Shown here: positions 1 to 64,000 of the stretch, one piece after another
Position numbering within the stretch: the first letter of the stretch is position 1
Layout of the letters: each line of letters starts with the position of its first letter
Origin: an uncultured Chloroflexia bacterium
GTDB taxonomy: Bacteria; Chloroflexota; Limnocylindria; Limnocylindrales; CSP1-4
Assembly: GCA_963757865.1 (NCBI GenBank)
Contig: CAVWSU010000005.1
Location: 192,254 to 256,253, forward strand
DNA length: 64,000 bases
Direction of reading: 5' to 3'
Made by a program: the position numbers and the translations under genes
The notes under the pieces: generated by a model
What the model was told of the DNA's origin: nothing
Seen by the model: only the letters and a program-made list of their open reading frames with translations
Databases searched by the model: none

Positions 1-216
1 GGTCGCGTGCTGCGCGGCAACGATCGAGTCCCTGGACACGCCCCCGGGCAGCCTCCGGCAACTTCCGGGCGCGCGTTCCGGGCAACCACCCGTGCTGCCC
101 GGACACGTACCGGGGGCGGCGATCCATGTCTGCCGGACGCCCCCGTTGGCGCCTGGACGACGCTCCTGCGCGCCGGGCGGACACGCCGCACGTCAGGACG
201 GCGTACCGTGGGGCTC

Positions 217-372
217 ATGAGTGCCAAGAAACAGACCCAGCGCAAGGCCGAGCGCGAGGCCGTCAAACACATGCGGGCCCTGGAACGAGAACGTGAGCAG
301 AAGGCGGCTCGCGAGCCGGCAGAGGGCGAGACGCCGCCAGCCGACCCGAAGGCTGCCCGTCCCGCGGGATAG
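217..372 (+). CDS. small Lys/Glu/Arg-rich hypothetical protein (51 aa)
   Basis: ATG at 217 inside ORF 7..372. MSAKKQTQRKAEREAVKHMRALEREREQK is the only part of that ORF without shadow-frame composition. No family recognised. Confidence 0.3.
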   Translation: MSAKKQTQRKAEREAVKHMRALEREREQKAAREPAEGETPPADPKAARPAG

Positions 373-498
373 AGAGGGCCCGGCCGTCAGGGCGCCCGCG
401 ACGGTTGCGGCCGCCCGAGACGGTTTCGGCTGCCCGAGGGGATACTGTCGGCAGGAGGGCGCGTCCCGCTGCCCCAGATCGACCCGGAGGTGTGACCC

Positions 499-975
499 GT
501 GACCACCGCGGCGGCGGCTACCTCGGCCCTGTACTCGAGCTACTTCCACGAGGCGCACGCCGCGATGCGCGAGGTCGTCGGCGGCGCCGGCCCGTCGGTG
601 CTCGACTGGAGACCGGGCCATGACACGAACTCCATCGCGGTGCTGGTCGCACATGCCGTCGAGGCGGAACGCGCCATCACGTCGGATGTTGCCGGCCTCA
701 CGCTGCCACGCGACCGGGACGCCATGTTCCGCGTGTCCGGGCTCGGCCCCGACGAGCTGGTGGCGATGATCGATGCCACCGAGCGTGACGTCGACGGGTT
801 TCTCGCCGCGTTGACCGACGAGCGCCTCGCCGCCGCCATCGACCGCCGGGGACGGACGGAGACCGGCGCGCGCTGGCTCCTGCACGTCGCGTCGCACACG
901 CGTGAGCACATCGGCCAGGCGACCCTGACCCGGCAGCTTGTGGAACAGGTCATGGAGAACGGACTCGGAGCCTGA
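499..975 (+). CDS. DinB-family (DinB_2-like) protein
   Basis: 158 aa with GTG start. Spaced His residues typical of the DinB four-helix fold (HEAH.., LVAHAVEAE.., HVASHTREHIGQ). Confidence 0.7.
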   Translation: MTTAAAATSALYSSYFHEAHAAMREVVGGAGPSVLDWRPGHDTNSIAVLVAHAVEAERAITSDVAGLTLPRDRDAMFRVSGLGPDELVAMIDATERDVDGFLAALTDERLAAAIDRRGRTETGARWLLHVASHTREHIGQATLTRQLVEQVMENGLGA

Positions 976-1044
976 CCACGACGGCCACCCGCGCCGGGGA
1001 CGAGTCCGGCGCCGGATGCGATGGACTTCCCGCGCGCCGGCCGC

Positions 1045-1239
1045 CTACGCGCGGACGGGAACCGCCGCAGTCGGGCGAGGAGCCGGGGCGCCGGGGCATT
1101 CGCCGCTCAGGTCGAGCTTCCCCGAGTGCTGCTCCGCGGGTACCCATGTCGTGCGCACCAGGCCGCACACGCCGCAGATTCCGATCACGAATGATCCGCG
1201 ACCCTGATCGGTCGCCGCGAACGTCCACTCGTGCTTCAA
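1045..1239 (-). CDS. small hypothetical protein with CxxC (64 aa)
   Basis: TTG start preceded by GGGAGG about 10 nt upstream. MKHEWTFAATDQGRGSFVIGICGVCGLVRTTW has non-shadow composition. No family recognised. Confidence 0.35.
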   Translation of the reverse strand: MKHEWTFAATDQGRGSFVIGICGVCGLVRTTWVPAEQHSGKLDLSGECPGAPAPRPTAAVPVRA

Positions 1240-1622
1240 GAGTCTGCGCCTCCCTCGTGTGGTCCCGAGAGTAGAGTCGATCGGGGGATGCTGGCCGTAG
1301 ATCGAACGTCAACAACGCGGACGTACTTTCCGCGCATCTGCCACGACCGATCGAGCGCCTCCATGCGGTCGCGACCGCGGCGTTCTCGGGCTGGCGGCAC
1401 CGCCTCCTACCCGATCGAGCGGGCGACGGCGGGCCGATCGGCCCGATGCGGGGAAGGCCGGGGGCCGTAGCCTGCGGTCTGGACGCGCGCCGCAACATCC
1501 TCGCGCAGAAGCCCCGGTCGGAGGAGGCCGGGGCTTTCTGTCGGGTCTCCTGCCCGAAAGGGGGAACCCCGCTGGTACCATCTGGCGCTTCCGGCGGGGG
1601 CCGGCCGCGATAGGCTCAGCAG

Positions 1623-2105
1623 GTGATGTCCGGGACCGTCGACCACTATGCAGTCCTCCAGGTCGACCCGCGCGCCGAGCTCGGCGTGATCCGGGCCGCC
1701 TACCGCGCCCTTGCGCGCAGGCACCATCCCGACGTGGATGGCGGTTCGCACGACCGCATGACGGCGCTCAACAACGCCTGGGCAGTCCTGCGCGATCCGG
1801 TGGCTCGGGCCGCCTACGACCGCCAGCGGGCGGCCACGGTCCCGCCCCAGGCCGCCCCGGGCGCGGGGGAGCGACCGGTTCCCAGGCCCCCGGGGAGCGC
1901 CTCGGGCAGCGTGCTGGACTTCGGGCGATACGCGGGATGGTCCCTCGGCGAGCTGGCACGGCACGACCCGGACTTCCTCGAATGGCTGGCCCGGACGCCG
2001 ACGGGACGACGCTACAAGGGCGAGATCGAGCGTCTGCTGTCATGGCCGGCGCGGGCGACGGCCGGGGTCGGCGGCCGGCAGCCCGGCTGGGCGCGATTCC
2101 GCTGA
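1623..2105 (+). CDS. J-domain (DnaJ-like) protein
   Basis: DHYAVLQVDPRAELGVIRAAYRALARRHHPDV contains the HPD tripeptide. TAGGCT -10-like hexamer lies 6 nt upstream of the GTG, so the mRNA may be leaderless. Confidence 0.75.
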   Translation: MMSGTVDHYAVLQVDPRAELGVIRAAYRALARRHHPDVDGGSHDRMTALNNAWAVLRDPVARAAYDRQRAATVPPQAAPGAGERPVPRPPGSASGSVLDFGRYAGWSLGELARHDPDFLEWLARTPTGRRYKGEIERLLSWPARATAGVGGRQPGWARFR

Positions 2106-2116
2106 CCTGAGCGGCC

Positions 2117-3073
2117 GTGCGGCACATCACGTCGGCACGGCTTCGCCAGCTGGTGTCCATGCCCTCGGCGATCGACGCCGTACGGGACGCCTTCGTGCGC
2201 AGCTCCGCGGGACGGATCGAGCAGCCCACCAGGCTGGCGCTGGAAGGCGGAAAGGCCCTCGCCATGCTCGCGTCGGACCGGGACGGAGCCGGAACCGTCC
2301 TCAAGGCCGTCACGGTGATACCCGCCAACCGCGACCGGGGCATACCGGCGGTGCAGGCGGTCGTGATCTGGTTCGACGGTGGCACGGGGGCCCCGATCGC
2401 GCTGATCGACGGGGAGGCCCTGACCGCGCTGCGGACCGGGGCGGCGTCCGGCGTCGCGACCGCCCTGCTGGCGCCGGCGGAGGCATCCGTGATGGCCATG
2501 ATCGGGGCGGGTGCCCAGGCGGCGGACCAGGTTCGCGCGGTCTGTGCGGTGCGGCCCATCCGCGAGGTGCGCGTGGCGTCGCGCCATCTGGATCGCGCGG
2601 ACTCGTTCGCAGCGCGCCTCGGGCAGGAGATGGCGCCGGTCCGCATCGTGGCCCGGACGGTTCGCGAGGCGCTCGACGGGGCACAGGTCGTCTGCACGGC
2701 GACCACCTCGGTCGAACCGCTGTTCGCGGCATCCGACCTGGGGACGCGCGTCCACGTGAACGCGATCGGTGCCTACACGCGGGAGATGTGCGAGCTGCCG
2801 CCCGAGCTGTTCGCGGACGCGAGCGTCGTGGCCGTGGACGCCATCGACGCGGCGATGTCGGAGGCGGGCGACCTCCTGCGAGCGATGCGGGATGGACGGA
2901 TCACGCGCGACCGGCTGGTCGAGATCGGCACGCTGGCGTCACGACCAGAGACGGCCGCTCCCGGCGGGCGGACGGTGTTCAAGTCGGTCGGCGTGGCGGC
3001 GCAGGACTGGGCGCTCGCCCGGCTCGCCGTGGAGCGGGCCGCGGCCGCCGGAGACGTCGACCGGCAGGACTGA
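2117..3073 (+). CDS. ornithine cyclodeaminase / mu-crystallin family protein
   Basis: 318 aa. LTALRTGAASGVATALLA plus Rossmann motif MIGAGAQA and the overall OCD_Mu_crystallin pattern. Confidence 0.8.
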   Translation: MRHITSARLRQLVSMPSAIDAVRDAFVRSSAGRIEQPTRLALEGGKALAMLASDRDGAGTVLKAVTVIPANRDRGIPAVQAVVIWFDGGTGAPIALIDGEALTALRTGAASGVATALLAPAEASVMAMIGAGAQAADQVRAVCAVRPIREVRVASRHLDRADSFAARLGQEMAPVRIVARTVREALDGAQVVCTATTSVEPLFAASDLGTRVHVNAIGAYTREMCELPPELFADASVVAVDAIDAAMSEAGDLLRAMRDGRITRDRLVEIGTLASRPETAAPGGRTVFKSVGVAAQDWALARLAVERAAAAGDVDRQD

Positions 3074-3128
3074 GCGCGTCAGGGGCCCTGCAGTCGGCGA
3101 CGACTTCGAGGGCGAGCCCCTCGCTTCG

Positions 3129-4064
3129 TCAGGAGAACAGCGAGATCAGCTCCCCGGCCAGCCCGAGCAATTCGGTCGTGAGGAAGGTCGGGTTGCGGAA
3201 CACGAAGCCGCCGAACCCCGCGTCGATGTACGGCTGGAGCGCGTCGGCCGCCTGCTCGGGCGTCAGCGCCGACATCAGCGCGCGCCTGGCGGGCACGATC
3301 TGTTCCAGCGCCGCTGCGGCCTCGCGGTCGGACTCGACGAGCACGAACGGCGCCATGGCCGTCCGCAGGATCGTGGACGGATCGCGGCCCTCGGCCTCGC
3401 AATGGCGCTCCAGCACCTCCGTCTTGTGGCGCAGCTCGTCGAGCGGACCGAACCAGTTCGACATGTCGGCATATCGGGCGACCAGGCGCAGCGTGCGCCG
3501 CTCTCCGCCTCCTCCGATCAGGATCTTCGGGCCCCCGGCCTGGATGGGCCGCGGCACGTTCAGGGCCTCGTCGATCCGGTAGTACCGGCCCTCGAAGCTC
3601 GGGCGCGGCTCCGTGAACATGAGCCGGCAGATGGCCAGCGCCTCGTCGAGCCTGTCCATCCGCTCGCCGACCGGTGGGAACTCGAACCCGTATCCGCGGT
3701 GCTCCGAGTCGTTCCAGGCCGCGCCGATCCCGAGCACGGCGCGGCCGCCGGAGATCACGTCCAGGGTGGTGACGATCTTCGCGAGCATCGCCGGGTTTCG
3801 GTAGGTCACCCCGGTCACCATCGTGCCGAGCCGGACGCGCGTCGTGCGGGCGGCGACCGCCCCGAGCGTCGTGTAGGCCTCGAGCATGGGCTCGTCTTCC
3901 GCCCCGACCGGACCGATCTGGTAGAAGTGGTCCATCACGGTGATGAGGTCGAAGCCGGCAGCCTCGGCGGCGCCGACGAGCTCGACCAGGCGCCCGAAGA
4001 GACCCTCCGGGGGAACGTCGGGAAACGTGAACCGTGGCATGTGGTAGCCGAACAGGGGTCGCAT
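3129..4064 (-). CDS. LLM-class F420-dependent oxidoreductase
   Basis: 311 aa. MRPLFGYHMP.., VMDHFYQ, RLGTMVTGVTYRNPAMLAK, GRAVLGIGAAW, PKILIGGGGERRTLRLVARYAD. Confidence 0.85.
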   Translation of the reverse strand: MRPLFGYHMPRFTFPDVPPEGLFGRLVELVGAAEAAGFDLITVMDHFYQIGPVGAEDEPMLEAYTTLGAVAARTTRVRLGTMVTGVTYRNPAMLAKIVTTLDVISGGRAVLGIGAAWNDSEHRGYGFEFPPVGERMDRLDEALAICRLMFTEPRPSFEGRYYRIDEALNVPRPIQAGGPKILIGGGGERRTLRLVARYADMSNWFGPLDELRHKTEVLERHCEAEGRDPSTILRTAMAPFVLVESDREAAAALEQIVPARRALMSALTPEQAADALQPYIDAGFGGFVFRNPTFLTTELLGLAGELISLFS

Positions 4065-4375
4065 GCCCCGACGATACCCCAGGTGCCCGGATCGCTCCGG
4101 CGGCCGGCTGGGGCGGACATGTCCGCGAGCCGTGAGCCGTGAGTCCAGGCCGGCCGTACCCGATCGGCGGGACGTACACTCGGCCGATGACCGGCCTGCC
4201 AGACGAGCGTACCCCGACGCCCGATGCGCCCGGGAGCGTCCCCGAACCTTCGGACGAGCAGCCAGCGGCCCCGGGGTCGGGGGATGTGCGGGTCGACCGC
4301 GAGACCCGTGCGGGAGATCTCGCTGGTTCCGGCCTCGGGGCGCTGGACGAGGCCCAGTTGTCCGGGCGCGGCGAC

Positions 4376-5824
4376 ATGGATCCCGAGGCGTTCCGACGCG
4401 CCGCGCACGCGGTCGCCGACCTCATGGCCGACTACCTGGCGGGGGTCGAGCGCTTCCCGATCCTGCCGGACGTCGAGCCGGGCGACCTGCGCCGGCAATT
4501 CCCCGCCGCGGCGCCGGAGCAGCCGGAGCCCCTGGGCGACGTCCTCGCCGATTACCGGCGGCTCGTCGAGCCGAACATCACCCATTGGCAGCACCCGGCG
4601 TTCTTCGCGTACTTCGCGAGCAGCGGTTCCGGGCCCGGGATCCTGGGCGAGATGCTCATGGCCACGCTCGTGGGCAACGCGATGCTGTGGCGGACCTCGC
4701 CCGTGGCGACGGAGCTCGAGGAGGTCACGATCGGCTGGCTCCGCCGCGGCCTCGGCCTGCCCGAGGCGTTCGACGGCTTCTTCACCGACAGCGCCTCGAC
4801 ATCGAGCCTCATCGGCCTGGCGGGGGCGCGGCAGGCGGTCCCCGGCATGGACGCGTCCGGTGACGGGCTTGCCGGCCGCCCGGGCCTCCGGATCTACGCG
4901 TCGGCCGAGGCGCACAGCTCCATCGAGAAGGCCGCCATGACCCTGGGTATCGGCCGTGCCGGGACACGCCGCATCCCCACCGACGCGGAGTACCGGATGG
5001 ACACGCGGGCCCTCGAGGCCGCGATCCGCGAGGATCGCGCCGCCGGCCATGTCCCGTGCGCCATCGTCTCGACGATCGGCACCACGGGCTCGACGTCCGT
5101 CGACCCCACCGAGAAGATTGCCGACATCGCCGGACGTGAAGGGATGTGGCTCCACGTCGACGCGGCCTACGCCGGCGCCACGGCGCTGCTACCCGAGCGC
5201 CGCGCCCCGTTTGCGGGCTGGGAGCGCGCCGACTCGATCGTGGTCAACCCGCACAAGTGGCTGTTCACGCCGCTCGACGCATCGCTGTTCCTCACACGGC
5301 GGTCCGAGGTGGTCCGCGCGGCGTTCAGCCTGGTCCCCGAGTACCTGCGAACGCTCGACCGGTCCCGCGACGTCCACGACTTCAACGAGTACACGCCGCA
5401 GCTGGGACGTCGCTTCCGGGCCCTGAAGATGTGGATGCTGCTCCGGTACTTCGGGCTCGAGGGCATGCGGGCGCGCCTTCGCGCGCACATCGAGCTGGCG
5501 GCACGGCTGGCGGACCGGATCGACGCGGAACCCGACGCCGAGCGGCTGGCACCGGTCCCGTTCTCGACCGTGTGCTTCCGATGGCGCCCCACCCGGTTCG
5601 CGGGGCGCGAGGACGAGCCCGAGGTCCGCGCGGAACTCGACCGCCTCAACACCGCGCTCCTCGATGCGGTCAACCGGGAGGGCCGCGTGTTCCTCTCCCA
5701 CACGCGGCTTCGCGACCGGATGACGCTGCGGATCGCCATCGGGAGCATCCGGACGGAGGAACGCCACGTGGCGCTCGCGTGGGAACGCATCTGCGAGCAC
5801 GGCAGGCGGCTCGCGCAGGGCTGA
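4376..5824 (+). CDS. group II pyridoxal-dependent decarboxylase (aromatic-amino-acid/DABA decarboxylase-like)
   Basis: HWQHPAFFAYFASSGS.., VVNPHKWLFTPLDASLF (PLP-Lys motif). ATG at 4376 gives the usual length of about 480 aa. The ORF is open from 4139, so the start is uncertain. Confidence 0.85.
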   Translation: MDPEAFRRAAHAVADLMADYLAGVERFPILPDVEPGDLRRQFPAAAPEQPEPLGDVLADYRRLVEPNITHWQHPAFFAYFASSGSGPGILGEMLMATLVGNAMLWRTSPVATELEEVTIGWLRRGLGLPEAFDGFFTDSASTSSLIGLAGARQAVPGMDASGDGLAGRPGLRIYASAEAHSSIEKAAMTLGIGRAGTRRIPTDAEYRMDTRALEAAIREDRAAGHVPCAIVSTIGTTGSTSVDPTEKIADIAGREGMWLHVDAAYAGATALLPERRAPFAGWERADSIVVNPHKWLFTPLDASLFLTRRSEVVRAAFSLVPEYLRTLDRSRDVHDFNEYTPQLGRRFRALKMWMLLRYFGLEGMRARLRAHIELAARLADRIDAEPDAERLAPVPFSTVCFRWRPTRFAGREDEPEVRAELDRLNTALLDAVNREGRVFLSHTRLRDRMTLRIAIGSIRTEERHVALAWERICEHGRRLAQG

Positions 5825-5937
5825 TGGCCGCGGCTCGTTCTCAGGAGCCAGCAGGATCGCCTCGGCGACGCCCGCGGCTCCTGCCGCCCGAGTGGCCTCG
5901 CGGCGACTCGTCGGCGGCTCAGGCATAGACTCACGCC

Positions 5938-7065
5938 GTGGATCGAGTTCGGGATGACAACCTGTCCGTCGAACCCGGAGCGACGGAACCGCCTCGCGCT
6001 GCCGGTTCGCCCGACCGCTTCGATCTCGCCCTCGACGGCATCCGCCTCTCCGCCCTCCGGTGGAAGCCGGCGCTCCCGGCCTCGCCACCGCCGGTACTGC
6101 TGCATCACGGGCTGGCATCCTCGGCCGGATTCTGGGGCCCGACCGCGACGCAGCTCTTGGGCGGCGGAGCAGGTGAAGCCGGCCGCGCGCCCGCCGTCAC
6201 GGACGATACCGGGCGGACAGGCGGCATTGCGGGCAGTGACGGCCGGGCAGCCGCCATCGCCACGCAGGATCCGCGGCCCGTCAGGACGGTTCCCGCGAGC
6301 GCCCCGGCCCGCGAGGTCGTGGCCCTCGACGCGCGTGGTCACGGCGAGAGCGATCGTCCGGACCAGGGATACGGCACGGAACAGGTTGCGGCCGACCTGC
6401 AGGCCGCCCTGGTGGATCTCGGATGGGCCGGGGCGGGCCGGGCTCGGCCCGTGCTCGTCGGCCACTCCTGGGGCGGCAACGTCGTGCTGGAGCACGCCGC
6501 CCGCCATCCCGGGGTCGCGGCCGGCATCGTGCTCGTGGACGGCGGGTTCCTCGAGCTGGGTCACATGACGTGGGAGGAAACGGAGCGGGACCTGGCGCCC
6601 CCCAGGATGGGTCCCATGACGTGGGCGGACTTCACGGCCCGGGCGGCGGGCTGGTGGGGCGCAACCGGCTGGTCCGACGCCGTCGAGCAGGCGATCCACC
6701 ACAACTTCGAGGAGCTGCCGGACGGCACGATCCGGCCGCGACTGTCGAGGCAACGGCACATGGCGGTGCTTCGGGGCATGTGGGAGCAGCGGCCGTCGGA
6801 GCTGTACGGGTCCGTCCGCGTGCCCGTGCTGCTCCTCCCGGCCCGCCGGTCGAGCGCCGACGGGCGAGAGCGCCAGTTCATCGAGCGGAAGGTGGAGGCC
6901 GTCGAGCGGGCCGTGGCCGCGCTGGGCCGTGCCGGCGTGCCCGTGACCGTCGAATGGTTCGAGGAGTCCATCCACGACATCCCGCTGCAGCACCCGGCGC
7001 GCCTCGCGGCGCGGATCCAGGCGTTCATCGCCGCGCTGCCGGCCGACGGAGCGCCGCCCGGCTGA
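5938..7065 (+). CDS. alpha/beta hydrolase
   Basis: VLLHHGLASS, ALDARGHGESD, nucleophile elbow GHSWGG. Carries a Gly/Ala-rich insertion of about 50 aa between the first two motifs. Confidence 0.75.
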   Translation: MDRVRDDNLSVEPGATEPPRAAGSPDRFDLALDGIRLSALRWKPALPASPPPVLLHHGLASSAGFWGPTATQLLGGGAGEAGRAPAVTDDTGRTGGIAGSDGRAAAIATQDPRPVRTVPASAPAREVVALDARGHGESDRPDQGYGTEQVAADLQAALVDLGWAGAGRARPVLVGHSWGGNVVLEHAARHPGVAAGIVLVDGGFLELGHMTWEETERDLAPPRMGPMTWADFTARAAGWWGATGWSDAVEQAIHHNFEELPDGTIRPRLSRQRHMAVLRGMWEQRPSELYGSVRVPVLLLPARRSSADGRERQFIERKVEAVERAVAALGRAGVPVTVEWFEESIHDIPLQHPARLAARIQAFIAALPADGAPPG

Positions 7066-7318
7066 GGACGCGGTCGCCGGCTCATGGCACGAGGCCCGGC
7101 GGACGCCGCGCTGCCCGGCTGACGTCGCGCCGCCTTCATCGTGCGAAACAGTCCACGCCGCCGCGCCCCTGCCACGAATCTCGTCGGCGAATGGTCGGGA
7201 CCACGCGGATGCCGTTGCCGCAGAGGGGCAGGTGCCGGGCGATCCGCGGTAGACTGCGGTCTCACAGGGAGGCCGGCGGGGAGGGCCCGCAGGTCGCGAG
7301 CGAGGAGCGAAGCGAGCC

Positions 7319-8833
7319 ATGGCCATCGCCACCGTCACCGATCGCCGGATGCTCATCGACGGAGAGTGGGTCGAGTCGTCCTCCGGTGCCTGGATCGAGG
7401 TCCACGACCCGGCCTCGGGCGCGCTCGTCGGCCGCGTGCCGGCGGGGACCGCGGACGACGTCGACCGCGCGGTCGCCGCCGCCCGCCGGTCGTTCCGCGA
7501 CGGTCGGTGGCACGGCATGTACGGGCCGGAGCGCGTGGCGGTCCTGAACCGCCTCGCGGACCTCATCGACGCGCACCTCGGCGAGCTGGCCGAGGTCGAG
7601 TCGGCGCAGACGGGGTCAGCCCTCAAGTTGCGGCGGGATTCGGACATCCCCTTCGCGGCCGACAACCTGCGCTTCTTCGCCTCGGCGATCCGCCACCTGG
7701 AGGGCAAGTCGGCGGCCGAGTACAGCGGCAGCCACACCAGCATGATCCGCCGCGAGCCGATCGGCGTGATCGGGCAGATCGCCCCCTGGAACTACCCGCT
7801 GATGATGGCCGCCTGGAAGATCGGTCCCGCGCTGGCAGCGGGCAACAGCGTCGTGCTCAAGCCCGCCACGGCCACGCCCCTGACGACGCTCATGCTCGGC
7901 GAGCTGGCGGCCGAGGCGGGACTGCCGGACGGCGTGCTCAATATCGTCACCGGCCGGGGAGACGTGGTGGGCGCGGCGATCGCGGCCCATCCCGACGTCG
8001 ACATGGTTTCGCTCACGGGCGACACCGAGACCGGCAAGAAGATCCAGGCCGCAGCTGCCGGGACCCTCAAGCGGCTCCACCTGGAGCTGGGCGGCAAGGC
8101 GCCGTTCATCGTCTACGACGACGCGGACCTGGAGGCGGCGGCGCGCGGGGCCGTGGTCGGCGGCCTCGTGAACGCGGGCCAGGACTGCACGGCCGCTACC
8201 CGGATCTACGTGCAGCGCCCCGTCTATGACCGGTTCGTCGAGCTGCTGGCGGGCCACATGCGCGCGACGCGCGTGGGAGCCCCCGCCGATCCGTCGACGG
8301 ACATGGGAAGCCTCATCAGCGAGCAGCAGGTCGAGCGGGTCGAGGGGTTCGTCGAGCGCGCACGGCAGGCCGGCGCGCGTGTCATCGTCGGCGGGGCGCG
8401 GGCCGAGGTGCCCGGCCTGCACGGCGCGTTCTACCAGCCCACGCTCATCGACGGCGTCGGGCAGGACGCCGAGATCGTGCAGCAGGAGATCTTCGGCCCC
8501 GTCCTCACCCTGCTCCCGTTCGAGACGGAGGAGGAGGTCCTGGCGAAGGCGAACGACGTCCGGTACGGGCTGGCGAGTTCCGTGTGGACACGCGACGTCT
8601 TCCGGGCGATGCGTGCAGCCAAGGCGCTCAACTTCGGCGAGGTGTGGGTCAACGACCACCTGCCGCTGACGAGTGAGATGCCCCACGGTGGGTTCCGCCA
8701 GTCGGGCTACGGGAACGACCTGTCGGACTACGCGTTCGACGAGTACACGCAGGTCAAGCACGTGATGATCGAGCTGACCGGCGAGGCCGAGAAGGGGTGG
8801 CACTACACCGTCTGGGGTGACCAGAAGGAGTAG
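7319..8833 (+). CDS. NAD(P)-dependent aldehyde dehydrogenase (aminobutyraldehyde/betaine-aldehyde DH-like)
   Basis: 504 aa. IAPWNYPLMMAAWK, LELGGKAP (catalytic Glu), NAGQDCTAATR (catalytic Cys). Confidence 0.9.
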   Translation: MAIATVTDRRMLIDGEWVESSSGAWIEVHDPASGALVGRVPAGTADDVDRAVAAARRSFRDGRWHGMYGPERVAVLNRLADLIDAHLGELAEVESAQTGSALKLRRDSDIPFAADNLRFFASAIRHLEGKSAAEYSGSHTSMIRREPIGVIGQIAPWNYPLMMAAWKIGPALAAGNSVVLKPATATPLTTLMLGELAAEAGLPDGVLNIVTGRGDVVGAAIAAHPDVDMVSLTGDTETGKKIQAAAAGTLKRLHLELGGKAPFIVYDDADLEAAARGAVVGGLVNAGQDCTAATRIYVQRPVYDRFVELLAGHMRATRVGAPADPSTDMGSLISEQQVERVEGFVERARQAGARVIVGGARAEVPGLHGAFYQPTLIDGVGQDAEIVQQEIFGPVLTLLPFETEEEVLAKANDVRYGLASSVWTRDVFRAMRAAKALNFGEVWVNDHLPLTSEMPHGGFRQSGYGNDLSDYAFDEYTQVKHVMIELTGEAEKGWHYTVWGDQKE

Positions 8834-8904
8834 CACGCCCGGAGCGGGCATAATCACCCGCAGCGCAGCCGGCGGCAGGGCAGAGGCCCCGCGCCGGGCC
8901 CGGC

Positions 8905-9333
8905 ATGCAACGGGCGCGCCTGCAGGAGGAGGTTCCTCGAACCGTGCCGCCGCTCTCGCAGCTCCAGCGCGTCCCCCTGGTCTTCCAGGCGCGGCTCGAC
9001 CGACAGGGCATCTTCACCACCGGCCTGCTCCTGGAGGTGTCGGAGACGCCCACGCGACGCCAGTACCTCGCGGACCAGGTGGGGGCCACCACCAACGACG
9101 TCAACGACTGGCGTGACGAGGCGATGCTGCTCAACCTTGCCCGCTTCGGGCCGCTCGAGCAGGCGCTGTTCACGCAGGCGGGCATCACCGGGATCGGCCA
9201 GGTGCTCGACCTCCCGCTGGACGAGCTACGCGCCAGGCTCGCTCGAGCCGCCCGCATCCTCGGCGTCGACGCGCCCGACGACCTGACGGTCGAGGGCTGG
9301 TGGGAACAGGCGCAGACCCTCGAGGAGGAGTAG
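8905..9333 (+). CDS. DUF4332-like protein
   Basis: 142 aa with two helix-hairpin-helix-like segments (..QGIFTTGLLLE.., ..QAGITGIGQVLD..). Recognised by pattern only. Confidence 0.5.
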   Translation: MQRARLQEEVPRTVPPLSQLQRVPLVFQARLDRQGIFTTGLLLEVSETPTRRQYLADQVGATTNDVNDWRDEAMLLNLARFGPLEQALFTQAGITGIGQVLDLPLDELRARLARAARILGVDAPDDLTVEGWWEQAQTLEEE

Positions 9334-9334
9334 C

Positions 9335-10093
9335 GTGGCCGGCCGCAGCGCCGGGCCCGCATGGCGGGTCGCCATCGCGATCGGGGGGGCACTCGCCATC
9401 CTCGGCGTCTCGGTGGTCGCGCTGCTCGACCCGGCGTACATCCACGCCGCCCTGGACGCGGCCGGCAGCGCCGCCATCCTCGGGCTGGACCGGCAGGCCA
9501 CGTACGCGGCCTCCGATCGGACGTTGAACGAGCTGGTGTTCGGACCGGCGACGTTCGCGTTCAGGGTCGCGCCCGGAGGCCCGCCCTTCTACGACGCCTC
9601 CGAGGCCTCCCACCTGCGCGACGCCTCGAACCTGCTGCACCTGTTCCTGGTGGTGGTTGCGGCGGGCATCGTCCTCCTGGTCCTGGGCGTGGTCCGCTAC
9701 CGGCGCGATCCGGCAGCCTGGCGAGCGCTCCGCACCGGCGCGATCGTCCTCGCCGCCGCCTTCGCGGCCATCGGCCTGTTCTTCACCGTGGCGTTCGACC
9801 AGGCATTCACGCTGTTCCACGAGGTGTTCTTCCCCCAGGGCAACTGGGAGTTCAACAGTGCCACGGAGCGCATGGTGCAGCTGTACCCGACCCCGTTCTG
9901 GGAGCTGATCGCGACGACACTGGCGATCCTCGTGCTGGCGCTCTGCGCTCTCGTCTGGCTGGTCGCGACGCTGCGGGCACGCTCGCTCGACTCGGGCGCC
10001 GCGATCTCGTCCACGGGCCCGGCGAGCCCGGTCGTGACGCCGGCTCCGAATGGTCCCGACGCGGCGGGCCGGGCCGGTGGAGGCGGCCGGTGA
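9335..10093 (+). CDS. integral membrane protein, DUF1461/TIGR01906 (Lit-like) family
   Basis: Four predicted TM helices. SHLRDASNLLHL and FHEVFFPQGNWEFNSATERMVQLYPTPFW resemble the family signature. Confidence 0.6.
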   Translation: MAGRSAGPAWRVAIAIGGALAILGVSVVALLDPAYIHAALDAAGSAAILGLDRQATYAASDRTLNELVFGPATFAFRVAPGGPPFYDASEASHLRDASNLLHLFLVVVAAGIVLLVLGVVRYRRDPAAWRALRTGAIVLAAAFAAIGLFFTVAFDQAFTLFHEVFFPQGNWEFNSATERMVQLYPTPFWELIATTLAILVLALCALVWLVATLRARSLDSGAAISSTGPASPVVTPAPNGPDAAGRAGGGGR

Positions 10094-11424
10094 CGACCCA
10101 GGACGGGGGAGGGATGCTCAGCCTGGAGGACGCCCTGGAGCGGATCCTGCAGGGGTGCGTGCCGCTGGCCGCGGTGGCCCTCCCGCTCGATGCCGCACTG
10201 GGGCAGGTGCTCGCAACACCGGTCGTTGCCACGACCTCGCTGCCGCCGTGGGACAACAGCGCGATGGACGGGTTCGCCGTCCGCTCCGCCGACGTCGCGG
10301 GCGCGTCGGAGGCGCGTCCCGTCGAACTTCGGGTCACGGGCGAGGTCGCCGCCGGCCATGTGCCCGGGCACGAGGTCCAGCCCGGGACGGCGATGCGCAT
10401 CACGACCGGCGCGATGGTGCCGCCCGGGGCCGACACGGTGGTCCCGGTGGAGGACACCGATGCGCCGGCGGGCGTGGCGGGCCTGCCCGCAACGGTCGCC
10501 ATCCGCGTGCCGGCGCTACCCGGGGCCAACGTGCGGCGGGCCGGTGATGACGTCCGGCGCGGGGACCGGGTGCTCGAGCCGGGGCGGCTCGTGGGTCCGG
10601 CAGCCATCGCGCTCGCGGGCGCGGCGGGTGCGGCGACGCTCGAGGTCCATCGCCGGCCGCGTGTCGGGATCCTGGCCACCGGCGACGAGCTGACGCCGGC
10701 CGGGGAACCGCTGGGGCCGGGCCGCATCCACGACAGCAACTCCGCGGCACTGCTTGCCCAGGCGCGTTCCGCCGGCGCGACGGCGACGTCCTTCGGCATC
10801 GCCCCGGACGAGCCCGCCGCCCTGCACGCGCAACTCGCTGGGGCGATCGCCGCGTCCGACGTGGTGGTGCTGAGCGGCGGCGTGTCGGTGGGGGCGCACG
10901 ATCACGTGCGCGACGCGTTCCAGGCGCTTGGCGATGTCTCGTTCTGGCGCGTGGCGATCCAGCCGGGGAAGCCGCTCGCCTTCGGGCGCACGACGGCGGG
11001 TCGTGGCGGCGATCGGACCGACCCGGACCGTCCCGTCGCCCTGTTCGGCCTGCCGGGGAACCCCGTGAGCGCGTTCGTGACGTTCGAGCTGTTCGTGCGA
11101 CCGCTGCTCCGCGTCCTGATGGGCCATGTGCCGCCGGCGGGGACCCTCGTGCCCCACGCCGCCGCGGCCCGCCGGCGGGTGACGGCGCGCCTCGCGGCAC
11201 CCGTGACCAAGTCGCCCGGCAGGCGCGCCTTCCTGCGCGTCAGGCTGGAACCCGATCCGTCCGAGCCCGGACGCCTCCTCGCCAGTCCGGCGGGCGGCCA
11301 GGGCTCGCACGTGCTGTCGGCGCTGGCCGCGGCGGACGGGCTTGCCGTCGTCCCCGAGTCGGTGCCGGGGCTCCCGGCCGGCCACGAGGTCGAGGTGTGG
11401 GTATTGGAGGGCGAGGGAGCATGA
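10090..11424 (+). CDS. moeA: molybdopterin molybdenumtransferase MoeA
   Basis: [11 protein letters not shown].., [42 protein letters not shown] at 10090 overlaps the upstream stop (GTGA). ATG at 10114 is an alternative start. Confidence 0.9.
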
Positions 11425-11461
11425 GGCGAGGACGCATGACGAGGGAAGGGACTTCGACCCG

Positions 11462-12073
11462 ATGACCGAGCAGGGTGCTCCCCGTGCGGCCCGGCGCCGC
11501 CTCACCCACGTGGATCGATCGGGCCGGCCGCGCATGGTGGACGTCAGCGCCAAGCCGCCCACGGCCCGCCGGGCGGTTGCCGAGGCGGAGGTCATCGTGT
11601 CGCAGGACACGCTGAGCCTCGTCATCGACGGCGACGTGCCCAAGGGTGACGTGTTCACCGTCGCCGAGATGGCCGGCGTCATGGGCGGCAAGCGCACCTC
11701 CGATCTGATCCCGCTCTGCCACCCGATTCCGCTCACCGACCTGGTCGTCGAGGTGACGCCCGATCGCGCCGCCTCCGCTCTGCGCATCCGGGCGACCGCC
11801 GCGACGATCGGCCAGACCGGCGTGGAGATGGAGGCGCTGACCGCCGTGTCGGTCGCCGCGTTGACGATCTACGACATGATCAAGGGCGTGGAACGCGGCG
11901 CCGAGATCCGCCACGTGCGGCTGCTGGAGAAGTCCGGCGGCGCGTCCGGGGAGTGGCACAGGCAGCCGGGAGCCGAGTCGGGTCCCGTGAGCAGGACGCT
12001 GCCCGGGTCCGGTCCGAAGCTGCCCCCGGGCACGCGCGGGCCGCGACGCTCGCCCCGGCGGGACGCCCGATGA
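11462..12073 (+). CDS. moaC: cyclic pyranopterin monophosphate synthase MoaC
   Basis: [53 protein letters not shown] Pro/Arg-rich C-terminal tail of about 35 aa looks non-native. Confidence 0.9.
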
Positions 12074-12097
12074 GCGCCCCGCACGCCCGCCGCTGAG

Positions 12098-12571
12098 ATG
12101 GCCCATGCGCTCGTGCTGACGGTGAGCGACCGCTCCGCGCGCGGCGAACGGCCCGACGCAACCGGCCCGCGCGTCGCCGCTCGCCTGCGCGAGCTCGGGC
12201 ACGAGGCCCACGTGCGCATCGTGCCCGACGAGGCCGTGGAGATCGCGGAGGCCGTCTCGGCCGCCGCGACGGACCACGAGCTGATCGTGGTGGCGGGAGG
12301 TACGGGCCTCGGCCCGCGGGACGTGACGCCGCAGGCCGTGGCCGCCGTGCTCGACTACGAGATCCCGGGATTCGGCGAGCTCATGCGCGCCGAGGGCCGC
12401 CGCTCGACGCCACTGGCCACCCTGTCGCGCTCGCTGGCCGGCGTCACCGGCGCGTCGCTCGTGCTCGTCGTGCCCGGCAGCCCCCGCGGCGCGATCGAAT
12501 CGCTCGACGCGGTGGCCCCACTGCTGCCCCACGCCCTCGAGACGCTTGCCGGGGAGGACCACCGGGCGTGA
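12098..12571 (+). CDS. mog: MogA/MoaB-family molybdenum cofactor biosynthesis protein
   Basis: LVLTVSDRSARGERPD, VVAGGTGLGPRDVTPQA, VVPGSPRG. Confidence 0.8.
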   Translation: MAHALVLTVSDRSARGERPDATGPRVAARLRELGHEAHVRIVPDEAVEIAEAVSAAATDHELIVVAGGTGLGPRDVTPQAVAAVLDYEIPGFGELMRAEGRRSTPLATLSRSLAGVTGASLVLVVPGSPRGAIESLDAVAPLLPHALETLAGEDHRA

Positions 12572-14837
12572 CCTCCGAAGTCCCGCTCTACCCGCTCGCG
12601 CCGATCGTGTTCGTGCTCGCGGTCCTCTCGTTCGCGCTGCAGATGGCGCGGCATCTCCGCGTCTTCGGCGCGGCGCGACCCTCGACCGTGGCGGACCGGG
12701 CGGGAGAACGCTTCAGGTCCCTGGTGGTGTTCGCGATCGCCCAGGTCCGCATGTTCCGGGACCCGCGCGCCGGCATCATGCACGCCGCGATCTTCTGGGG
12801 CTTCGTGATCCTGACCGTGGGCACCGCGAACCGCGTGACCGGGGGCCTCGTGGAGGCCGTGCTCGCCTGGCCGGTCGACGGCTGGCTCTGGCGGATCGTG
12901 GTCGCGCTGGGCAACCTGCTGGCCGTCGGCGTCCTGGTCGCGATCGGCTACGCGACGTTCCGGCGCCTGGTGACCAGGCCGGCGCGCATCACGCTCTCGC
13001 GCGACGCCCTGCTGGTCCTGGTCCTGATCGCGGGCATCGTGGTCACCGAGCTGGTGGCCGAGGCCTTCCGCCTGGCCCGCTACGGCGACCCGTACGCGCA
13101 GGCGACGCTCGTCTCGTGGCCGCTGGGGCAGCTGATCGCCGCGCCGCTCGCGCCCGGCGCGCAGGCCGCGATCTTCGGTGTCGCGTGGTGGGCCAACATC
13201 CTGCTCGTCTGCTGGTTCCTGGTCTACCTCCCGGGATCGAAGCACCTCCACATCGCGACGGCGTTCTTCAACACCGCCTTCCGGAAGCTGGCGCCGCGTG
13301 GCGAGCTGCCGCCGATGGACCTCGAGGCGGAGACGGCGACGTTCGGGGTCCGGACCGTGGCGGACCTGGGCTGGAAGGATCTCCTGGACGCCTTCACGTG
13401 CACCGAGTGCGGCCGGTGCCAGGCACAGTGCCCGGCCTGGGCCACGGGAAAGCCGCTGAACCCGAAGACGTTCGTGATGGGGCTCCGCCAGATGGCGGTC
13501 GACGCCGAGCACGGCACGCGGCTGCTGCCAGGCCTGCCGGCCGTGCCCTGGATCCGCCCGTCCGACGCGCCGGGACGACAGTCGGGCGGTGACGCCCGGG
13601 AGGCCCTCGGACGGCCGGTCGTCGACGCCGCGATCCCGTACGACGCGGTGTGGGACTGCGTCACGTGCGGGGCGTGCGTGGAGGCGTGCCCGGTCACCAT
13701 CGAGCACGTCGACAAGATCGTGGGCATCCGGCGCAACCTGGTCCTCGAGGAGAGTCGCTTTCCGGCCGAGATCACCGCGGCATTCACGAACATGGAGCGG
13801 CACGGCAACCCGTGGGGGCAGCCGCGGTCCGCGCGCCTCGACTGGGCGAAGGGCCTGCCGTTCGACGTGCCGACGGCCGCCGAGCTCACCGGCGGGGATG
13901 GCGGGCCGGCGTCCGGCGCGGAGGGGATCGAGGTCCTCTACTGGGTGGGCTGCGCGGCCGCGTTCGACGACCGGAACAGGCGGGTGGCACGCGCCGTCGT
14001 CACGTGCCTGCACGCGGCGGGCGTCCGTTTCGCGGTCCTGGGCCAGGAGGAGACCTGCTCGGGCGACCCGGCCCGCCGCATGGGGAACGAGTACGTGTAC
14101 CAGGTCCTCGCGCAGGCCAACGTCGAGACTCTCGATCGCTACCGTCCGCCGGCCATCGTCACCGCCTGTCCGCACTGCTTCAACACGCTCGCCAACGAGT
14201 ACCCGCAGTTCGGGGGGCACTACGAGGTGGTGCACCACAGCGCGTACCTGTCGAGGCTGGTGGCCGAGGGACGCCTGCGCACCGGGGGAGGGCGGCTGCC
14301 GCTCGCGACGGCGCCCGCCGCGCGGTCGCATGCACGCGCCCGGTCGCGAATGACACCGCGCCCGGGTCGGCCGCGAGTGACGCAGCGCCTGCCGAGCCCG
14401 GCGCCCCGCCGGAGCCCGCAGGCCGGACCGTCACGTACCACGACTCGTGCTACCTGACCCGGTACAACGGCGTCGTCGACGAACCGCGGGCCGTGCTTGC
14501 GGCCGTGCCCGGGCTGGAGCTGCGCGAGATGGACCGCCGCGGGCGGCAGTCCTTCTGCTGCGGCGCCGGCGGCGGCAGGATGTGGATGGAGGAGCGCCGC
14601 GGGATCCGAATCAACGCCGAACGGACCCGCGAGGCGCTCGGGACCGGGGCGGACACCATCGCCACGGCCTGTCCCTTCTGCCTGACCATGATGCGCGACG
14701 GCGTCGCCGATGCGGTCGGCGCGGGACTGGGCGGCGACGGCGTGCAGACGATCGACATCGCGGAGCTGCTGGCGGCCAGCCTGCCGCAGGAGCTGGACGC
14801 CGTGGCCGGCGCGACGACAGGGAGGGAGGCATCGTGA
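12568..14837 (+). CDS. membrane-anchored Fe-S oxidoreductase (NarI-like TM domain, 2x[4Fe-4S], 2 CCG domains; EtfD/HdrD-like), with a frame break
   Basis: N-terminal TM helices. [12 protein letters not shown] and [20 protein letters not shown], then in another frame [24 protein letters not shown]. The protein continues from frame 1 to frame 3 somewhere in 14284-14415, with a G5 run at 14284-14288. Confidence 0.75.
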
Positions 14838-15982
14838 CCGAGCGCCTGACGCCCGAGCAGGTCGAGCTGCGCGATGCCGTCCGGGAGCTCGCCCGGGAGC
14901 GCATCGCTCCGCGGGCCGCGGACATCGACGAGCGAGGCGAGTTCCCGCGCGACATCGTCGAGCTGCTGGCACGGCAGGACGTGTTCGCCCTCATCTATCC
15001 CACCGAGTACGGCGGGCTGGGCGAGACGCTCCTCACCAACTGCCTGATGATCGAGGAGGTCAGCCGGGCGTGCGCGACGAGCGGCCTGATCCTCGCCGTG
15101 CAGGCGCTGGGCTCGCTGCCGCTCCTCCTCGCCGGCAGCGACGAGCAGAAGCGACGCTGGATCCCCGGGCTGTCGAGCGGGGCGCTGCTCGACGCCTTCG
15201 CGCTGACGGAGGCCGGCGCCGGATCCGACCCGGCGGGCATCCGCACCCGCGCGGTCCGTGACGGCGACGGCTGGCGCATCGACGGCACGAAGCGCTTCAT
15301 CAGCCACGGGAGCGAGGCGGACCTCGTGGCCGTCTTCGCCGTGACCGACCCGGGAGCGGGGAGGCACCGCGACCTGAGCTGCTTCTACGTGGAGCGCGGG
15401 ATGCCGGGCTTCCAGGTCTCGCGCCTCGAACACAAGATGGGGATCCGCGGGTCGCCGACGGCGGAGCTGACCTTCGACGGCGTGCTCGTTCCCGACGCCA
15501 ACCGGGTCGGCGAGGTGGGGGAGGGCTTCCGGATCGCCATGCGGACGCTGGACCGCAGCCGGCCGGGCGTCGGGGCGCAGGCCGTCGGGATCGCCCAGGG
15601 CGCGCTGGACGCCGCCGTCGCCTATGCGAGGGAACGGGTGCAGTTCGGCAAGCCCATCGGCGAGCAGCAGATGGTGCAGGCCATGCTCGCCGACATGGCC
15701 ACCCGGACGGAGGCGGCCCGGCAGCTCCTGTACGAGGCCTGCGAGCGCGTGGAACGTGGCGCGACCGACGCCGCCCGGTGGGCGGCGATGTGTAAACTCT
15801 TCGCTGGCGACACGGCGATGGCCGTGACGACCGACGCCGTCCAGGTCCTCGGCGGATACGGCTACATCACGGAGTACCCGGTCGAACGCATGATGCGGGA
15901 CGCCAAGATCACGCAGCTGTACGAGGGCACCCAGCAGATCCAGCGCCTCGTGATCGCACGCGCCCTCCTGTCGGCGCAGTGA
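14834..15982 (+). CDS. acyl-CoA dehydrogenase
   Basis: [14 protein letters not shown], full ACAD pattern, C-terminal [14 protein letters not shown]. The GTG overlaps the upstream stop. Confidence 0.9.
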
Positions 15983-16109
15983 TCCTGCAAGCTCCGGCCG
16001 CCTCGCGCCGGCGCCTCCGTGACCGCGCGGTGGTGACGCTGACCCGCGCGTGCCGGGGCTCGTCGCCCGTCCGTCTTCCGGCCGGCCCGGGCAGCGCAGG
16101 GAGGTAACG

Positions 16110-16890
16110 GTGCGGATCGTCGTCCTCCTCAAGGCGGTGCCCGTCGTCGGCAACGAGAAGCTCGTGGACGGCTGGCGCGTCGACCGCTCCGCCGGGCTCG
16201 AGGCGAACGGCAACGACGAGTACGTCCTGGAGGCCGCCCTCAAGCTCGTGGAGGCGCACGGCGGAGAGGTCGTCACGCTGTCCATGGGACCGACGCCGGC
16301 GACCGAGGCCATCCGGAAGGCGCTGGCGATGGGCGCCGCGCGGGCGGTGCAGGTCGTGGACGACGCGCTCGCGGGCTCGGACACGCTGGCGACGGGCCGG
16401 GTTCTCGCGGCCGCCCTGGGCCGGCTCGAGTACGACCTCGTCGTCGCCGGGGCGGACAGCTCGGACGGCCAGGGCGGGAGTCACGGGCGCTGCGGTGGCC
16501 GTGCGCCTGGGCATCCCGTACCTCTCGTACGCCGCGGCCATCGAGCCCGACCCGGGGGCCGGGACGGTGCGAGTGCGCCGGATCAGCGCCACCGGCTTCG
16601 ACGTGATCGAGGCGCCCATGCCGGCGCTCATCGCCGGCACCCAGCTGCTCGGCGAGCCGAGGTACCCGTCGCTGCGCGGCATCATGCAGGCGCGAACCAA
16701 GGAGATCGCCGTCTGGACCCTGGCGGATCTCGGCATCGATCCGGCAACCGTCGGATCCGGGGCCGCCACGACCGAGGTCGAGAGTGCCGAGCCCCCGCCG
16801 CCGCGTGCGGGTGCGATCGTGGTCCGGGAGGCGCCGGACGCCGCCGTCGAGCGGATCGTCGAGTTCCTCGCCTCGCGGAGGCTGATCTGA
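16110..16890 (+). CDS. etfB: electron transfer flavoprotein beta subunit, with a frame break
   Basis: VRIVVLLKAVP.., GADSSDGQGG then (one nt skipped near 16476-16480) VTGAAVAVRLGIPYLSY... GGGAGG Shine-Dalgarno sequence before the GTG. Confidence 0.8.
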
Positions 16891-17868
16891 TGCCCGGCGC
16901 GATCTGGGCCATCGCCGAGATGGCGGACGGCGAGCCCACGCGACTGAGCCACGAGCTTGCGACGCTGGCCGCGACGCTCTCCGCGGCCTCGGGCCGTCCG
17001 GCCGCGAGCGTGCTCGTCGGGCTGGGGGCCGCCGCGGGAGCGGAGGCACTGGCCGCGCACGGTCCCGACGTCCTCGCCGTGGAGGCCGACCCCGGGGACC
17101 GGCCACTCGCGGCGGTCATCGCGGAGCGCGTCGCCACGCTCGTCCGCGAGCGCGACCCTTCGTTCCTGCTGGTCGGGGCGTCGAACGACGGGCGGGACGT
17201 GGCCGGGATGCTGCAGGCCACCTTCGAGTGGGCCACGCTCGTGAACTGCGCCGGGGTGCGCTGGAACGGCGACGGACCCCAGGTCGAGATGAACATCTTC
17301 GGTGGACGCCTGGCCACGCTCAGCCACCTGACGACGGACCACGGCATCGTCGTCGTGCGTCCCAGCGCCGTGTCCGCGGAGGCCGCGGCGCAACCCGGAC
17401 GGGTCGAGGCGGTCGACGTGGCGCCGGCCGTGTCGCTCCAGTCGGGCCGCGTCGTGGAGCGCGTCACGGAGGCGTCGGCAGCCGTCGCCATCGAAGAGGC
17501 CCCGGTCATCGTCGCCGGCGGCCGCGGCGTGGCGAGTCCGGAGGGGTTCGGCGTCGTCCAGGATCTCGCGACTGCTCTCGGCGCCGCCGTGGGGGCGACC
17601 CGGGCCGTGGTGGACGCCGGATGGATCGGATACGCTCACCAGATCGGCCAGACGGGCAAGAGCGTGAAGCCGCGGCTGTACGTCGCGGCGGGCATCAGTG
17701 GCGCGATACAGCACAAGGTCGGCATGCAGACATCCGGCACCATCGTGGCGGTCAATCGCGATGCCGACGCGCCCATCGCAGAGTTCGCCGACCTGATGGT
17801 GGTGGGCGACCTGTTCGAGATCCTGCCCACGGCTGACCGTGGCGATCCGCGCCCGGCGCGGGCAGTAG
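16890..17868 (+). CDS. etfA: electron transfer flavoprotein alpha subunit, with a frame break near the C-terminus
   Basis: ATG overlaps the etfB stop (ATGA-type). VKPRLYVAAGISGAIQHKVGM, VAVNRDADAPI, GDLFEILP. The native-looking end RLTVAIRARRGQ* is in the +1 frame (stop 17866-17868). The in-frame read-through to 18128 is Arg-rich junk. Confidence 0.8.
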
Positions 17869-17881
17869 CGGGCCCCGCGCG

Positions 17882-18430
17882 ATGGACCCCGCCGTCATCC
17901 TGCCGCTCGCGCTCGCGGCGATTCTCGCCGGTGCGGTGCTGTGGTTCCTGCAGCGCGCGTCGGGGGCGCTCCGGGCCACGCGGAGCATCGAGCGGTTCCA
18001 GGAGGAGGCGGCGAGCCTGGGAGCACGGCTGGACGCCGTCCTCGCATCCACGGTGGCGCGGGTGGACGCGCTTCGCCGGAACGAGGTCGACGGATCGTCG
18101 CTGGTCGACGAGCTGGAGGCCGTCATGACGGCGCTCGACGGGCAGCTCGCGGAGGCGGAGGGGCTCACGCCTCCCATCACCTTCGCGGCGAGCCGGCAGG
18201 GCATCATCTCCGAGATCAGGCACGCCCAGCGGGCTCTCGACATGGTGCAACACGGGTGCGCGCTGGCCGCAGGCCCCAGGGCGCGGACACGCAGCACGGA
18301 ATCGCAGATCTCCATCAAGCGCGGCTATCTCAACCTGCTGCACGCACGGGAAGCCCTCGCACGGCACGTGGGCGATCTCGCCGCCGCCAGGGATCCCATG
18401 GAGTCGTCGTGGAGGACGTCCCGGGTCTAG
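17882..18430 (+). CDS. hypothetical membrane-anchored coiled-coil protein
   Basis: 182 aa. N-terminal TM helix (ILPLALAAILAGAVLWFL) and normal composition. No family recognised. Confidence 0.5.
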   Translation: MDPAVILPLALAAILAGAVLWFLQRASGALRATRSIERFQEEAASLGARLDAVLASTVARVDALRRNEVDGSSLVDELEAVMTALDGQLAEAEGLTPPITFAASRQGIISEIRHAQRALDMVQHGCALAAGPRARTRSTESQISIKRGYLNLLHAREALARHVGDLAAARDPMESSWRTSRV

Positions 18431-18577
18431 CCGTCACCCCGTCGCGGCGGCGGGCGCGTGGTGACACGGACCCGCCCTCCGATGTCCTGCGATCTGTGGC
18501 CGGAGCACCACATCTGGTGGTACGCTCGGAGACCCGGCACCAGCCGTAGTGTCGGACGGCAGGAGGCGAGGTCCGGC

Positions 18578-19063
18578 ATGCGGTGCCCGGCCTGTGGCGA
18601 ACGAGACACGCGCGTGATCGACTCGCGCGACCTGGACGACGGAAGCACCATCCGCCGCCGCCGCGAGTGCACGCGCTGCTCCAACCGGTTCACGACGCAC
18701 GAGCGCGTGGAGGCCGCACGCCTGGTGGTGGTCAAGCGCGACGGGAGCCGCGTGGAGTTCGACCGCGAGAAGCTCGCGATCGGCCTGCAGAAGGCGCTCA
18801 CCCGCCGGCCCGTCCCGGACCGTGCTGCGGAGCTGGCGGCCGAATCCATCGAAGCGGAGCTGCGCGCCGCCGGCGTCAGCGAGGTGCCCTCGCAGCGCGT
18901 GGGCGAGCTGGCCATGGACCGCCTCCGCCATCTCGACCAGATCGCGTACATCCGGTTCGCCAGCGTCTACCAGTCCTTCGAGGACATCGAGCAGCTCAAG
19001 CGTGAAGTCGACGGGCTGCTGTCGGCCCGCGCCGTCGCCAGCCCCGCCGGGAAGGGAGCCTGA
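18578..19063 (+). CDS. nrdR: transcriptional repressor NrdR
   Basis: [17 protein letters not shown]...[17 protein letters not shown] (zinc ribbon) plus an ATP-cone. AGGAGG lies 7-8 nt before the ATG. Confidence 0.9.
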
Positions 19064-19064
19064 C

Positions 19065-20703
19065 GTGAGCGTCCTGTCGGACCGGGACATCCGCGCCGCG
19101 CTGGAGGCCCGCCGGATCCGGATCGACCCGTACGATCCCGGCTGCCTGCAGCCCTCCTCGGTGGACCTTCACGTCGACCGTGACTTCCGCGTCTTCCGCA
19201 ACAACCGCTACGCGTACATCGACGTCCGCGAACCGCAGCCGGACCTCACGGAGCTCATCCGCATCGAGGACGACTCGCCGTTCATCCTGCATCCCGGCGA
19301 GTTCGTGCTGGGGCAGACGCTCGAATGGGTGGAGCTCCCGGACGACCTGGTCGCGAGGCTCGAAGGCAAGGCGCTGGCGCTCGACACGCCGGTCCCCACG
19401 CCGGGCGGCTGGCGGACGATGGGCGACCTCGAGCCCGGCGACACCGTGTTCGACGAGACGGGAGCTCCGACCGCGGTGCTGGCCGTCACACCGCCCATGC
19501 TCGGACGCCCGTGCCGCGAGGTCGTCTTCTCCGACGGCACACGGGTCGTGGCAGACGCGGAGCACCAGTGGGTCACGGTCGACAAGGCGGGTCGGCGTCA
19601 CGGCTCGTGGCGCCTCGGCGTTCGGACGACCGAGGAGATCCGGCGCAGCATCCGGGTCCGCGGCGAGCTGAACCACCACGTGCCGCTCGCCGGCCCCGTC
19701 CAATACCCGGCTCGCATCGACCTGCCGATCGAGCCCTATACGCTCGGCGCCTGGCTGGGTGATGGGACGAGCACCTCCGCCACGATTACCTCCTGGGACG
19801 AGGAGGTGCTCGAGCAGATCAGCGGTGACGGCTACGGCGTTCGCGCGCTGCCGTACGCCAGGCGCGCGTTCCGGATCGGCGGCGCAGGGCACAGCAGAGA
19901 CGTCGCGACGGGACGCTACCGGCGCAACGAGTCGCTCTCGAGCAGTCTGCGCGAACTGGGGTTGCTCGACAACAAGCACGTGCCGGCGTCCTACCTGCAG
20001 GCCGGCCCCGGCCAGCGCCTCGCCCTGCTGCAGGGCCTCATGGACACCGACGGGTTCGTGGACGACGTCGCCGGGCGTTGCGAGTTCACCAGCACGCGCG
20101 AGAGCCTCGCCGATGGCGTGGTCGAGCTGGCCGCCAGCCTCGGGTTCCGGCCCGTGAAGAGCATCGGCAGGGCCACGCTGAACGGTGTCGATTGCGGGCC
20201 GAAGTACCGGGTGAAGTTCACGCCGGACCGCCCGGTGTTCCGTCTGCCTCGCAAGCTTGCTCGTCAGAAGGCTCCCGACGCGAGCTACCAGCGCTTCCGC
20301 GCGATCGACGTCGTGCGTGAGGTCCCGTCGGTCCCCGTGCGCTGCATCCAGGTGGCATCGCCGCGGGGGCTTTTCCTGGTCTCGCGCGTCGTTCATCCCG
20401 ACCCACAACAGCTCGCTCGGCCGACTGGGCCTGCTCATCCACTCCACCGCCGGCTACGTCGATCCGGGCTGGAAGGGCACGCTCACGCTCGAGCTCTCGA
20501 ACGTGGCGAACCTGCCGATCACGCTCTACTGCGGCATGAAGATCGGCCAGATCAGCTTCTTCCGCATGACCAGCCCGGTCGAGCGCCCGTACGGCAGCCC
20601 GTCGCTGAAGTCGAAGTACCAGGGACAGGACACGCCGACGGCCTCCGAGTTCTACCGCGATTTCGCGCAGGATCGACGACTGGGACCGCGCCGGCAACGC
20701 TGA
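19065..20703 (+). CDS. dcd: dCTP deaminase precursor interrupted by an intein (frame break inside the intein)
   Basis: N-extein [10 protein letters not shown]...LVARLEGK (102 aa). C-extein [31 protein letters not shown]...KSKYQGQ. The GTG lies 1 nt after the nrdR stop. Confidence 0.85.
19371..20409 (+). mobile_element. intein (Hint domain plus LAGLIDADG homing endonuclease), class-3-like
   Basis: Block [15 protein letters not shown] (Ala1, GCG 19371-19373). Block B ..ADAEHQW. LAGLIDADG motifs [10 protein letters not shown] and [12 protein letters not shown]. Block F VPVRCIQV (Cys at 20343-20345). Block G FIPTHN followed by Ser+1. 1039 nt equals 346 codons plus 1 nt. Confidence 0.8.
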
Positions 20704-20716
20704 GGACGGGGGACGC

Positions 20717-21574
20717 ATGACCATTCGTGAGGGGATCGCCTGGTCCGCGGACCTGGGCGGAGGGACGCGCATCGCCCTGGTGCAGGCCGGCACGTTCCGG
20801 TCCGACGCGGGCACGCTGTTCGGGCCCGTGCCACGGTTCATGTGGCAGAAGCTCGTGGCCGACGAGATCGACGCGCACGGGGCACTGCTGCAGGCCCTGA
20901 ACTGCCTGCTGGTGGAGACGCCGGGCGGCCGCGTGCTCGTCGAGACCGGCATCGGCGAGCGCTCCGACGAGCGAACTCGGGAGCGGCGCGACATCCAGGG
21001 TCCTCCCGTCCTGCCTGCCCTGCGCACGGCGGGCTTCGATCCCGGGACGGTGGACGTCGTGGCGTTGAGCCACCTGCACTTCGACCACGCAGGTGGGTTG
21101 CTCGCGGCGGACGGCTCGGCGGCGTTCGGCCGGGCCAGGATCGCCGCCCAGCGCGTCGAGTGGGAGTTCGCCCTTGGCGACAACCCGCGCCTGCAGGCCA
21201 GCTACGACCAGGGCGAACTGCGCCTGGTCGAGGAGGCCGGATGGGCCGGGGCGGTCGACGGCGAGGCCGAGCTGCTGCCGGGCGTGACGGCGATCCGCAC
21301 CGGAGGACACTCGGGGGGCCACCAGGGCGTGGTCGTGCGCGGGCGGGATCGCACCGTGGCGTTCTTCGGGGACCTGTGCATGCGCCCCTGGAGCGCGAAC
21401 CCGCGGTGGGTGACCGCGTTCGACGATTTCCCGCTCACGAGCGTCGAGGTCAAGGCCGGCCTGTTCCGACGGGCCGTCGAGGAATCCTGGACCGTGGTGC
21501 TGTCGCACGAGGCCGAGACGCCGGTCGGGCGGATGGTCGCGGATCGCGACCGGTACCGGTTCGAGCCGCTGTAG
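20717..21574 (+). CDS. MBL-fold metallo-hydrolase
   Basis: [14 protein letters not shown] and [10 protein letters not shown] metal-binding motifs. Confidence 0.75.
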
Positions 21575-21591
21575 CGCCTGACGGCGCGAGA

Positions 21592-22383
21592 TCAGGGCGC
21601 GGCGCTTGCCGCCGAACTCGCTTCTGCTGCGGCCGCGCTCGACGCGGCGCCGCCGGCGCCGGAGCTCCCGCCCGTTCCGAGCAATGGCGCCAGCATCTGC
21701 TCCGCCTGGGACAGCGACAGCGGCCCGTTCCAGACCTGCCGGACGAGGCCCTGCCGGTCGACGAAGACCTGCGTCGGCAGCCCGTACACGTGGTACGCCT
21801 GGTACACGGCCGACGTGGCGTCGAACCCGATCGTGTACTGCAGGCCGTACGTCTTCGCGTACGCGCGCACGTCGGCGACCGACGACTCCTGCACGCTGAC
21901 CGCGATCACCACCAGCCCCTGCGCTCGGTGGGTCTCGTAGATCTCCTCGATCGTCGGCGTCTCCGACTGGCACGGAGGGCACCACGACGCGAAGAAGTTG
22001 ATCCAGACGGGATGGCCGATGAAGCTCGAGAGGACGATCGGGCGGCCCTGCAGGTCGTCGAGCTGCACCGGCTTGCCGTTGGCGACACCTACGAGCTCGG
22101 GAGCGCGATCGCCTGGCTGGAGCCCCTGCTGCGCCGGCGCGAACGCCACGAACGACGACCCGGGCGTGGGCGCGGGCGGAGCGGCCGATCCGAGCGGCGT
22201 GGTCAGCGCCTTGAGGCCGACCGCCACGAGGATCACCGCGAGCACCGCGGCCACGAGCTGCCGGCCGCTGAACGGGCCGACGACACCGCGTCGGACCTCC
22301 GGCGTCACCACGTCACCGGCGCGAGGAGTCCCGGGAGTGGCATCCGGTGGCTCGGGCGGAACGAGTCGGTCGCCGTCAGACAC
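21592..22383 (-). CDS. membrane-anchored TlpA/ResA-like thiol:disulfide oxidoreductase
   Basis: TM helix followed by a thioredoxin fold with FFASWCPPCQSE. Confidence 0.75.
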   Translation of the reverse strand: MSDGDRLVPPEPPDATPGTPRAGDVVTPEVRRGVVGPFSGRQLVAAVLAVILVAVGLKALTTPLGSAAPPAPTPGSSFVAFAPAQQGLQPGDRAPELVGVANGKPVQLDDLQGRPIVLSSFIGHPVWINFFASWCPPCQSETPTIEEIYETHRAQGLVVIAVSVQESSVADVRAYAKTYGLQYTIGFDATSAVYQAYHVYGLPTQVFVDRQGLVRQVWNGPLSLSQAEQMLAPLLGTGGSSGAGGAASSAAAAEASSAASAAP

Positions 22384-23182
22384 GGGGCGTCAGGTAGCTG
22401 AAGCGGGCAGAGAACCAGCCGAGCCAGTCGAAGATCAGGCTGAGCCCGACCAGCATCACGAGGGCGCCCCCGGTCAGCTCGATCGTCCGGGCGTGGCTCC
22501 GGAGGGCACCGACGAACCCGGGAACGCGGTCGAACGCGAGAGCGAGCACGATGAAGGGGATGCCCAGGCCCGCGGAGTACGCCGCGAACAGCAGCCCGGC
22601 CTGCAGGCTCGGTCCGAGCGCGGCCAGCCCAAGGATGGCGCCGAGCGTCGGTCCGATGCACGGCGTCCAGCCCAGGGCGAAGATGGCCCCGAGCCCGAAC
22701 GCGCCGAGCGGCGTGTGACGCACGCCGAGCGGTGCAGGTCCGGACGGCTCGAGTGGCCGCCACGTCCGCGCCAGCAGCCCGACCGGCAACAGCCCGGCCA
22801 GGTTCAGCCCGAGGAAGATCAGCACCACGCCGCCGGCCTGGCGGAGCAGGGGGAGGTTGGGCGCCAGGATCCCGCCCGCGTACGTCGCGGTGACGCCCAG
22901 GACCGTGAAGACGGCACCGAACCCCACCACGAACCCGAAGGCGTGGGCCAGCACGAGCCAGCGCGGGCCGGTGCCACGCGTCCAGGTCACGATTCCGGGG
23001 CCCGAGACCGTGCTGCGCAATCCGCGGGCGGCCGTCCCGCCCGCCAGCGCCACCGACCCGGCGGCGCTCACGCTCACGGCGCCGAGCTGGCCGAGGTAGG
23101 CGGGCACGACCGGCAGCACGCACGGCGAGAGGAAGCTCAGGAGCCCCGCCACGATGGCCGCGGCAAGCGTCAGCTCGGGCAT
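22376..23182 (-). CDS. ccdA: cytochrome c biogenesis protein CcdA (DsbD-family transmembrane electron transporter)
   Basis: LSFLSPCVLPVVPAYL and a second Cys in GWTPCIGPTLG. Multiple TM helices. Start taken at MPELTL. Confidence 0.8.
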   Translation of the reverse strand: MPELTLAAAIVAGLLSFLSPCVLPVVPAYLGQLGAVSVSAAGSVALAGGTAARGLRSTVSGPGIVTWTRGTGPRWLVLAHAFGFVVGFGAVFTVLGVTATYAGGILAPNLPLLRQAGGVVLIFLGLNLAGLLPVGLLARTWRPLEPSGPAPLGVRHTPLGAFGLGAIFALGWTPCIGPTLGAILGLAALGPSLQAGLLFAAYSAGLGIPFIVLALAFDRVPGFVGALRSHARTIELTGGALVMLVGLSLIFDWLGWFSARFSYLTPRV

Positions 23183-23297
23183 CCGCCGCCCTGGCAGATC
23201 CGGGGTCCGGCAGGCGCCCACCCGGGACGACCGCTGGCAACCGTCTGCCCGGCCCACTGGCCGCGGACGTCCGCCGCGCGACGCCGGTGCGACGCCA

Positions 23298-23588
23298 TCA
23301 CGCCGGGACTCCGTCGAGGACCCTCGTGAGGAACCGGCGGATCGCGTCCGGCCGGATCGCCAGGGGCAGCTCGTCCGATCCGCACTGCACTACCGGAATT
23401 GTCTCGAAATGGCGCGCGTGGAGGACCGGATCGGCGTCGATGTCCACTTCGACGACGCGGGGTACGGATCGTCCGGAGGCTGCGCGCTCCGAGATCAGCG
23501 CCGCGATCTCCTCGCGGGCGTCGTCGCAGAGGTGGCATCCCGGGCGCGTCAGGAAGGTGATGGTCGGGGGAGGGGAGGCGTCGGCCAC
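23298..23588 (-). CDS. glutaredoxin-like (DUF836-type) protein
   Basis: 96 aa. TFLTRPGCHLCDDA CxxC motif in a thioredoxin-fold context. Confidence 0.6.
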   Translation of the reverse strand: MADASPPPTITFLTRPGCHLCDDAREEIAALISERAASGRSVPRVVEVDIDADPVLHARHFETIPVVQCGSDELPLAIRPDAIRRFLTRVLDGVPA

Positions 23589-23715
23589 GCCGCCATTCTA
23601 TGGCAGCCTCCCCTCGGGACCTGCGAGCGGCAGGTTCCGCCGGACCGTCGAGACCCCGCTGATCGGCCGACCGTCGCCGGACGGGAGCCGCGGGCGCCGT
23701 ACAATCTCCCGGCAC

Positions 23716-23788
23716 GCCCCCGTAGCTCAGTGGATAGAGCGAGGCCGTCCTAAGGCCTGCGTCGGCGGTTCGAGTCCGTCCGGGGGCG
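23716..23788 (+). tRNA. tRNA-Arg (anticodon CCT)
   Basis: Cloverleaf folded by hand. Acceptor gcccccg/cgggggc, D arm gctc..gagc, anticodon arm aggcc-gtCCTaa-ggcct, T arm ggcgg-ttcgagt-ccgtc. CCA is not encoded. Confidence 0.9.
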
Positions 23789-23789
23789 C

Positions 23790-23972
23790 TTGAAGCAAAG
23801 TCTCGCGCGTGCCGAAGAGGAAGAACGGGCGCGCCGTCGGCACGAGCTCGACGGTATACGTGCCGTCACCGGCGATCTTGACTCGCTCCACGAGGAGCCT
23901 GATCAGCTCCTTGAGCTGCTCCGGCGTTGCAGTGTCGATGCTCGGGATCGTCTGGATGTGCGGCTGCGTTGG
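23790..23972 (-). pseudogene. C-terminal remnant of a recombinase/integrase-like gene
   Basis: Only about 60 aa look protein-like (TPEQLKELIRLLVERVKIAGDGTYTVELVP), resembling recombinase C-termini. No N-terminal catalytic part. Abuts the tRNA-Arg 3' end. Confidence 0.3.
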
Positions 23973-24011
23973 GCGACGCGACGTGCCGCGCGAGTGTGAT
24001 ACTGTGAAACT

Positions 24012-24251
24012 GTGAAGAACATCACCGTTTCCGTGCCCGATGACGTCTACCGAGCCGCCAGGATCCGGGCGGCGGAGCGCGGCAGCTCCGTCAGCGCCAT
24101 CGTCGCGGACTACCTTCGCTCGTTGGCCAGCGAGAACGCCACGTTCGCCAGGCTCGAGACTCAGCAGCATGCGATCCAGCGGGAGATCGGCCGATTCCGC
24201 GCCGGCGATCGCCTGGAGCGCGACGAGGTGCACGCCCGTGCGGTTCGTTGA
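24012..24251 (+). CDS. vapB: type II antitoxin (VapB-like)
   Basis: 79 aa. MKNITVSVPDDVYRAARIRAAERGSSVSAIVADYL is RHH-like. Overlaps the downstream PIN gene by 14 nt. Confidence 0.6.
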   Translation: MKNITVSVPDDVYRAARIRAAERGSSVSAIVADYLRSLASENATFARLETQQHAIQREIGRFRAGDRLERDEVHARAVR

Positions 24252-24648
24252 CACGAACGTCCTGCTCTACTCGATCTCGACGGTGGAGTCCGAGGCGGAG
24301 AAGGAGCGGCGGGCGAACACGATCCTGGACGAAGGCGACATCGGTCTCTCGGTCCAGGTGCTCCAGGAGTTCTACGTGCAGGCGACACGCCGGAGTCGGG
24401 CGGACGCCATCACTCACGAGCAGGCCGTCGGGCTCATCGAGTCGTGGTGCCGCTTCCCCGTCCAGGACACCACGGTCGGGGTGATGACGGCCGCGCTGGC
24501 CATGCGACGCCGCTTCGGTGTCTCCTACTGGGATGCCGCCGTGATCGAGGCGGGGCGAGCACTCGGCTGCTCGGTGGTCCTGTCGGAGGATCTCAGCCCG
24601 GATACGGACTACGACGGTGTCCGCGTGGAGAACCCGTTCGCCGACTGA
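24238..24648 (+). CDS. vapC: PIN-domain toxin VapC
   Basis: VRFVDTNVLLY.., QVLQEFY, SYWDAAVIEAG, LSEDL acidic PIN residues. Confidence 0.8.
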   Translation: MRFVDTNVLLYSISTVESEAEKERRANTILDEGDIGLSVQVLQEFYVQATRRSRADAITHEQAVGLIESWCRFPVQDTTVGVMTAALAMRRRFGVSYWDAAVIEAGRALGCSVVLSEDLSPDTDYDGVRVENPFAD

Positions 24649-24928
24649 TCCACCGCGGAACACGCGGGACGTCGCGCGGACCGGGCTGGTTCTCGATCCC
24701 ACGGCCTGAGCCGCTTGGGCAGCCGAGGTCGCCACAATCCACCAGTCAGGCCACCGCTCAAGCTGACGCGTACCAGCGGGACGGCGGCCCGAGATGGGCA
24801 GCACGTGGCGCTCGCCTCGCGATCAGTGACTCGAAACAGGGGTGGCCGAAGCGTCCCCGGTCCGTGCTGACTCTCGCCCGGGCGAACCAGGGACGCCTCC
24901 CGAAGACGACATGCCGGTCAGCCGCGTG

Positions 24929-25246
24929 TCACGCCGGGACGGACGCCAGCTCGCCGACGACGAAGCCCAGGCGACCGGTCCGGTCTTCGACGAGGTGCCC
25001 GAGGTCCGCGATGTTGGCCGCCGTCCAGGTCCGGGCTGCCGCCATCGCCGTTTCGGCGGCCTCGGCCGAGCTCCAGATGCTGATCGAGCAGTTGGTCCCG
25101 TCTCCGAGGTCGGCGAAGGTGTAGGCCACGAAGCCCGGCGTGGCGCGGAACACGTCGGCGAGCCCTCCGGGGTCCTGGAGCATCCGGGACAGCTTCTCGA
25201 AGGTGCCGGCGGTCTGCTTGTAGGTTGCGATCCGAACGTGCTGCAT
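24929..25246 (-). CDS. small ABM/Dabb-fold-like hypothetical protein
   Basis: 105 aa with normal composition (MQHVRIATYKQTAGTFEKL...ISIWSSAEAAE). Family call is tentative. Confidence 0.4.
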   Translation of the reverse strand: MQHVRIATYKQTAGTFEKLSRMLQDPGGLADVFRATPGFVAYTFADLGDGTNCSISIWSSAEAAETAMAAARTWTAANIADLGHLVEDRTGRLGFVVGELASVPA

Positions 25247-25416
25247 CCTGTGCTCCTTGTGCTGCCCCGCGGCGGTGCGGCGGGATCGGAGACACCGTAG
25301 GACCCGCGCACGGGGGCGCGGAATGACCCGCGAGGTGAGAGTTCACCTTGCCGTGGGGTAAGGTTCGGCCGAGGAGGGCCCGGGAGGTGGATGGTCCTGG
25401 TTCGCAGGCGAGGGTG

Positions 25417-27120
25417 ATGCCGGAGCTGACCCGCCGCGAGCGCGACGTGCTGACCGCGCTGTGCGGCCCGCTCGCGTCGGACCGGCCCGTCGCGATGCCG
25501 GCTTCGATCCGCGAGATCGCGGCCGAACTCGTCGTGACGGAGGCCGCCGTCAAGCAGCATCTGCTGAACCTGTACGACAAGTTCGACGTGGCTGAGGGCA
25601 CGGAGAGCCGGCGGATCGCGCTGGCACGGGAGGCCGTGCTGCGCGGCTTCCTCCCCGGGGCCGGCGCGCCCGCGATGGTCCCGAGCCCGCTCGACATGGG
25701 CCGTGCCGCGGCCGCGCGACGTGCGTGGGAGGACGCCTATGCCGCCCTCTCAAAGGCGAGTTCCGCCGAGTCCCTCGATGTCGGCGACCTCGAGTTGCTC
25801 GGCGACGCCGCGACGTGGACGGGGCGGTTCGACGCCTCGACTGCGGCCCGAGAGCAGGCGTACGCGGCGTATCTGTCGCTCGGCGACCGGCGGTCGGCGG
25901 CACGTGTCGCGCTGGGGCTCGGGTGGAATGCCGCCGTGACGCTCCGGTTCTCGGTGGTCGCAGGCTGGATGGCGTCGGCGGGGCGCCTGCTGGCTGCCGA
26001 CGAGGCCGGGAGCGAGGCGTCCGTGTGGCCGGAGCACGGGCTGATGCTGTCGCTGATGGCGCTCGGTGAGCTCGGGTCGGGCCAGGTCGACGCCGGCCTC
26101 GAGCATGCGCGCGCGGCGTTCGACATCGGTCGGCGGACCGGCGACCCCGACATCCAGGCGCTGGGCCTCGTCTTCCAGGGCTTCGGGCTCGTCCACCAGG
26201 GACGGCTCGATGACGGGCGCGCCCTCCTCGACGAGGCGATGGCGAGCGCGACGGCCGGCCACCTCGGGACCCTTGCCCAGGGGATGGTCTACTGCCGAAC
26301 GCTGAGCGCGTGTCTCGACACGTTCGACTACCGACGGGCCATCGAGTGGACCGAGGAGATCGATCGGCATGCGCCGGCGCTCGGCACCGCGGGGTTCCCC
26401 GGAGACTGCCGGACGCACCGGGCTGCCGTGCTCGTCGTGCGCGGTGACTGGCAGCGCGGCGCCGAGGAGGCGGAAGCCGCCGCGGCGGAGTCGCGCGCCT
26501 ACGACCTCGGCCACACGGTCCAGGCGCTCACCGCGCTCGGCGAGATCCGTCTGCGACAGGGTGACCTCGCCGCGGCGCGCGACGCGTTCGATCGCGCGGC
26601 CGAGTTCGGCCTGCCGCCGGGTCCGGGCCACGCGCTGGTGCTCCGCGCGGAGGGCGATGCCCCTGCCGCTCTCGTCGCCATCACCAACGCCCTGGGCGGG
26701 GCCGGGGACGACCCGTTGACCCGGGCCCGCTACCTTCCAGCCGCCATCGAGATCGCGCTCGCCGCGGGCGACCGGGATCGGGCGCGCAGGTTGTGCGCCG
26801 ACCTCGCGGACATCGCCGCGGCGTTTCCCGGTCCAGTGCTCGCGGCGACGGTGGCCGCGTGCGAGGGCGGCGTCTCCCTGGCCGACGGAGACGCCACGGG
26901 AGCGATCGGGCTCGTCCGTGATGCGGCGCTGCGGTGGCGTTCGGTCGGGGCTCCGTACGAGTCGGCGCGCTGCCGGATGCAGGTGGCGAGCGCGGCCGCA
27001 GCCCTCGGTGACCGCGGCGAGGCTGCTCGCGAGGCTCGGGCCGCGCTCGCGTCGTTCTCGGAGCTCGGCGCGCAGCGCGACATGGAGGCGGCCGCGGCCT
27101 TCCTCGATCATCTCGACTGA
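25417..27120 (+). CDS. LuxR/GerE-type HTH regulator with a long TPR-like C-terminal domain
   Basis: LTRRERDVLTAL...IREIAAELVVTEAAVKQHLLNLYDKFDV at the N-terminus. The rest is a helical-repeat region of about 480 aa. Confidence 0.65.
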   Translation: MPELTRRERDVLTALCGPLASDRPVAMPASIREIAAELVVTEAAVKQHLLNLYDKFDVAEGTESRRIALAREAVLRGFLPGAGAPAMVPSPLDMGRAAAARRAWEDAYAALSKASSAESLDVGDLELLGDAATWTGRFDASTAAREQAYAAYLSLGDRRSAARVALGLGWNAAVTLRFSVVAGWMASAGRLLAADEAGSEASVWPEHGLMLSLMALGELGSGQVDAGLEHARAAFDIGRRTGDPDIQALGLVFQGFGLVHQGRLDDGRALLDEAMASATAGHLGTLAQGMVYCRTLSACLDTFDYRRAIEWTEEIDRHAPALGTAGFPGDCRTHRAAVLVVRGDWQRGAEEAEAAAAESRAYDLGHTVQALTALGEIRLRQGDLAAARDAFDRAAEFGLPPGPGHALVLRAEGDAPAALVAITNALGGAGDDPLTRARYLPAAIEIALAAGDRDRARRLCADLADIAAAFPGPVLAATVAACEGGVSLADGDATGAIGLVRDAALRWRSVGAPYESARCRMQVASAAAALGDRGEAAREARAALASFSELGAQRDMEAAAAFLDHLD

Positions 27121-27235
27121 CCGGCGACCTGAGGACGCACGCGCGAGGCATCCGCTTACCACGCGAGGCCGTCAGCCACTTTTCCTCGTGTGGCCCGGCG
27201 TCCGTCCCGGGCGCTTTCCCACACCCCGATGGACA

Positions 27236-27910
27236 ATGCCCGGCATGAGCACGAGGCACGACGCGTGGACCCGACTGCTGCTCGCCGGAGGCGCGATCGG
27301 TGGTCCGCTCTTCATCGCCGTGTTCACGGTCGAGGGGGCGCGGCGCGAGGGCTACGACCCGCTGCGTGAGCCGGTCAGTGCCCTGGCGCTGGGAGAGCGG
27401 GGCTGGGTGCAGCGGACGAACTTCCTCGCCACCGGGATCTTGATGCTGGCCTGTTCGCGCGGGCTTGGACGCTTGCCGGCAGACCATCCGGCCGCCTCGC
27501 GCTGGGGAGCACGCCTCGTGGGGCTGTATGCCATCGGACTCGTCGGGGCCGGCGTGTTCGTGACGGATCCGGTCGAATACGGCGCTCCCGAACCCGGAAC
27601 CGCGATGGAGCCGAGCCGGCGGGGCATGCTCCACGAGCTGTTCTCGCTGCAGGTCTTCGCCGCCCTGGGGATGGCTGCGCTGACGTACGCCTCACGCTTC
27701 GCCAGGACTCGGAAGCCAGCATGGGCGGTCATGTCGGCGCTCACCGGAGTCCTTGTCCCGGGCGGTCTCGTGGTGTTCGGCAAGGCGCTGTCGCAGGGCG
27801 GCGGACTCCGCCCCGTTGCGGGACTCATCCAGCGACTGACCATCTGCGCCGGGTGGAGCTGGATCAGCGCCCTCGCGCTGGCGGCGCGACGGATGGAGCC
27901 AGGAGCTTGA
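27236..27910 (+). CDS. DUF998-like integral membrane protein
   Basis: About 6 TM helices. Pattern recognition only. Confidence 0.5.
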   Translation: MPGMSTRHDAWTRLLLAGGAIGGPLFIAVFTVEGARREGYDPLREPVSALALGERGWVQRTNFLATGILMLACSRGLGRLPADHPAASRWGARLVGLYAIGLVGAGVFVTDPVEYGAPEPGTAMEPSRRGMLHELFSLQVFAALGMAALTYASRFARTRKPAWAVMSALTGVLVPGGLVVFGKALSQGGGLRPVAGLIQRLTICAGWSWISALALAARRMEPGA

Positions 27911-28052
27911 CGTGCCTGGTCGCTGAGCGCCCGGGCGGTCGGCGATGGGGTTGTCGTAGGCTCGCCGATAAATCCCCGGCCCACGCGGAGTCTTGCCATC
28001 GACGCGCGCTCACAGGGAGCGATGCCCAAGTGGCTGATGGGGGGAGAGGCTG

Positions 28053-28436
28053 ATGAATTCACCTGAGGCCGCGGTCAGCGCCTATTTCACGGCGCTGAAC
28101 GCCGCGGATCTCGACGGCATCGTGGCCGTGTTCGCCGACGACGGATCCGTCATGGCCGACGAGTTCCCCAGCGCGACGGGCCAGGAGCAACTGCGCCGCC
28201 TGTTCACCGGGATCTTCAAGGCGCGCAGCTTCGGGCGCGAGCTCCACATCGACCGCATCATCGAAGAGGGCGACCTGGCGGCCGTGCAGACGCACACCAC
28301 GGGGACGCTGACGATCCTCGAGACGAACACGACGATCCAGGGTCTCAGCCGCGAGCTGTGGGTCCTCCGTAAGGCCGATTCCGGGTGGCGGATCGTGGAC
28401 TACATGTTCAACCGATCCGGGCGTGCGGGGTCATAA
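28053..28436 (+). CDS. SnoaL/NTF2-like fold protein
   Basis: 127 aa. AVSAYFTALNAADLDGIVAVFADDG ... WVLRKADSGWRIVDYMFN. Confidence 0.6.
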   Translation: MNSPEAAVSAYFTALNAADLDGIVAVFADDGSVMADEFPSATGQEQLRRLFTGIFKARSFGRELHIDRIIEEGDLAAVQTHTTGTLTILETNTTIQGLSRELWVLRKADSGWRIVDYMFNRSGRAGS

Positions 28437-28512
28437 GGGCTCGAGTGAATCGGGCGCCTTGCCCGCAGTTCGACTGGCGCCCCGATGTCGCAGCCCGATT
28501 ACACTCGCCGCC

Positions 28513-29454
28513 ATGTCCGCCGGTCAGACGGGGCCCGCCGCCGTCGAACTCCGCAGCGTGTCGCGGAGCTTCGGCGCGGTCCGTGCCGTCGACGGCATCG
28601 ACCTGCGCCTCGAGCTCGGCGAGATCGCCGCGCTCCTGGGGCCGAACGGCGCCGGCAAGACGACGACCATCGACATGATCCTCGGGCTCGGACGGCCGGA
28701 TCGTGGGTCCGTCAGCGTGCTCGGCATGTCGCCGGCCGCGGCGGTCTCGCGCGGCCTCGTCGGGGCAGTCCTGCAGACGGGCGGGCTCCTCAAGGACCTG
28801 ACCGTTCGGGAGACGGTTCGCCTCACGGCGTCGTTGTACGCCGAATCGCGGCCGGTCGACGAGGTGCTCGAGCGGGCAGGGATCACCCATCTCGGGGGAC
28901 GGCTCGTGGGGAGCTGCTCGGGCGGCGAGCAGCAACGACTTCGATTTGCCCTTGCACTGCTGCCCGATCCGGCCCTCATGGCCCTCGACGAGCCCACCGC
29001 GGGCATGGACGTCGAAGGCCGGCGCGAGTTCTGGTCTGCCATCCGGCGCGACGCCGAGCGCGGTCGAACGGTGCTCTTCGCGACCCACTATCTCGAGGAG
29101 GCCGACGCCTACGCCGATCGGATCATCCTGCTGCGTCAGGGCCGGATCGTCGCGGACGGCACGGCCGCGGAGGTCAGGAGCCTCTCTGCCGGTCGATCGG
29201 TCAGTGCGGTCTGGCCCGGGTCGGACAGGGCGACGCTGGGGAGCCTGCCGGGCGTCCGCTCGGTCGACGTGCGCGGTGACCGGGTGATCATCCAGACGAT
29301 GGATTCGGACGCCGTCGCACGCTTCCTGTTGACGTCGACGCCTGCCCGCGACGTCGAGATCGCCACGCACCATCTCGAGGACGCCTTCCTGGCCCTGACG
29401 GGCGACGACGGTGCGCCTGCCGGGCAGGCCGTCCCGGAGGCGCGGGTCGCGTGA
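28513..29454 (+). CDS. ABC transporter ATP-binding protein (ABC-2/DrrA-like)
   Basis: Walker A GPNGAGKTTT, signature SGGEQQRL, Walker B LMALDEPTAGMD. Confidence 0.9.
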   Translation: MSAGQTGPAAVELRSVSRSFGAVRAVDGIDLRLELGEIAALLGPNGAGKTTTIDMILGLGRPDRGSVSVLGMSPAAAVSRGLVGAVLQTGGLLKDLTVRETVRLTASLYAESRPVDEVLERAGITHLGGRLVGSCSGGEQQRLRFALALLPDPALMALDEPTAGMDVEGRREFWSAIRRDAERGRTVLFATHYLEEADAYADRIILLRQGRIVADGTAAEVRSLSAGRSVSAVWPGSDRATLGSLPGVRSVDVRGDRVIIQTMDSDAVARFLLTSTPARDVEIATHHLEDAFLALTGDDGAPAGQAVPEARVA

Positions 29455-30248
29455 GCGCACAGGTTTCGGGGGAGGCCCGCTCCCTTGAAGCGCGGCAGGC
29501 GCCGCCCCTGGGCGGGTTCAACCTCACGCTCCTGGCGATCGAGATCAGGCGCCTGCTGCGAAATCGCCGGACCGTGGTCGTCACGCTGGTCTTTCCGGTC
29601 GTGCTGTTCCTGCTGTTCCGCTCGAACAAGCGGGCAGTGGCGCTCACCGGTGGCGAACTGACCGCGGCCACCACGATGATCGGTGTCGCGGTGTACGGCG
29701 CGATGCTGGCGGCCACCTCCGGCGGTGCGATGGTCTCGATCGAGCGCGCGCTCGGCTGGAGCCGGCAGCTCCGGGTGACGCCACTCCGCCCTGCGGCCTA
29801 CGTCAGCGTCAAGATCGCGACGGCGATGCTGCTTGGCTTCGTCTCCGTGACGGTGATCTACGGCGCCGGAGCGATCGACGGCGTGGTCATGAGCCCATCG
29901 ACGTGGGTCGCGACGGGGATCCTCGCATGGGCCGCCTCGGTCATCTTCGCCGCGCTCGGGCTGTTCATGGGCTACCTGCTGCCGGCGGAGAACGTCATGC
30001 AGGTCATGGGCTTCGTGCTTGCCATGCTTGCCGTGCTCGGCGGCCTCTTCTGGCCCGTGAATTCACTGCCGTCGGCGATGCAGACGATCGCCCCCTACAT
30101 GCCGACCTGGGGCGTCGCCGCGATCGCGCGGTTCCCGTTGGTCGGCGGAGCCTTCGATCCGACCTGGATCGTGAGCATGATCGGCTGGACGGTCGTGTTT
30201 GCAGGCGGAGCCACGCTGCTCTTCCGGCGAGACACCCGCCGCGTCTAG
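29451..30248 (+). CDS. ABC-2 type transporter permease
   Basis: 265 aa with 6 TM helices. The start overlaps the ATPase stop. Confidence 0.7.
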   Translation: MSAQVSGEARSLEARQAPPLGGFNLTLLAIEIRRLLRNRRTVVVTLVFPVVLFLLFRSNKRAVALTGGELTAATTMIGVAVYGAMLAATSGGAMVSIERALGWSRQLRVTPLRPAAYVSVKIATAMLLGFVSVTVIYGAGAIDGVVMSPSTWVATGILAWAASVIFAALGLFMGYLLPAENVMQVMGFVLAMLAVLGGLFWPVNSLPSAMQTIAPYMPTWGVAAIARFPLVGGAFDPTWIVSMIGWTVVFAGGATLLFRRDTRRV

Positions 30249-31267
30249 CGCCAGCCGAGCTCCGGGGCGACGTATCGGAGGATGCTCTCGATCGCGTGGG
30301 CGTTGTACTCGACGCCGAGCTGGTTCGGGACCGTCAGCAGGAGCGTGTCCGCCGCCTGGATCGCCGTGTCCCCGGCCAGCTCCTTCACGAGGGCGTCCGG
30401 CTCCGCGGCGTACGACCGCCCGAAGATCGCCCTGGTCTGCGCGTCGAGGTAGCCGACCTGGTCCGACGCCTGGTTATCGCGCCCGAAGTACGCCCGATCG
30501 CGGTCGTCCACCAGGGCGAAGATGCTGCGGCTGACCGACACCCGCGGTTCGCGCTCGTGGCCGGCGGCCGTCCACGCCTCGCGGAACCGCCGGATCTGTT
30601 CGGCCTGGAGCTCGTGGAACGGCACACCGGCGTCCTCGGTCAGGAGCGTCGACGACATCAGGTTCATGCCCTGCTTCGCCGCCCATTCGGCGGTCGCGCG
30701 CGTTCCGGCGCCCCACCAGATACGGTCTCGCAGCCCGGGCGCATGCGGCTCGGGGCGAAGCAGTCCGGGTGGGTTGGGGAACATCGGAGACGGGTTGGGT
30801 TTGGCAAACCGGGCGCCACCCAACGCCTCGAGGAGCACTTCGGCGTGCTGGCGCGCCATGTCGGCGTCCGTCTGGCCCTCGGGCGGCGAGTACCCGAAAT
30901 AGCGGAAGCCGTCGATGACTTGCTCGGGCGAGCCCCGACTGATCCCGAGCTGCAGGCGGCCGCCCGCGATGAGGTCGGCGGCACCGGCATCCTCGACCAT
31001 GTACAGCGGGTTCTCGTAGCGCATGTCGATGACGGCCGTCCCGATCTCGATGCGCGTGGTGCGGGCGCCGACTGCGGCCAGGAGCGGAAACGGCGATGCA
31101 AGCTGCTGGGCGAAGTGATGGACCCGGAAGTAGGCGCCGTCACCTCCGATCGCCTCCACCGCCTCGGCGAGCTCGATCGACTGGATGAGTGCGTCGGCCG
31201 CGGTGCGCACCTGCGAGTGCGACGACGACGACCAGTGTCCGAACGACAGGAATCCGATCTTCTTCAC
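30245..31267 (-). CDS. LLM-class flavin-dependent oxidoreductase
   Basis: 340 aa. MKKIGFLSFGHW.., RIEIGTAVIDMRYENPLYMVEDAG, GRLQLGISRGSPE. Confidence 0.85.
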   Translation of the reverse strand: MKKIGFLSFGHWSSSSHSQVRTAADALIQSIELAEAVEAIGGDGAYFRVHHFAQQLASPFPLLAAVGARTTRIEIGTAVIDMRYENPLYMVEDAGAADLIAGGRLQLGISRGSPEQVIDGFRYFGYSPPEGQTDADMARQHAEVLLEALGGARFAKPNPSPMFPNPPGLLRPEPHAPGLRDRIWWGAGTRATAEWAAKQGMNLMSSTLLTEDAGVPFHELQAEQIRRFREAWTAAGHEREPRVSVSRSIFALVDDRDRAYFGRDNQASDQVGYLDAQTRAIFGRSYAAEPDALVKELAGDTAIQAADTLLLTVPNQLGVEYNAHAIESILRYVAPELGWR

Positions 31268-31358
31268 GGGCCGAGTCTAGGGCCTCCGCGCCTGCCATCG
31301 GTCTTCAGCGGGGCTCCCGCATGCCGCGCGCAGTCGGCTGGCCGACAGGTCAGGATCG

Positions 31359-31835
31359 TTACGCCGTCCCCTCGTCCCCCGGCTCGCGCTCGGCGTAGGT
31401 CACGCCGTCGAACGGCCAGTCGGCCTCGAGCCAGCTGCTGACCGCGCGCCAGAGGGGGACGTCGAGCTCGGCGCGGCTGGCGCGCACCCATGACCGCACG
31501 TGCGCGCGGTGCGGCCCACGCGGTTCGGGGTAGATGTACACGCAGCCGATGACGTCGGCCGTGACCGGATCGAGCACGGTGTAGGTGAACCCGCGCCGGT
31601 TCTCGAAGTCGTCTGCGTGGCGGCGGAGATCGCGCAGATTGTCGGTGGCGGATCGCCCGTCCGGCCACTTGCCGTCCGGCCAACCCGGAGTCCGGCGGAT
31701 GTGCTCGACCGACGACGTCCAGGCCGCGTAGTCGGCCTCGTTGTGCTGGGGCCCGAGCGGCTCGAGGCGGAAGAGCGGCGTCTCCAGCGACGACGGGGCG
31801 ACGAAGCCGGGCGGGACGAAGGGAGTGGGTTCCAT
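31359..31835 (-). CDS. GNAT-family N-acetyltransferase
   Basis: 159 aa. FRLEPLGPQHNEADYAAW.., FTYTVLDPVTADVIGCVYIYP. Start taken at MEPTPF. Confidence 0.6.
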   Translation of the reverse strand: MEPTPFVPPGFVAPSSLETPLFRLEPLGPQHNEADYAAWTSSVEHIRRTPGWPDGKWPDGRSATDNLRDLRRHADDFENRRGFTYTVLDPVTADVIGCVYIYPEPRGPHRAHVRSWVRASRAELDVPLWRAVSSWLEADWPFDGVTYAEREPGDEGTA

Positions 31836-31918
31836 CGCCGGATCATGGCCGCCCGGCGACATGAGCGCAACACGGGTAGCGCTCGTTCTTCCCGGTTCGG
31901 GGGCTACGAGGTGCCGGT

Positions 31919-32533
31919 CTACGACCTCGATCCGGCCGCGCCGTCTCCCAGGTTCGCACGGGCGCGAGCGAGCCTGTCGCCGCGAAGGCCGACGCAGTCG
32001 AGCGTCCAGAACGTCTCCACGTAGACGAGCGCCCCGCGCATCCAGGCCTTCCACCCGGGGAGCGGGAACCCCTGGCAGGCACCCTCGGGGATGCGGGCGG
32101 ACGGCGGCATCACGCCCAGGTCCGACGCTGGCCGCCAGCCGAGCCGCGCGTAGTAGGCGGGGTCGCCCTCCAGGAAGATCGCCGGTGTCCCGGCACGCTC
32201 CGCCTCCGCCACGGCGTGGGCGACGAGCGCCCGGCCGATCCCCCGCCTCTGCCACTCGGGCGCGACCGACAGGGGGCTGAGCACGAGCACCTCGACCAGT
32301 CGCGGCTCCGCGTCGATCCAGCTCCGCGTGAGCCGGACGTGACCGACCACGCGGTCGTCGACGAGGGCGACATAGCCGGCGCTGTCCGAGCGCAGGGCCA
32401 GCGCCTCCTCGAGGGCGACGACCTCGGGCTCGCCCTCGAAGGCACGGCCGACGACGTCACGGATGGCCGCGGCATCTCCCGGCACCTGGCGGCGGATCGT
32501 GGCGTCGGCGGGGGCGTCCATCGCCAGCAACAC
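31919..32533 (-). CDS. GNAT-family N-acetyltransferase
   Basis: LSPLSVAPEWQRRGIGRALV acetyl-CoA-binding motif. Confidence 0.75.
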   Translation of the reverse strand: MLLAMDAPADATIRRQVPGDAAAIRDVVGRAFEGEPEVVALEEALALRSDSAGYVALVDDRVVGHVRLTRSWIDAEPRLVEVLVLSPLSVAPEWQRRGIGRALVAHAVAEAERAGTPAIFLEGDPAYYARLGWRPASDLGVMPPSARIPEGACQGFPLPGWKAWMRGALVYVETFWTLDCVGLRGDRLARARANLGDGAAGSRS

Positions 32534-32712
32534 TACCCCGGCGCCGCTACCCGGAGGAGGTCAACCAGGCGACGGGAGCACCGATATTCATCGGACGCCG
32601 CCGGGCAGGCGCCGATCTCCTTCACGAGGACGCAGTTGAACGGGTTCGGCGCCCGAGTGGGCGGCTTGGCACTCGACCCGATCATCGGGACACTCGTCGA
32701 CGGCAGGTGGGT

Positions 32713-33189
32713 TCAGCCCTGGGCCGGGCGCCCCGGGGGCGGGAGGACCAGCACGTCCCTGCGGGCGAACACGCCCAGGAAGCGGACGCCGCAGAGGAAG
32801 AGCGCGACCCCGAGCCCGCTGTAGAAGAAGGCGATCATCCAGTCCGGCATGAGGTGCGAGAGGCGCAGTGCCATGCCCCCGCCCATCATCAACGCCATCA
32901 CCACCCAGGACGAGGCGTTAAAGAAGTGCCAGAAGGGGAGCCGGTCCTCCGTGCGCGCCCGGATTCGACCCGTGTGCTTCCGGACGAGACCGGAGAAGAC
33001 GAACACGTAGAACACGAGGAAGATCACTCCGGCGAGCGGGACGAGGACCAGGTGCGCGGGAGCCAGCCCGAACTCCAGCGGCAGGCCGATGACGCAGACC
33101 ATGGCGCCCGCGGCGCACCAGACGAGGCCGGCGAGAAGCATCAGGTGGTTCTTGGGGAGGGTGACGACGCGCACGCTCGAACACTCCAT
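32713..33189 (-). CDS. hypothetical integral membrane protein
   Basis: 159 aa with 4 TM helices. No family recognised. Confidence 0.45.
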   Translation of the reverse strand: MECSSVRVVTLPKNHLMLLAGLVWCAAGAMVCVIGLPLEFGLAPAHLVLVPLAGVIFLVFYVFVFSGLVRKHTGRIRARTEDRLPFWHFFNASSWVVMALMMGGGMALRLSHLMPDWMIAFFYSGLGVALFLCGVRFLGVFARRDVLVLPPPGRPAQG

Positions 33190-33329
33190 GGCTGGCCGGC
33201 GGACGCCCGGCGATTGTACCCACCGTGGACGGGTGCGGCGCCCGGCACGGGGCCGCAACCACCCGACATCCTGTTCCTGCCCATCAAGGCAGTTGAACCG
33301 CGGCCTGCGCCAGCCCAGAATGGCCCGCG

Positions 33330-36182
33330 ATGAACGACGTCGCGTCCCCGCGCGTTCGCCTGCCCGCCCGGACGGCGACCTTCCTGTTCACGGACATCGA
33401 GGGATCCACGCGTCTCTGGGAGGAGCACCGCGACGCGATGTCCGCTGCACTCGAAGCCCACGACGCGCTGCTTCGTTCCACCGTCGAGCGGTCCGGCGGG
33501 AGCGTGGTCAAGACGACGGGCGATGGCATGCTCGCGGCCTTCGACCGGGCCGAGTCGGCGATCACCGCAGCACTGGACGGCCAGGTGGCGCTGGCGGACC
33601 ACGCGTGGGCGACGCCCTCGCCGCTTCGGGTCCGCATGGCGATCCATTCCGGAACGGCCGACACGCGGGACGGCGACTTCTTCGGGCCCGCCCTCAACCG
33701 CGTCGCCCGCCTGCTCGCGATCGGGCACGGCGGGCAGGTGCTCGTGTCGGGCACCACCGCTGCGCTCGTCGCCGACGACCTGCCTCCGGGCTCCGAGCTG
33801 ATCGACCTGGGCGAGCACCGCCTGCGGGACCTCGACCGGCCCGAGCACGTCTTCCAGTTCGTGGCGGCGCCGCTGCGTCGCGAGTTTCCCCCGTTGCGTT
33901 CCGGGACTTCGCATCCCACGAATCTTCCGCTGCAGGTCACGTCGTTCGTCGGGCGCGAACGCGAGCTCGTGGACATCGAACGGCTCCTCTCCACGGGACG
34001 CATGGTCACGCTGGTTGGCGTGGGCGGAACCGGCAAGACGCGACTCGCGCTCCAGGCCGCGGCGGAGGTCGTGGAGCGGTACCCCGACGGCGCCTGGCTC
34101 GTCGAGCTCGCCCCGCTCACCGACGCCTCGCTCGTCGGCGCGGAGGTCGCTCGCGCCCTGCGGGTGCAGCCGCAACCCGGACAGCCTCCGCTCGACACGC
34201 TCGTCGATTACCTCCGCTCCAAGCACCTCCTCCTGCTCATCGACAACTGCGAGCACCTGATCGGTGCCGCAGCCGACGTGGCGCATCACCTGCTCGGCCG
34301 CTGCGCCGAGCTCAGCCTGATGGCATCGAGTCGCGAGCCCCTGGGCATCGAGGCCGAGGCCGTGTATGCCGTGCCGTCGCTGGCGCTCCCGGCATCGCTC
34401 GAGGAGGCCGGCGCGCACACGGCCGCCAGCGACGAGGAACTCGAACAGGCCGGTCGGTCGGAGGCCGTCTGCCTGTTCGCCGAGCGGGCGGCCGCGACGC
34501 TTCCGTCGTTCGCGCTCGACCGGTCGAACATGCTCGCCGTGGTCGAGATCTGCCGGCGACTGGACGGCATCCCGCTCGCCCTCGAGCTGGCCGCCGCGCG
34601 GGTCAACGTCCTGTCGGTCGCCGAGATCGCGCAGGGCCTGGGCGACCGGTTCCGCCTCCTGACCGGCGGACGCAGGACCGCGCTGCCGCGCCAGCGGACC
34701 CTGCAGGCGCTCATCGACTGGAGCTGGGACCTGCTGGACGACGACGACCGTCGGCTGCTGCGCCGGCTGTCGGTCTTCGCCGGGGGCTGGACGCTCGGGG
34801 CCGCAGCCAGCGTGACGTCCGAGCGCCCGGAGCGCACGGGCTCCGCGACGGTCGATGCCGCCGCGCGGTTCGCCACGCTCGACGGACTCGGCCGCCTCGT
34901 CGATCGCTCGCTCGTGGCGGTCGATCATGACGACACCACCCGCTACCGGATGCTGGAAACCATCCGCCAGTACGCGGCCGATCAACTGGCCGCGATCGGG
35001 GAGACAATCGCGCTCCGCGACCGCCACCTGGCGACGTTCCGACAGCTGACCATCGACGCGGGGAAGGGCCTGGACGGCCCCGACATGGCGACGTGGCTCG
35101 CGCGCATCGACACGGAGATCGACAACGTGCGCGGCGCGCTCGACTGGGCACTGGAGACGGACCCGGAGGCCGCCCTCGAGATGTGCGGCTCCATGGCCCG
35201 CTACTGGCGTTCCCGGAACATGGCGTCCGAAGCGCCCGACAGGATGAGACGCTCCATCGATCGCGTCCGGGCACTCGCCGAGCCGGCGTCGGCGGCGGCG
35301 GCCCGCGCGCGGGGGGTGCTGTTGGCCCGTGCCTTCGCGGCCTACGGCGTCATCGCGGTGGGGGCCGGGCGCTCGGACGCCGCCGCCGTGGCGGAGGAGG
35401 CGGTCAGGATCTCCCGGGAGGCGGGTGACGGCCCCGCCATCGTCGACGCCCTCGCGACCTACGTGAACTTCAAGGCGCTGTTCGGTGACGGCGAGGATGT
35501 CGACACCTGGCGCTCGATGGCCCGCGAGGCGCTGGCTATCGCGACCGACCTCGGAGACGCGACCCGCATCGCCAGGGCGCAGTCCGTGCTGGCCTTTCTC
35601 GAGGCGCCCCTCGATCCCACGGCGGCGGACGCGTGGCTCGAGCAGGCCAGCGAATCGGCCCGCCAGTCGGGCAACCCGCAGGAGATCGCGTCCCTCAGCC
35701 AGGTCCGCGGGCGCATCGCCGCTCGCACGGGCCGGCTCGACGATGCGCAACACTGGTTCCGACAGTCGCAGGCGCAGTTCCGAGCCATCGGCGACCGCCG
35801 GTTCGAGCTGTCGGCCCAGAGCGAGCTCGCTCACGCCCTCCGTCGCTCCGGGGCCATCGACGCTGCGGAGACGGAGTACCGCCAGACGATCCATGGCTGG
35901 CAGCACAGCGGAAACCGCGGAGCGGTCGCCAACCAGCTCGAGTCCATGGCGTTCCTCGCCATTGGTCGCGGTCGGGGTGAGCGTGCCGCCCGCCTGCTCG
36001 GCGCGGCCGAGGGCCTTCGCGAGATCGCAGGGGCCCCCATGACCGCCTCGGAGCACGTCGAGTACGACGGCGAGGTCCGCCGGCTTCGCGAATCGCTTGG
36101 GGCGGATGACGTGCGCCGCGCCTGGGCCGAGGGTCGCGAGCTGTCCTCGGACGAGGCGGTCGCCCTGGCGCTGTCCGGTTGA
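33330..36182 (+). CDS. class III adenylate/guanylate cyclase domain fused to a STAND-type P-loop NTPase and TPR repeats (950 aa)
   Basis: FLFTDIEGSTRLWEE, VKTTGDGMLAAF, GPALNRVARL (cyclase). Walker A GVGGTGKTRLA, LLLLIDNCEH. TPR-like C-terminus. Confidence 0.85.
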   Translation: MNDVASPRVRLPARTATFLFTDIEGSTRLWEEHRDAMSAALEAHDALLRSTVERSGGSVVKTTGDGMLAAFDRAESAITAALDGQVALADHAWATPSPLRVRMAIHSGTADTRDGDFFGPALNRVARLLAIGHGGQVLVSGTTAALVADDLPPGSELIDLGEHRLRDLDRPEHVFQFVAAPLRREFPPLRSGTSHPTNLPLQVTSFVGRERELVDIERLLSTGRMVTLVGVGGTGKTRLALQAAAEVVERYPDGAWLVELAPLTDASLVGAEVARALRVQPQPGQPPLDTLVDYLRSKHLLLLIDNCEHLIGAAADVAHHLLGRCAELSLMASSREPLGIEAEAVYAVPSLALPASLEEAGAHTAASDEELEQAGRSEAVCLFAERAAATLPSFALDRSNMLAVVEICRRLDGIPLALELAAARVNVLSVAEIAQGLGDRFRLLTGGRRTALPRQRTLQALIDWSWDLLDDDDRRLLRRLSVFAGGWTLGAAASVTSERPERTGSATVDAAARFATLDGLGRLVDRSLVAVDHDDTTRYRMLETIRQYAADQLAAIGETIALRDRHLATFRQLTIDAGKGLDGPDMATWLARIDTEIDNVRGALDWALETDPEAALEMCGSMARYWRSRNMASEAPDRMRRSIDRVRALAEPASAAAARARGVLLARAFAAYGVIAVGAGRSDAAAVAEEAVRISREAGDGPAIVDALATYVNFKALFGDGEDVDTWRSMAREALAIATDLGDATRIARAQSVLAFLEAPLDPTAADAWLEQASESARQSGNPQEIASLSQVRGRIAARTGRLDDAQHWFRQSQAQFRAIGDRRFELSAQSELAHALRRSGAIDAAETEYRQTIHGWQHSGNRGAVANQLESMAFLAIGRGRGERAARLLGAAEGLREIAGAPMTASEHVEYDGEVRRLRESLGADDVRRAWAEGRELSSDEAVALALSG

Positions 36183-36231
36183 GGCACGTTGAATCGCGCC
36201 GGGAGTTGACGGTGCGCAGCGGAACCCGAGA

Positions 36232-39200
36232 ATGCGCGTGGTGAACGAGATCGCGTCCTCTCTCGTCCCCGCTCCCGACGGCCCGGACGGCACCGCGGCC
36301 ACTCCGTCGCGCGCCGCACCTGCACCCGAACCGTCCAGCGCGGCTGATCCGACGCCCTCGCCCGCACCCGCCGCGTCCGGCGGCCACTCCTCGGTCCTCC
36401 CGGCCGTCCACACGGCGACGTTCCTCTTCACCGACATCGAGGGGAGCACCCGGTTGTGGGAGGAGCAGCACGAGGTGATGGGGCGTGCGCTCGAGCTGCA
36501 CGACCGGCTCCTGCGGGACGCGGTCGACGGGTCGGGCGGGACCGTGGTGAAGACGACCGGCGACGGGATGCTTGCCGCCTTCGAGCGCCCAGCCTCGGCG
36601 CTCCTCGCCGCCATCGAGGCCCAGCGCGCCATGGACCAGCACGCATGGCCGCTGCCGGAGGCGCTCCGCGTCCGCATGGCCGTCCATTCCGGCTCGGCCG
36701 AGACGCGGGACGGCGACTTCTTCGGCCCCGCCCTGAACCGGGCGGCGCGCCTGCTGGCGATCGGCCACGGGCGCCAGGTGCTCGTCTCCGGTTCGACCGC
36801 GGCGCTCGTCGCCGACGACCTCCCCCCGCAGTCGGAGCTCCTCGACCGAGGCGAACACCTCCTGCGTGACCTCGGCCGGCCCGAGCACGTCTACCAGCTG
36901 GCGGCGCCGGGACTCCAGCGGGAGTTCCCGCCACTGCGGTCCGTATCCCAGCACGAGTCGAATTTGCCGCAGCAGGCCACGTCGTTCGTGGGCCGCGAGC
37001 GGGAGCTGGCCGAAGTGGCGGCGCTCCTCGAGTCGGCGCGCCTGGTCGCGCTCGTCGGTGTCGGCGGAACGGGCAAGACTCGCCTTGCGCTGCAGGCCGC
37101 TGCGGATCGGCTGGAGCGCCACCGGGACGGCGCCTGGCTGGCGGAGCTGGCGCCGCTCTCGGATCCCGACCTGGTGGTGCAGGCCATCGGGCGGTCGCTG
37201 AAGATCCAGGAACAGCCGGCGCAGCCGCTGATCGACACCGTGCTGGATTTCCTGCGGGCCAAGGAGCTGCTCCTGGTCCTCGACAACTGCGAGCACCTCA
37301 TCGCGGCCGCCGCCGCCATGTCCGAGCGGCTGCTGGCGGGCTGCCCGCACCTGCGCATCATCGCCACGAGCCGTGAGCCGCTCGGGGTCGCCGGCGAGGC
37401 GGTCTATGCCGTGCCGTCGCTCGCGCTGCCGGCGGCACCGGACGGGCCGGGCGGCCCGGCCACGCCCGATGACGGCGAGCTTGCCGAGATCAGCCGGGCC
37501 GAGGCGGTCCGGCTCTTCGTCGAGCGGGCCACCGCGACGCTGCCCTCGTTCGCGCTGGACGCGACGAACGCGGCGGCGGTCGTGGAGATCTGCCGCCGGC
37601 TCGACGGGATCCCGCTGGCGCTCGAGCTCGCCGCCGCGAGGATCAACGTCCTCTCCGCCGACGAGATCGCGCAGGGACTGGTCGACCGGTTCCGGCTCCT
37701 GACCGGCGGCCGGCGCACCGCGGTGCCGCGGCAGCGCACGCTGCAGGCGCTCATCGACTGGAGCTGGGACCTGCTGGGCGATGACGACCGCCGGCTCCTG
37801 CGCCGGCTGTCCGTGTTCGCCGGCGGCTGGACGCTCGATGCGGCCGTCGCGGTCGCGGCCGATCCGCCGGCGGGGGCCGACGGCGCGCAGCCCGTCGGCG
37901 GTGGCGCCGGCCGGCTCGCCGTCCTCGACGGGCTGGGCCGCCTGGCCGACCGGTCGCTGGTCGTTGTCGACCACGGTGCCGCGACGCGCTACCACATGCT
38001 CGAGACGATCCGGCAGTACGCCGGCGACCAGCTGAGCGCCAGCGGGGAGACGGCCGACCTGCGGGACCGGCACCTCGCGTACTTCCGCCGCCTGGCGCTG
38101 GAGTCCGGGCGGGAGCTGGAAGGCGCGAAGATGGCCGTCTGGCTCGGACGTCTGGACGCGGAGGTCGACAACGTGCGGGCCGCGCTCGACTGGGCCTTCG
38201 AGACGCGCCCGGAGGATGCTCTTCGCGTGTGTGCCGCCCTGGTGCAGTACTGGCGGTCCCGCGCCATCGCGTCCGAGGGCCTGGAGCGCATGCACCAGGC
38301 GGTGGACCTCGGGCGACGCTGGTACGGCGCGCCGTCGGCGACCCCCGAAGGGGATCGAGCGGCGCTCGTGGCCCGCGTGATGGCGAACACAGCCCAGCTG
38401 GAGGCAACGCGCACCGGCCAGGGCGGCACGCCGGAGCTCGCGGCCGAAGCCACCGCCTTGGTCGCCGAGTCGGGAGACCAGGTCGCGATAGCCGAAGTCG
38501 CCGTCGCCATGAGTTTCGCCGGCGTCGCCGTCGACGGGTCGATCGCCACCGACGGACCCGTCGGCGAGAGGGCGCAGGTCGCCGTGAGGCTTGCCGAGGA
38601 GATGGGCGACTGGTACCGCACCAGTCTGATCCAGACCGGCTTCGCGATGTACGAAGATGGCCGGCAGCCGGGCACGGGACGTGCGTGGCTGGACCGCGCG
38701 GCCGAGTCCGCCGCCCGCAGCGGCAACCCGTTCGCGATCGCAAACGTGGCACAGGCCCGCGGCCGGGCGGCGAGCATGGCCGGCGACCTGGTCGAGGCGC
38801 GACGCTGGTTCGACGACGCCGTCGCCCGCTTCCGCTCGATCGGCGATCGCCTGTTCGTCCTGGTCATCGAGAGCGAGCTCACGCACGCGCTGCGACGCGG
38901 CGGCGTGCTCGACGAGGCCGAGGAACGATACCGGCGCACCATCCGGGAGTGGCAGCGCAGCGGCAACCGGGGGGCCATAGCACACCAGCTCGAATCGTTC
39001 GCCTTCATCGCCGTGGCCAGGGGAGACGGCATCCGCGCCGGTCGTCTGCTCGGCGCGGCCGAGGCGCTCCGCGAGGCCGCCGGGGCGCCGATGACGGACA
39101 TGGAACGCCGGGAATGCGAGACGCAGCTTCGACTGCTGCGCGAGGTGGGCGACTCCCGGGCGCTGGCTGAAGCCTGGGCGGGAGGCAGGCGGATGACGGC

Positions 39201-39234
39201 CGACGAGGCGGTGGCGTTCGCGCTCTCCGACTGA
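36232..39234 (+). CDS. paralogous cyclase-STAND NTPase-TPR protein (1000 aa)
   Basis: Same motifs and order as 33330..36182 (FLFTDIEGSTRLWEE, GVGGTGKTRLA, LLLVLDNCEH). By eye the cyclase domains are roughly two-thirds identical. Confidence 0.85.
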   Translation: MRVVNEIASSLVPAPDGPDGTAATPSRAAPAPEPSSAADPTPSPAPAASGGHSSVLPAVHTATFLFTDIEGSTRLWEEQHEVMGRALELHDRLLRDAVDGSGGTVVKTTGDGMLAAFERPASALLAAIEAQRAMDQHAWPLPEALRVRMAVHSGSAETRDGDFFGPALNRAARLLAIGHGRQVLVSGSTAALVADDLPPQSELLDRGEHLLRDLGRPEHVYQLAAPGLQREFPPLRSVSQHESNLPQQATSFVGRERELAEVAALLESARLVALVGVGGTGKTRLALQAAADRLERHRDGAWLAELAPLSDPDLVVQAIGRSLKIQEQPAQPLIDTVLDFLRAKELLLVLDNCEHLIAAAAAMSERLLAGCPHLRIIATSREPLGVAGEAVYAVPSLALPAAPDGPGGPATPDDGELAEISRAEAVRLFVERATATLPSFALDATNAAAVVEICRRLDGIPLALELAAARINVLSADEIAQGLVDRFRLLTGGRRTAVPRQRTLQALIDWSWDLLGDDDRRLLRRLSVFAGGWTLDAAVAVAADPPAGADGAQPVGGGAGRLAVLDGLGRLADRSLVVVDHGAATRYHMLETIRQYAGDQLSASGETADLRDRHLAYFRRLALESGRELEGAKMAVWLGRLDAEVDNVRAALDWAFETRPEDALRVCAALVQYWRSRAIASEGLERMHQAVDLGRRWYGAPSATPEGDRAALVARVMANTAQLEATRTGQGGTPELAAEATALVAESGDQVAIAEVAVAMSFAGVAVDGSIATDGPVGERAQVAVRLAEEMGDWYRTSLIQTGFAMYEDGRQPGTGRAWLDRAAESAARSGNPFAIANVAQARGRAASMAGDLVEARRWFDDAVARFRSIGDRLFVLVIESELTHALRRGGVLDEAEERYRRTIREWQRSGNRGAIAHQLESFAFIAVARGDGIRAGRLLGAAEALREAAGAPMTDMERRECETQLRLLREVGDSRALAEAWAGGRRMTADEAVAFALSD

Positions 39235-39386
39235 CGGGGCAGCCGGACCGGCGAACCGCCGCGGGGTCGGCGCTTGCCTGCTGGCTTCCGGGAGGTACTC
39301 TCTCAGGCAGCGAGGGCGGTCGCTCGCAGGCGCGGACGTGAACGACGCGCCGCAGGCCCAGATCACGACCGGGAAACGAGCCGGAC

Positions 39387-41441
39387 ATGTCGCTGCTCCG
39401 TCGCGAAGCGCAGGCGAAAGAGCGCGCAGCAGGGAACGCCCCTGCCGCGCAGTCGCCGGCTGCGCCGTCGCCGGCCACGCCTGCCGCGACGCCCGCGGCC
39501 GTGCCCCCCGCCGGGTCCGTTGCGGCTCCGCCTGACCCACGTCCCGACGCATCACCCCGGCCGGCCACGGCTCCCGGCACGGCCGTCGCACCCGTCGCCC
39601 CGACCGCGGCCATCGCGCCGGCTGTGCCCGCGTCGCCGGCTGTGATTGCGTCACCGACCGCGCCTGCCACGCCCACGATTCCCGCAACACCGGGCACGGC
39701 GTCCGCGCCGGCCGCGGCATCGACGGCACGGCTGGCCTCGAGCGTCACGGGTCGCGACCAGCTGCTCCTCGACCTCCGGGTGCAGCTGCACGCAGAGGTC
39801 GTCGGTTCCTTCGACTCACTGCTCGGGGTCACGGACGCGGCGGACCTGCGCGCAAGGGTCACCACGCTCGTCGAGCGGGTGATCGGCCAGGCGCAGATCG
39901 GCGTGACGCGGGACGAGCGGCTCCGGTTCATCGACGAGGTCATCGACGAGATCACGGGGCTCGGCCCGCTCGAGCCACTCCTGGCCGACGAGACCATCAC
40001 CGAGATCATGGTGAACGGACCCCGCCAGATCTACATCGAGCGACGAGGGAAGATCCTGCGCGTCGACAGCGCGTTCATGGGTGACGAGCACGTCCTGCGG
40101 ATCATCGACCGGATCATCGCCCCGCTGGGACGCCGGATCGACGAGTCGAGCCCCAGGGTGGACGCCCGGCTTCCCGACGGCTCGCGCGTCAACGTGATCA
40201 TCGAGCCACTCTCGCTGGTCGGGCCCGTGATCACCATCCGCAAGTTCGCCGCGCGGCCGTACACGGTCGAGGACCTCGTGGGGTTCGGCACGTCGACGGC
40301 CGAGATGTTCGAGTTCCTGCGGGTGTGCGTCGAGGCCCGGCTCAACATCTTCGTCTCCGGCGGGACCGGTTCGGGCAAGACCACGTTCCTGAACGTCCTG
40401 TCCTCGTTCATCCCGAACGACGAGCGGATCATCACGGTCGAGGACGCGGCCGAGCTGCAGCTGCGCCAGGATCACGTGGTCACGCTCGAGGCGCGCCCCC
40501 CGAACCTCGAGGGCGAGGGCGAGATCACCATCCGGGACCTCATCCGAAACGCCCTGCACATGCGTCCCGACCGGATCATCGTCGGCGAGTGCCGGTCGGG
40601 AGAAGCCCTGGACATGCTCCAGGCGATGAACTCCGGGCAGGAGGGCTCCCTGTCCACCGGCCACGCGAACACGCCGCCGGACATGCTCCGACGCCTCGAG
40701 ACGATGGTGCTGATGACCGGCTACGAGCTGCCGCTGCGCGCCATCCGCGAACAGATCGCCTCGGCCGTCGACGTGATCGTCCACACCGCGCGCCTGAAGG
40801 ACGGTTCGCGCAAGGTCGTCAACATCACCGAGGTCTACGGGATCGAGGACGACGACATCCTCACGCAGGACATCTTCGCGTTCGAGCAGACCGGCGTCGT
40901 GGACGGCAGGATCCAGGGGCACCTCTCTCCGACCGGGATCCGCCCGACGTTCATGCGCAAGCTGATCGCCTCGGGCGTCGCGCTTCCACCCGGCGAATTC
41001 GGCATCCCGCCGGAGGATCCCGCGCGACCGGGACCCCTGGGGAAGGGCCGGTGGGGCGCGGGCGAGTCCGCGCAGGGGTCGGATGTGTCCGGCGCGCGTG
41101 TCGGCCGGGGCCGGGTGGTCAAGGCCGGGGGCATGGTCTACGTCTCGTCGATCGGGCCGGTCGATCCCGAAACGGGCCGCGTGGTGAGCTCGGAGATCAG
41201 GGAGCAGACGCGCCAGTGCCTGCGCAACCTGAAGTCGTCGCTCGAGTCGGCCGGGAGCTCCCTGGAGAAGGTCGTCTGGGCGAACTGGTCGCTGCGCGAG
41301 CCCGTCGAGTTCGACACGTTCAACGAGGAGTGGGCGCGCTGGTTCCCGGGCGACGCGCCGGTGGGCCAGGGGACGCTGCTGCCCCCGCTGCACCGGCGCG
41401 CCGGATTCCGGGTCTCGATCGGCGTCATCGCCGAGGCCTGA
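39387..41441 (+). CDS. cpaF: CpaF/TadA-type secretion ATPase with an Ala/Pro-rich N-terminal linker and an in-frame C-terminal RidA/YjgF-like domain
   Basis: ITEIMVNG, Walker A SGGTGSGKTT, ITVEDAAEL, IIVGECRSGEALDMLQAMNSGQEGSLSTGHAN. C-terminus: VKAGGMVYVSSIGPVDPETGRVV..EQTRQCLRNLKSSLESAGSSLEKVV..FNEEWARWF (RidA pattern). Confidence 0.85.
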   Translation: MSLLRREAQAKERAAGNAPAAQSPAAPSPATPAATPAAVPPAGSVAAPPDPRPDASPRPATAPGTAVAPVAPTAAIAPAVPASPAVIASPTAPATPTIPATPGTASAPAAASTARLASSVTGRDQLLLDLRVQLHAEVVGSFDSLLGVTDAADLRARVTTLVERVIGQAQIGVTRDERLRFIDEVIDEITGLGPLEPLLADETITEIMVNGPRQIYIERRGKILRVDSAFMGDEHVLRIIDRIIAPLGRRIDESSPRVDARLPDGSRVNVIIEPLSLVGPVITIRKFAARPYTVEDLVGFGTSTAEMFEFLRVCVEARLNIFVSGGTGSGKTTFLNVLSSFIPNDERIITVEDAAELQLRQDHVVTLEARPPNLEGEGEITIRDLIRNALHMRPDRIIVGECRSGEALDMLQAMNSGQEGSLSTGHANTPPDMLRRLETMVLMTGYELPLRAIREQIASAVDVIVHTARLKDGSRKVVNITEVYGIEDDDILTQDIFAFEQTGVVDGRIQGHLSPTGIRPTFMRKLIASGVALPPGEFGIPPEDPARPGPLGKGRWGAGESAQGSDVSGARVGRGRVVKAGGMVYVSSIGPVDPETGRVVSSEIREQTRQCLRNLKSSLESAGSSLEKVVWANWSLREPVEFDTFNEEWARWFPGDAPVGQGTLLPPLHRRAGFRVSIGVIAEA

Positions 41442-41481
41442 TCGCGCGACCCCTCGGGGGCGGGACCGTGTCAGCCCGCGG

Positions 41482-41922
41482 TCATGCCTCCGCGACGCTC
41501 TTCAGCTGCGCGAGCATCTCGGCCACGTGCGACTTCAGGCCGCGCTCGCCGATCACTCCCAGCACGCTGCCGAGTGGCCCATAGGGCAGTTCCACGTGCT
41601 CGTCGAACGTGAACCGGCATCCCTGGCCGATCGGGTCGAGGCTCCACACCTGTTCGTCGGCCTTCACGCCCGACCCCGACGTCATGTGGAAACGCAGCCG
41701 CCGGTTCTCGTGCCATTCCGTGAGCTCGAGATCCTCCTTCAGCATCGGCCCGACGGCCTTCTCTTCCATGTGCACGCGGGCGCCGACGCCCCGCGAGCCG
41801 GCGTCGAGATACCGGAATTCGTGAAGGCCGACGAACCAGCGCATGACCTTGTCGGGCTCGACCAGGAAGGGCCAGACCCGTTCCGGCGGCGCTGCGATGT
41901 CGATCGACCGGTGCACGTCCAT
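41482..41922 (-). CDS. SRPBCC (START/Bet v1-like) family protein
   Basis: MDVHRSIDIAAPPERVWPFLVEPDKVMRW. GGAGG lies 7 nt before this ATG. Confidence 0.7.
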   Translation of the reverse strand: MDVHRSIDIAAPPERVWPFLVEPDKVMRWFVGLHEFRYLDAGSRGVGARVHMEEKAVGPMLKEDLELTEWHENRRLRFHMTSGSGVKADEQVWSLDPIGQGCRFTFDEHVELPYGPLGSVLGVIGERGLKSHVAEMLAQLKSVAEA

Positions 41923-41960
41923 CGCACTGACCTCCACCAGGTGTGCGAGCGCCACGCTGC

Positions 41961-42248
41961 TCAGACCGGCTGGGCCACCTTCGTTTCCGTGAGCGCCGGC
42001 TCGAGCGTCGCGGTGACGGGGTCGAACAGGCGGACCTCATGGATCGCCGTGTACGGGATCTCGTACTGGCGGAAGATCCCGATGAGCGTTTCCTCCGATG
42101 GAGCCACCCAGTGGCAGTAGGTCATGTTGTCGGCAACACCGCAGAACGTGCTGATCCACTTCACGCCCTCGGGCACCGGCGCCTTCGTCAGGGGTTGCAG
42201 CTGCTCCTCGGTGAAGGCGGCAGGGTGGACCGCAATGTAGCGGGACAT
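41961..42248 (-). CDS. DUF4242-like small protein
   Basis: 95 aa. ..KWISTFCGVADNMTYCHWVAPSEETLIGIFRQYEIPYTAIHEV resembles DUF4242. Confidence 0.55.
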   Translation of the reverse strand: MSRYIAVHPAAFTEEQLQPLTKAPVPEGVKWISTFCGVADNMTYCHWVAPSEETLIGIFRQYEIPYTAIHEVRLFDPVTATLEPALTETKVAQPV

Positions 42249-42364
42249 GGAACCCTCCCGGCCCCCAATGGGGCCACGTCATCTCGAGCCGGTCCTGACC
42301 CGTCCGCCGCGAAGCGCGGGCGCGTGGGGTTCACCACGGCCGGGGCGGCGTTCGACTCAGCACC

Positions 42365-42456
42365 GCTCGTCGCGGGTCGGTCTCGCCGGTGGCTCGGCGC
42401 GGTCGAGGCGGCCTGAGCATGGCCGCGCGTCAACGCCCCCCGCGTGTCCGACGAGC
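42365..42456 (-). promoter_or_regulatory. conserved structured leader element, copy A (upstream of the DUF4242-SRPBCC operon)
   Basis: 92 nt. RNA sense: GCUCGU..CGCGGGGGGCGUUGACGCGCGGCC-AUGCUCA-GGCCGCC..CGCCG-AGCCAC-CGGCGAGACCGACCCGCGACGAGC. Lies 117 nt upstream of the start codon. Confidence 0.45.
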
Positions 42457-43203
42457 ATCCACCGACTCTGCCGCAGCACAAGTGCCGAAGGACAGGTTTC
42501 GCACCCGCGCGCCCGACTCGTCGCCGGGTCGACTACCCGCCGACAGGCGCGAAGCTGTTGAACACCGGGTAGCCGTCGCGAACCCGATCAGTCGGTGGCT
42601 TGTAGGCGCGATTGGGGACAGCGGGAAGGTGGCCCGATGCGGGTCAAGACCCGTACGGCTCGGCGTCGGTCAGCGCTGCATCCGACCGTTCGTCGCCGGC
42701 CACGGCGGAACACCTCCCAGGACACGTGAGGTCGTCACTGAGATCATTTCCGGTGGAGCGCTGGGGCGGGCCACCTCGGCCAGCACTGCCGCACGGGGAG
42801 GCATGACCGAACGGGATGACGGGCGGGGCTGCGTGGTGATTCCGACGAGGAGCGCGATCATCACGGCCACGAGAAGCTGCTGCCCGCCGCGCGACTGGTG
42901 CGACGCTGCGCGAGGCACAGCCAGGGAAGGGTCCACGATTTCGGCCACAGCATCGGGTGCCGGAGACCGCTCGGAATGGCGATGGATGGGTCGTGGCCTG
43001 ACGCGCGCACGCAGGCGCTGCGTGGACACCGGTTCGAGAGCTTCGGGACGCTCGGGCGGCACGGTCGGGGCCTCGTGCGCGGGGACAGCCGCCGAGGATC
43101 CAACGCTCCCTGGATCATGGTGATCGCATCGGTGCCGTGAGCCGTAACGCCGACGTATCAGGCGCGGCTGGACCACGGCTCGTGGCCTGGGGCAGGGCGG
43201 CCG

Positions 43204-44067
43204 TCAGCCCGAGCTTTCGATCCCCGTGAACCGATACCCTTCGCCGGCGCGCTCCACGTGGCCAAGCTCGGTGAGGTGGAAGCCGTGGACCAGCGCGTGG
43301 TGACCGGACGCGCGGTCGAGGAGCCGACGGCGGGTCGCCACGGTCTGCGCCGCGTCGACGTCCATGCGGCTGGGCCAGTCCGGGTGGGCGACGTGCTCCG
43401 CGTGGAGGACCGCGTCGCCCAGGGCAAGCAGCTCTACCGCGCCGATCTCGACCTGGATGGCCACGTGGCCCGGCGTGTGGCCGGGCGCGGGGATGATCCG
43501 TACCCCTGGTGCCACGTCCACCTCGCCGTCGGTCAGCTCGAGCAGGCCGGCCTGGCGGAGGGGCAGGAGATGGAGTCGTGCGATCGAGGCGAGGTAGTCG
43601 TCGGCTGGCCGCACCGGTCCGGACCCGAGCCAGTAGTCCCACTCGAGCCCCGACATGACGTGGCGGGCCTTCGGGTACCGGGGGACCCGGACGCCGTCGC
43701 GCTCTACGGTGAGCCCGCCGATGTGATCGGCGTGGGCATGCGTGATCAGCACCAGCACGATCTCGCCGGTGGTGACCCCGGCAGCGCCGAGGGACCCCTC
43801 GGTGCCGCCGATCGGTGCGTTCCATTCGGCCGCCAGATCCTCGCCCGCCCCGGCGTCGAGCAGGACCGGCCCGTCGGCTGTCCGCACGAGGAGCGGATGG
43901 TAGGGAAGGGGCAGCATGCCATCGGAGTCGAGCCGGCCCGCCAGGAGCGTCGCGAGTCGCGCGGGCTCGACATCCGGAAAGACATCGCCGACGTCGTAGG
44001 CGACGACGCCGTCGGAGAGGATCTCGACCGCAGACGTCCCGGCATGGATCGCGGGCTGCCCCGTCAT
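43204..44067 (-). CDS. MBL-fold metallo-hydrolase
   Basis: LITHAHADHIGGL, PAPGHTPGH. AAGGAG lies 7 nt before the ATG at 44067. The ORF is open to 44127. Confidence 0.75.
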   Translation of the reverse strand: MTGQPAIHAGTSAVEILSDGVVAYDVGDVFPDVEPARLATLLAGRLDSDGMLPLPYHPLLVRTADGPVLLDAGAGEDLAAEWNAPIGGTEGSLGAAGVTTGEIVLVLITHAHADHIGGLTVERDGVRVPRYPKARHVMSGLEWDYWLGSGPVRPADDYLASIARLHLLPLRQAGLLELTDGEVDVAPGVRIIPAPGHTPGHVAIQVEIGAVELLALGDAVLHAEHVAHPDWPSRMDVDAAQTVATRRRLLDRASGHHALVHGFHLTELGHVERAGEGYRFTGIESSG

Positions 44068-44179
44068 GGCCAGTCTCCTTCGAGTCTGATCGGAGTGACG
44101 CGACAGGCTGAGAGTCGAGCCGCTCATCGTCCGTCATTCAGCCTGACCCGCCATGCGTCCACGGCACAGGAGCCGGACG

Positions 44180-44271
44180 ACTCGTCCGGGTCGGTCTCGC
44201 CAGTGGCTCGGCGCGTCCCCGGCGGCCTGAGCATGGGCCGCGCGTCAATACCCCCCGCGCGCCACACGAGC
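44180..44271 (-). promoter_or_regulatory. conserved structured leader element, copy B (upstream of the MBL hydrolase)
   Basis: 92 nt with the same architecture as copy A. Core GGCGAGACCGACCC, CGCCGAGCCACUGGCG and GCGGCC..GGCCGC are conserved. Confidence 0.45.
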
Positions 44272-44348
44272 ATTCGCTACGTGTGCCTTGCCGCAAGTGC
44301 CGAACGATAGGAGATCAAGTGGAGGGCCTGCCGGCACGAGAGCAGACG

Positions 44349-44369
44349 CTTGCCACACGCGTGTGCAAG
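44349..44369 (-). terminator. candidate terminator hairpin after the SRPBCC gene
   Basis: Near-perfect palindrome cttgc-c-acacgcgtgt-gcaag lies 38 nt downstream of the stop at 44408. No clear U tract. Confidence 0.3.
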
Positions 44370-44407
44370 GCCCCGCGGTCCGCTACTTGCCCTGGGCCAC
44401 GAACGGG

Positions 44408-44854
44408 TCAGGCGTGCGCCGCGATCTTCGCCTCGGCGAGGGCCTTGAAGTCGGCGAGCATCTGGCGCGTCTGCCGCTCGACCCAGCCCTTGGTCACGAG
44501 ATCCTTGATGAACCCGGGCCAGTGGCCCGGCATCTCCCAGTCGGAGTCGATGGTCAGACGGGTCGCCTCGCCGTCGGGCTCAAATCGCATGACGTTGTCC
44601 ATCGGACCCGTGTCGCTGTGTTCGTGCATGAGCCGCAGCGGCTCCACCTCGATGATCCTGTAGGTCGTCTTCACCTCGAAGCCCATGAGCCGCATGCTCG
44701 CCACGTACGTCGTCCCGACCTTGTCCAACGGCCCGTCGACCTCCAGGTGGCCGATCCGCGGCATCCAGTCTTCCCAGTGCGACGTGTCGCAGTAGAACGC
44801 CCAGACGTGCTCGACGGGCGCCTCGACGCGGATCTCCTCGCGCAGGTGTTGCAT
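44408..44854 (-). CDS. SRPBCC family protein
   Basis: MQHLREEIRVEAPVEHVWAFYCDTSHWEDW. GGAGG lies 5 nt before this ATG. Confidence 0.7.
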   Translation of the reverse strand: MQHLREEIRVEAPVEHVWAFYCDTSHWEDWMPRIGHLEVDGPLDKVGTTYVASMRLMGFEVKTTYRIIEVEPLRLMHEHSDTGPMDNVMRFEPDGEATRLTIDSDWEMPGHWPGFIKDLVTKGWVERQTRQMLADFKALAEAKIAAHA

Positions 44855-44866
44855 GACCGCCTCCAT

Positions 44867-44949
44867 GCACACGCGGGTCGGTCTCGCCAGTGGCTCGGCG
44901 CGGTCTCGGCGGCCAGGATCTGGACCGCGTGTCGGTGCCCCCCGTGTAC
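44867..44949 (-). promoter_or_regulatory. conserved structured leader element, copy C (immediately upstream of the SRPBCC gene)
   Basis: 83 nt with the same core. The outer helix is GUACAC/GUGUGC rather than GCUCGU/ACGAGC. Its 3' arm lies next to the Shine-Dalgarno sequence. Confidence 0.45.
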
Positions 44950-45144
44950 CGGCTACCGTTCGCCGCCGCTGGCGCGCGACAAGAGGCCATTCGGACCACT
45001 GGGCAGGCCGTCTGGCAGGAGGCTGGCCGTCGTACCGATGGTCGACAGGACCCGGCCTCCTGGGCATGCTCGCTCAGCGCCTGCCCACCCCACACCGCGA
45101 CGCGGAGTGGCGCAGCATGTGCCGGCACGCACGGAGGGAGGCCC

Positions 45145-46085
45145 ATGCGCTCGTTTCGGTTCATCGCGGACCTGTCCGCGATCGTGGATGGACGGACGCT
45201 CGCCGAGAGGGCCCGCCGAGCCGAGTCCATTGGCTACGACGAGATCGTCCTGGGCGACCACCTGCTGGAGCAGCTGGCTCCCATCCCTGCGCTGGCAACC
45301 GTCGCCGCGGCGACCGACCGGATCCGCATCGGCACGTTCGTGCTCAACAACGACCTGCGCCACCCGGCCGTGCTCGCCCAGGATCTCGCCACGCTCGACG
45401 TTCTGAGCGGGGGTCGCCTGGAGGTCGGGATCGGAGCCGGATGGAACGAGCCCGAATACGCCGCCATCGGCCTCGCCTTCGACGGCCCCGGCCGCAGGAT
45501 CGAGCGAATGACCGAAGCAGTGGCGATCCTCAAGGGCCTGTTCGCCGACGGGGCGTTCTCGTTCCAGGGCACGCATTACACGATCAAGGGACTCGACGGG
45601 CAGCCGAAACCGGTCCAGCGGCCCCATCCGCCGTTCCTGATGGGCGGTGGTGGCCGGCGCATGCTGACGTTCGCGGCCCGGGAGGCCGACACCGTGGGGC
45701 TCGCGCCCATCGCAACGGGGGAGGGTCGGGCATCGTCGACGACTGCATGGCCGCGGCGACCGAGCGGAAGATCGGCTGGATCCGCGAGGCGGCAGGTGAT
45801 CGGTTCGAACGCCTGGATCTCAACGTGTACCCGGCGGTGGGGCCCGTGCGCGTGACGGATGACGCCCTGGGAGAGGCCACCGAGCTCGCGCACCGATTGA
45901 TGAGCCGGCATGGCGGGGACGTATCGGCCGGCGAACTCCTGGAATCGCCGTTCGTCTACATCGGCTCCGTGGACGGGCTCGTCGACAAGCTGATCGCCGC
46001 CCGTGAGCGCTTCGGGATCAACTGCCTGACGGCATTCGACATGGACCAGCTGGCGCCTGTCGTCGAACGGCTGGCTGGGACGTAG
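45145..46085 (+). CDS. LLM-class F420-dependent oxidoreductase, with a frame break
   Basis: MRSFRFIADLS.., VLGDHL, RIGTFVLNNDLRHPAVLAQ, GRLEVGIGAGW, PFLMGGGGRRML. After LAPIATG the protein continues in another frame (..IVDDCMAAATERKIGWIREAAGDRFERLDLN..). G5 run at 45717-45721. Confidence 0.75.
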
Positions 46086-46281
46086 ACGAGGCCGAGCGGG
46101 GCAGGGGATCCACGCGGCGGGTGCATGCCGCGCAGACAGGCACGGGCCGGCGTCGTGCACGCCGGAGCCCGTTCCGCCACCGTGCCGTCCTGCCGCCGCA
46201 CGGCAGAGTCCCGCACGGCCGTCCGGCCCTGTCGCCCGTCCCGCGCGCGGCGCAGCCTGCACGCAGGAGGTGACCTGACCG

Positions 46282-46689
46282 ATGCTGAGCGAGAGGATCC
46301 TGCTCGCGTACGACGGCAGCGAGCAGGCCCGACGAGCGCTCGACTTCGCCGTCGAGCTCACGAAGCTCAGCGGCGCGAGGCTCGGCGTCGTGAGCGTCGT
46401 GCCCGTCCACGCCGGGCGGATGGCACTGGATCCATGGGACGACGCGAGTGTGCACACGTCCGAGTTGCGGGAAGCACGCGAGCGGATCCAGGCGTCCGGC
46501 ATCACGCCGACGCTGCACGAGCCGTTCGGCGACATCGCCGAGGCCATCGTGCGAACCGCCGAGGACGGCGGATACGACCACATCGTCATGGGGAGCCGGC
46601 ACCTGGGGCTCTTCGACCGCATCCTGCACGGCTCGGTGTCGGAGGCGGTCGTGACCGAGACCACCCGGAAGGTGACGATCGTCCACTAG
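46282..46689 (+). CDS. universal stress protein (UspA family)
   Basis: ILLAYDGSEQARRALDFAV.., HIVMGSRHLGLFDRILHGSVSEAVV. Confidence 0.85.
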   Translation: MLSERILLAYDGSEQARRALDFAVELTKLSGARLGVVSVVPVHAGRMALDPWDDASVHTSELREARERIQASGITPTLHEPFGDIAEAIVRTAEDGGYDHIVMGSRHLGLFDRILHGSVSEAVVTETTRKVTIVH

Positions 46690-46851
46690 CCGTCGGCAGC
46701 CCGGGCCGGGGTTGCCGATGCAGCACATGCTCCGGTCATATGGGACGCCTGGCGGGCTGCACACGCCGGGCGTCCCTCTTCGTTTCCGGGCCGCTCGCCG
46801 CCCGTCCGCCATCGGCCCCGCAAGGCGGATCGGCCGGATAGACTGGCCGGC

Positions 46852-48696
46852 ATGCACGAGGGCCCCGACGAGAAGGATCCAGCCGGCTCCGATGACGGGC
46901 GCGGGGGTCCGACGGGTCCGGCGTGGCCGCCGGCGCCTCCTCCGACGAGTCCGGCGTGGCCGCCGAAGCCCCCTCCGTCCGGTCCAGCGTGGACGCCGCC
47001 ACCTTCATCCGACTCAGCCTGGACGCCCGTGTCGGCCTGGCTGCCTCCAGGGGCGCCGACCCCGGTGCGCGTGTCGAGACGGCGGCGCCTGGCGGCAGCG
47101 GCACTGGTCGTGCTGCTCCTCGTCGGTATCGTGCCGTTCGCGGTGCTGCGACTGCCCTCGGGGCCCCCGCCCACCGTCACGCAGCCGCCTCCCGGCCACT
47201 CGGCGGGCGTCGTCCGCGTGGCGGGATGGCAGCCTGCCACGTACGACCCCGCGCTTCAGGGCGACGCCGGCACCGCCGCCCTCCTTGCCCAGCTGTTCGA
47301 CGGGCTGACGACGTTCGACTCGTCGCTCACCGTCCGGCCGGCGCTCGCGCAGTCATGGAGCGTGACGGGCGGCGGACTGCAGGTATCGTTCCGCCTTCGC
47401 CCGGGTCTCACCTTCTCGGACGGCAGTCCGATCACGGCCTCGGACGTCGTCTCGAGCTGGCTGCGCGTCCTGGATCCGCACCTCCAGGCCCCCCTCGCGT
47501 CGCTGCTCGACGACGTGGTCGGCGCCGTCGCGTACCGGCAGGGCAGCGGGCCGAGGTCGGGCGTGGGGATCGCCGCGCAGGGCGACACCGTCGTCGTCCA
47601 CCTCGTCAAGCCGGCCGACTACTTCCCGGCGGTCGCCGCCAACCCGGCGCTCGCGGTCGTCCCGCCGTCCGAAGTCACATCCCTCGACACGACCCGGGCG
47701 CCGGCCGATTTCACGGGCTCGGGCGCGTACGTCGTGGCCGGAGATGACGGATCGTCGATCACGCTGCGCGCAAACCCGCGCTACTGGGCGGGAGCGCCCC
47801 CGATCGGGACCGTGATCGTCGTCACCGACTTCGGCGGGCAGAGCCCGGTCGATGCGTTCACCGCGGGGGCCGTCGACTACGTGCCCGTGGACGAGGCCGA
47901 CGCGCTCTGGCTCCGCTACGACCGCCAGCTGGGGCCGCAGCTGCGCGAGGAACCCGCCTTCACGGTGACGTACTACGGCTTCGACACCCGCCGGGCTCCG
48001 TTCGACGACGTTCGCGTGCGGCAGGCGTTTGCCTGGGCGGTGGACTGGCGGCGCATCGCACTCCTCGCCGACGGACCCGGGTCGGTCGCGACGTCGATCG
48101 TGCCCCCCGGCATCCCCGGGCGTTCGACGGCCGACTACCTGCCCGAGTTCGACCCGGCCGCGGCCCGGGCGCAGCTCGCGGCGGCCGGCTTCCCCGGCGG
48201 CCGCGGGTTGCCGCCGATCACCATGGTCACGAGCGGCACGGCCTACGACGAGGCCGTGGTCGAGCAGCTGCGCCAGAACCTCGGCGTGACGGTGACGCTC
48301 GAGGTCACTCCGCCGGACGAGTACTCGCAGCGGCTGGTGGACGACACGCCGGACATCTGGAGCATGTCGTGGATCGCGGACTACCCCGCGCAGGAGGACT
48401 TCCTCGGGATCCTGCTGCGCAGCAGCGCGACCTCCAACTACGGCGGGTGGAACGACCCGCAGTTCGACGCGGACCTCGACAGAGCCGGGGCCGCGGGCAG
48501 CCCGGCCGCCCAGGCAGCGGCGTACGCGGCTGCGCAGACCATCGTGCGTGACCAGGTGCCGGTGGTTCCCGTCAGCTATGCGGCCGCGGGAGCCCACGGC
48601 AGCGCGTCCTGGGCGCTCAGCCGGACGGGACTGCTGGGAGCCACCACGAGCGCCATCGGGATCCCCCGGTTCGCCGGACTGGCGTGGGCGCCATGA
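46852..48696 (+). CDS. ABC transporter substrate-binding protein, family 5 (peptide/nickel type), membrane-anchored
   Basis: Pro-rich repeats and a TM helix, then LFDGLTTFDSSLTVRPALAQSW.., FRLRPGLTFSDGSPITASDV. Confidence 0.8.
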   Translation: MHEGPDEKDPAGSDDGRGGPTGPAWPPAPPPTSPAWPPKPPPSGPAWTPPPSSDSAWTPVSAWLPPGAPTPVRVSRRRRLAAAALVVLLLVGIVPFAVLRLPSGPPPTVTQPPPGHSAGVVRVAGWQPATYDPALQGDAGTAALLAQLFDGLTTFDSSLTVRPALAQSWSVTGGGLQVSFRLRPGLTFSDGSPITASDVVSSWLRVLDPHLQAPLASLLDDVVGAVAYRQGSGPRSGVGIAAQGDTVVVHLVKPADYFPAVAANPALAVVPPSEVTSLDTTRAPADFTGSGAYVVAGDDGSSITLRANPRYWAGAPPIGTVIVVTDFGGQSPVDAFTAGAVDYVPVDEADALWLRYDRQLGPQLREEPAFTVTYYGFDTRRAPFDDVRVRQAFAWAVDWRRIALLADGPGSVATSIVPPGIPGRSTADYLPEFDPAAARAQLAAAGFPGGRGLPPITMVTSGTAYDEAVVEQLRQNLGVTVTLEVTPPDEYSQRLVDDTPDIWSMSWIADYPAQEDFLGILLRSSATSNYGGWNDPQFDADLDRAGAAGSPAAQAAAYAAAQTIVRDQVPVVPVSYAAAGAHGSASWALSRTGLLGATTSAIGIPRFAGLAWAP

Positions 48697-50009
48697 ACCG
48701 TCGCGCATCCCTCCTGGAGGGGGTCCGTCGTCTCGTGCCGATCCAGGTTGCGGCCGCCCTCCTGCTCGCGTCCGCTGCCGGAACGATCGCGGCCCCCTCG
48801 GCCGCGGCGGCCGGATCCGTCTCCTTCGACCTGCCGACCGGGACCGCCGTGCTCCTCCGGCCGCTCGTGCTCCAGGACACGTTCCGGTCCACGGTCACAC
48901 CGGTCCGCGTGGAGCTCGTCACGTCGTCCCCGTTCGTCGCCGGATCCACCGTCGAGACCGTTCCGGTGACCCGGGCAGCCGGTGGAGCGTGGCATGTGTC
49001 CGTGTCGCAGCCGGACACGGGATCCGTCAACACGGTCTACCGGTTCGCGTTCAGGGTCACACTTCCGGGCGGTGTCACGCAGACGAGCCCGACCGCGAGC
49101 GTCACGGTCACGGACACGCGCTTCGCCTGGCAGTCCATCTCCGGGACGACGGTCACCCTTCACTGGTACGCCGAGAGCCGGAGCGTGGCGCAGGGCTTCC
49201 TGGCCACGGCCGAGTCGGCGGTCAAGCGGGCCGCGTCCGCCTTCGGCGTGTCGACCGTCCCCCGCCTCGACTTCTTCATCTACGACGAGTCGCAGCCGTT
49301 CTTCGACGCGGTGGGCGCCGGCGCCAACGCGGATGCCGCCGGGGTCTACATCCCCGACACCCACACGGCGTTCGGCACGGTCTACGCGTCCGACCTCGGC
49401 ACGAGCTGGCCGGACACGGAGATCGCCCACGAGGTCACGCACCACGTCTTCGAGATCGCGACGCACAACGCCTACCACGCGCCGCCGTTCTGGCTCGACG
49501 AGGGCGCGGCGGTCTACTACTCCGAGGGGATCGGGCCGCGAAACTCGGACCTCCAGGCCGGGATCCGGCAGGGCACGATCATCCCGCTCGACGGATTGAG
49601 CGGGGCGTTCCCGTCCAGCACGGATCCGTTCGTGCTGTCGTACGCGGAAGCGGTCTCCGCCGTGGACTTCTTCCTGCGAACCTACGGACAGCCCGCGCTC
49701 CGGCGGCTGCTCGCGGCGTACAAGGCCGGCGCGACGGACGACGAGGCGTTCCAGGCCGCCACGCACGGCACGGCCGGCGCGTTCGACGCCGCCTGGCTTG
49801 CCTCGATCGGCGTTCACCCGCCGCCCGCCTACGGCCCCCGGCCCGCGCCCGCCGGGCCGTTGCCCCCGGGCTGGTCGTCGTCCCCGGCACCCGGGTCGCT
49901 GTCGGCCTTCGCGTTGATCGGCGCCGCCTCGGCGCTTGCCGCGGCCGCCGCCGCCCTGCGCCGCCGGACCGCCCGCCCGCGGCGCCCCGGAGCCTGCGAG
50001 AATCACTGA
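48693..50009 (+). CDS. secreted/anchored peptidase MA-like zinc metalloprotease
   Basis: Signal-like N-terminus, HEVTHH (HExxH) followed by WLDEGAAVYYSEG, and a C-terminal TM helix. The ATG overlaps the SBP stop. Confidence 0.5.
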   Translation: MNRRASLLEGVRRLVPIQVAAALLLASAAGTIAAPSAAAAGSVSFDLPTGTAVLLRPLVLQDTFRSTVTPVRVELVTSSPFVAGSTVETVPVTRAAGGAWHVSVSQPDTGSVNTVYRFAFRVTLPGGVTQTSPTASVTVTDTRFAWQSISGTTVTLHWYAESRSVAQGFLATAESAVKRAASAFGVSTVPRLDFFIYDESQPFFDAVGAGANADAAGVYIPDTHTAFGTVYASDLGTSWPDTEIAHEVTHHVFEIATHNAYHAPPFWLDEGAAVYYSEGIGPRNSDLQAGIRQGTIIPLDGLSGAFPSSTDPFVLSYAEAVSAVDFFLRTYGQPALRRLLAAYKAGATDDEAFQAATHGTAGAFDAAWLASIGVHPPPAYGPRPAPAGPLPPGWSSSPAPGSLSAFALIGAASALAAAAAALRRRTARPRRPGACENH

Positions 50010-50030
50010 CGTGGACCCCTCTCCCGTGGA

Positions 50031-50861
50031 ATGGAACGAGAGGCGGCTGACGCCGTGGCCGGCCGGGCGGACGTTGTGGCCGGCCTGATCGCCCGCGCAC
50101 GCGGCATCCCCAGCTGGCAGCTCACGCTGGGCGCGGCAATGCTCGTCCTGGGATTCCTGATGACGGCGCAGGCCGGCGCCGAGCCGTCACGGGTCCAGTA
50201 CACGAGCCAGGAGCGGCCCCCGCTCGTCGAGACCGCGACGACGCTGCAGTCGCAGCAGGACGCCCTGAAGGCGCAGATCCTCCAGCTGCGCACGCAGATC
50301 GAGCAGCTCGAGGCGTCCTCGGCCGGCAACGGTGCGCTGGTGACGAACATGAATCAGCAGCTCCAGCAGGCACGGCTGGCCGCCGGCCTGGTCGACCTCC
50401 AGGGGCCGGGCGTGGTCGTGCAGCTCGAGGACTCGACGCAGGCGGTCCCGCCGGGAGCCGCACCCGGCGATTACCTGGTGGGCGCCAGCGATCTGCGCAC
50501 GGTGGTGAACGAGCTGTGGCTCGACGGCGCCGAGGCCATCGTGGTCAACGGCGAGCGAATCACCGCGACCAGCGGCATGACGGACATCGGCTCGTCGATC
50601 CTCCTCAATGGCGCGTACCTGCAGCCTCCGTACCAGATCGTCGCCATCGGCCCGAAGGACATCTACTCGCGCCTGACCTCGTCGGACAACTTCGCGCAGT
50701 TCGTCAAGTCGCGCATCGAGGCGTTCGGCATCAGGCTCGGAGCGGGAGCCCTGGACAACGCCGTGGTTCCGGCCTACGCGGGTACGGTCGCGCTCTCCTA
50801 CGCGCGAGCCCTGCCGCCCGGGGCGTCTCCCGTCGCGACGTCGGGCGTGTCGGCGCCATGA
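50031..50861 (+). CDS. DUF881 domain protein
   Basis: TM helix, coiled coil, GPGVVVQLEDS, DLRTVVNELWLDGAEAIVVNGERI. Confidence 0.75.
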   Translation: MEREAADAVAGRADVVAGLIARARGIPSWQLTLGAAMLVLGFLMTAQAGAEPSRVQYTSQERPPLVETATTLQSQQDALKAQILQLRTQIEQLEASSAGNGALVTNMNQQLQQARLAAGLVDLQGPGVVVQLEDSTQAVPPGAAPGDYLVGASDLRTVVNELWLDGAEAIVVNGERITATSGMTDIGSSILLNGAYLQPPYQIVAIGPKDIYSRLTSSDNFAQFVKSRIEAFGIRLGAGALDNAVVPAYAGTVALSYARALPPGASPVATSGVSAP

Positions 50862-51541
50862 GAGGCATGCGCTCGCGGCGCGCCCAGTGGACCATCGGGT
50901 TCGTCGCTCTGGTGCTGGGGTTCCTGGCGATCGTGCAGCTCCGTGCGCAGGCCGGGGGAGTCGGGCTGGCCAATCTTTCGTCGCAGGACCTCACGACGCT
51001 GATCGCGAGCCTCAACCAGCGCAACACGCAGCTCGCCTCGGAGGTCAGCACGCTCGAGGCGCAGGCGCGATCGCTCCAGCTGGCCAAAGCCCAGGGCGTA
51101 TCGGCCATGGGCGGCCTCCGCGACGACCTCGATCGCATCCGTCTGTGGGCCGGGCTCGACCCCGTGACCGGACGCGGCGTCGTCGTCGAGTGCGCCGGAC
51201 CCATCAGCGCGGATGCCGCGAACGATCTGCTGAACGAGCTGAGGATCGCGGGTGCCGAGGCCCTCGCCGTGAACTCCGTCCGCGTCGTCGCGGCCACGGT
51301 GGTGGCGGGACCGCCGGGAGCCCTGTCCGTCGAGAACGTGCCCCTGACGTCGCCGTTCCGCGTCTACGCCATCGGCAACAGCATCAACCTCACCGCCTCG
51401 CTCACCCGCGTCGGCGGCATCGTCAGCCAGCTCCAGGTCACGAGCCCCGACGTCCAGCTCACGGTGACGCCCGAAGACTCGCTGGTGCTCCCGGCAACGG
51501 ATCGGTCCCTCATCCCCGTGGACGGTAAGCCCCGCCTCTAG
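50858..51541 (+). CDS. DUF881 domain protein (second copy)
   Basis: Same architecture (GRGVVVECAG.., DLLNELRIAGAEALAVNSVRV). The start overlaps the upstream stop. Confidence 0.75.
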   Translation: MRGMRSRRAQWTIGFVALVLGFLAIVQLRAQAGGVGLANLSSQDLTTLIASLNQRNTQLASEVSTLEAQARSLQLAKAQGVSAMGGLRDDLDRIRLWAGLDPVTGRGVVVECAGPISADAANDLLNELRIAGAEALAVNSVRVVAATVVAGPPGALSVENVPLTSPFRVYAIGNSINLTASLTRVGGIVSQLQVTSPDVQLTVTPEDSLVLPATDRSLIPVDGKPRL

Positions 51542-51615
51542 GCTGGTAGGCTGTCGCCGATGGACCAGCTGACCGAGCGAGCCCTGCAGGTCGCCGGCGG
51601 GGCGGAGCGCTGAGC

Positions 51616-51837
51616 GTGGCCGATCATCCCGTCGTCGACTTCGTGGCCGGGGACCACGTGCGGCTGCGCAAGCCGCACCCGTGCGGCGCGTCCACCTGGA
51701 AGGTGGTGCGCATCGGCGCCGACATCGGGCTCGTCTGCGACGGCTGCGGCCGGCGCGTCCTCCTGGAGCGGCGCGACCTGGAGCGACGGCTGGTCGCGTT
51801 CCTGGAGCGCGGCTCCGACACGCCCGCGGCGTCGTGA
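51616..51837 (+). CDS. DUF951-like small protein
   Basis: 73 aa. [43 protein letters not shown]. Confidence 0.6.
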
Positions 51838-51876
51838 GGCCCGCGGAGTGAACCGGGTTTCCGGACGGCAGGCGGC

Positions 51877-53355
51877 GTGAGCAGGGGTCCCGCGGGCGGG
51901 CAGGAGCCCGACCAGGACCGCACGGCCCGGCCCGTCCGCCACGACACCGGACCGGCCAGTGGAGCGCCCGAGCCGTCCGGCCTCGGCGTCCTCGCCAACC
52001 GCCGCTTCCTGTCGCTCTGGCTCGCGCAGGCGTCGACCCAGATCGGCGGGAACATGGTCATCTACGGGCTCACGATCGTCGTGTACGGCCTCACGAATTC
52101 GAACTCGGCCGTGAGCCTGCTGATCCTCACGTTCCTCGTCCCGGCGGTCGTCTTCAGCGCGGTCGCGGGCGTGTTCGTGGACCGGATCGACCGCCGCCTG
52201 ATCCTCATCCTGACGAACCTCCTGCGGGGCGGCGCGTTTCTCGCCATGGTCCTGGTCAGCAACCAGCTCATCCTGGTCTATGCGCTGAACATCCTCGTCT
52301 CGACCGTTACGACGTTCTTCGCGCCGGCCGAAGCCGCGATGATCCCGTTCCTGGTGGACCGCGACCGGCTCATGCAGGCGAACGGCCTCTTCACGTTCAC
52401 GCTGAACGCCTCGTTCGCGCTGGGATTCGCGCTGCTGGGTCCGCTGGTGGTGAACCTCGCGGGGCCCAACGTGCTCCTCGTGCTGGTCGCGTTCTTCTAC
52501 TTCGTCGCCGCCGCGCTGTGCGTGACACTGCCCAGGACGGAGGCCGGGACGGTCGCGGAGGGAGGCGCGCTGGGCGGTGCCGAACGGGCGGTCGCGTCGT
52601 TCGTCTCGCAGCTCCGCGAGGGCCTGGCCTACATCCGCTCCGACCCGCGCATCTTCTGGTCGCTGACGTACCTGGCCATCACCGCCTCGCTCATCGGGGT
52701 GCTGGGCGTGCTCGGGCCCGGCTTCGCGACCAAGGCGCTGGGCCTGCGCGAGCAGGACTTCGTGGTGGTCGTCCTGCCGCTGGGCGCCGGGATCGTGATG
52801 GGGATCCTTCTCCTGAACGCGTACGGCCGGTATCTCCCTCGCCGGCGTGTCATCGAAGGCGGGCTGATCGGGCTCTCGCTCGCGCTCGTCGTCCTGTCGA
52901 TCGCCGGCCCGCTGTCCCGGTTCCTCGAGGCGAGCGCACGCCAGCAGACGGTGGCCGAGCTCGGCGGGCTCGTCTCGCTGCTCTCGATCGTGGTGATCCT
53001 GGCCTTCCTGGCCGGCGGCGCCTACGCGTTCGTCGCGATCCCGGCCCAGACGCAGCTCCAGGAGGAACTGCCCGAGGAAGTGCGCGGCCGGGTGTTCGGC
53101 GTGCTCAACATGCTCGTCAGCATCTCGAGCTTCCTGCCGATCGTCATCGTCGGACCCGTCGCCGACGTCGTGGGGACGCCCGTGGTGCTGCTCGCCGCCG
53201 CCGTGCTGGTGGGCGTCGCGGGCGTCGGATCCATCGTGGCGGTGACGCCGGAGGGCCCGGCCTCGGCCATGCCCGGCCAGCACGTGTCGCCGGTCGACCC
53301 GGTTGCCCTCGCGACGGGCGGACGGAGACCGCCTTCCCCCGGCGATCGGCCATGA
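51877..53355 (+). CDS. MFS transporter
   Basis: About 12 TM helices. FLSLWLAQASTQIGGNM.., GVFVDRIDRR. Confidence 0.8.
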   Translation: MSRGPAGGQEPDQDRTARPVRHDTGPASGAPEPSGLGVLANRRFLSLWLAQASTQIGGNMVIYGLTIVVYGLTNSNSAVSLLILTFLVPAVVFSAVAGVFVDRIDRRLILILTNLLRGGAFLAMVLVSNQLILVYALNILVSTVTTFFAPAEAAMIPFLVDRDRLMQANGLFTFTLNASFALGFALLGPLVVNLAGPNVLLVLVAFFYFVAAALCVTLPRTEAGTVAEGGALGGAERAVASFVSQLREGLAYIRSDPRIFWSLTYLAITASLIGVLGVLGPGFATKALGLREQDFVVVVLPLGAGIVMGILLLNAYGRYLPRRRVIEGGLIGLSLALVVLSIAGPLSRFLEASARQQTVAELGGLVSLLSIVVILAFLAGGAYAFVAIPAQTQLQEELPEEVRGRVFGVLNMLVSISSFLPIVIVGPVADVVGTPVVLLAAAVLVGVAGVGSIVAVTPEGPASAMPGQHVSPVDPVALATGGRRPPSPGDRP

Positions 53356-54752
53356 GCGGCGTGCCGCTCTCGTGGCGGGTCGCGGCCGTCCTGATCATGC
53401 TGCTCGCCGTCGTCGTCGGCGTGGGGCTCGTCCTCGTGATCCCGCTCGCGCTGCTCGCCCTGCTGTGCGCCGGATTCGTGGCGATCACGCTGGTGCTCGT
53501 GCCGGCGAGCCGCCGGCCGCCGCTCTCGCCCCTGTCCGAGGAGGAGGTCGATCGCCTGGGCCCGCTGCCGTCCGCCACCGTCGTCGTGGCCGGGCGGGAC
53601 GAGGCGGCGGTGATCCCGCACCTCGTGGCCGATCTCGGGGCGCAGGATCACAGGGCCGCGGACGGGACTCCGCTGTTCGAACTGATCGTCATCGACGATC
53701 GCTCGTCGGACGGCACCGGCGCCGTGGCGGTGGCCGCCGCTCGATCTGCGGGCATCGGCGACGTCACGCGCGTGATCCGCCGCGGGCCGCCCCACGCCAC
53801 CCCGGTCGATCCCGCGGTCCCGCCGCTGGCCGACGGCAAGGGCGCGGCGCTCGGCGCGACCGGCCCGGCCGACTACCACGGCGAGTTCGTGGCGGTGCTC
53901 GACGCCGATGCGCGCGTCGGACCGGACTACCTGCGTCGCGCGGCGACGTATTTCGCGCGGGGCGCCGGTGCGATGACGGCCCGGCGCCGGACGTTGCGAC
54001 ACCGCCCCACCGGATGGTTCCTCGATCAGCTCGAGGCCGCGCAGGCGGACGAGCAGGACGCCGACGGGGAGATCCAGCGCGGCCGCTGGAGCACCGGAGG
54101 ATGCAGCGAGTTCCGTGGCAACGGGATCCTCGTCCGGCGCGAGCTACTGGCCGCCGTCGGTGGCTGGCACGACCACGCGCTCTGCGAGGACCTCGACCTG
54201 TCCTCGCGCGTGGCCATCCTCGGCGAGCGGGTCGGCTGGGCCCTCGACGCGGTGGCCTGGGAGGAGCCCGTCCTCGACCTCGGGGCGCTCCGGCGGCAGC
54301 GCCTGCGGTGGGGCGCCGGGATCATCCGCCGCGAGCTGGAGCTGTCGGTTCCGCTCCTGACCAGCCGGCGCCTTCCGGCGATGGCGAAGCTCGACTACCT
54401 GGCCTACTCGGCGCAGACGGTCCTGCCGGTGTCGCTCGCCGCGGCCCTCGTGGCCGGCGTGGTGGCCGGCGCCTGGCCCGCGCTCCTCCTGCTCTTCGCC
54501 ACGTACCTGGGCCCCGGCACGCTGCTGGCGATCGACTCACTGCGATGGGAGGGCCTGCACGGCGCGCGGACGATGCCCGAGCGCATCCTTCGGGGCGTCC
54601 GCCTGATCGTCTTCTCGGGCCTGTGGATCCCGGTGTTCACCGCGTGCTGGCCGATCGTGGCGTTCGGTGGTGGCCCCGTGCGCTATGCCAAGACCGAGCA
54701 CACCGGCGCTCCCGAGGGGTTCCGTCCCGAGGCCGGAGGACCCAAGACCTAG
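53352..54752 (+). CDS. family 2 glycosyltransferase (processive-type, membrane-embedded)
   Basis: VIDDRSSDGT, VLDADA, QRLRWGAG (QxxRW), flanking TM helices. Confidence 0.75.
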   Translation: MSGVPLSWRVAAVLIMLLAVVVGVGLVLVIPLALLALLCAGFVAITLVLVPASRRPPLSPLSEEEVDRLGPLPSATVVVAGRDEAAVIPHLVADLGAQDHRAADGTPLFELIVIDDRSSDGTGAVAVAAARSAGIGDVTRVIRRGPPHATPVDPAVPPLADGKGAALGATGPADYHGEFVAVLDADARVGPDYLRRAATYFARGAGAMTARRRTLRHRPTGWFLDQLEAAQADEQDADGEIQRGRWSTGGCSEFRGNGILVRRELLAAVGGWHDHALCEDLDLSSRVAILGERVGWALDAVAWEEPVLDLGALRRQRLRWGAGIIRRELELSVPLLTSRRLPAMAKLDYLAYSAQTVLPVSLAAALVAGVVAGAWPALLLLFATYLGPGTLLAIDSLRWEGLHGARTMPERILRGVRLIVFSGLWIPVFTACWPIVAFGGGPVRYAKTEHTGAPEGFRPEAGGPKT

Positions 54753-55025
54753 ACGCCAGCTGGCGGACGTCGGCCGTCCAGGGTCGCGCGGCTGTCCGGC
54801 CGGACGTTCGCTCATGCCTCGTCCCCGCAATGCCGGGCGTCCGCAGTCGCGCCCGGCTGCGAGGCTGGACTCGTCACGATGCCGCGTGCAGGGTCGGGGT
54901 GACAGGCGACCCACGGTCCCTGGCCCTGCACCTTCTCCTCCGCGCTGCGGCGGGTGGAACCGTGCCTGCGGCCGACGCTACCGTCTGCCGGCGCACTCCT
55001 GCCGTCGACGCATGTGCCCGCGGGC

Positions 55026-55265
55026 CTATGCCTTCGGCGCTCCGCGCTTTCGAGGAGCCACGGCGGCCACGCCGGCGCCGGCGGCCGGGACGATCCGCGC
55101 GCTGCCTGCGGAGGGCCAGAAGCCGCCTTCGTGACCGTCGTCCCAGCGCACCCTGAAGTGTGGCGCCGTCGGGCTGCCGATCACCTCCAGGATCTCGCCC
55201 TCGCGGGAAGGAATGCCCACACGCTCGGATTCGACGATGATCCGGTCTCCGACGTTCGCTCCCAC
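55026..55265 (-). CDS. DUF1918-like small protein
   Basis: VGANVGDRIIVESERVGIPSREGEILEVIGSPTAPHFRVRWDDGHEG. GGAGG lies 7 nt before the GTG. Confidence 0.6.
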   Translation of the reverse strand: MGANVGDRIIVESERVGIPSREGEILEVIGSPTAPHFRVRWDDGHEGGFWPSAGSARIVPAAGAGVAAVAPRKRGAPKA

Positions 55266-55378
55266 GGTCACACCTCCGTTGGCTGAGGATGGCGGGACGC
55301 TCGGGCACCTGAAAGAGTCCGAGGTCACGATCGAGCGACGATCGTCCCCACCCTCGCCACGAAGCGGCACCGGATCCG

Positions 55379-55746
55379 TCACTTGATCAGGGACGCGTAG
55401 GCGCCGAGGGTGGCATGGACGCCCGAGAAGAGCTCCTGCTCGTCGAACCAGAGGAAGCCGGCGAGCCTGTACTTCCGGGCCTGGGCGGCGGTGAAGACGA
55501 GCACCGAGGCCGAGCCCTTCCGGTGTTCTCGCCGTAGAGGCGCAGGTGATGGGGGTTCCGGGCGGCGAGGTAGGCGAGGTAGTGGACCGGGCGCCAGGCA
55601 TCGGGGTTCGCGGAGGCGTCGTTGCCGTACGGGCAGTCGAGCCACGTCGTGTCGAGGACGACGCCGGGATCGATGATGGTGGCCACGAAACGCGCGTAGT
55701 CGTAGCCGCGCTGCACCTCGCCGTTCTTCTCGGCACTGGTCGTCAT
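55379..55746 (-). pseudogene. truncated, frame-broken fragment of a larger enzyme (glycoside-hydrolase-like ..LYGENTG.. motif; family not secure)
   Basis: About 120 aa. MTTSAEKNGEVQRGYDYARFVATIIDPG...LRLYGENTG, then with one nt missing near 55514-55523, KGSASVLVFTAAQARKYRLAGFLWFDEQELF...ASLIK*. No N-terminal domain upstream. Confidence 0.35.
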
Positions 55747-55789
55747 CACCTTCGACGAGGGCCGGACGAGCACGGGCGGGGGCGGTCAC

Positions 55790-55951
55790 GTGGCGACGAT
55801 CGTGGTCAGCCCGCTGGGAAGGAGCCACTTTGCGTCGGCCGAGCCGCTCGACCACTACTCCCTTCTTCGGGCGATCGAGGACGCATGGCGGCTCGGCTGC
55901 CTCGGCAAGGCCTGCTCGGCGAACGACATGCATGCGTTCTTCCGGCAGGGC
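55790..55951 (+). pseudogene. C-terminal remnant of a phosphoesterase (AcpA/PLC-type) gene
   Basis: IVVSPLGRSHFASAEPLDHYSLLRAIEDAWRLGCLGKA matches the conserved C-terminus of that family. Nothing recognisable precedes it. The ORF then runs into tRNA-Val. Confidence 0.4.
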
Positions 55952-56013
55952 GCAGCCTGCGGCCCGTCGGATGCGCCGTGGGATGCGGATGGGGTAGCAT
56001 GCGGCGTGCAACC

Positions 56014-56090
56014 GGGCGGTTGGCTCAGTCGGTTAGAGCGCGTGCTTGACATGCACGAGGTCACAGGTTCGATTCCTGTACCGCCCACCA
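56014..56090 (+). tRNA. tRNA-Val (anticodon GAC), CCA encoded
   Basis: Folded by hand. Acceptor gggcggt/accgccc, anticodon arm cgtgc-ttGACat-gcacg, T arm acagg-ttcgatt-cctgt, discriminator A, then CCA. Confidence 0.9.
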
Positions 56091-56124
56091 CATCGTCGAA
56101 CGCGTCGATCGGGACACGCGAGCA

Positions 56125-56334
56125 GGCAGGGAGCCCAGAGAGCCCGGGCCACGGCTGAGAGCCCGGGCGCACGCCCACCCCGCTCGCACCACCCGAGAGC
56201 GGCCGGTGAACCGGCCCGGGTCCGCCCGTTAGCGCGGGAGCGAGAGAGCGCGGACGGGGTCCGCGAACGCGGGTGGAACCGCGGGAGGCACGAGGCCTCT
56301 CGTCCTGCATGGACGAGAGGCCGTTCTGATTCTC
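56125..56334 (+). promoter_or_regulatory. T-box leader (tRNA-sensing riboswitch) of thrS
   Basis: T-box sequence GGGUGGAACCGCGGGA at 56271-56286, followed by a terminator. AGAGAG/GAGAGC elements and a GGUGAA loop lie upstream. ACC followed by A at 56188-56191 is a possible Thr specifier. Confidence 0.65.
56294..56334 (+). terminator. T-box attenuator terminator
   Basis: Perfect 12-bp stem ggcctctcgtcc / ggacgagaggcc with loop tgcat, then gttctgattctc. Confidence 0.6.
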
Positions 56335-56347
56335 ATGGAGGCGTGGC

Positions 56348-58198
56348 ATGGGCGACAACGAGAAGGCGGCGGGCGTGGCCGTCGAACCGCCGGAGGACCT
56401 GTCGTTCGAGGCCCCCCAGCGAGGATCGGCCGAGGAGATGCTCGACGCCCACGCGGGCGACCCGCTCGACCCCATGCGCCACTCCACGGCGCACGTGATG
56501 GCCGAGGCGGTCCTCGAGCTGTTCCCCGACGCACGGCTCGGCATCGGCCCGGCCATCCGGGACGGCTTCTACTACGATTTCGAGTTGCCGCGGCCGCTGA
56601 CCCCCGAGGACCTCGCGGCCATCGAGGAGCGCATGCGGGTGTCGGTCGCGGCCGACCATGCCTTCGTGCGGGACGAGCTCGATCCCGACGCCGGACGCGC
56701 CTTCTTCGCGGAGCGCGGGCAGCCCTTCAAGGTCGAGATCCTGGACGACCTCCGCGCGGCGGCGCGCGTGGCGAACGAGCCCGAGCCCGTCGTCTCGACC
56801 TACCGGCACGGCACGTTCGTCGATCTCTGCCGCGGTCCCCACGTCGAGTCGACCGGGCGGATCGGCCCGTTCCGGCTCCTCGCCGTGGCCGGCGCCTACT
56901 GGCGCGGGGACGAGAAGCGGCCCATGCTGCAGCGCGTCTACGGGACCGTGTGGTCCACGCAGGAGGAGCTGGACCAGTTCCTCTGGCGGCGCGAGGAGGC
57001 GAAACGCCGGGACCACCGGCGGCTGGGCGTGCAGCTGGACCTCTTCAGCTTCCACGACGTCAGCCCCGGGTCCGCGTTCTGGCACCCCAAGGGTCAGCGA
57101 CTGTGGCGGATCCTGGAAGCCGCCATGCTCGAGCTGCAGGAGCGCCGGGGCTACCAGGAGGTGTCCACGCCGATCCTCGTGTCGAAGAAGCTCTGGGAGC
57201 AGTCGGGCCACTGGGACCACTACGCGGACAACATGTTCCGGCTGCAGATCGAGTCCCAGGACTACAGCCTGAAGCCGATGAACTGCCCGGAGAGCACGAT
57301 CATCTACCGGACGAAGGTCCGCTCGTATCGCGACCTGCCGCTGCGCCTGTCCGAGTACGGCCACCTGCATCGGAACGAGCGATCGGGCGTGCTCCACGGG
57401 CTGACACGCGTCCGCCACTTCGTCCAGGACGACGCCCACCTCTACGTGCGACCCGACCAGCTCGGTGACGAGCTCCAGGCGCTGCTCGGCGAGGTCGCGG
57501 AGTCGTACTCGTGGTTCGGCCTCGTGCCCCGCTTCACGTTCGCGACCAAGCCCGACGGTGCGCTCGGCGATCCGGCGCTCTGGGAGCAGGCCGAGGAGAT
57601 CATCCACGCGACCCTCGAGCGCACGGGGGCGCCGTACACGGTCAAGCCGAAGGACGGCACCTTCTACGCACCGAAGATCGACATCTACATCGACGACGCC
57701 CTGGGGCGCGAGTGGCAGATGGCGACGATCCAGGTCGACCTGGTGATGCTGCCCGAGCGGTTCGACCTCACCTACATCGACGAGCACGGCGAGCCGCGCC
57801 GGCCCATGGCCATCCACCGGGCGATCTACGGATCGCTCGAGCGGTTCATCGGCATCCTGACCGAGCATTTCGCGGGCGCCTTCCCGTTCTGGTGCGCGCC
57901 CGTCCAGGCCGTCGTCGTGCCGATCGCCTCGCGTCACAACGACGCCGCGCGCGAGCTGGCGGCCGTGCTCCGGTCGCGTGGCATCCGGATCGAGGTGGAC
58001 GAGTCCGACAACCGCATGCAGAACAAGATCCGGCTCGCGCAGGAGCAGAAGGTGCCGTACATGCTCGTGCTCGGCGACCGCGAGGTCGAGGCCCGCACCG
58101 CTGCGGTACGCACGCGGGCCGGCGTGCAGGAGCCACCCGTGGGATGGGAAGCGCTCGTGGACCGCTTCGCCGCCGAGGCCGCCGCCCGGACGCCTTGA
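56348..58198 (+). CDS. thrS: threonine--tRNA ligase (short form without the TGS domain)
   Basis: 616 aa. HSTAHVMAEAV, class II motifs (..FRLQIESQDYSLKPMNCP.., HRNERSG, ..GTFYAPKID..), anticodon-binding C-terminus. Confidence 0.95.
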   Translation: MGDNEKAAGVAVEPPEDLSFEAPQRGSAEEMLDAHAGDPLDPMRHSTAHVMAEAVLELFPDARLGIGPAIRDGFYYDFELPRPLTPEDLAAIEERMRVSVAADHAFVRDELDPDAGRAFFAERGQPFKVEILDDLRAAARVANEPEPVVSTYRHGTFVDLCRGPHVESTGRIGPFRLLAVAGAYWRGDEKRPMLQRVYGTVWSTQEELDQFLWRREEAKRRDHRRLGVQLDLFSFHDVSPGSAFWHPKGQRLWRILEAAMLELQERRGYQEVSTPILVSKKLWEQSGHWDHYADNMFRLQIESQDYSLKPMNCPESTIIYRTKVRSYRDLPLRLSEYGHLHRNERSGVLHGLTRVRHFVQDDAHLYVRPDQLGDELQALLGEVAESYSWFGLVPRFTFATKPDGALGDPALWEQAEEIIHATLERTGAPYTVKPKDGTFYAPKIDIYIDDALGREWQMATIQVDLVMLPERFDLTYIDEHGEPRRPMAIHRAIYGSLERFIGILTEHFAGAFPFWCAPVQAVVVPIASRHNDAARELAAVLRSRGIRIEVDESDNRMQNKIRLAQEQKVPYMLVLGDREVEARTAAVRTRAGVQEPPVGWEALVDRFAAEAAARTP

Positions 58199-58289
58199 GG
58201 CTCGTGATCCGGGCCGCAGTCCCGGACCTAACGGCCGGAAGCCTGGCGCCGCACTGCAGACCGGGGCCTGTGCCGGAAGCCCGGAGCCC

Positions 58290-58327
58290 GCGCTGCAGCC
58301 TGTGGCCAGCGCTGCAGCCTGTGGCCG
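58290..58327. repeat. 2 x 19-nt tandem repeat (gcgctgcagcctgtggcc[a/g])
   Basis: Units at 58290-58308 and 58309-58327, with degenerate relatives on both sides (58248-58275, 58328-58345). Confidence 0.8.
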
Positions 58328-58597
58328 CGCCGTAGCCTGAGGCCCGCGCCGTTTGCACACCCGGCAACGTATCTGCCGCCGAGGGCCGTTTCGCTGCGCA
58401 ACGGCCACCCGGGGACCGCTATCCGGTGTTCCGTGTCACGAGGGGCGAGCAGACCGTCGTGGAGACCTCTCGCGGGCCGGGCGTGTGCTCGGCCCGTGTT
58501 CGGGTCGGCGGCATCGTGACGACTCGGAGCCGATCAGCCGCCCCGTGCGGCGCAATCCCGGGCATACCGTGCCTCCGGTGCACGTTGCCCAGGGGCT

Positions 58598-58749
58598 GGG
58601 ATCGGCCCGCCGAGTGCAGATGACGCCGAGCGCGGAACCGGGCCTGGCGGGATCGGCCCGCCGAGTGCGGATGACGCCGAGCGCGGAACCGGGCCTGGCG
58701 GGTCCGCCGCCGAGCGCCGATGCCGCCGAATGCGGATGCCGGGCCGGGC
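58598..58749. repeat. 51-nt tandem repeat array (2 near-identical units plus degenerate units)
   Basis: Units at 58598-58648 and 58649-58699 differ at 1 nt (gggatcggcccgccgagtgc[a/g]gatgacgccgagcgcggaaccgggcctggc). Unit 3 (58700-58749) is diverged. Further decayed similarity runs to about 58850. Confidence 0.85.
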
Positions 58750-58886
58750 GGGTCAGAGCGGAACGGTGCCGGGCACCGAGTCCGCGATGGTGTTCCGCCG
58801 AGTCCGGATGGTGCCGGCCGCGGAGAGCGGAACCAGATCCGGGCGCCGCGACCCGTGTTGGCCCGCGGGCATATCCTCGAGACGGT

Positions 58887-58916
58887 TTGCCGAGCGTGAA
58901 ACATGCGTGCTATAGT
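58887..58916 (+). promoter_or_regulatory. candidate sigma-70-type promoter of infC-rpmI-rplT
   Basis: TTGCCG (58887-58892), 18 nt spacer, TATAGT (58911-58916), about 90 nt upstream of infC. Confidence 0.35.
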
Positions 58917-59006
58917 CCGCCCGGCGACCGGATCGGTCGGGCGCTGTGGCGCCCGGCGTGTCGGCCGCCGTTCATTCATGTACCGGGCACATCGAGGGGT
59001 TAGAGA

Positions 59007-59855
59007 CTGAGCCGAGACCTGCGCGTCAACCAGATGATCCGCGTTCCCGCTGTGCGGGTCGTGGACGAGGAAGGTGCCCAGCTGGGAGTGCTGCCCACAC
59101 TGGAGGCGCTCCGGCTCGCGCAGGAACGGGGGTACGACCTCGTCGAGGTCGCACCGATGGCCGTCCCACCGGTTGTCCGGTTGCTCGACTACGGTCAGTA
59201 CAAGTACGACGCGGCCAAGAAGGAAAAGGAAGCCCGCCGGCACCAGCGGTCGGTGGAATTCAAGGAGATCCGCCTCAAGCCCAAGATCGGCCAGGGGGAC
59301 TTCGACACCAAGGTTCGGCGCGCCATCCAGTTCCTGGAGGAAGGCGACCGGGTGAAGGTGGCGTGCCAGTTCCGGGGACGCGAGCTCACGCACGCGAACC
59401 TGGGGCGGGACCTGCTCACGAAGTTCGCGGAACTGATCAAGGACCACGGCGCCGTCGAGCGGCAGCCTCTGCTCGAAGGCAAGTCGATGTCGATCGTGAT
59501 CGCGTCGACCCACAAGCCCAAGCCGCAGGCACCGGTGGCCACGGACGGCAGGCCTGCGGCGGCGGAACCAGCAAGCGACGAGAAGGCGCCGGCACCGGTG
59601 GCCACGGACGGCAGGCCGGCGGCGGCGGAACCAGCAAGCGACGAGACGCCACGGGGCGCCGAGACGCCGGAAGACGAGAAGACGCAGGCTGCCGCGTCAT
59701 CGCCCGAGCCACAGCCACAGCCCGTTGCCGCAACGGCGGCCGCGAAGACGAAGACCAGCGCGACACGCGCGTCGTCCGGAGGCGCCACGGCGCCGGCCGG
59801 GACGGAGAGCCCCGCCGGGGGGACGTCGCCGGAACCCGGTTCGGCAGGAGAATGA
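59007..59855 (+). CDS. infC: translation initiation factor IF-3 with probable CTG start and a long Ala/Pro-rich C-terminal tail
   Basis: (L)SRDLRVNQMIRVPAVRVVDEEG.., YDLVEVAP, KYDAAKKEKEARR, KEIRLKPKIGQGDFDTK. In-frame TAG at 59001. GAGGGG lies 7 nt before the CTG at 59007. The first ATG (59034) would remove the conserved RVNQ. Confidence 0.9.
   Translation: MSRDLRVNQMIRVPAVRVVDEEGAQLGVLPTLEALRLAQERGYDLVEVAPMAVPPVVRLLDYGQYKYDAAKKEKEARRHQRSVEFKEIRLKPKIGQGDFDTKVRRAIQFLEEGDRVKVACQFRGRELTHANLGRDLLTKFAELIKDHGAVERQPLLEGKSMSIVIASTHKPKPQAPVATDGRPAAAEPASDEKAPAPVATDGRPAAAEPASDETPRGAETPEDEKTQAAASSPEPQPQPVAATAAAKTKTSATRASSGGATAPAGTESPAGGTSPEPGSAGE
59528..59653 (+). repeat. 2 x 63-nt in-frame tandem duplication inside the IF-3 tail
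   Basis: Units at 59528-59590 and 59591-59653, encoding APVATDGRPAAAEPASDE twice. Confidence 0.85.
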
Positions 59856-59859
59856 TCAC

Positions 59860-60057
59860 GTGCCAAAGTTGAAGAGCCACAAGGCGACGCAGAAGCGCTT
59901 CGGCGTGACCGGCAACGGCAGGATCGTCCGGGTCAAGGCGTGGCGTGGCCACCACCTCGAGATCAAGTCGTCGCGCCGGACCCGGCGCTACGCCGGCAAG
60001 GCGATCGTCGAGGGACGAACCGTCGGGCAGGTCCGCCGCCTGCTCCCGTACCTCTAG
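59860..60057 (+). CDS. rpmI: 50S ribosomal protein L35
   Basis: VPKLKSHKATQKRFGVTGNGRIVRVKAWRGHHL. GTG start with GGCAGGAG upstream. Confidence 0.9.
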   Translation: MPKLKSHKATQKRFGVTGNGRIVRVKAWRGHHLEIKSSRRTRRYAGKAIVEGRTVGQVRRLLPYL

Positions 60058-60069
60058 GAGCCCCACCCC

Positions 60070-60420
60070 ATGGCACGCGTCAAGCGAGGCGTCACCGCCC
60101 ACCATCGTCACAAGCGACTCCTCGACGCGGCGGAAGGCCGCCGTGGCACGCGATCCCGGCTGATCAAGCCGGCGCGCGAGGCGCTCCTCCACGCGATGGC
60201 GTACGCGTACGTCGGTCGCAAGCAGCGCAAGCGCCAGATGCGGGCCCTGTGGATCGTCCGGCTCAACGCAGCCGCTCGCGAGAACGGCCTCACCTACGGG
60301 CGCTTCGTGGCCGGCCTCAAGGCCGCCGGCGTCGCCCTCGACCGGAAGATCCTTGCCGACATCGCCGTGCGGGATGCCGCGACGTTCACCCGGATCGCCG
60401 AGGTCGCACGCACCAGGTAG
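60070..60420 (+). CDS. rplT: 50S ribosomal protein L20
   Basis: MARVKRGVTAHHRHKRLL...YAYVGRKQRKRQMRALWIVRLNAAAR. Confidence 0.95.
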   Translation: MARVKRGVTAHHRHKRLLDAAEGRRGTRSRLIKPAREALLHAMAYAYVGRKQRKRQMRALWIVRLNAAARENGLTYGRFVAGLKAAGVALDRKILADIAVRDAATFTRIAEVARTR

Positions 60421-60439
60421 CTCCCGGAGCCCCCATATC

Positions 60440-61477
60440 GTGGACCTGGAGACGATTTCCGCGCGCCTCTCGTCCCTGCAGCAGTCCGGCCTCGACGCGA
60501 TCCGCGACGCGGCCGACCCCGACGCGCTGGAGGCCGTGCAGGTCGCCTTCCTCGGCCGTCGCGGCGAGCTGAAGACCCTGCTCGGCGGCATCGGGGCCCT
60601 GCCCGCGGAGGACCGCCCCAAGGTCGGTGCCATCGGCAACCGCGTCCGCGAGGCGCTCGAGGAGACGCTCGAGGCCCGGCGCACGGAGCTCGAGGCGTCG
60701 GCGCTCGACGCCCGACTGGCCCGCGAGGCCGTCGATGTCACGCTGCCGGGCCGGCCGTTCCGGCGGGGCTCGCTGCACCCGCTGATCGAGACCAACCGCG
60801 AGATCGCGCGGGTCTTCGGCCAGTTCGGGTTCGTCGTGTACGAGGGGCCCGAGGTCGAGACCGACGTCCGCAACTTCCAGGCGCTCAACATCCCGCCCGA
60901 CCACCCCGCTCGCGACCTGTGGGACACGCTGTACACCGACGTGCCGGGGTACCTCCTCCGCACGCACACGTCTCCGGGCCAGATCCACGTCATGCAGCAG
61001 GCGGCGCCCCCCATCCGTGCCCTGCTGCCCGGCCGGTGCTTCCGGTACGAGGCCGTCGACGCGAGCCACGGGTTCGAGTTCTTCCAGGTCGAGGGGCTCA
61101 TGGTCGACGAGGGGACCACGATGGCCGACCTGCGGGGCCTGCTCGACGCGTTCGCCCAGGCGATGTTCGGGCACGGGCGTCCCACGCGCTTCCGCCCGGG
61201 CTACTACCCCTTCACCGAGCCGTCGGTCGCGTTCGACGTGCAGTGCGTCGTGTGCGACGGTGCCGGCTGCCCGTCGTGCAAGCGCACGGGCTGGATGACG
61301 ATCCTCGGCGCCGGGATGGTCCACCCGGTCGTCCTGCGCAACGGCGGGCTCGACCCGGAGCGCTACCAGGGCTTCGCGTTCGGCCTGGGCACGGACCGCA
61401 TCGCGATCCTGCGCTACGGCATCGACGACATCCGGATGTTCCTCGAGAACGACCTCCGGTTCCTGGAGCAGTTCTGA
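60440..61477 (+). CDS. pheS: phenylalanine--tRNA ligase alpha subunit
   Basis: HPLIETNREI.., FQALNIPPDHPARD, LLRTHTSPGQ, FRPGYYPFTEPS, GFAFGLGTDRIA. GTG start. Confidence 0.95.
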   Translation: MDLETISARLSSLQQSGLDAIRDAADPDALEAVQVAFLGRRGELKTLLGGIGALPAEDRPKVGAIGNRVREALEETLEARRTELEASALDARLAREAVDVTLPGRPFRRGSLHPLIETNREIARVFGQFGFVVYEGPEVETDVRNFQALNIPPDHPARDLWDTLYTDVPGYLLRTHTSPGQIHVMQQAAPPIRALLPGRCFRYEAVDASHGFEFFQVEGLMVDEGTTMADLRGLLDAFAQAMFGHGRPTRFRPGYYPFTEPSVAFDVQCVVCDGAGCPSCKRTGWMTILGAGMVHPVVLRNGGLDPERYQGFAFGLGTDRIAILRYGIDDIRMFLENDLRFLEQF

Positions 61478-63954
61478 TGCGCGTGCCGCTGTCCTGGCTG
61501 CGCGAGTACGTCGACGTCGAGCTGTCGCCCGAGGCGCTGGCGGAACGGCTCACGCTCCTGGGCATGGAGGTCCAGGGCATCGATCGGCGAGGCATCGACT
61601 GGGAGCACGTCGTCGTCGGCGAGCTGCTCACCGTCGAGCCGCACGCCGGGTCCGACCACCTGCTGGTCACCACCGTCCGCACCGGTTCTGCCGATCCCGT
61701 CCTCACGATCCTCACCGGCGCGTCGAACGTCGAGGCGGGTCAGCGCGTGCCCGTCGCCGTGCCGGGAGCCGTCCTGCCGGGCGGCCGGCGCATCGAGGTC
61801 ACGCGGATGGTGGGCCGCGAGAGCCAGGGCATGCTGTGCTCCGGCGACGAGCTCGGCCTGACGATCGATGCCGACGGCATCCTGATCCTGCCGCCCGACG
61901 CGCCCGTCGGTGCCCCGATGGCCGACGTGTTCGGCGACGTCGTGCTCGACGTGGACGTCAAGCCCAACCGCGGCGACGCGCTCTCCATGCTCGGCCTGGC
62001 GCGCGAGGTAGCCGCCGCCACGGGTGGCCTGCTCCGCTGGCCCGAGATCGCCCTGGACGAGCGGGGCACCGCGACGAGGGACCACCTCGCGGTCGAAGTC
62101 ACGGACGCCGAACTGTGCCCGCGCTTCGTCGGTCGTTACCTCGACGGCCTGCACGTCGGGCCGTCGCCGCTCCTCGTGCAGGCGAGGCTGACGGCGGCGG
62201 GCGTCCGGCCCGTGTCCAACGTCGTGGACGCCTCCAACTACGTCATGCTCGAGCTGGGGAAGCCCACGCACACGTTCGACGCGTCCGCGATCGCCGCCGG
62301 CGCGATCGTGGTGCGGCTGGCCCGGCCGGGCGAGCGGCTCGAGACCCTCGACCACGTCGAGCGGGAGCTCACCGCCGACACGCTGGTGATCGCCGACGAG
62401 CGCGGCCCGCTCGGGATCGCCGGGGTCATGGGCGGTGCCTCGAGCGAGGTCGCGGACTCGACCACGGCGATCGTGATCGAATCGGCGGTGTTCGACCCGG
62501 TGAGCATCCGCCGCACGGCCCACCGGTATGCACTCCGCAGCGAGGCCAGCCTGCGGTTCGAGAAGGGCCAGGAATCCCGCCTCGCGCGCATCGGCGCGGA
62601 CCGTGTGGCGCAACTGGTCTCTGCATGGGCCGGCGGACGCGTGGCGCCCGGACGCGTCGATACCGCCCCCGGCGAGCCGGAGCCCTTCCGGTTGCCGTTC
62701 CGCACGGCGCGCGTCTCCGGTCTCCTCGGGACCGCCGTCGACCGTAGCGAGATCAGGAGCCTCCTGGCACGCGTCGAGGTCGGAACGGAGCCCGCCAGGG
62801 CGGGTGACGAGGTTCCGGTCGCAGCCGGCATGCCCCCTGTCGTGCTCGACGAGGCGGCGGCCCGCGACGCACTCGTGGCCATCGTCCCGACGCATCGCCG
62901 CGACCTCGAGATCGAGGCCGACGTGACCGAGGAGGTCGCCCGCGTCCTCGGCTACGAGCGGATCCCCGGCCGGCTGCCCGAGACGCCCATGCCCGAATAC
63001 CGGCCGGATCCCCGGCGCACGGTCGATTCCGTCCGCGACGCGCTCGCCGGCCGCGGGCTCGACGAGGTCGTCACCCACGCCCTGGTGGGTCCCGTGGATC
63101 ACGAACGGCTCGGAATCCCCGCCGCCGATCCTGCCACCATCCGCGTCACGAACCCGCTGTCGGCGGACCACTCCCAGATGCGGCGATCGCTGCTGCCGGG
63201 ACTGGTGCGCGTCCTCGTGGAGAACGAGCGGCAGCGGCGCGGCGACCTGTCGCTCTTCGAGGTCGGGCACGTGCACGAGCTGGTCGAGGGAGAACCCGCC
63301 GAGCGGCTCGTCCTCGGGATCCTGCTCGCCGGCGACCAGGCCGGCGCGGCGTGGAACCAGCCGGCGCGTCCCGCGGACTTCTGGGAGGCACGCGGCCTGG
63401 TGACTGCGCTGTGCAAGCGCTTCGGCGCGTCTCTTCCGACTGCCGCAGCAGCTCCCTCGACCGCGCCGTACGAGCACCCGGGCCGGACCGCGGCGCTCAC
63501 GATCGACCGGGCCGGCGAACGGACCATCGACCTCGGGCGCGTGTTCGAGCTGCACCCGGCGTATCTCGAGGCCGTCGGGGTCCGGACCGGGCACGTGGCG
63601 GCGGCGCTCATCGACCTGGACGATCTGCAGTCGGCGATGCCGGCCGCCCGCCGGTACGTGCCGTTCCCTCGCGTCCCCGCCGTCGAACGGGACCTCGCCA
63701 TCGTGATCGGGGAGGGTCGCGCGGCCGGTGACGTCGAGGCCGTGGTCCGGCAGTCAGCCGCGCCGCTGCTGCGAGAGCTGCGCGTCTTCGATGTCTACTC
63801 GGGCGCGCCGCTGGTGGACGGAGAGCGTAGCCTGGCGTTCCGGCTCACCCTCCAGGCCGCCGACCGGACGCTGACGGACGATGAGATCGACGCCATCATG
63901 GCGCGGGTGATCGAGGCGCTTCAGGCCCGGCTCGGCGCCCGAATCCGGTCCTGA
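61477..63954 (+). CDS. pheT: phenylalanine--tRNA ligase beta subunit
   Basis: MRVPLSWLREYVDV.., tRNA-binding, B3/4, B5 and FDX-ACB domain patterns over 825 aa. The ATG overlaps the pheS stop. Confidence 0.95.
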   Translation: MRVPLSWLREYVDVELSPEALAERLTLLGMEVQGIDRRGIDWEHVVVGELLTVEPHAGSDHLLVTTVRTGSADPVLTILTGASNVEAGQRVPVAVPGAVLPGGRRIEVTRMVGRESQGMLCSGDELGLTIDADGILILPPDAPVGAPMADVFGDVVLDVDVKPNRGDALSMLGLAREVAAATGGLLRWPEIALDERGTATRDHLAVEVTDAELCPRFVGRYLDGLHVGPSPLLVQARLTAAGVRPVSNVVDASNYVMLELGKPTHTFDASAIAAGAIVVRLARPGERLETLDHVERELTADTLVIADERGPLGIAGVMGGASSEVADSTTAIVIESAVFDPVSIRRTAHRYALRSEASLRFEKGQESRLARIGADRVAQLVSAWAGGRVAPGRVDTAPGEPEPFRLPFRTARVSGLLGTAVDRSEIRSLLARVEVGTEPARAGDEVPVAAGMPPVVLDEAAARDALVAIVPTHRRDLEIEADVTEEVARVLGYERIPGRLPETPMPEYRPDPRRTVDSVRDALAGRGLDEVVTHALVGPVDHERLGIPAADPATIRVTNPLSADHSQMRRSLLPGLVRVLVENERQRRGDLSLFEVGHVHELVEGEPAERLVLGILLAGDQAGAAWNQPARPADFWEARGLVTALCKRFGASLPTAAAAPSTAPYEHPGRTAALTIDRAGERTIDLGRVFELHPAYLEAVGVRTGHVAAALIDLDDLQSAMPAARRYVPFPRVPAVERDLAIVIGEGRAAGDVEAVVRQSAAPLLRELRVFDVYSGAPLVDGERSLAFRLTLQAADRTLTDDEIDAIMARVIEALQARLGARIRS

Positions 63955-64000
63955 GGGCGGTCCGGACGTCTGGCGCGCCACCGGGCGCGCTGCTACGCTT

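Follow-up and report, generated by a model that had tools for sequence, protein, structure and literature searches.

Class 3 inteins have been defined on helicases and terminases and were thought to be essentially confined to the P-loops of ATPases. They are recognized by a Trp at position 12 of block B, a Cys at position 4 of block F, and a Thr at position 5 of block G (WCT) (PMC2807308, PMC5050341). Their residue 1 is not a Cys, Ser, or Thr nucleophile, and their C-extein begins with Ser or Thr, rarely with Cys. Two mini-inteins of this class, DnaBi1 of M. smegmatis (6BS8) and DnaB-1 of M. chimaera (6RIX/6RIY), are located in the P-loop of DnaB. The roles of the catalytic residues of DnaBi1, including Cys118, have been established by experiment (PMC6195587). 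The block F Cys is strictly needed for splicing, and a thiol-labile block F branched intermediate is formed, in both the MP-Be (Bethlehem) DnaB intein (PMC2807308) and DnaBi1 (PMC6195587).

Inteins have also been published in dCTP deaminase (Dcd). The dCTP deaminase of cyanophage vB_AphaS-CL131 (gp069) carries an intein that self-excises in E. coli, and the same paper cites two bacteria with dcd inteins (PMC6293099, 2018). Soucy et al. (2014, PMC4071816) recorded a 'dtd' allele in deoxycytidine triphosphate deaminase in six Halobacteria and, at that time, in no Bacteria, by which dcd became established as an intein host; a 'Chloroflexi' case has reportedly been cited among the earlier bacterial dcd inteins. 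A preliminary description of the locus studied here, made from its DNA sequence, had not counted dcd among the catalogued intein hosts, which the publications on Halobacteria and CL131 contradict. The dcd allele described below appears to be previously undescribed but is common.

Organization of the nrdR-dcd locus

The window, i.e., the whole 64-kb stretch of DNA that was analyzed, contains a dcd gene that starts with GTG at 19065, ends with a stop codon at 20701-20703, and is cut in two by an insert of 1039 nt (346 codons plus 1 nt) (Table 1). The preliminary description had given the same insert length, with the extein ending at 19370 and restarting at 20410, and all of its sequence statements held on re-reading. 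When the insert was removed in silico, the product matched TIGR02274 (dCTP_deam) over positions 1-179 of 180 with 222.8 bits (trusted cut-off, 92.8). Without the insert, the protein also matched Dcd of M. tuberculosis (2QXX; E = 6e-72) and of E. coli (1XS1; E = 1.9e-36). The insert lies between Lys102 and Ser103 of Dcd, in the GK-SSLGR loop. In the alignment to 1XS1, this site falls between Arg110 and Ser111 of E. coli Dcd: Lys102 corresponds to Arg110, Ser+1 to Ser111, and the Arg at +5 to Arg115. The E. coli numbering of Ser111 and Arg115 given in the preliminary description is thus correct. A catalytic role of these two residues in E. coli Dcd was reportedly described by Johansson et al. 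in 2005.

Table 1 Features of the nrdR-dcd locus, in positions of the window.
Feature	Positions	Strand	Description
nrdR	18578-19063	+	161 aa; stop codon TGA at 19061-19063, one base ahead of the dcd start
dcd N-extein	19065-19370	+	102 codons, ending in ..LVARLEGK; last Lys codon AAG at 19368-19370; Pfam DCD profile positions 1-100, TIGR02274 positions 1-101
Intein with predicted LAGLIDADG homing endonuclease	19371-20409	+	346 codons plus one surplus nt
Block A	19371-19412	+	Residue 1 is Ala (GCG at 19371-19373); aligns with ALALDTPLPTPSGW of 6BS8
Block B (ADAEHQW)	19551-19571	+	Asp62, His65, and Trp67 (codon 19569-19571); corresponds to ADAQHQW of 6BS8, with the same residue numbers
First LAGLIDADG motif (LGAWLGDGT)	19737-19769	+	Acidic residue Asp131; inside the region matched to PI-SceI
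Second LAGLIDADG motif (LQGLMDTDG)	20019-20054	+	Acidic residue Asp227; covered by Pfam LAGLIDADG_3 and Hom_end
Block F (VPVRCIQV)	20331-20354	+	Cys325 (codon 20343-20345), predicted initiating nucleophile; corresponds to SVPVRCVEV of 6BS8 (Cys118)
+1 frameshift site	20385-20388	+	Arg codon of ..LFLVSR↓SFIPTHN (arrow, frameshift); one-column gap in L001 and L002 (DNA alignment)
Block G (FIPTHN)	20392-20409	+	Thr344, His345, and terminal Asn346 (AAC at 20407-20409); corresponds to MVPTHN of 6BS8
dcd C-extein	20410-20703	+	97 codons plus stop; first residue Ser+1 (AGC at 20410-20412), reads SSLGRLG; Pfam DCD positions 100-153, TIGR02274 positions 101-179

dcd had also been described as lying directly behind nrdR. 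This was borne out by the upstream gene, which is 87.6% identical to the nrdR orthologue of L083 over residues 1-161 (tblastn); nrdR orthologues in relatives carry Pfam Zn_ribbon_NrdR and ATP-cone domains. The order nrdR-dcd is kept in relatives with and without the intein. Since the nrdR stop codon and the dcd start are separated by a single base, the two genes are probably co-transcribed and translationally coupled. No promoter or terminator sites were found in a scan of 18300-20900.

Domain organization of the dcd insert

In a phmmer search against the PDB, the insert matched 6BS8 (E = 2.5e-28) and 6RIX (E = 1.3e-27), with both of which the two intein halves aligned, and the endonuclease domain of PI-SceI (E = 1.3e-7). 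Such similarity to a class 3 intein of known structure, together with the >2000 homologues returned by the database search, puts the match far above chance level. Pfam LAGLIDADG_3 (26.2 bits) and Hom_end (23.6 bits) both exceeded their cut-offs, whereas the Hint/intein models of Pfam and NCBIfam gave no match at E ≤ 0.01 in the dcd insert. Thus, of the two domains named in the preliminary description, profile searches recovered LAGLIDADG; because the Hint models were silent, the Hint assignment rests on the PDB sequence matches. By these comparisons, the insert was confirmed as an intein composed of Hint and LAGLIDADG domains. From its motifs, a two-motif LAGLIDADG homing endonuclease, with both acidic residues conserved, is predicted to lie between Hint blocks B and F. 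Readings of the insert as a free-standing endonuclease gene or as a group I intron were rejected because the ORF is unbroken in relatives and the insert has Hint blocks.

AlphaFold2 modeling of the intact precursor P0002 (31-sequence alignment) gave a mean pLDDT of 46, with the endonuclease core alone moderately confident. Foldseek searches with this low-confidence model returned PI-SceI, 6RIX, 6BS8, and I-DmoI (TM about 0.5); because the model is poor, these fold matches lend weak support.

Predicted splicing residues and pathway

Trp67, Cys325, and Thr344 of the intein aligned with Trp67, Cys118, and Thr137 of DnaBi1, i.e., all three fall on the class 3 columns. The reading of the insert as a class 3 intein with Ala1 and Trp-Cys-Thr in the Dcd catalytic loop, already proposed in the preliminary description, therefore stands when its residues are aligned with 6BS8 and 6RIX. 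Among the 120 family members compared, which are 75-93% identical so that shared ancestry partly explains the high conservation, Asp62, His65, Trp67, Cys325, Thr344, His345, and Asn346 are invariant, as are the acidic residues of both LAGLIDADG motifs, Asp131 and Asp227; GLMDTDG of the second motif is at least 98% conserved, and residue 1 is Ala in 119 members and Ser in one. SSLGR follows the intein in all 119 intact relatives, with Ser+1 throughout.

By homology with DnaBi1 and the Bethlehem DnaB intein, the 545-aa Dcd precursor would be inactive. Cys325 (block F position 4) would attack the peptide bond between Lys102 and Ala1 to form a thioester branched intermediate, and the N-extein would be transferred to the hydroxyl of Ser+1. 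Cyclization of Asn346 would then free the intein, and an O-to-N acyl shift would rebuild the GK-SS loop of Dcd. Since splicing would restore this loop, Ser+1 would act first as the splicing nucleophile and afterwards as the Dcd active-site serine. With both predicted roles resting on one residue of an NrdR-linked enzyme, splicing would have to precede the conversion of dCTP to dUTP/dUMP.

Ala1 by itself is shared with class 2 KlbA inteins (PMC2807308). This would also agree with an intein that does not follow the class 3 route, either by a class 2-like attack of the +1 residue or as a non-splicing insertion that is tolerated or cleaved otherwise. We consider this very improbable. Class 2 inteins have no WCT triplet and use Cys+1 (PMC2807308), whereas the +1 residue here is Ser, and the invariant Trp67, Cys325, and Thr344 align with two crystallized class 3 inteins. 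Moreover, Dcd is trimeric, and a 346-aa insert left in its catalytic loop can hardly be expected to have persisted in two phyla.

The surplus base in the intein

The N-extein and the intein up to ..LFLVSR are read with codon starts at mod 3 = 0, and block G and the C-extein at mod 3 = 1. The surplus nucleotide had been placed within 20365-20393, in a run of five G or four T. The interval was right, but alignment with the intact relatives L001 and L002 put the base in a CGCG context outside these runs: TCGCG[C]GTCG (about 20385-20388), eight codons before the intein end. Here, the window reads TCG CGC G TCG, as against TCT CGG TCG and TCC CGT TCG in these two relatives. FL(V/A)(S/T)xSFIPTHN is read in a single frame in 119 of 120 relatives, and this record alone of the 120 is frameshifted. 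The deposited gene call, P0001 (551 aa), reads through in the wrong frame; having neither block G nor the C-extein, its product is predicted to be unable to splice.

Apart from the surplus base, neither the 346 intein codons nor the C-extein of 97 codons is damaged, the catalytic residues are all intact, and the C-extein differs from that of P0002 by one amino acid. At least two other conserved genes within 6 kb of dcd, both intact in relatives, are also frameshifted. In etfB, there is a +1 insertion at position 16479; in the gene for an Fe-S/CCG oxidoreductase, the shift falls between 14292 and 14424. From these neighboring breaks, we infer that an indel from assembly or consensus calling is the likeliest source of the single extra base in dcd. 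As an error of this kind, it would leave the real dcd gene intact and, judging from its sequence, competent for splicing.

If the frameshift were real, dcd would be a very recent pseudogene, and dUMP would be made by another route, e.g., through UDP reduction and Dut or through dCMP deaminase. This is what the deposited sequence and P0001 would imply at face value. Moreover, the dcd intein of the Actinomycetes MAG L034 is broken by several frameshifts and stops, and a class 3 intein pseudogene, Arth_1007 of Arthrobacter, has been published (PMC3196547). Nevertheless, we regard a recent pseudogene as unlikely. The lesion is limited to one base with every catalytic residue kept, and the breaks in etfB and the oxidoreductase gene fit consensus errors better than a simultaneous loss of several genes. 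No second dcd and no second intein copy was found within the 64-kb window. The preliminary description had also raised the possibility of a dead relic, with an intein-less dcd at another locus in relatives. This scenario gained no support from the intein-less dcd genes of relatives, since they occupy the same locus as allelic forms and are not additional copies elsewhere.

Alternatively, a real frameshift might be overcome through programmed +1 frameshifting by the ribosome, and translation would then have an additional control step. The two frames do overlap stop-free for some distance, and nothing more speaks for such a bypass; the extra base occurs in none of the 119 relatives, no recognizable slippery or stop-codon-stimulated motif is present at TCGCGCGTCG, and similar breaks occur in other nearby genes. 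We consider this hardly conceivable. Taken as an indel, the extra base illustrates how assembly errors can make intein-bearing genes look like pseudogenes.

In addition, a GC3 frame scan flagged possible frameshifts in further genes. IF3, MoeA, MoaC, and EtfA have complete domains; a luciferase-like gene and a T2SSE-RidA ORF were also flagged.

Distribution and relatives of the dcd intein

Of the 120 database proteins most similar to this one, 119 are intact dCTP deaminases of Limnocylindrales (Chloroflexota) that contain the intein, and 116 of these 119 have a 346-aa intein with the same junctions. The same allele is present in 17 Limnocylindrales/Chloroflexota species representatives and four Actinomycetota MAGs. 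At the same nrdR-dcd locus, other relatives have intein-less dcd orthologues of 200 aa, whose identity to the exteins reaches 92%. The empty site of L083 reads ..CTGGAGGGCAAG↓TCGAGCCTGGGGCGG.. (arrow, insertion point, here and below), and the empty allele with 92% extein identity sits in an identical gene neighborhood. When ordered by extein identity, intein-plus and intein-minus alleles interleave. Because empty alleles with such high extein identity occur at the same locus, the comparison indicates that the dcd intein is mobile and has a patchy distribution. Cleavage of intein-less dcd by the putative endonuclease would lead to insertion of a copy of the element, and homing of this kind would account for its occurrence at a single locus in some close relatives but not in others. 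Thousands of database entries named just 'dCTP deaminase' (536-572 aa) hold the intein, which was missed by the standard Pfam/NCBIfam models.

At E ≤ 1e-30, 4,313 representative clusters with related splicing domains were obtained. GK↓S/T sites accommodate 75 of 78 related inteins and also account for 89 of the 127 junctions parsed among the best 150 representatives. The closest non-dcd relative found was a DnaB helicase intein, 51% identical across both domains, and phage relatives at about 40% identity lie in terminase and DnaB-like genes. A new point emerging from these alignments is that the dcd site, EGK↓SS, appears to mimic the P-loop junction GK↓S/T, the near-exclusive ATPase home of the relatives of this intein. 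Most probably, the dcd intein lineage goes back to an intein that resided in the P-loop (GK↓S/T) of a DnaB-type helicase or a phage ATPase, the direction of transfer from P-loop host to dcd being read from numbers and similarity rather than from a rooted tree. It probably entered dcd through the resemblance of EGK↓SSLG to the P-loop junction GK↓STLG. If so, no earlier move of a class 3 intein from a P-loop into a non-ATPase by GK↓S mimicry would be on record.

Discussion

The observations are jointly best explained by a mobile class 3 intein in dcd that is derived from a P-loop intein, with the frameshift being an assembly indel and the gene intact; we hold this explanation to be probable as a whole. 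It leaves the understanding of inteins unchanged; what it adds is one host, one insertion site, and one plausible way of spreading. The host that appears to have been colonized is a metabolic enzyme with another fold, at a site that resembles a P-loop only in its local GK↓S(S/T)LG sequence. This offers a natural test of how much of the target sequence is needed by the homing endonuclease, and how much by the splicing domain, to reach a new host protein. Dependence of Dcd on splicing would concern widespread uncultured soil Chloroflexota.

The Cys48-Cys(F4) pair, which in DnaBi1 pauses splicing through a reversible disulphide under H2O2, is kept in the dcd intein. Because of this pair, the catalytic-loop site, and the link to the dNTP-pool regulator NrdR, the intein might be read as a conditional, redox-sensitive splicing switch on the dUMP/dTTP supply and not as a passive parasite. 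We think this quite unlikely; if true, oxidative stress would gate the synthesis of thymidylate precursors post-translationally in abundant soil Limnocylindria.

The dcd intein shares with 6BS8 and 6RIX the splicing-domain family, identically numbered Ala1, Cys48, Asp62, His65, and Trp67, a SVPVRC(I/V)xV block F, a PTHN block G, Ser+1, and Gly-Lys at -2/-1. In contrast to these mini-inteins, which have 139-145 aa, have lost the endonuclease, and reside in an authentic helicase P-loop (Walker A), it has 346 aa with a full predicted LAGLIDADG endonuclease and resides in a non-ATPase, the dUTPase-like fold of Dcd. In composition, it resembles the class 3 prototype, the Bethlehem DnaB intein, which also has a non-nucleophilic residue 1, WCT, Ser/Thr at +1, and LAGLIDADG and is of similar size (341 aa) (PMC2807308). 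However, the prototype resides in a phage helicase, whereas the host here is a cellular nucleotide-metabolism enzyme of Chloroflexota/Actinomycetota. The halobacterial 'dtd' allele is archaeal and has the host gene family in common with the dcd intein. The CL131 intein shares with the dcd intein the enzyme family and the catalytic loop (GK-S-[ST]-x-x-R). Unlike the dcd allele described here, it is a class 1 intein with Cys1, Cys+1, and HNH, and its insertion point, GKSTYAR↓CGII, lies five residues further downstream; the two inteins are not homologous beyond the Hint fold.

Structure of the interrupted dcd gene

Direct reading and translation placed the start of the dCTP deaminase gene (dcd) one base past the nrdR stop codon, with an N-extein ending in ..LVARLEGK. 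In the frame of this N-extein, the 1039-nt insert at 19371–20409 encodes ADAEHQW, LGAWLGDGT, and LQGLMDTDG in that order, and SFIPTHN lies directly before the first C-extein residue (Ser+1) in the next frame over. The insert cuts the Pfam DCD profile cleanly (positions 1–100 and 100–153), and the in-silico spliced product of 199 aa aligned along the whole NCBIfam equivalog model for dCTP deaminase, scoring 222.8 bits (cut-off, 92.8). Reading, translation, Pfam, and NCBIfam agreed with every sequence statement on dcd and its insert in the preliminary description. The GC content of the window is 72%, and that of the intein equals its surroundings. No second dcd or second intein was found within the window.

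When the spliced product was aligned to solved Dcd structures, the insertion site corresponded to Arg110↓Ser111 of Escherichia coli Dcd, with Arg115 at +5, and to Lys101↓Ser102 of Mycobacterium tuberculosis Dcd (2QXX; E = 6e-72), confirming the earlier placement of E. coli Ser111/Arg115 at the insertion loop (↓, splice junction). We take these two residues to be catalytically important in the E. coli Dcd structures. Ser+1 would thus play two parts, as splicing nucleophile and as Dcd active-site residue. The precursor, carrying a 346-residue insertion within its active-site loop, should be inactive.

Positions of features in the window
Feature	Positions	Strand	Remarks
Fe-S (4Fe-4S dicluster)/CCG-domain oxidoreductase	about 12550-14837		frame change between 14292 and 14424
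etfB	16110-16887		one-base insertion at 16479
nrdR stop codon	19061-19063		TGA
dcd start codon	19065		GTG
Last N-extein codon	19368-19370		Lys
Surplus base	about 20385-20388		inside Arg codon
First C-extein codon (Ser+1)	20410-20412		Ser+1-Ser+2 codons, 20410-20415
dcd stop codon	20701-20703
tRNA-Arg(CCT)	23716-23789	+
ORF with T2SSE and RidA domains	39342-41441	+
c-di-GMP-II-GAG aptamer	42366-42449	-	54.7 bits
c-di-GMP-II-GAG aptamer	44180-44264	-	62.2 bits
Luciferase-like monooxygenase	44857-46082	+	GC3 signal to 46070
c-di-GMP-II-GAG aptamer	44867-44951	-	70.8 bits
tRNA-Val(GAC)	56014-56090	+

Elsewhere in the window, three c-di-GMP-II-GAG riboswitch aptamers (Rfam RF03169; gathering score, 40) fall within 2.6 kb and may control the adjoining minus-strand genes.

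Assignment of the intein to class 3

A phmmer search of solved structures matched the N-terminal 70–86 and C-terminal 36 residues of the insert to the class 3 DnaB intein 1 of Mycobacterium smegmatis (DnaBi1; 6BS8; E = 2.5e-28) and to the DnaB intein of Mycobacterium chimaera (6RIX/6RIY; E, about 1e-27), and the middle of the insert to the endonuclease region of PI-SceI (E = 1.3e-7). Both domains named in the preliminary description were sought with profile models. LAGLIDADG was recovered, with LAGLIDADG_3 and Hom_end scores exceeding the Pfam cut-offs and both acidic residues (Asp131 and Asp227) conserved, whereas the standard Pfam and NCBIfam intein/Hint models gave no Hint match in the insert at E ≤ 0.01. 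This is probably why public records of the 536–572-aa database entries (P0002–P0120) say simply 'dCTP deaminase'.

In the alignment, Ala1, Cys48, Asp62, His65, and Trp67 have identical residue numbers in the dcd intein and DnaBi1; Cys325 aligns with DnaBi1 Cys118, and Thr344-His345-Asn346 with Thr137-His138-Asn139. Kelley et al. described these DnaBi1 residues as the class 3 catalytic set, in which Cys118 starts splicing as the nucleophile and the C118A substitution prevents it entirely (PMC6195587). Class 3 inteins lack the N-terminal nucleophile and carry a Trp-Cys-Thr (WCT) triplet with Ser or Thr at +1 (Tori et al., PMC2807308). The alignment of both WCT and Ala1 with class 3 DnaB inteins bears out the class originally proposed. 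Judged by its sequence, the dcd intein has every feature by which class 3 is recognized; biochemically, the class is marked by strict dependence on the block F Cys and by a branched intermediate at block F.

In DnaBi1, a reversible Cys48–Cys118 disulphide pauses splicing under H2O2 (PMC6195587). Both cysteines are present in the dcd intein, as they are in 75 of 77 relatives whatever the host, indicating that the pair is ancestral and not evidence of adaptation specific to dcd. Redox gating of dUMP supply by the intein, coupled to NrdR, is possible but unsupported.

The surplus base near the intein 3′ end

All 120 top-scoring database proteins for the intein were dCTP deaminases (508–572 aa). 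In 119 of them EGK↓A...HN↓SSLGR is read in a single frame, with a 346-aa intein in 116; the sole exception, P0001 (551 aa), is 100% identical and represents the window sequence itself, read through in the wrong frame. Aligning the DNA of two intact relatives, whose inteins are 93% and 85% identical to this one, located the surplus base in the Arg codon of ..VSR/SF.. (TCG CGC G TCG in the window vs. TCT CGG TCG in a relative). The surplus nucleotide noticed earlier is therefore present, but in a CG-repeat context rather than in the G5 and T4 runs suggested for it.

Further frame breaks were sought by a codon-position GC scan and then by comparison with relatives. Compared with an intact relative, etfB has one inserted base (..CAGGGCGGG[A]GTC..) that divides the gene between two frames. 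In the Fe-S/CCG-domain oxidoreductase, a single 573-aa protein in the intact relative L002, one CCG domain is out of frame with the other, and the break lies within a variable linker. In tblastn searches, proteins of L083, a relative with an empty (intein-less) dcd allele, confirmed both splits, and eight other genes of the same block each aligned in a single frame. That three conserved genes within 6.5 kb each have a single-frame break argues for consensus indels rather than decay, as do the otherwise flawless intein and the C-extein, which differs by one substitution from the intact intein-containing relative P0002. Related MAGs in the collection bear names typical of long-read assemblies. 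The surplus base in dcd is very probably an assembly artefact. Most of the small remaining probability goes to a real base in a very recent pseudogene, a reading at odds with the like breaks in etfB and the oxidoreductase and with the intactness of the rest of the intein and C-extein.

Two other genes are candidates for further frame breaks. The luciferase-like monooxygenase covers only positions 17–194 of its 314-position profile, and its coding-type GC3 signal runs on in another frame; it is possibly a fourth frameshift. One ORF joins a truncated type II/IV secretion ATPase (T2SSE, profile positions 3–279 of 370) to an endoribonuclease L-PSP/RidA domain and may be a fusion of two genes made by a frameshift.

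Distribution and mobility of the dcd allele

With each species represented by a single genome, a scan found the same allele, EGK↓ALALDT...IPTHN↓SSLGRLG, in 17 Limnocylindrales/Chloroflexota representatives (69–80% identity) and four Actinomycetota MAGs (56–65% identity; Actinomycetes MAG SMAG_U4530, uncultured Actinomycetes MAG MFD04944.bin.2.166, a Gaiellaceae MAG, and a Solirubrobacteraceae MAG). The dcd intein is common in uncultured soil Chloroflexota and occurs in some Actinomycetota. A fifth Actinomycetota copy (L034, 2680–4262; uncultured Actinomycetes MAG MFD04944.bin.2.116, contig CAVXTD010000008.1) contains several frameshifts and in-frame stops in the intein, and its exteins share one frame; this copy may be undergoing decay or, if only part of the population carries the intein, its consensus may be of poor quality at this point.

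The spliced Dcd, used as a query, matched proteins of about 200 aa that lack the intein and reach 92% identity. P0121, the closest of them, has exactly the gene neighbourhood of the window (acyl-CoA dehydrogenase, etfB, etfA, a hypothetical gene, nrdR, dcd, metallo-beta-lactamase, redoxin, DsbD, and Glrx), indicating that the intein-less genes are empty alleles, not second copies; the preliminary description had envisaged an intein-less dcd of relatives at another locus. If the sequences are sorted by how closely their core exteins match the window, occupied alleles (100% and 95% identity at the top) alternate with empty ones (the first at 94.6%), and the nearest neighbour has the opposite intein state for 24 of 240 sequences. 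This interleaving and the conserved LAGLIDADG acids form the sequence pattern expected of a homing element that is active or was so until recently.

The Ser+1-Ser+2 codons, compared between the window, L003–L023, and L083, are AGC TCN in occupied Limnocylindrales alleles, including the window, vs. TCG AGC in L083, the closest empty allele. Of the four Actinomycetota alleles with the intein, three have TCG first, and L023 has AGC TCT. The AGC/TCG switch, which needs two substitutions, may mark co-converted flanks or separate lineages.

Proposed origin from P-loop inteins

The other loci of the species scan (ca. 57; 38–49% identity) are inteins in other hosts, namely DnaB (ARPGxGK↓STLGLDF), RecA-like (GPEGSGK↓TTLALHA), terminase-like (GKGNGK↓SP..), and other ATPases, and 75 of 78 junctions in the scan are Gly-Lys↓Ser/Thr. 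When 1.84 billion cluster representatives were searched exhaustively, 18,493 clusters proved to be related, 4,313 of them at E ≤ 1e-30; in the best 150, GK↓S/T occurs at 89 of 127 parsed junctions and dcd at only three. Outside dcd, the nearest relative found sits in a DnaB-family helicase (51% identity over the splicing and endonuclease domains), followed by phage terminases; relatives in GenBank phages (about 40% identity) lie in terminase and DnaB-like genes. Insertion at Lys↓Thr of Walker A is the 'classic' P-loop insertion (Kelley et al. 2016, PMC5050341), and the dcd junction EGK↓SSLGRLG resembles DnaB GxGK↓STLGLDF. The simplest account of these sequences would be that a P-loop intein moved ectopically to a similar-looking site in dcd, which does not encode an ATPase.

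Comparison with known dcd inteins

The finding is real and the overall interpretation first given to it was right, except that dcd is already known as an intein host. Six Halobacteria carry a 'dtd' intein allele according to Soucy et al. (2014; PMC4071816), and Sulcius et al. (2018) showed that an intein in the dCTP deaminase of cyanophage CL131 excises itself, citing two bacterial cases (PMC6293099). We found no description of a class 3 intein in dcd in the literature, of which coverage was incomplete, though such sequences are abundant in databases. Mechanistically nothing here is unprecedented. The element is a new member, at a new host site, of the well-characterized class 3 inteins, and its proposed P-loop mimicry and the dual role of Ser+1 are of note to intein specialists. 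The CL131 intein has Cys1, Cys+1, and an HNH endonuclease, in contrast to Ala1, Ser+1, and LAGLIDADG here, and its insertion point, GKSTYAR↓CGII, lies five residues further downstream than that of the window intein. The two inteins target the same loop but represent different alleles and different classes.

Follow-up and report, generated by a model that had tools for sequence, protein, structure and literature searches.

Three repeated elements of about 85 nt each, borne on the minus strand within 2.6 kb of the window (the whole 64-kb stretch of DNA analysed), are genuine 5′-leader RNA elements and ordinary members of the Rfam family RF03169, c-di-GMP-II-GAG, and represent no new RNA class. 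In our main reading, to which we assign a probability of about 0.88, each forms the aptamer of a variant riboswitch of the c-di-GMP-II-GAG type, situated at the 5′ end of its mRNA and folding and acting as proposed below, and its likely function is that of a second-messenger-type riboswitch that would act on translation initiation. The GAG type was reportedly proposed as a variant class by Weinberg and colleagues in 2017.

Family assignment

The three aptamers, denoted copies A, B and C, were located with Rfam cmscan and with R1, a covariance model built from the three copies themselves, as follows:

42366–42449, minus strand: copy A, RF03169 aptamer (cmscan 54.7 bits; R1 86.6 bits)
44180–44264, minus strand: copy B, RF03169 aptamer (cmscan 62.2 bits; R1 95.9 bits)
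44867–44951, minus strand: copy C, RF03169 aptamer with P1, P2, P3 and pseudoknot strands (cmscan 70.8 bits; R1 95.1 bits)

An initial annotation, made from the sequence alone, had recognised three copies at these sites and listed as invariant the stretches GGGGGG, CGCCGAGCCAC(C/U)GGCG and GAGACCGACCC, which are indeed the same in all three; the aligned aptamer cores share 87% mean column identity. Its further proposal, of a novel RNA unmatched to any riboswitch class, was overturned by the very search, Rfam cmscan of the three copies, that it had named beforehand as a refuting test. All three were assigned at full length to the known family RF03169 (model positions 1–86 of 86) with 54.7–70.8 bits, exceeding the curated gathering score of 40 bits by 15–31 bits, and RF03169 is the best-scoring family of the c-di-GMP-II clan, CL00127, at each site. 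Chance is excluded for the three copies because the E-values over the 64-kb window range from 5e-8 to 4e-12. As a discovery claim the proposal fails, since any routine annotation with Rfam would name each of the three elements, while its core, a structured, sense-oriented 5′-leader RNA of riboswitch type, is upheld, as is covariation of the outer helix (P1). The copies agree with the family in P1, P2, P3, the pseudoknot strands, the conserved GAGCCAcUGGCGAGACCGACC and 5′-leader placement. They depart from its consensus at model position 12, where all three have G and the family majority A, G being found there also in about 11–25% of relatives. This G counts against the main reading, the parent class having the ligand-contacting A13 at that point.

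Proposed mechanism, pocket and ligand

The RNA would form P1, a P2 of 3 bp and the hairpin P3, and a pseudoknot between CGCC of the P3 loop and a downstream GGCG would set the conserved joiner A-G-A-CCGA beside the P1/P2 junction, the ligand site of the parent c-di-GMP-II class. Binding of a small signalling nucleotide, putatively c-di-GMP or a relative, would stabilise P1 and the pseudoknot. Immediately 3′ of P1 is the usual place of the ribosome-binding site, as copy C shows, and how accessible that site is would change in turn. We infer the class of ligand, the control of translation initiation and the start of transcription. The literature searched yielded no validated ligand for RF03169, the GAG variant.

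The parent family, RF01786 (c-di-GMP-II; crystal structure 3Q3Z), belongs to the same clan as RF03169 and has its elements in the same order: P1, A, P2, then GAG, P2′, A61, pseudoknot strand, joiner, CCGA and P1′. Its joiner is AA, whereas that of the window copies is AGA, and its hosts are mainly Firmicutes, whereas those of the GAG type are GC-rich Chloroflexota. The parent class uses terminators, in contrast to the GAG-type expression platform, which is adjacent to the Shine-Dalgarno (SD) sequence. Pocket mapping relied on what we take to be the 3Q3Z sequence, which agrees with 13 of the 13 pocket residues that have been listed for it. These are A13, A14, U37, G39, U60, A61, C68, A69, A70 and C71–A74 (PMC7288161). 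On that presumed sequence, the window copies keep G39, A61, A70, C71, C72, G73 and A74 of the published set (PMC7288161) and have changed equivalents of A13 (to G), A14–U60 (to G–C), C68 (to G) and A69 (to A-G, with one extra nucleotide); the full 3Q3Z pocket set of the parent is not matched. Every copy reads GGCG-A68-G69-A70-C71-C72-G73-A74, so that all three carry G69, A70 and G73, the nucleotides that presumably distinguish the GAG pocket from those of the parent class and of GCG. The sister family RF03170 (c-di-GMP-II-GCG), with the same scaffold and in the same genomes (the element at L108:7342–7426, called GCG, adjoins a GAG copy), has C at position 70 (GGCGAGCCCGA) where all window copies have A70. 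Further joiner subtypes, namely AAA, GGA, AAC, GAC and AGC, occur on the GAG scaffold, and the minority of members with AAA, parent-like at positions 69–70, suggests that the difference is selected.

That these RF03169 aptamers respond to c-di-GMP itself, and so function just as c-di-GMP-II riboswitches do, only with a scaffold of Chloroflexota type, is an alternative that we rate at somewhat under even odds. The scaffold and most pocket residues (A61, A70, C71, C72, G73 and A74) are common to the copies and the parent. Riboswitches of Clostridioides put surface and secreted proteins under c-di-GMP control, and the surface/secreted-protein regulon described below fits such control elsewhere. 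Against this, several ligand-contacting positions differ (A14–U60 to G–C, C68 to G and joiner AA to AGA, with the 3Q3Z sequence presumed as above), Rfam separates the GAG family on the changed pocket nucleotides, and the AAA minority on the same scaffold suggests a selected difference; as weak evidence in the same direction, a scan of ORFs over the 64 kb of the window found no GGDEF, EAL or HD-GYP gene. In c-di-GMP-I (GEMM) riboswitches, similar to the GAG type in their mode of working but unrelated in fold and sequence, small pocket changes switch the ligand, and these riboswitches and the c-AMP-GMP variants occur in many copies per genome with disparate genes, many of them for surface proteins (PMC7266159). 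We also entertain, tentatively and as a conjecture more doubtful than not, that GAG aptamers sense a signalling nucleotide other than c-di-GMP, possibly an uncharacterised one, that would govern a large secreted/surface regulon in soil Chloroflexota (here, bins labelled Chloroflexia or Limnocylindria), with joiner subtypes as further specificities and cassettes exchanged as modules. If this were true, the AAA, GGA, AAC, GAC and AGC joiners would represent additional ligand specificities, and the varying aptamer–gene cassettes would be modules exchanged among relatives.

Fold and covariation

Within the main reading, P1 comprises 6 bp in copy A (CGCGGG/CCCGCG), only 4 canonical bp in copy B (CGGG/CCCG) within the Rfam match or probable transcript, and in copy C two runs of 3 and 6 bp, with a bulge of 2 nt; the 3-bp P2 is GGC/GCC in A and C and GGU/GCC in B; and P3 has 7–8 bp in all three copies. 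In the family alignment, changes on both sides were seen in 11/11 P1 pairs, bearing out the covariation earlier ascribed to the outer helix, and in 8/8 P3 pairs. The observed covariation score was reached by none of 500 shuffles, and 85% of cells are paired compared with 31–36% in slid controls, which supports the Rfam fold in P1 and P3. The P3 loop (CGCC, GG) is complementary to the 3′ joiner (GGCG, CC) in A, B, C and more than 97% of relatives. These pseudoknot strands are 97–99% invariant, even where the search pattern left them free. No covariation was seen when it was sought for them in the family sets, including a metagenome scan with the pseudoknot unconstrained, and the pseudoknot has no covariation support because its strands are almost invariant.

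The initial annotation had instead drawn a three-helix leader. The complementarities on its list do all exist, but comparative data do not back its hairpins 2 and 3, with both-side changes in just 1/6 and 1/5 pairs, respectively, against 8/8 for P3, and in 1/6 and 0/5 pairs in a second set. Minimum-energy folding gives these two hairpins as a nested way of pairing the same GC-rich strands that make up P3 and the pseudoknot in the family model.

A DNA-level explanation, whereby the GCCAnTGGC palindrome is a transcription-factor operator and the remainder conserved promoter-proximal sequence, is very unlikely. In its favour, GCCAC(T/C)GGC is a near-perfect, almost invariant palindrome, and a -10-like box lies about 70 nt upstream of it; yet conservation spans about 75 nt and a single strand only, P1 and P3 pairing survives changes on both sides, each half of the palindrome has an RNA partner of its own (GCC with GGC of P2, GGCG with the loop CGCC), and the element, strictly in sense orientation, directly adjoins the SD.

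Upstream boxes and the start of transcription

A -10-like box precedes each copy:

42454–42459, minus strand: copy A, box GATGCT, separated by a 16-nt spacer from a -35-like TTGTGC (42476–42481)
44269–44274, minus strand: copy B, box AATGCT, separated by a 16-nt spacer from a -35-like TTGCGG (44291–44296)
44955–44960, minus strand: copy C, box AACGGT, with 12 nt from its final T to the conserved GGG

An A-N3-T box of this kind, with T 10–15 nt before model position 9, is found in 85/89 family members, and the -10-like boxes would place the transcription start. The shared TTCGGCACTTG and the paired motifs TTGTGC/TTGCGG–16 nt–GATGCT/AATGCT noted earlier upstream of A and B are present, but were not reported by a consensus promoter scan, which reported no promoter-like sites in 41900–45200. 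The initial annotation had begun the outer helix of A and B with a 5′ arm, GCUCGU, that overlaps its own -10 box; in copy A the arm lies at 42451–42456 and the box at 42454–42459. Because a -10-like box occupies that position in 85/89 family members, the GCUCGU arm of A and B is probably not transcribed.

Downstream genes, leaders and expression platforms

Pfam matches agree with the downstream genes as first described, a DUF4242-SRPBCC operon after A, an MBL hydrolase after B and an SRPBCC gene after C. These and the intervening segments are:

41482–42248, minus strand: operon after copy A, DUF4242/SCO4226-like (41961–42248) and SRPBCC (41482–41955) genes (Pfam)
42249–42365, minus strand: 117-nt leader from copy A to the DUF4242 start codon (structure by RNAfold)
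43204–44067, minus strand: MBL-fold hydrolase gene after copy B (Pfam Lactamase_B, 5e-17)
44068–44179, minus strand: 112-nt leader from copy B to the MBL start codon, beginning with CGUCC (no Rfam match)
44408–44854, minus strand: SRPBCC (Polyketide_cyc2) gene after copy C and putatively controlled by it (Pfam, 3.1e-17)
44852–44864, minus strand: expression platform of copy C, with SD GGAGG at 44860–44864, 2 nt after P1, and ATG at 44852–44854

The MBL gene product appears related to AidB and to lactonases of the methyl-parathion-hydrolase type, with an NCBIfam AidB match that at 2e-32 is nevertheless below that model's cut-off and PDB matches to 7y7u, 4le6 and 1p9e. Within 2.6 kb the window supplies three intact aptamers, placed ahead of a lactonase-like hydrolase and of small proteins with ligand-binding folds (SRPBCC, DUF4242). 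In copy C, the GUGUGC arm ends 2 nt before GGAGG, closer than the roughly 5 nt given previously. The platform of about 115 nt reported for A and B corresponds to spacers of 117 and 112 nt, leaders unusually long against the family median of 20 nt.

For copy A, RNAfold predicts a long imperfect hairpin followed by a GGCCCC-AUU-GGGGGCC hairpin abutting the SD GGGAGGG, and an equivalent hairpin abuts the SD in the DUF4242 leaders of two relatives, L129 and L192. A consensus scan found no terminator-like sites or intrinsic terminators in 41900–45200, so nothing supports a platform based on termination for A and B. The words GGGUCAGG, GGCUCGA and AUGACG, which the leaders of A and B have in common, were considered as a second conserved RNA element and rejected, given their differing predicted structural contexts and lack of an Rfam match; a past duplication is the likelier source of these words. 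Pairing of the conserved (G)CGUCCC box with aptamer positions 45–49 (GGGAC), with GACGC of P3 or with GGGAGGC (9–15) was likewise set aside on inspection, as the box is constant and its candidate partners vary. In thermodynamic modelling, enforcing the aptamer opened the ribosome-binding site only weakly (+0.09; about the same, +0.07, for swapped aptamers), and with RNAfold the site became more open in 31/76 cases and less open in 7/76. No ON/OFF direction is claimed, because swapped aptamers open the site about equally. For copies A and B, the RNAfold model gave no coupling between aptamer and ribosome-binding site.

Relatives, hosts and regulon

A pattern scan of genome contigs combined with the R1 model yielded 91 further matches at 74 loci, 66 of them in Chloroflexota, and an independent metagenome scan added 127 more, making about 220 further matches in all, mostly from Chloroflexota and often clustered, with several copies per locus or MAG. 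Of the 36 elements at 20 genome-scan loci that were checked against Rfam, 35 belonged to RF03169 and the remaining one to RF03170. The sense orientation upstream of genes seen for all three window copies extends to the family: a sense ORF starts within 60 nt downstream in 49/75 matches, compared with 8/75 in a divergent-strand control, and does so in 99/111 matches of the metagenome set, at a median distance of 20 nt, with the SD about 10 nt downstream of the aptamer family-wide. Downstream proteins are very diverse, with 99 Pfam families among 91 of them, and N-terminal hydrophobic signal-like segments are present in 58/90 and 76/99 in the two sets. A regulon this large and diverse, with many proteins predicted to be secreted, is like that of a second messenger. 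The small SRPBCC/hydrolase regulon first envisaged is a local sample of a family whose downstream genes mostly encode signal-peptide proteins. Such a survey may aid a search for the ligand, through the Chloroflexota bias, the mostly secreted-protein regulon, the -10-like box about 12 nt upstream and the several pocket subtypes.

That the elements are a REP- or MITE-like dispersed repeat lying between genes by accident would accord with many, often clustered copies per genome and with cassettes that vary among close relatives, but is hardly credible given the strong orientation bias (49/75 against 8/75, and 99/111 in the second set) and the fixed distances to the start codon (median 20 nt) and to the upstream -10-like box; neither target duplications nor inverted repeats at the ends were noted. 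As first proposed, for want of a match to a riboswitch class, the RNA would be unrelated to any known family; its nested minimum-energy fold does resemble a plain three-hairpin leader, but the chance of this is negligible beside a match to the full RF03169 model 15–31 bits above the cut-off and the like assignment of 35/36 relatives.

As to the earlier question of whether further copies always precede SRPBCC, MBL or DUF4242 genes, SRPBCC and DUF4242 recur but in a minority. Homologues of the SRPBCC gene of copy C, with 54–61% identity, lie 12–17 nt after aptamers in L024, L006, L071, L207, L202 and L212, and DUF4242 homologues with 55–62% identity follow aptamers in L129 and L192. At one further locus, L073, the flanks are 90–94% identical to those of the window locus, where the aptamer–gene cassettes vary among close relatives.

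Identity of the Repeated Element

A search with Rfam cmscan over the whole window at gathering thresholds (40 bits for RF03169) assigns all three minus-strand repeats, copies A (42366-42449), B (44180-44264) and C (44867-44951), to the c-di-GMP-II-GAG riboswitch aptamer (RF03169, clan CL00127), with scores of 54.7, 62.2 and 70.8 bits, respectively, and each match spans model positions 1-86. The element is therefore already known: an initial annotation, made from sequence alone, was right to read it as a riboswitch-type leader, but its claim of novelty falls to the cmscan result that it had itself named as decisive. What interest remains is modest and depends on the ligand of RF03169 lacking validation. 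Neither cmscan nor a covariance model, for which the three copies and the Rfam structure served as input, found a further copy in the window.

When the minus strand of 41800-45300 was read and the copies aligned, mean column identity was 87% over 85 columns, and the stretches described as invariant, GGGGGG, CGCCGAGCCAC(C/U)GGCG and GAGACCGACCC, were so in all three. Gene annotation likewise bore out the genes proposed downstream of each copy.

Genes downstream of copies A, B and C
41961-42248, minus strand: SCO4226-like/DUF4242 gene, downstream of copy A
41482-41955, minus strand: SRPBCC gene, downstream of copy A, after the DUF4242 gene
43204-44067, minus strand: MBL-fold hydrolase gene, downstream of copy B (ATG with an AAGGAG Shine-Dalgarno sequence used)
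44408-44854, minus strand: second SRPBCC gene, downstream of copy C

Among lactonases, the MBL gene falls in the branch of AidB and methyl-parathion hydrolase. Between its stop codon and copy A, about 750 nt (42457-43203) hold no confident gene, only ORFs without a Pfam match, and may be a degraded cassette. The start codon follows the aptamer after 117 nt in A, 112 nt in B and 12 nt in C. The outer-helix arm GUGUGC of copy C ends 2 nt upstream of the GGAGG Shine-Dalgarno (SD) sequence, not about 5 nt as first described.

Relatives and Their Regulon

A first scan of one genome per species, with a degenerate pattern of the element's 3' half, gave at least 119 loci, and a second scan, of metagenomes with a 5'-half pattern that left pseudoknot and joiner unconstrained, added 127 matches. 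Among the loci listed by the first scan, the covariance model recovered 94 matches, of which three lie in the window, in 77 sources, and 66 of the 74 loci with matches were Chloroflexota MAGs labelled Chloroflexia or Limnocylindria. Rechecking of 20 of these loci with Rfam returned RF03169 for 35 of 36 elements and the GCG variant family, RF03170, for one (L108:7342-7426, reading GGCGAGCCCGA). It is common for two or three copies to cluster within several kilobases of each other (for example, at loci L025, L066, L075, L111, L127 and L195). On L003, a contig of a MAG labelled Gemmatimonadales, tandem minus-strand RF03169 aptamers (467-552 and 725-811), with 173 nt between them, both lie upstream of a single ORF.

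A sense ORF (at least 100 aa, GC3 at least 0.8) starting within 60 nt downstream of the aptamer accompanies 49/75 of the matches listed, versus 8/75 on the divergent-strand control, and 99/111 in the metagenome set, where the median spacing is 20 nt. The 91 downstream proteins among the matches listed match 99 Pfam families, led by SRPBCC (eight, two from the window) and SnoaL (five), with Kelch, collagen-repeat and alpha/beta hydrolase at three each, so that the small SRPBCC and hydrolase regulon first envisaged is too narrow. Hydrophobic N-termini resembling signal peptides or lipoproteins, counted with a simple hydropathy rule and no trained predictor, occur in 58/90 (matches listed) and 76/99 (metagenome set) downstream proteins. 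On other contigs, too, aptamers are directly followed by genes for homologues of the SRPBCC protein of copy C (54-61% identity) and of the DUF4242 protein (55-62% identity); the MBL gene does not recur in this sample. Second-messenger riboswitches are described as having a large, disparate and mostly extracytoplasmic regulon with many copies per genome (PMC7266159), and by analogy the pattern of this family is the same.

Fold, Covariation and Probable Transcript Start

The Rfam structure of RF03169 comprises P1 (11 bp), P2 (3 bp, GGC/GCC) and P3 (8 bp with an 18-nt loop); CGCC of the P3 loop and an upstream GG are complementary to GGCG and CC of the 3' joiner, which is the pseudoknot of the c-di-GMP-II fold. 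In the first alignment, among the matches listed, 85% of cells are paired under this fold, versus 31-36% in slid controls; both sides change in 11/11 pairs of P1 and 8/8 of P3, and all 500 shuffles scored below the observed value. The pseudoknot itself shows no covariation, its strands being 97-99% invariant even where unconstrained by the search pattern.

The fold proposed initially consisted of an outer helix and two inner hairpins. Its outer helix corresponds to P1 and covaries family-wide, but hairpins 2 (GCGGCC/GGCCGC) and 3 (CGCCG/CGGCG) are wrong: both-side changes affect only 1/6 and 1/5 of their pairs (1/6 and 0/5 in the metagenome set), and P3 covariation disrupts hairpin 2, as at locus L015 with GCGCGAU/AUCGCGC. 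In these hairpins the 5' strands of P3 and pseudoknot pair with each other, as do the two 3' strands; near-invariance of the strands makes such pairings feasible in about 95% of sequences. Minimum-energy prediction yields them since, being nested, it cannot form the pseudoknot.

In 85/89 family cases among the matches listed, the conserved GGG is preceded by an A-N3-T hexamer whose last base lies 10-15 nt upstream (background, about two cases per position), and -10-like sequences at all three copies fit this position.

Candidate -10 boxes
42454-42459, minus strand: GATGCT, upstream of copy A
44269-44274, minus strand: AATGCT, upstream of copy B
44955-44960, minus strand: AACGGT, upstream of copy C

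This conserved position makes the -35/-10 pairs proposed for A and B plausible, though a consensus promoter scan does not report them. We infer from sequence that transcription starts about 5-7 nt before the GGG. The outer-helix arm GCUCGU of A and B overlaps the -10 box (in A, 42451-42456) and is probably absent from the RNA. P1 would then be CGCGGG/CCCGCG (6 bp) in copy A; in copy B canonical pairing is limited to CGGG/CCCG, and in copy C GUACAC-GGG with CCC-(GC)-GUGUGC lies inside the probable transcript.

Pocket and Ligand

The sequence used here for 3Q3Z, of the parent c-di-GMP-II class, matches 13/13 published contact residues at an offset of 6 and serves as a lead. It reads GAG-UU-AGUA-GUGC-AA-CCGACC, whereas the window copies read GAG-CC-ACU-GGCG-AGA-CCGACC; aligned thus, A61 and A70-A74 are conserved. 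The window copies differ in the pocket-adjacent pair of P2 (G-C versus A-U), in an inverted last pseudoknot pair and in the joiner (AGA versus AA). The c-di-GMP contacts in 3Q3Z are A13, A14, U37, G39, U60, A61, C68 and A69-A70-C71-C72-G73-A74 (PMC7288161). The family names GAG and GCG appear to denote nucleotides 69, 70 and 73, a reading that would make the parent AAG. Among the 127 metagenome sequences, whose joiner the search pattern left free (alignment A6, L120-L219), positions 68-70 read AGA in about 70%, the others including AAC (9), AAA (7), GGA (7), GAC (4) and AGC (2-3); pocket subtypes thus outnumber the two Rfam variant families, and the AAA minority resembles the parent at positions 69-70.

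Weinberg and colleagues reportedly proposed in 2017 that the variant classes possibly sense other signalling molecules. The validated specificity changes listed in a 2022 paper include no c-di-GMP-II variant, further ones being mentioned there only as proposed (PMC9295807), and the literature searched yielded no validated ligand for RF03169.

Expression Platform

As the SD normally lies a few nucleotides past P1 in family members, the most likely output is control of translation initiation. When the ensembles are left unconstrained, the ribosome-binding site is paired chiefly with local downstream sequence, and its partners inside the aptamer are chiefly the P1 3' strand and C71-C72. This pairing with P1, together with the likeness of the platform CGGGAGG to the aptamer 5' strand CGGGAGGC, suggests a model in which ligand-stabilised P1 would free the SD, giving an ON switch. 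In the thermodynamic model, enforcing the aptamer raises the unpaired probability of the ribosome-binding site from 0.38 to 0.47, with 31 of the matches listed more open, seven less open and 38 similar; because this effect is small and about equal when aptamers are swapped between platforms, we claim no ON or OFF direction.

Many members carry a conserved box, (G)CGUCCC, 3' of P1 and directly 5' of the SD (GGGAGG or AGGAGG).

Examples of the (G)CGUCCC box between P1 and SD
L075:2666-2690
L117:3074-3095
L085:1015-1040

The A and B leaders are atypical: they are predicted to fold independently of the aptamer, a consensus scan found no terminator-like site in them, and cmscan found no Rfam family match. 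A hairpin adjoining the SD, GG(C/U)CC-loop-GGG(G/A)CC, is common to the DUF4242 leaders of the window and of loci L129 and L192.

Genomic Context

The window is chromosomal (72% GC), with thrS, infC, rplT and pheT at 56-64 kb. On L073 (CAVZXW010000007.1, from a close relative, a MAG labelled uncultured Chloroflexia) the two flanking genes are 94% and 90% identical to those of the window. When L073 1740-2840 is compared with window 41448-45109, the relative has between these genes a single aptamer with another gene, encoding a signal-peptide protein, versus three aptamer-gene cassettes in the window; the cassettes therefore form a variable island flanked by conserved genes.

No GGDEF or EAL genes were seen among the ORFs scanned across the window. 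Two adjacent plus-strand genes (33330-36182 and 36232-39234), 2-9 kb from the aptamer cluster, encode large class III adenylate/guanylate cyclase-STAND NTPase-TPR fusions. Also on the plus strand, 39387-41441 encodes an unusual fusion of a TadA/VirB11-type secretion ATPase (T2SSE) with a C-terminal RidA/L-PSP domain, and a 632-aa ORF (18822-20720) combining dCTP-deaminase-like and LAGLIDADG domains may be a dCTP deaminase containing an intein. Divergent from copy C lies an F420-dependent LLM-class oxidoreductase gene (44890-45855, plus strand, start probably near 45141), and further luciferase-like genes occur at 3129-4064 and 30245-31267.
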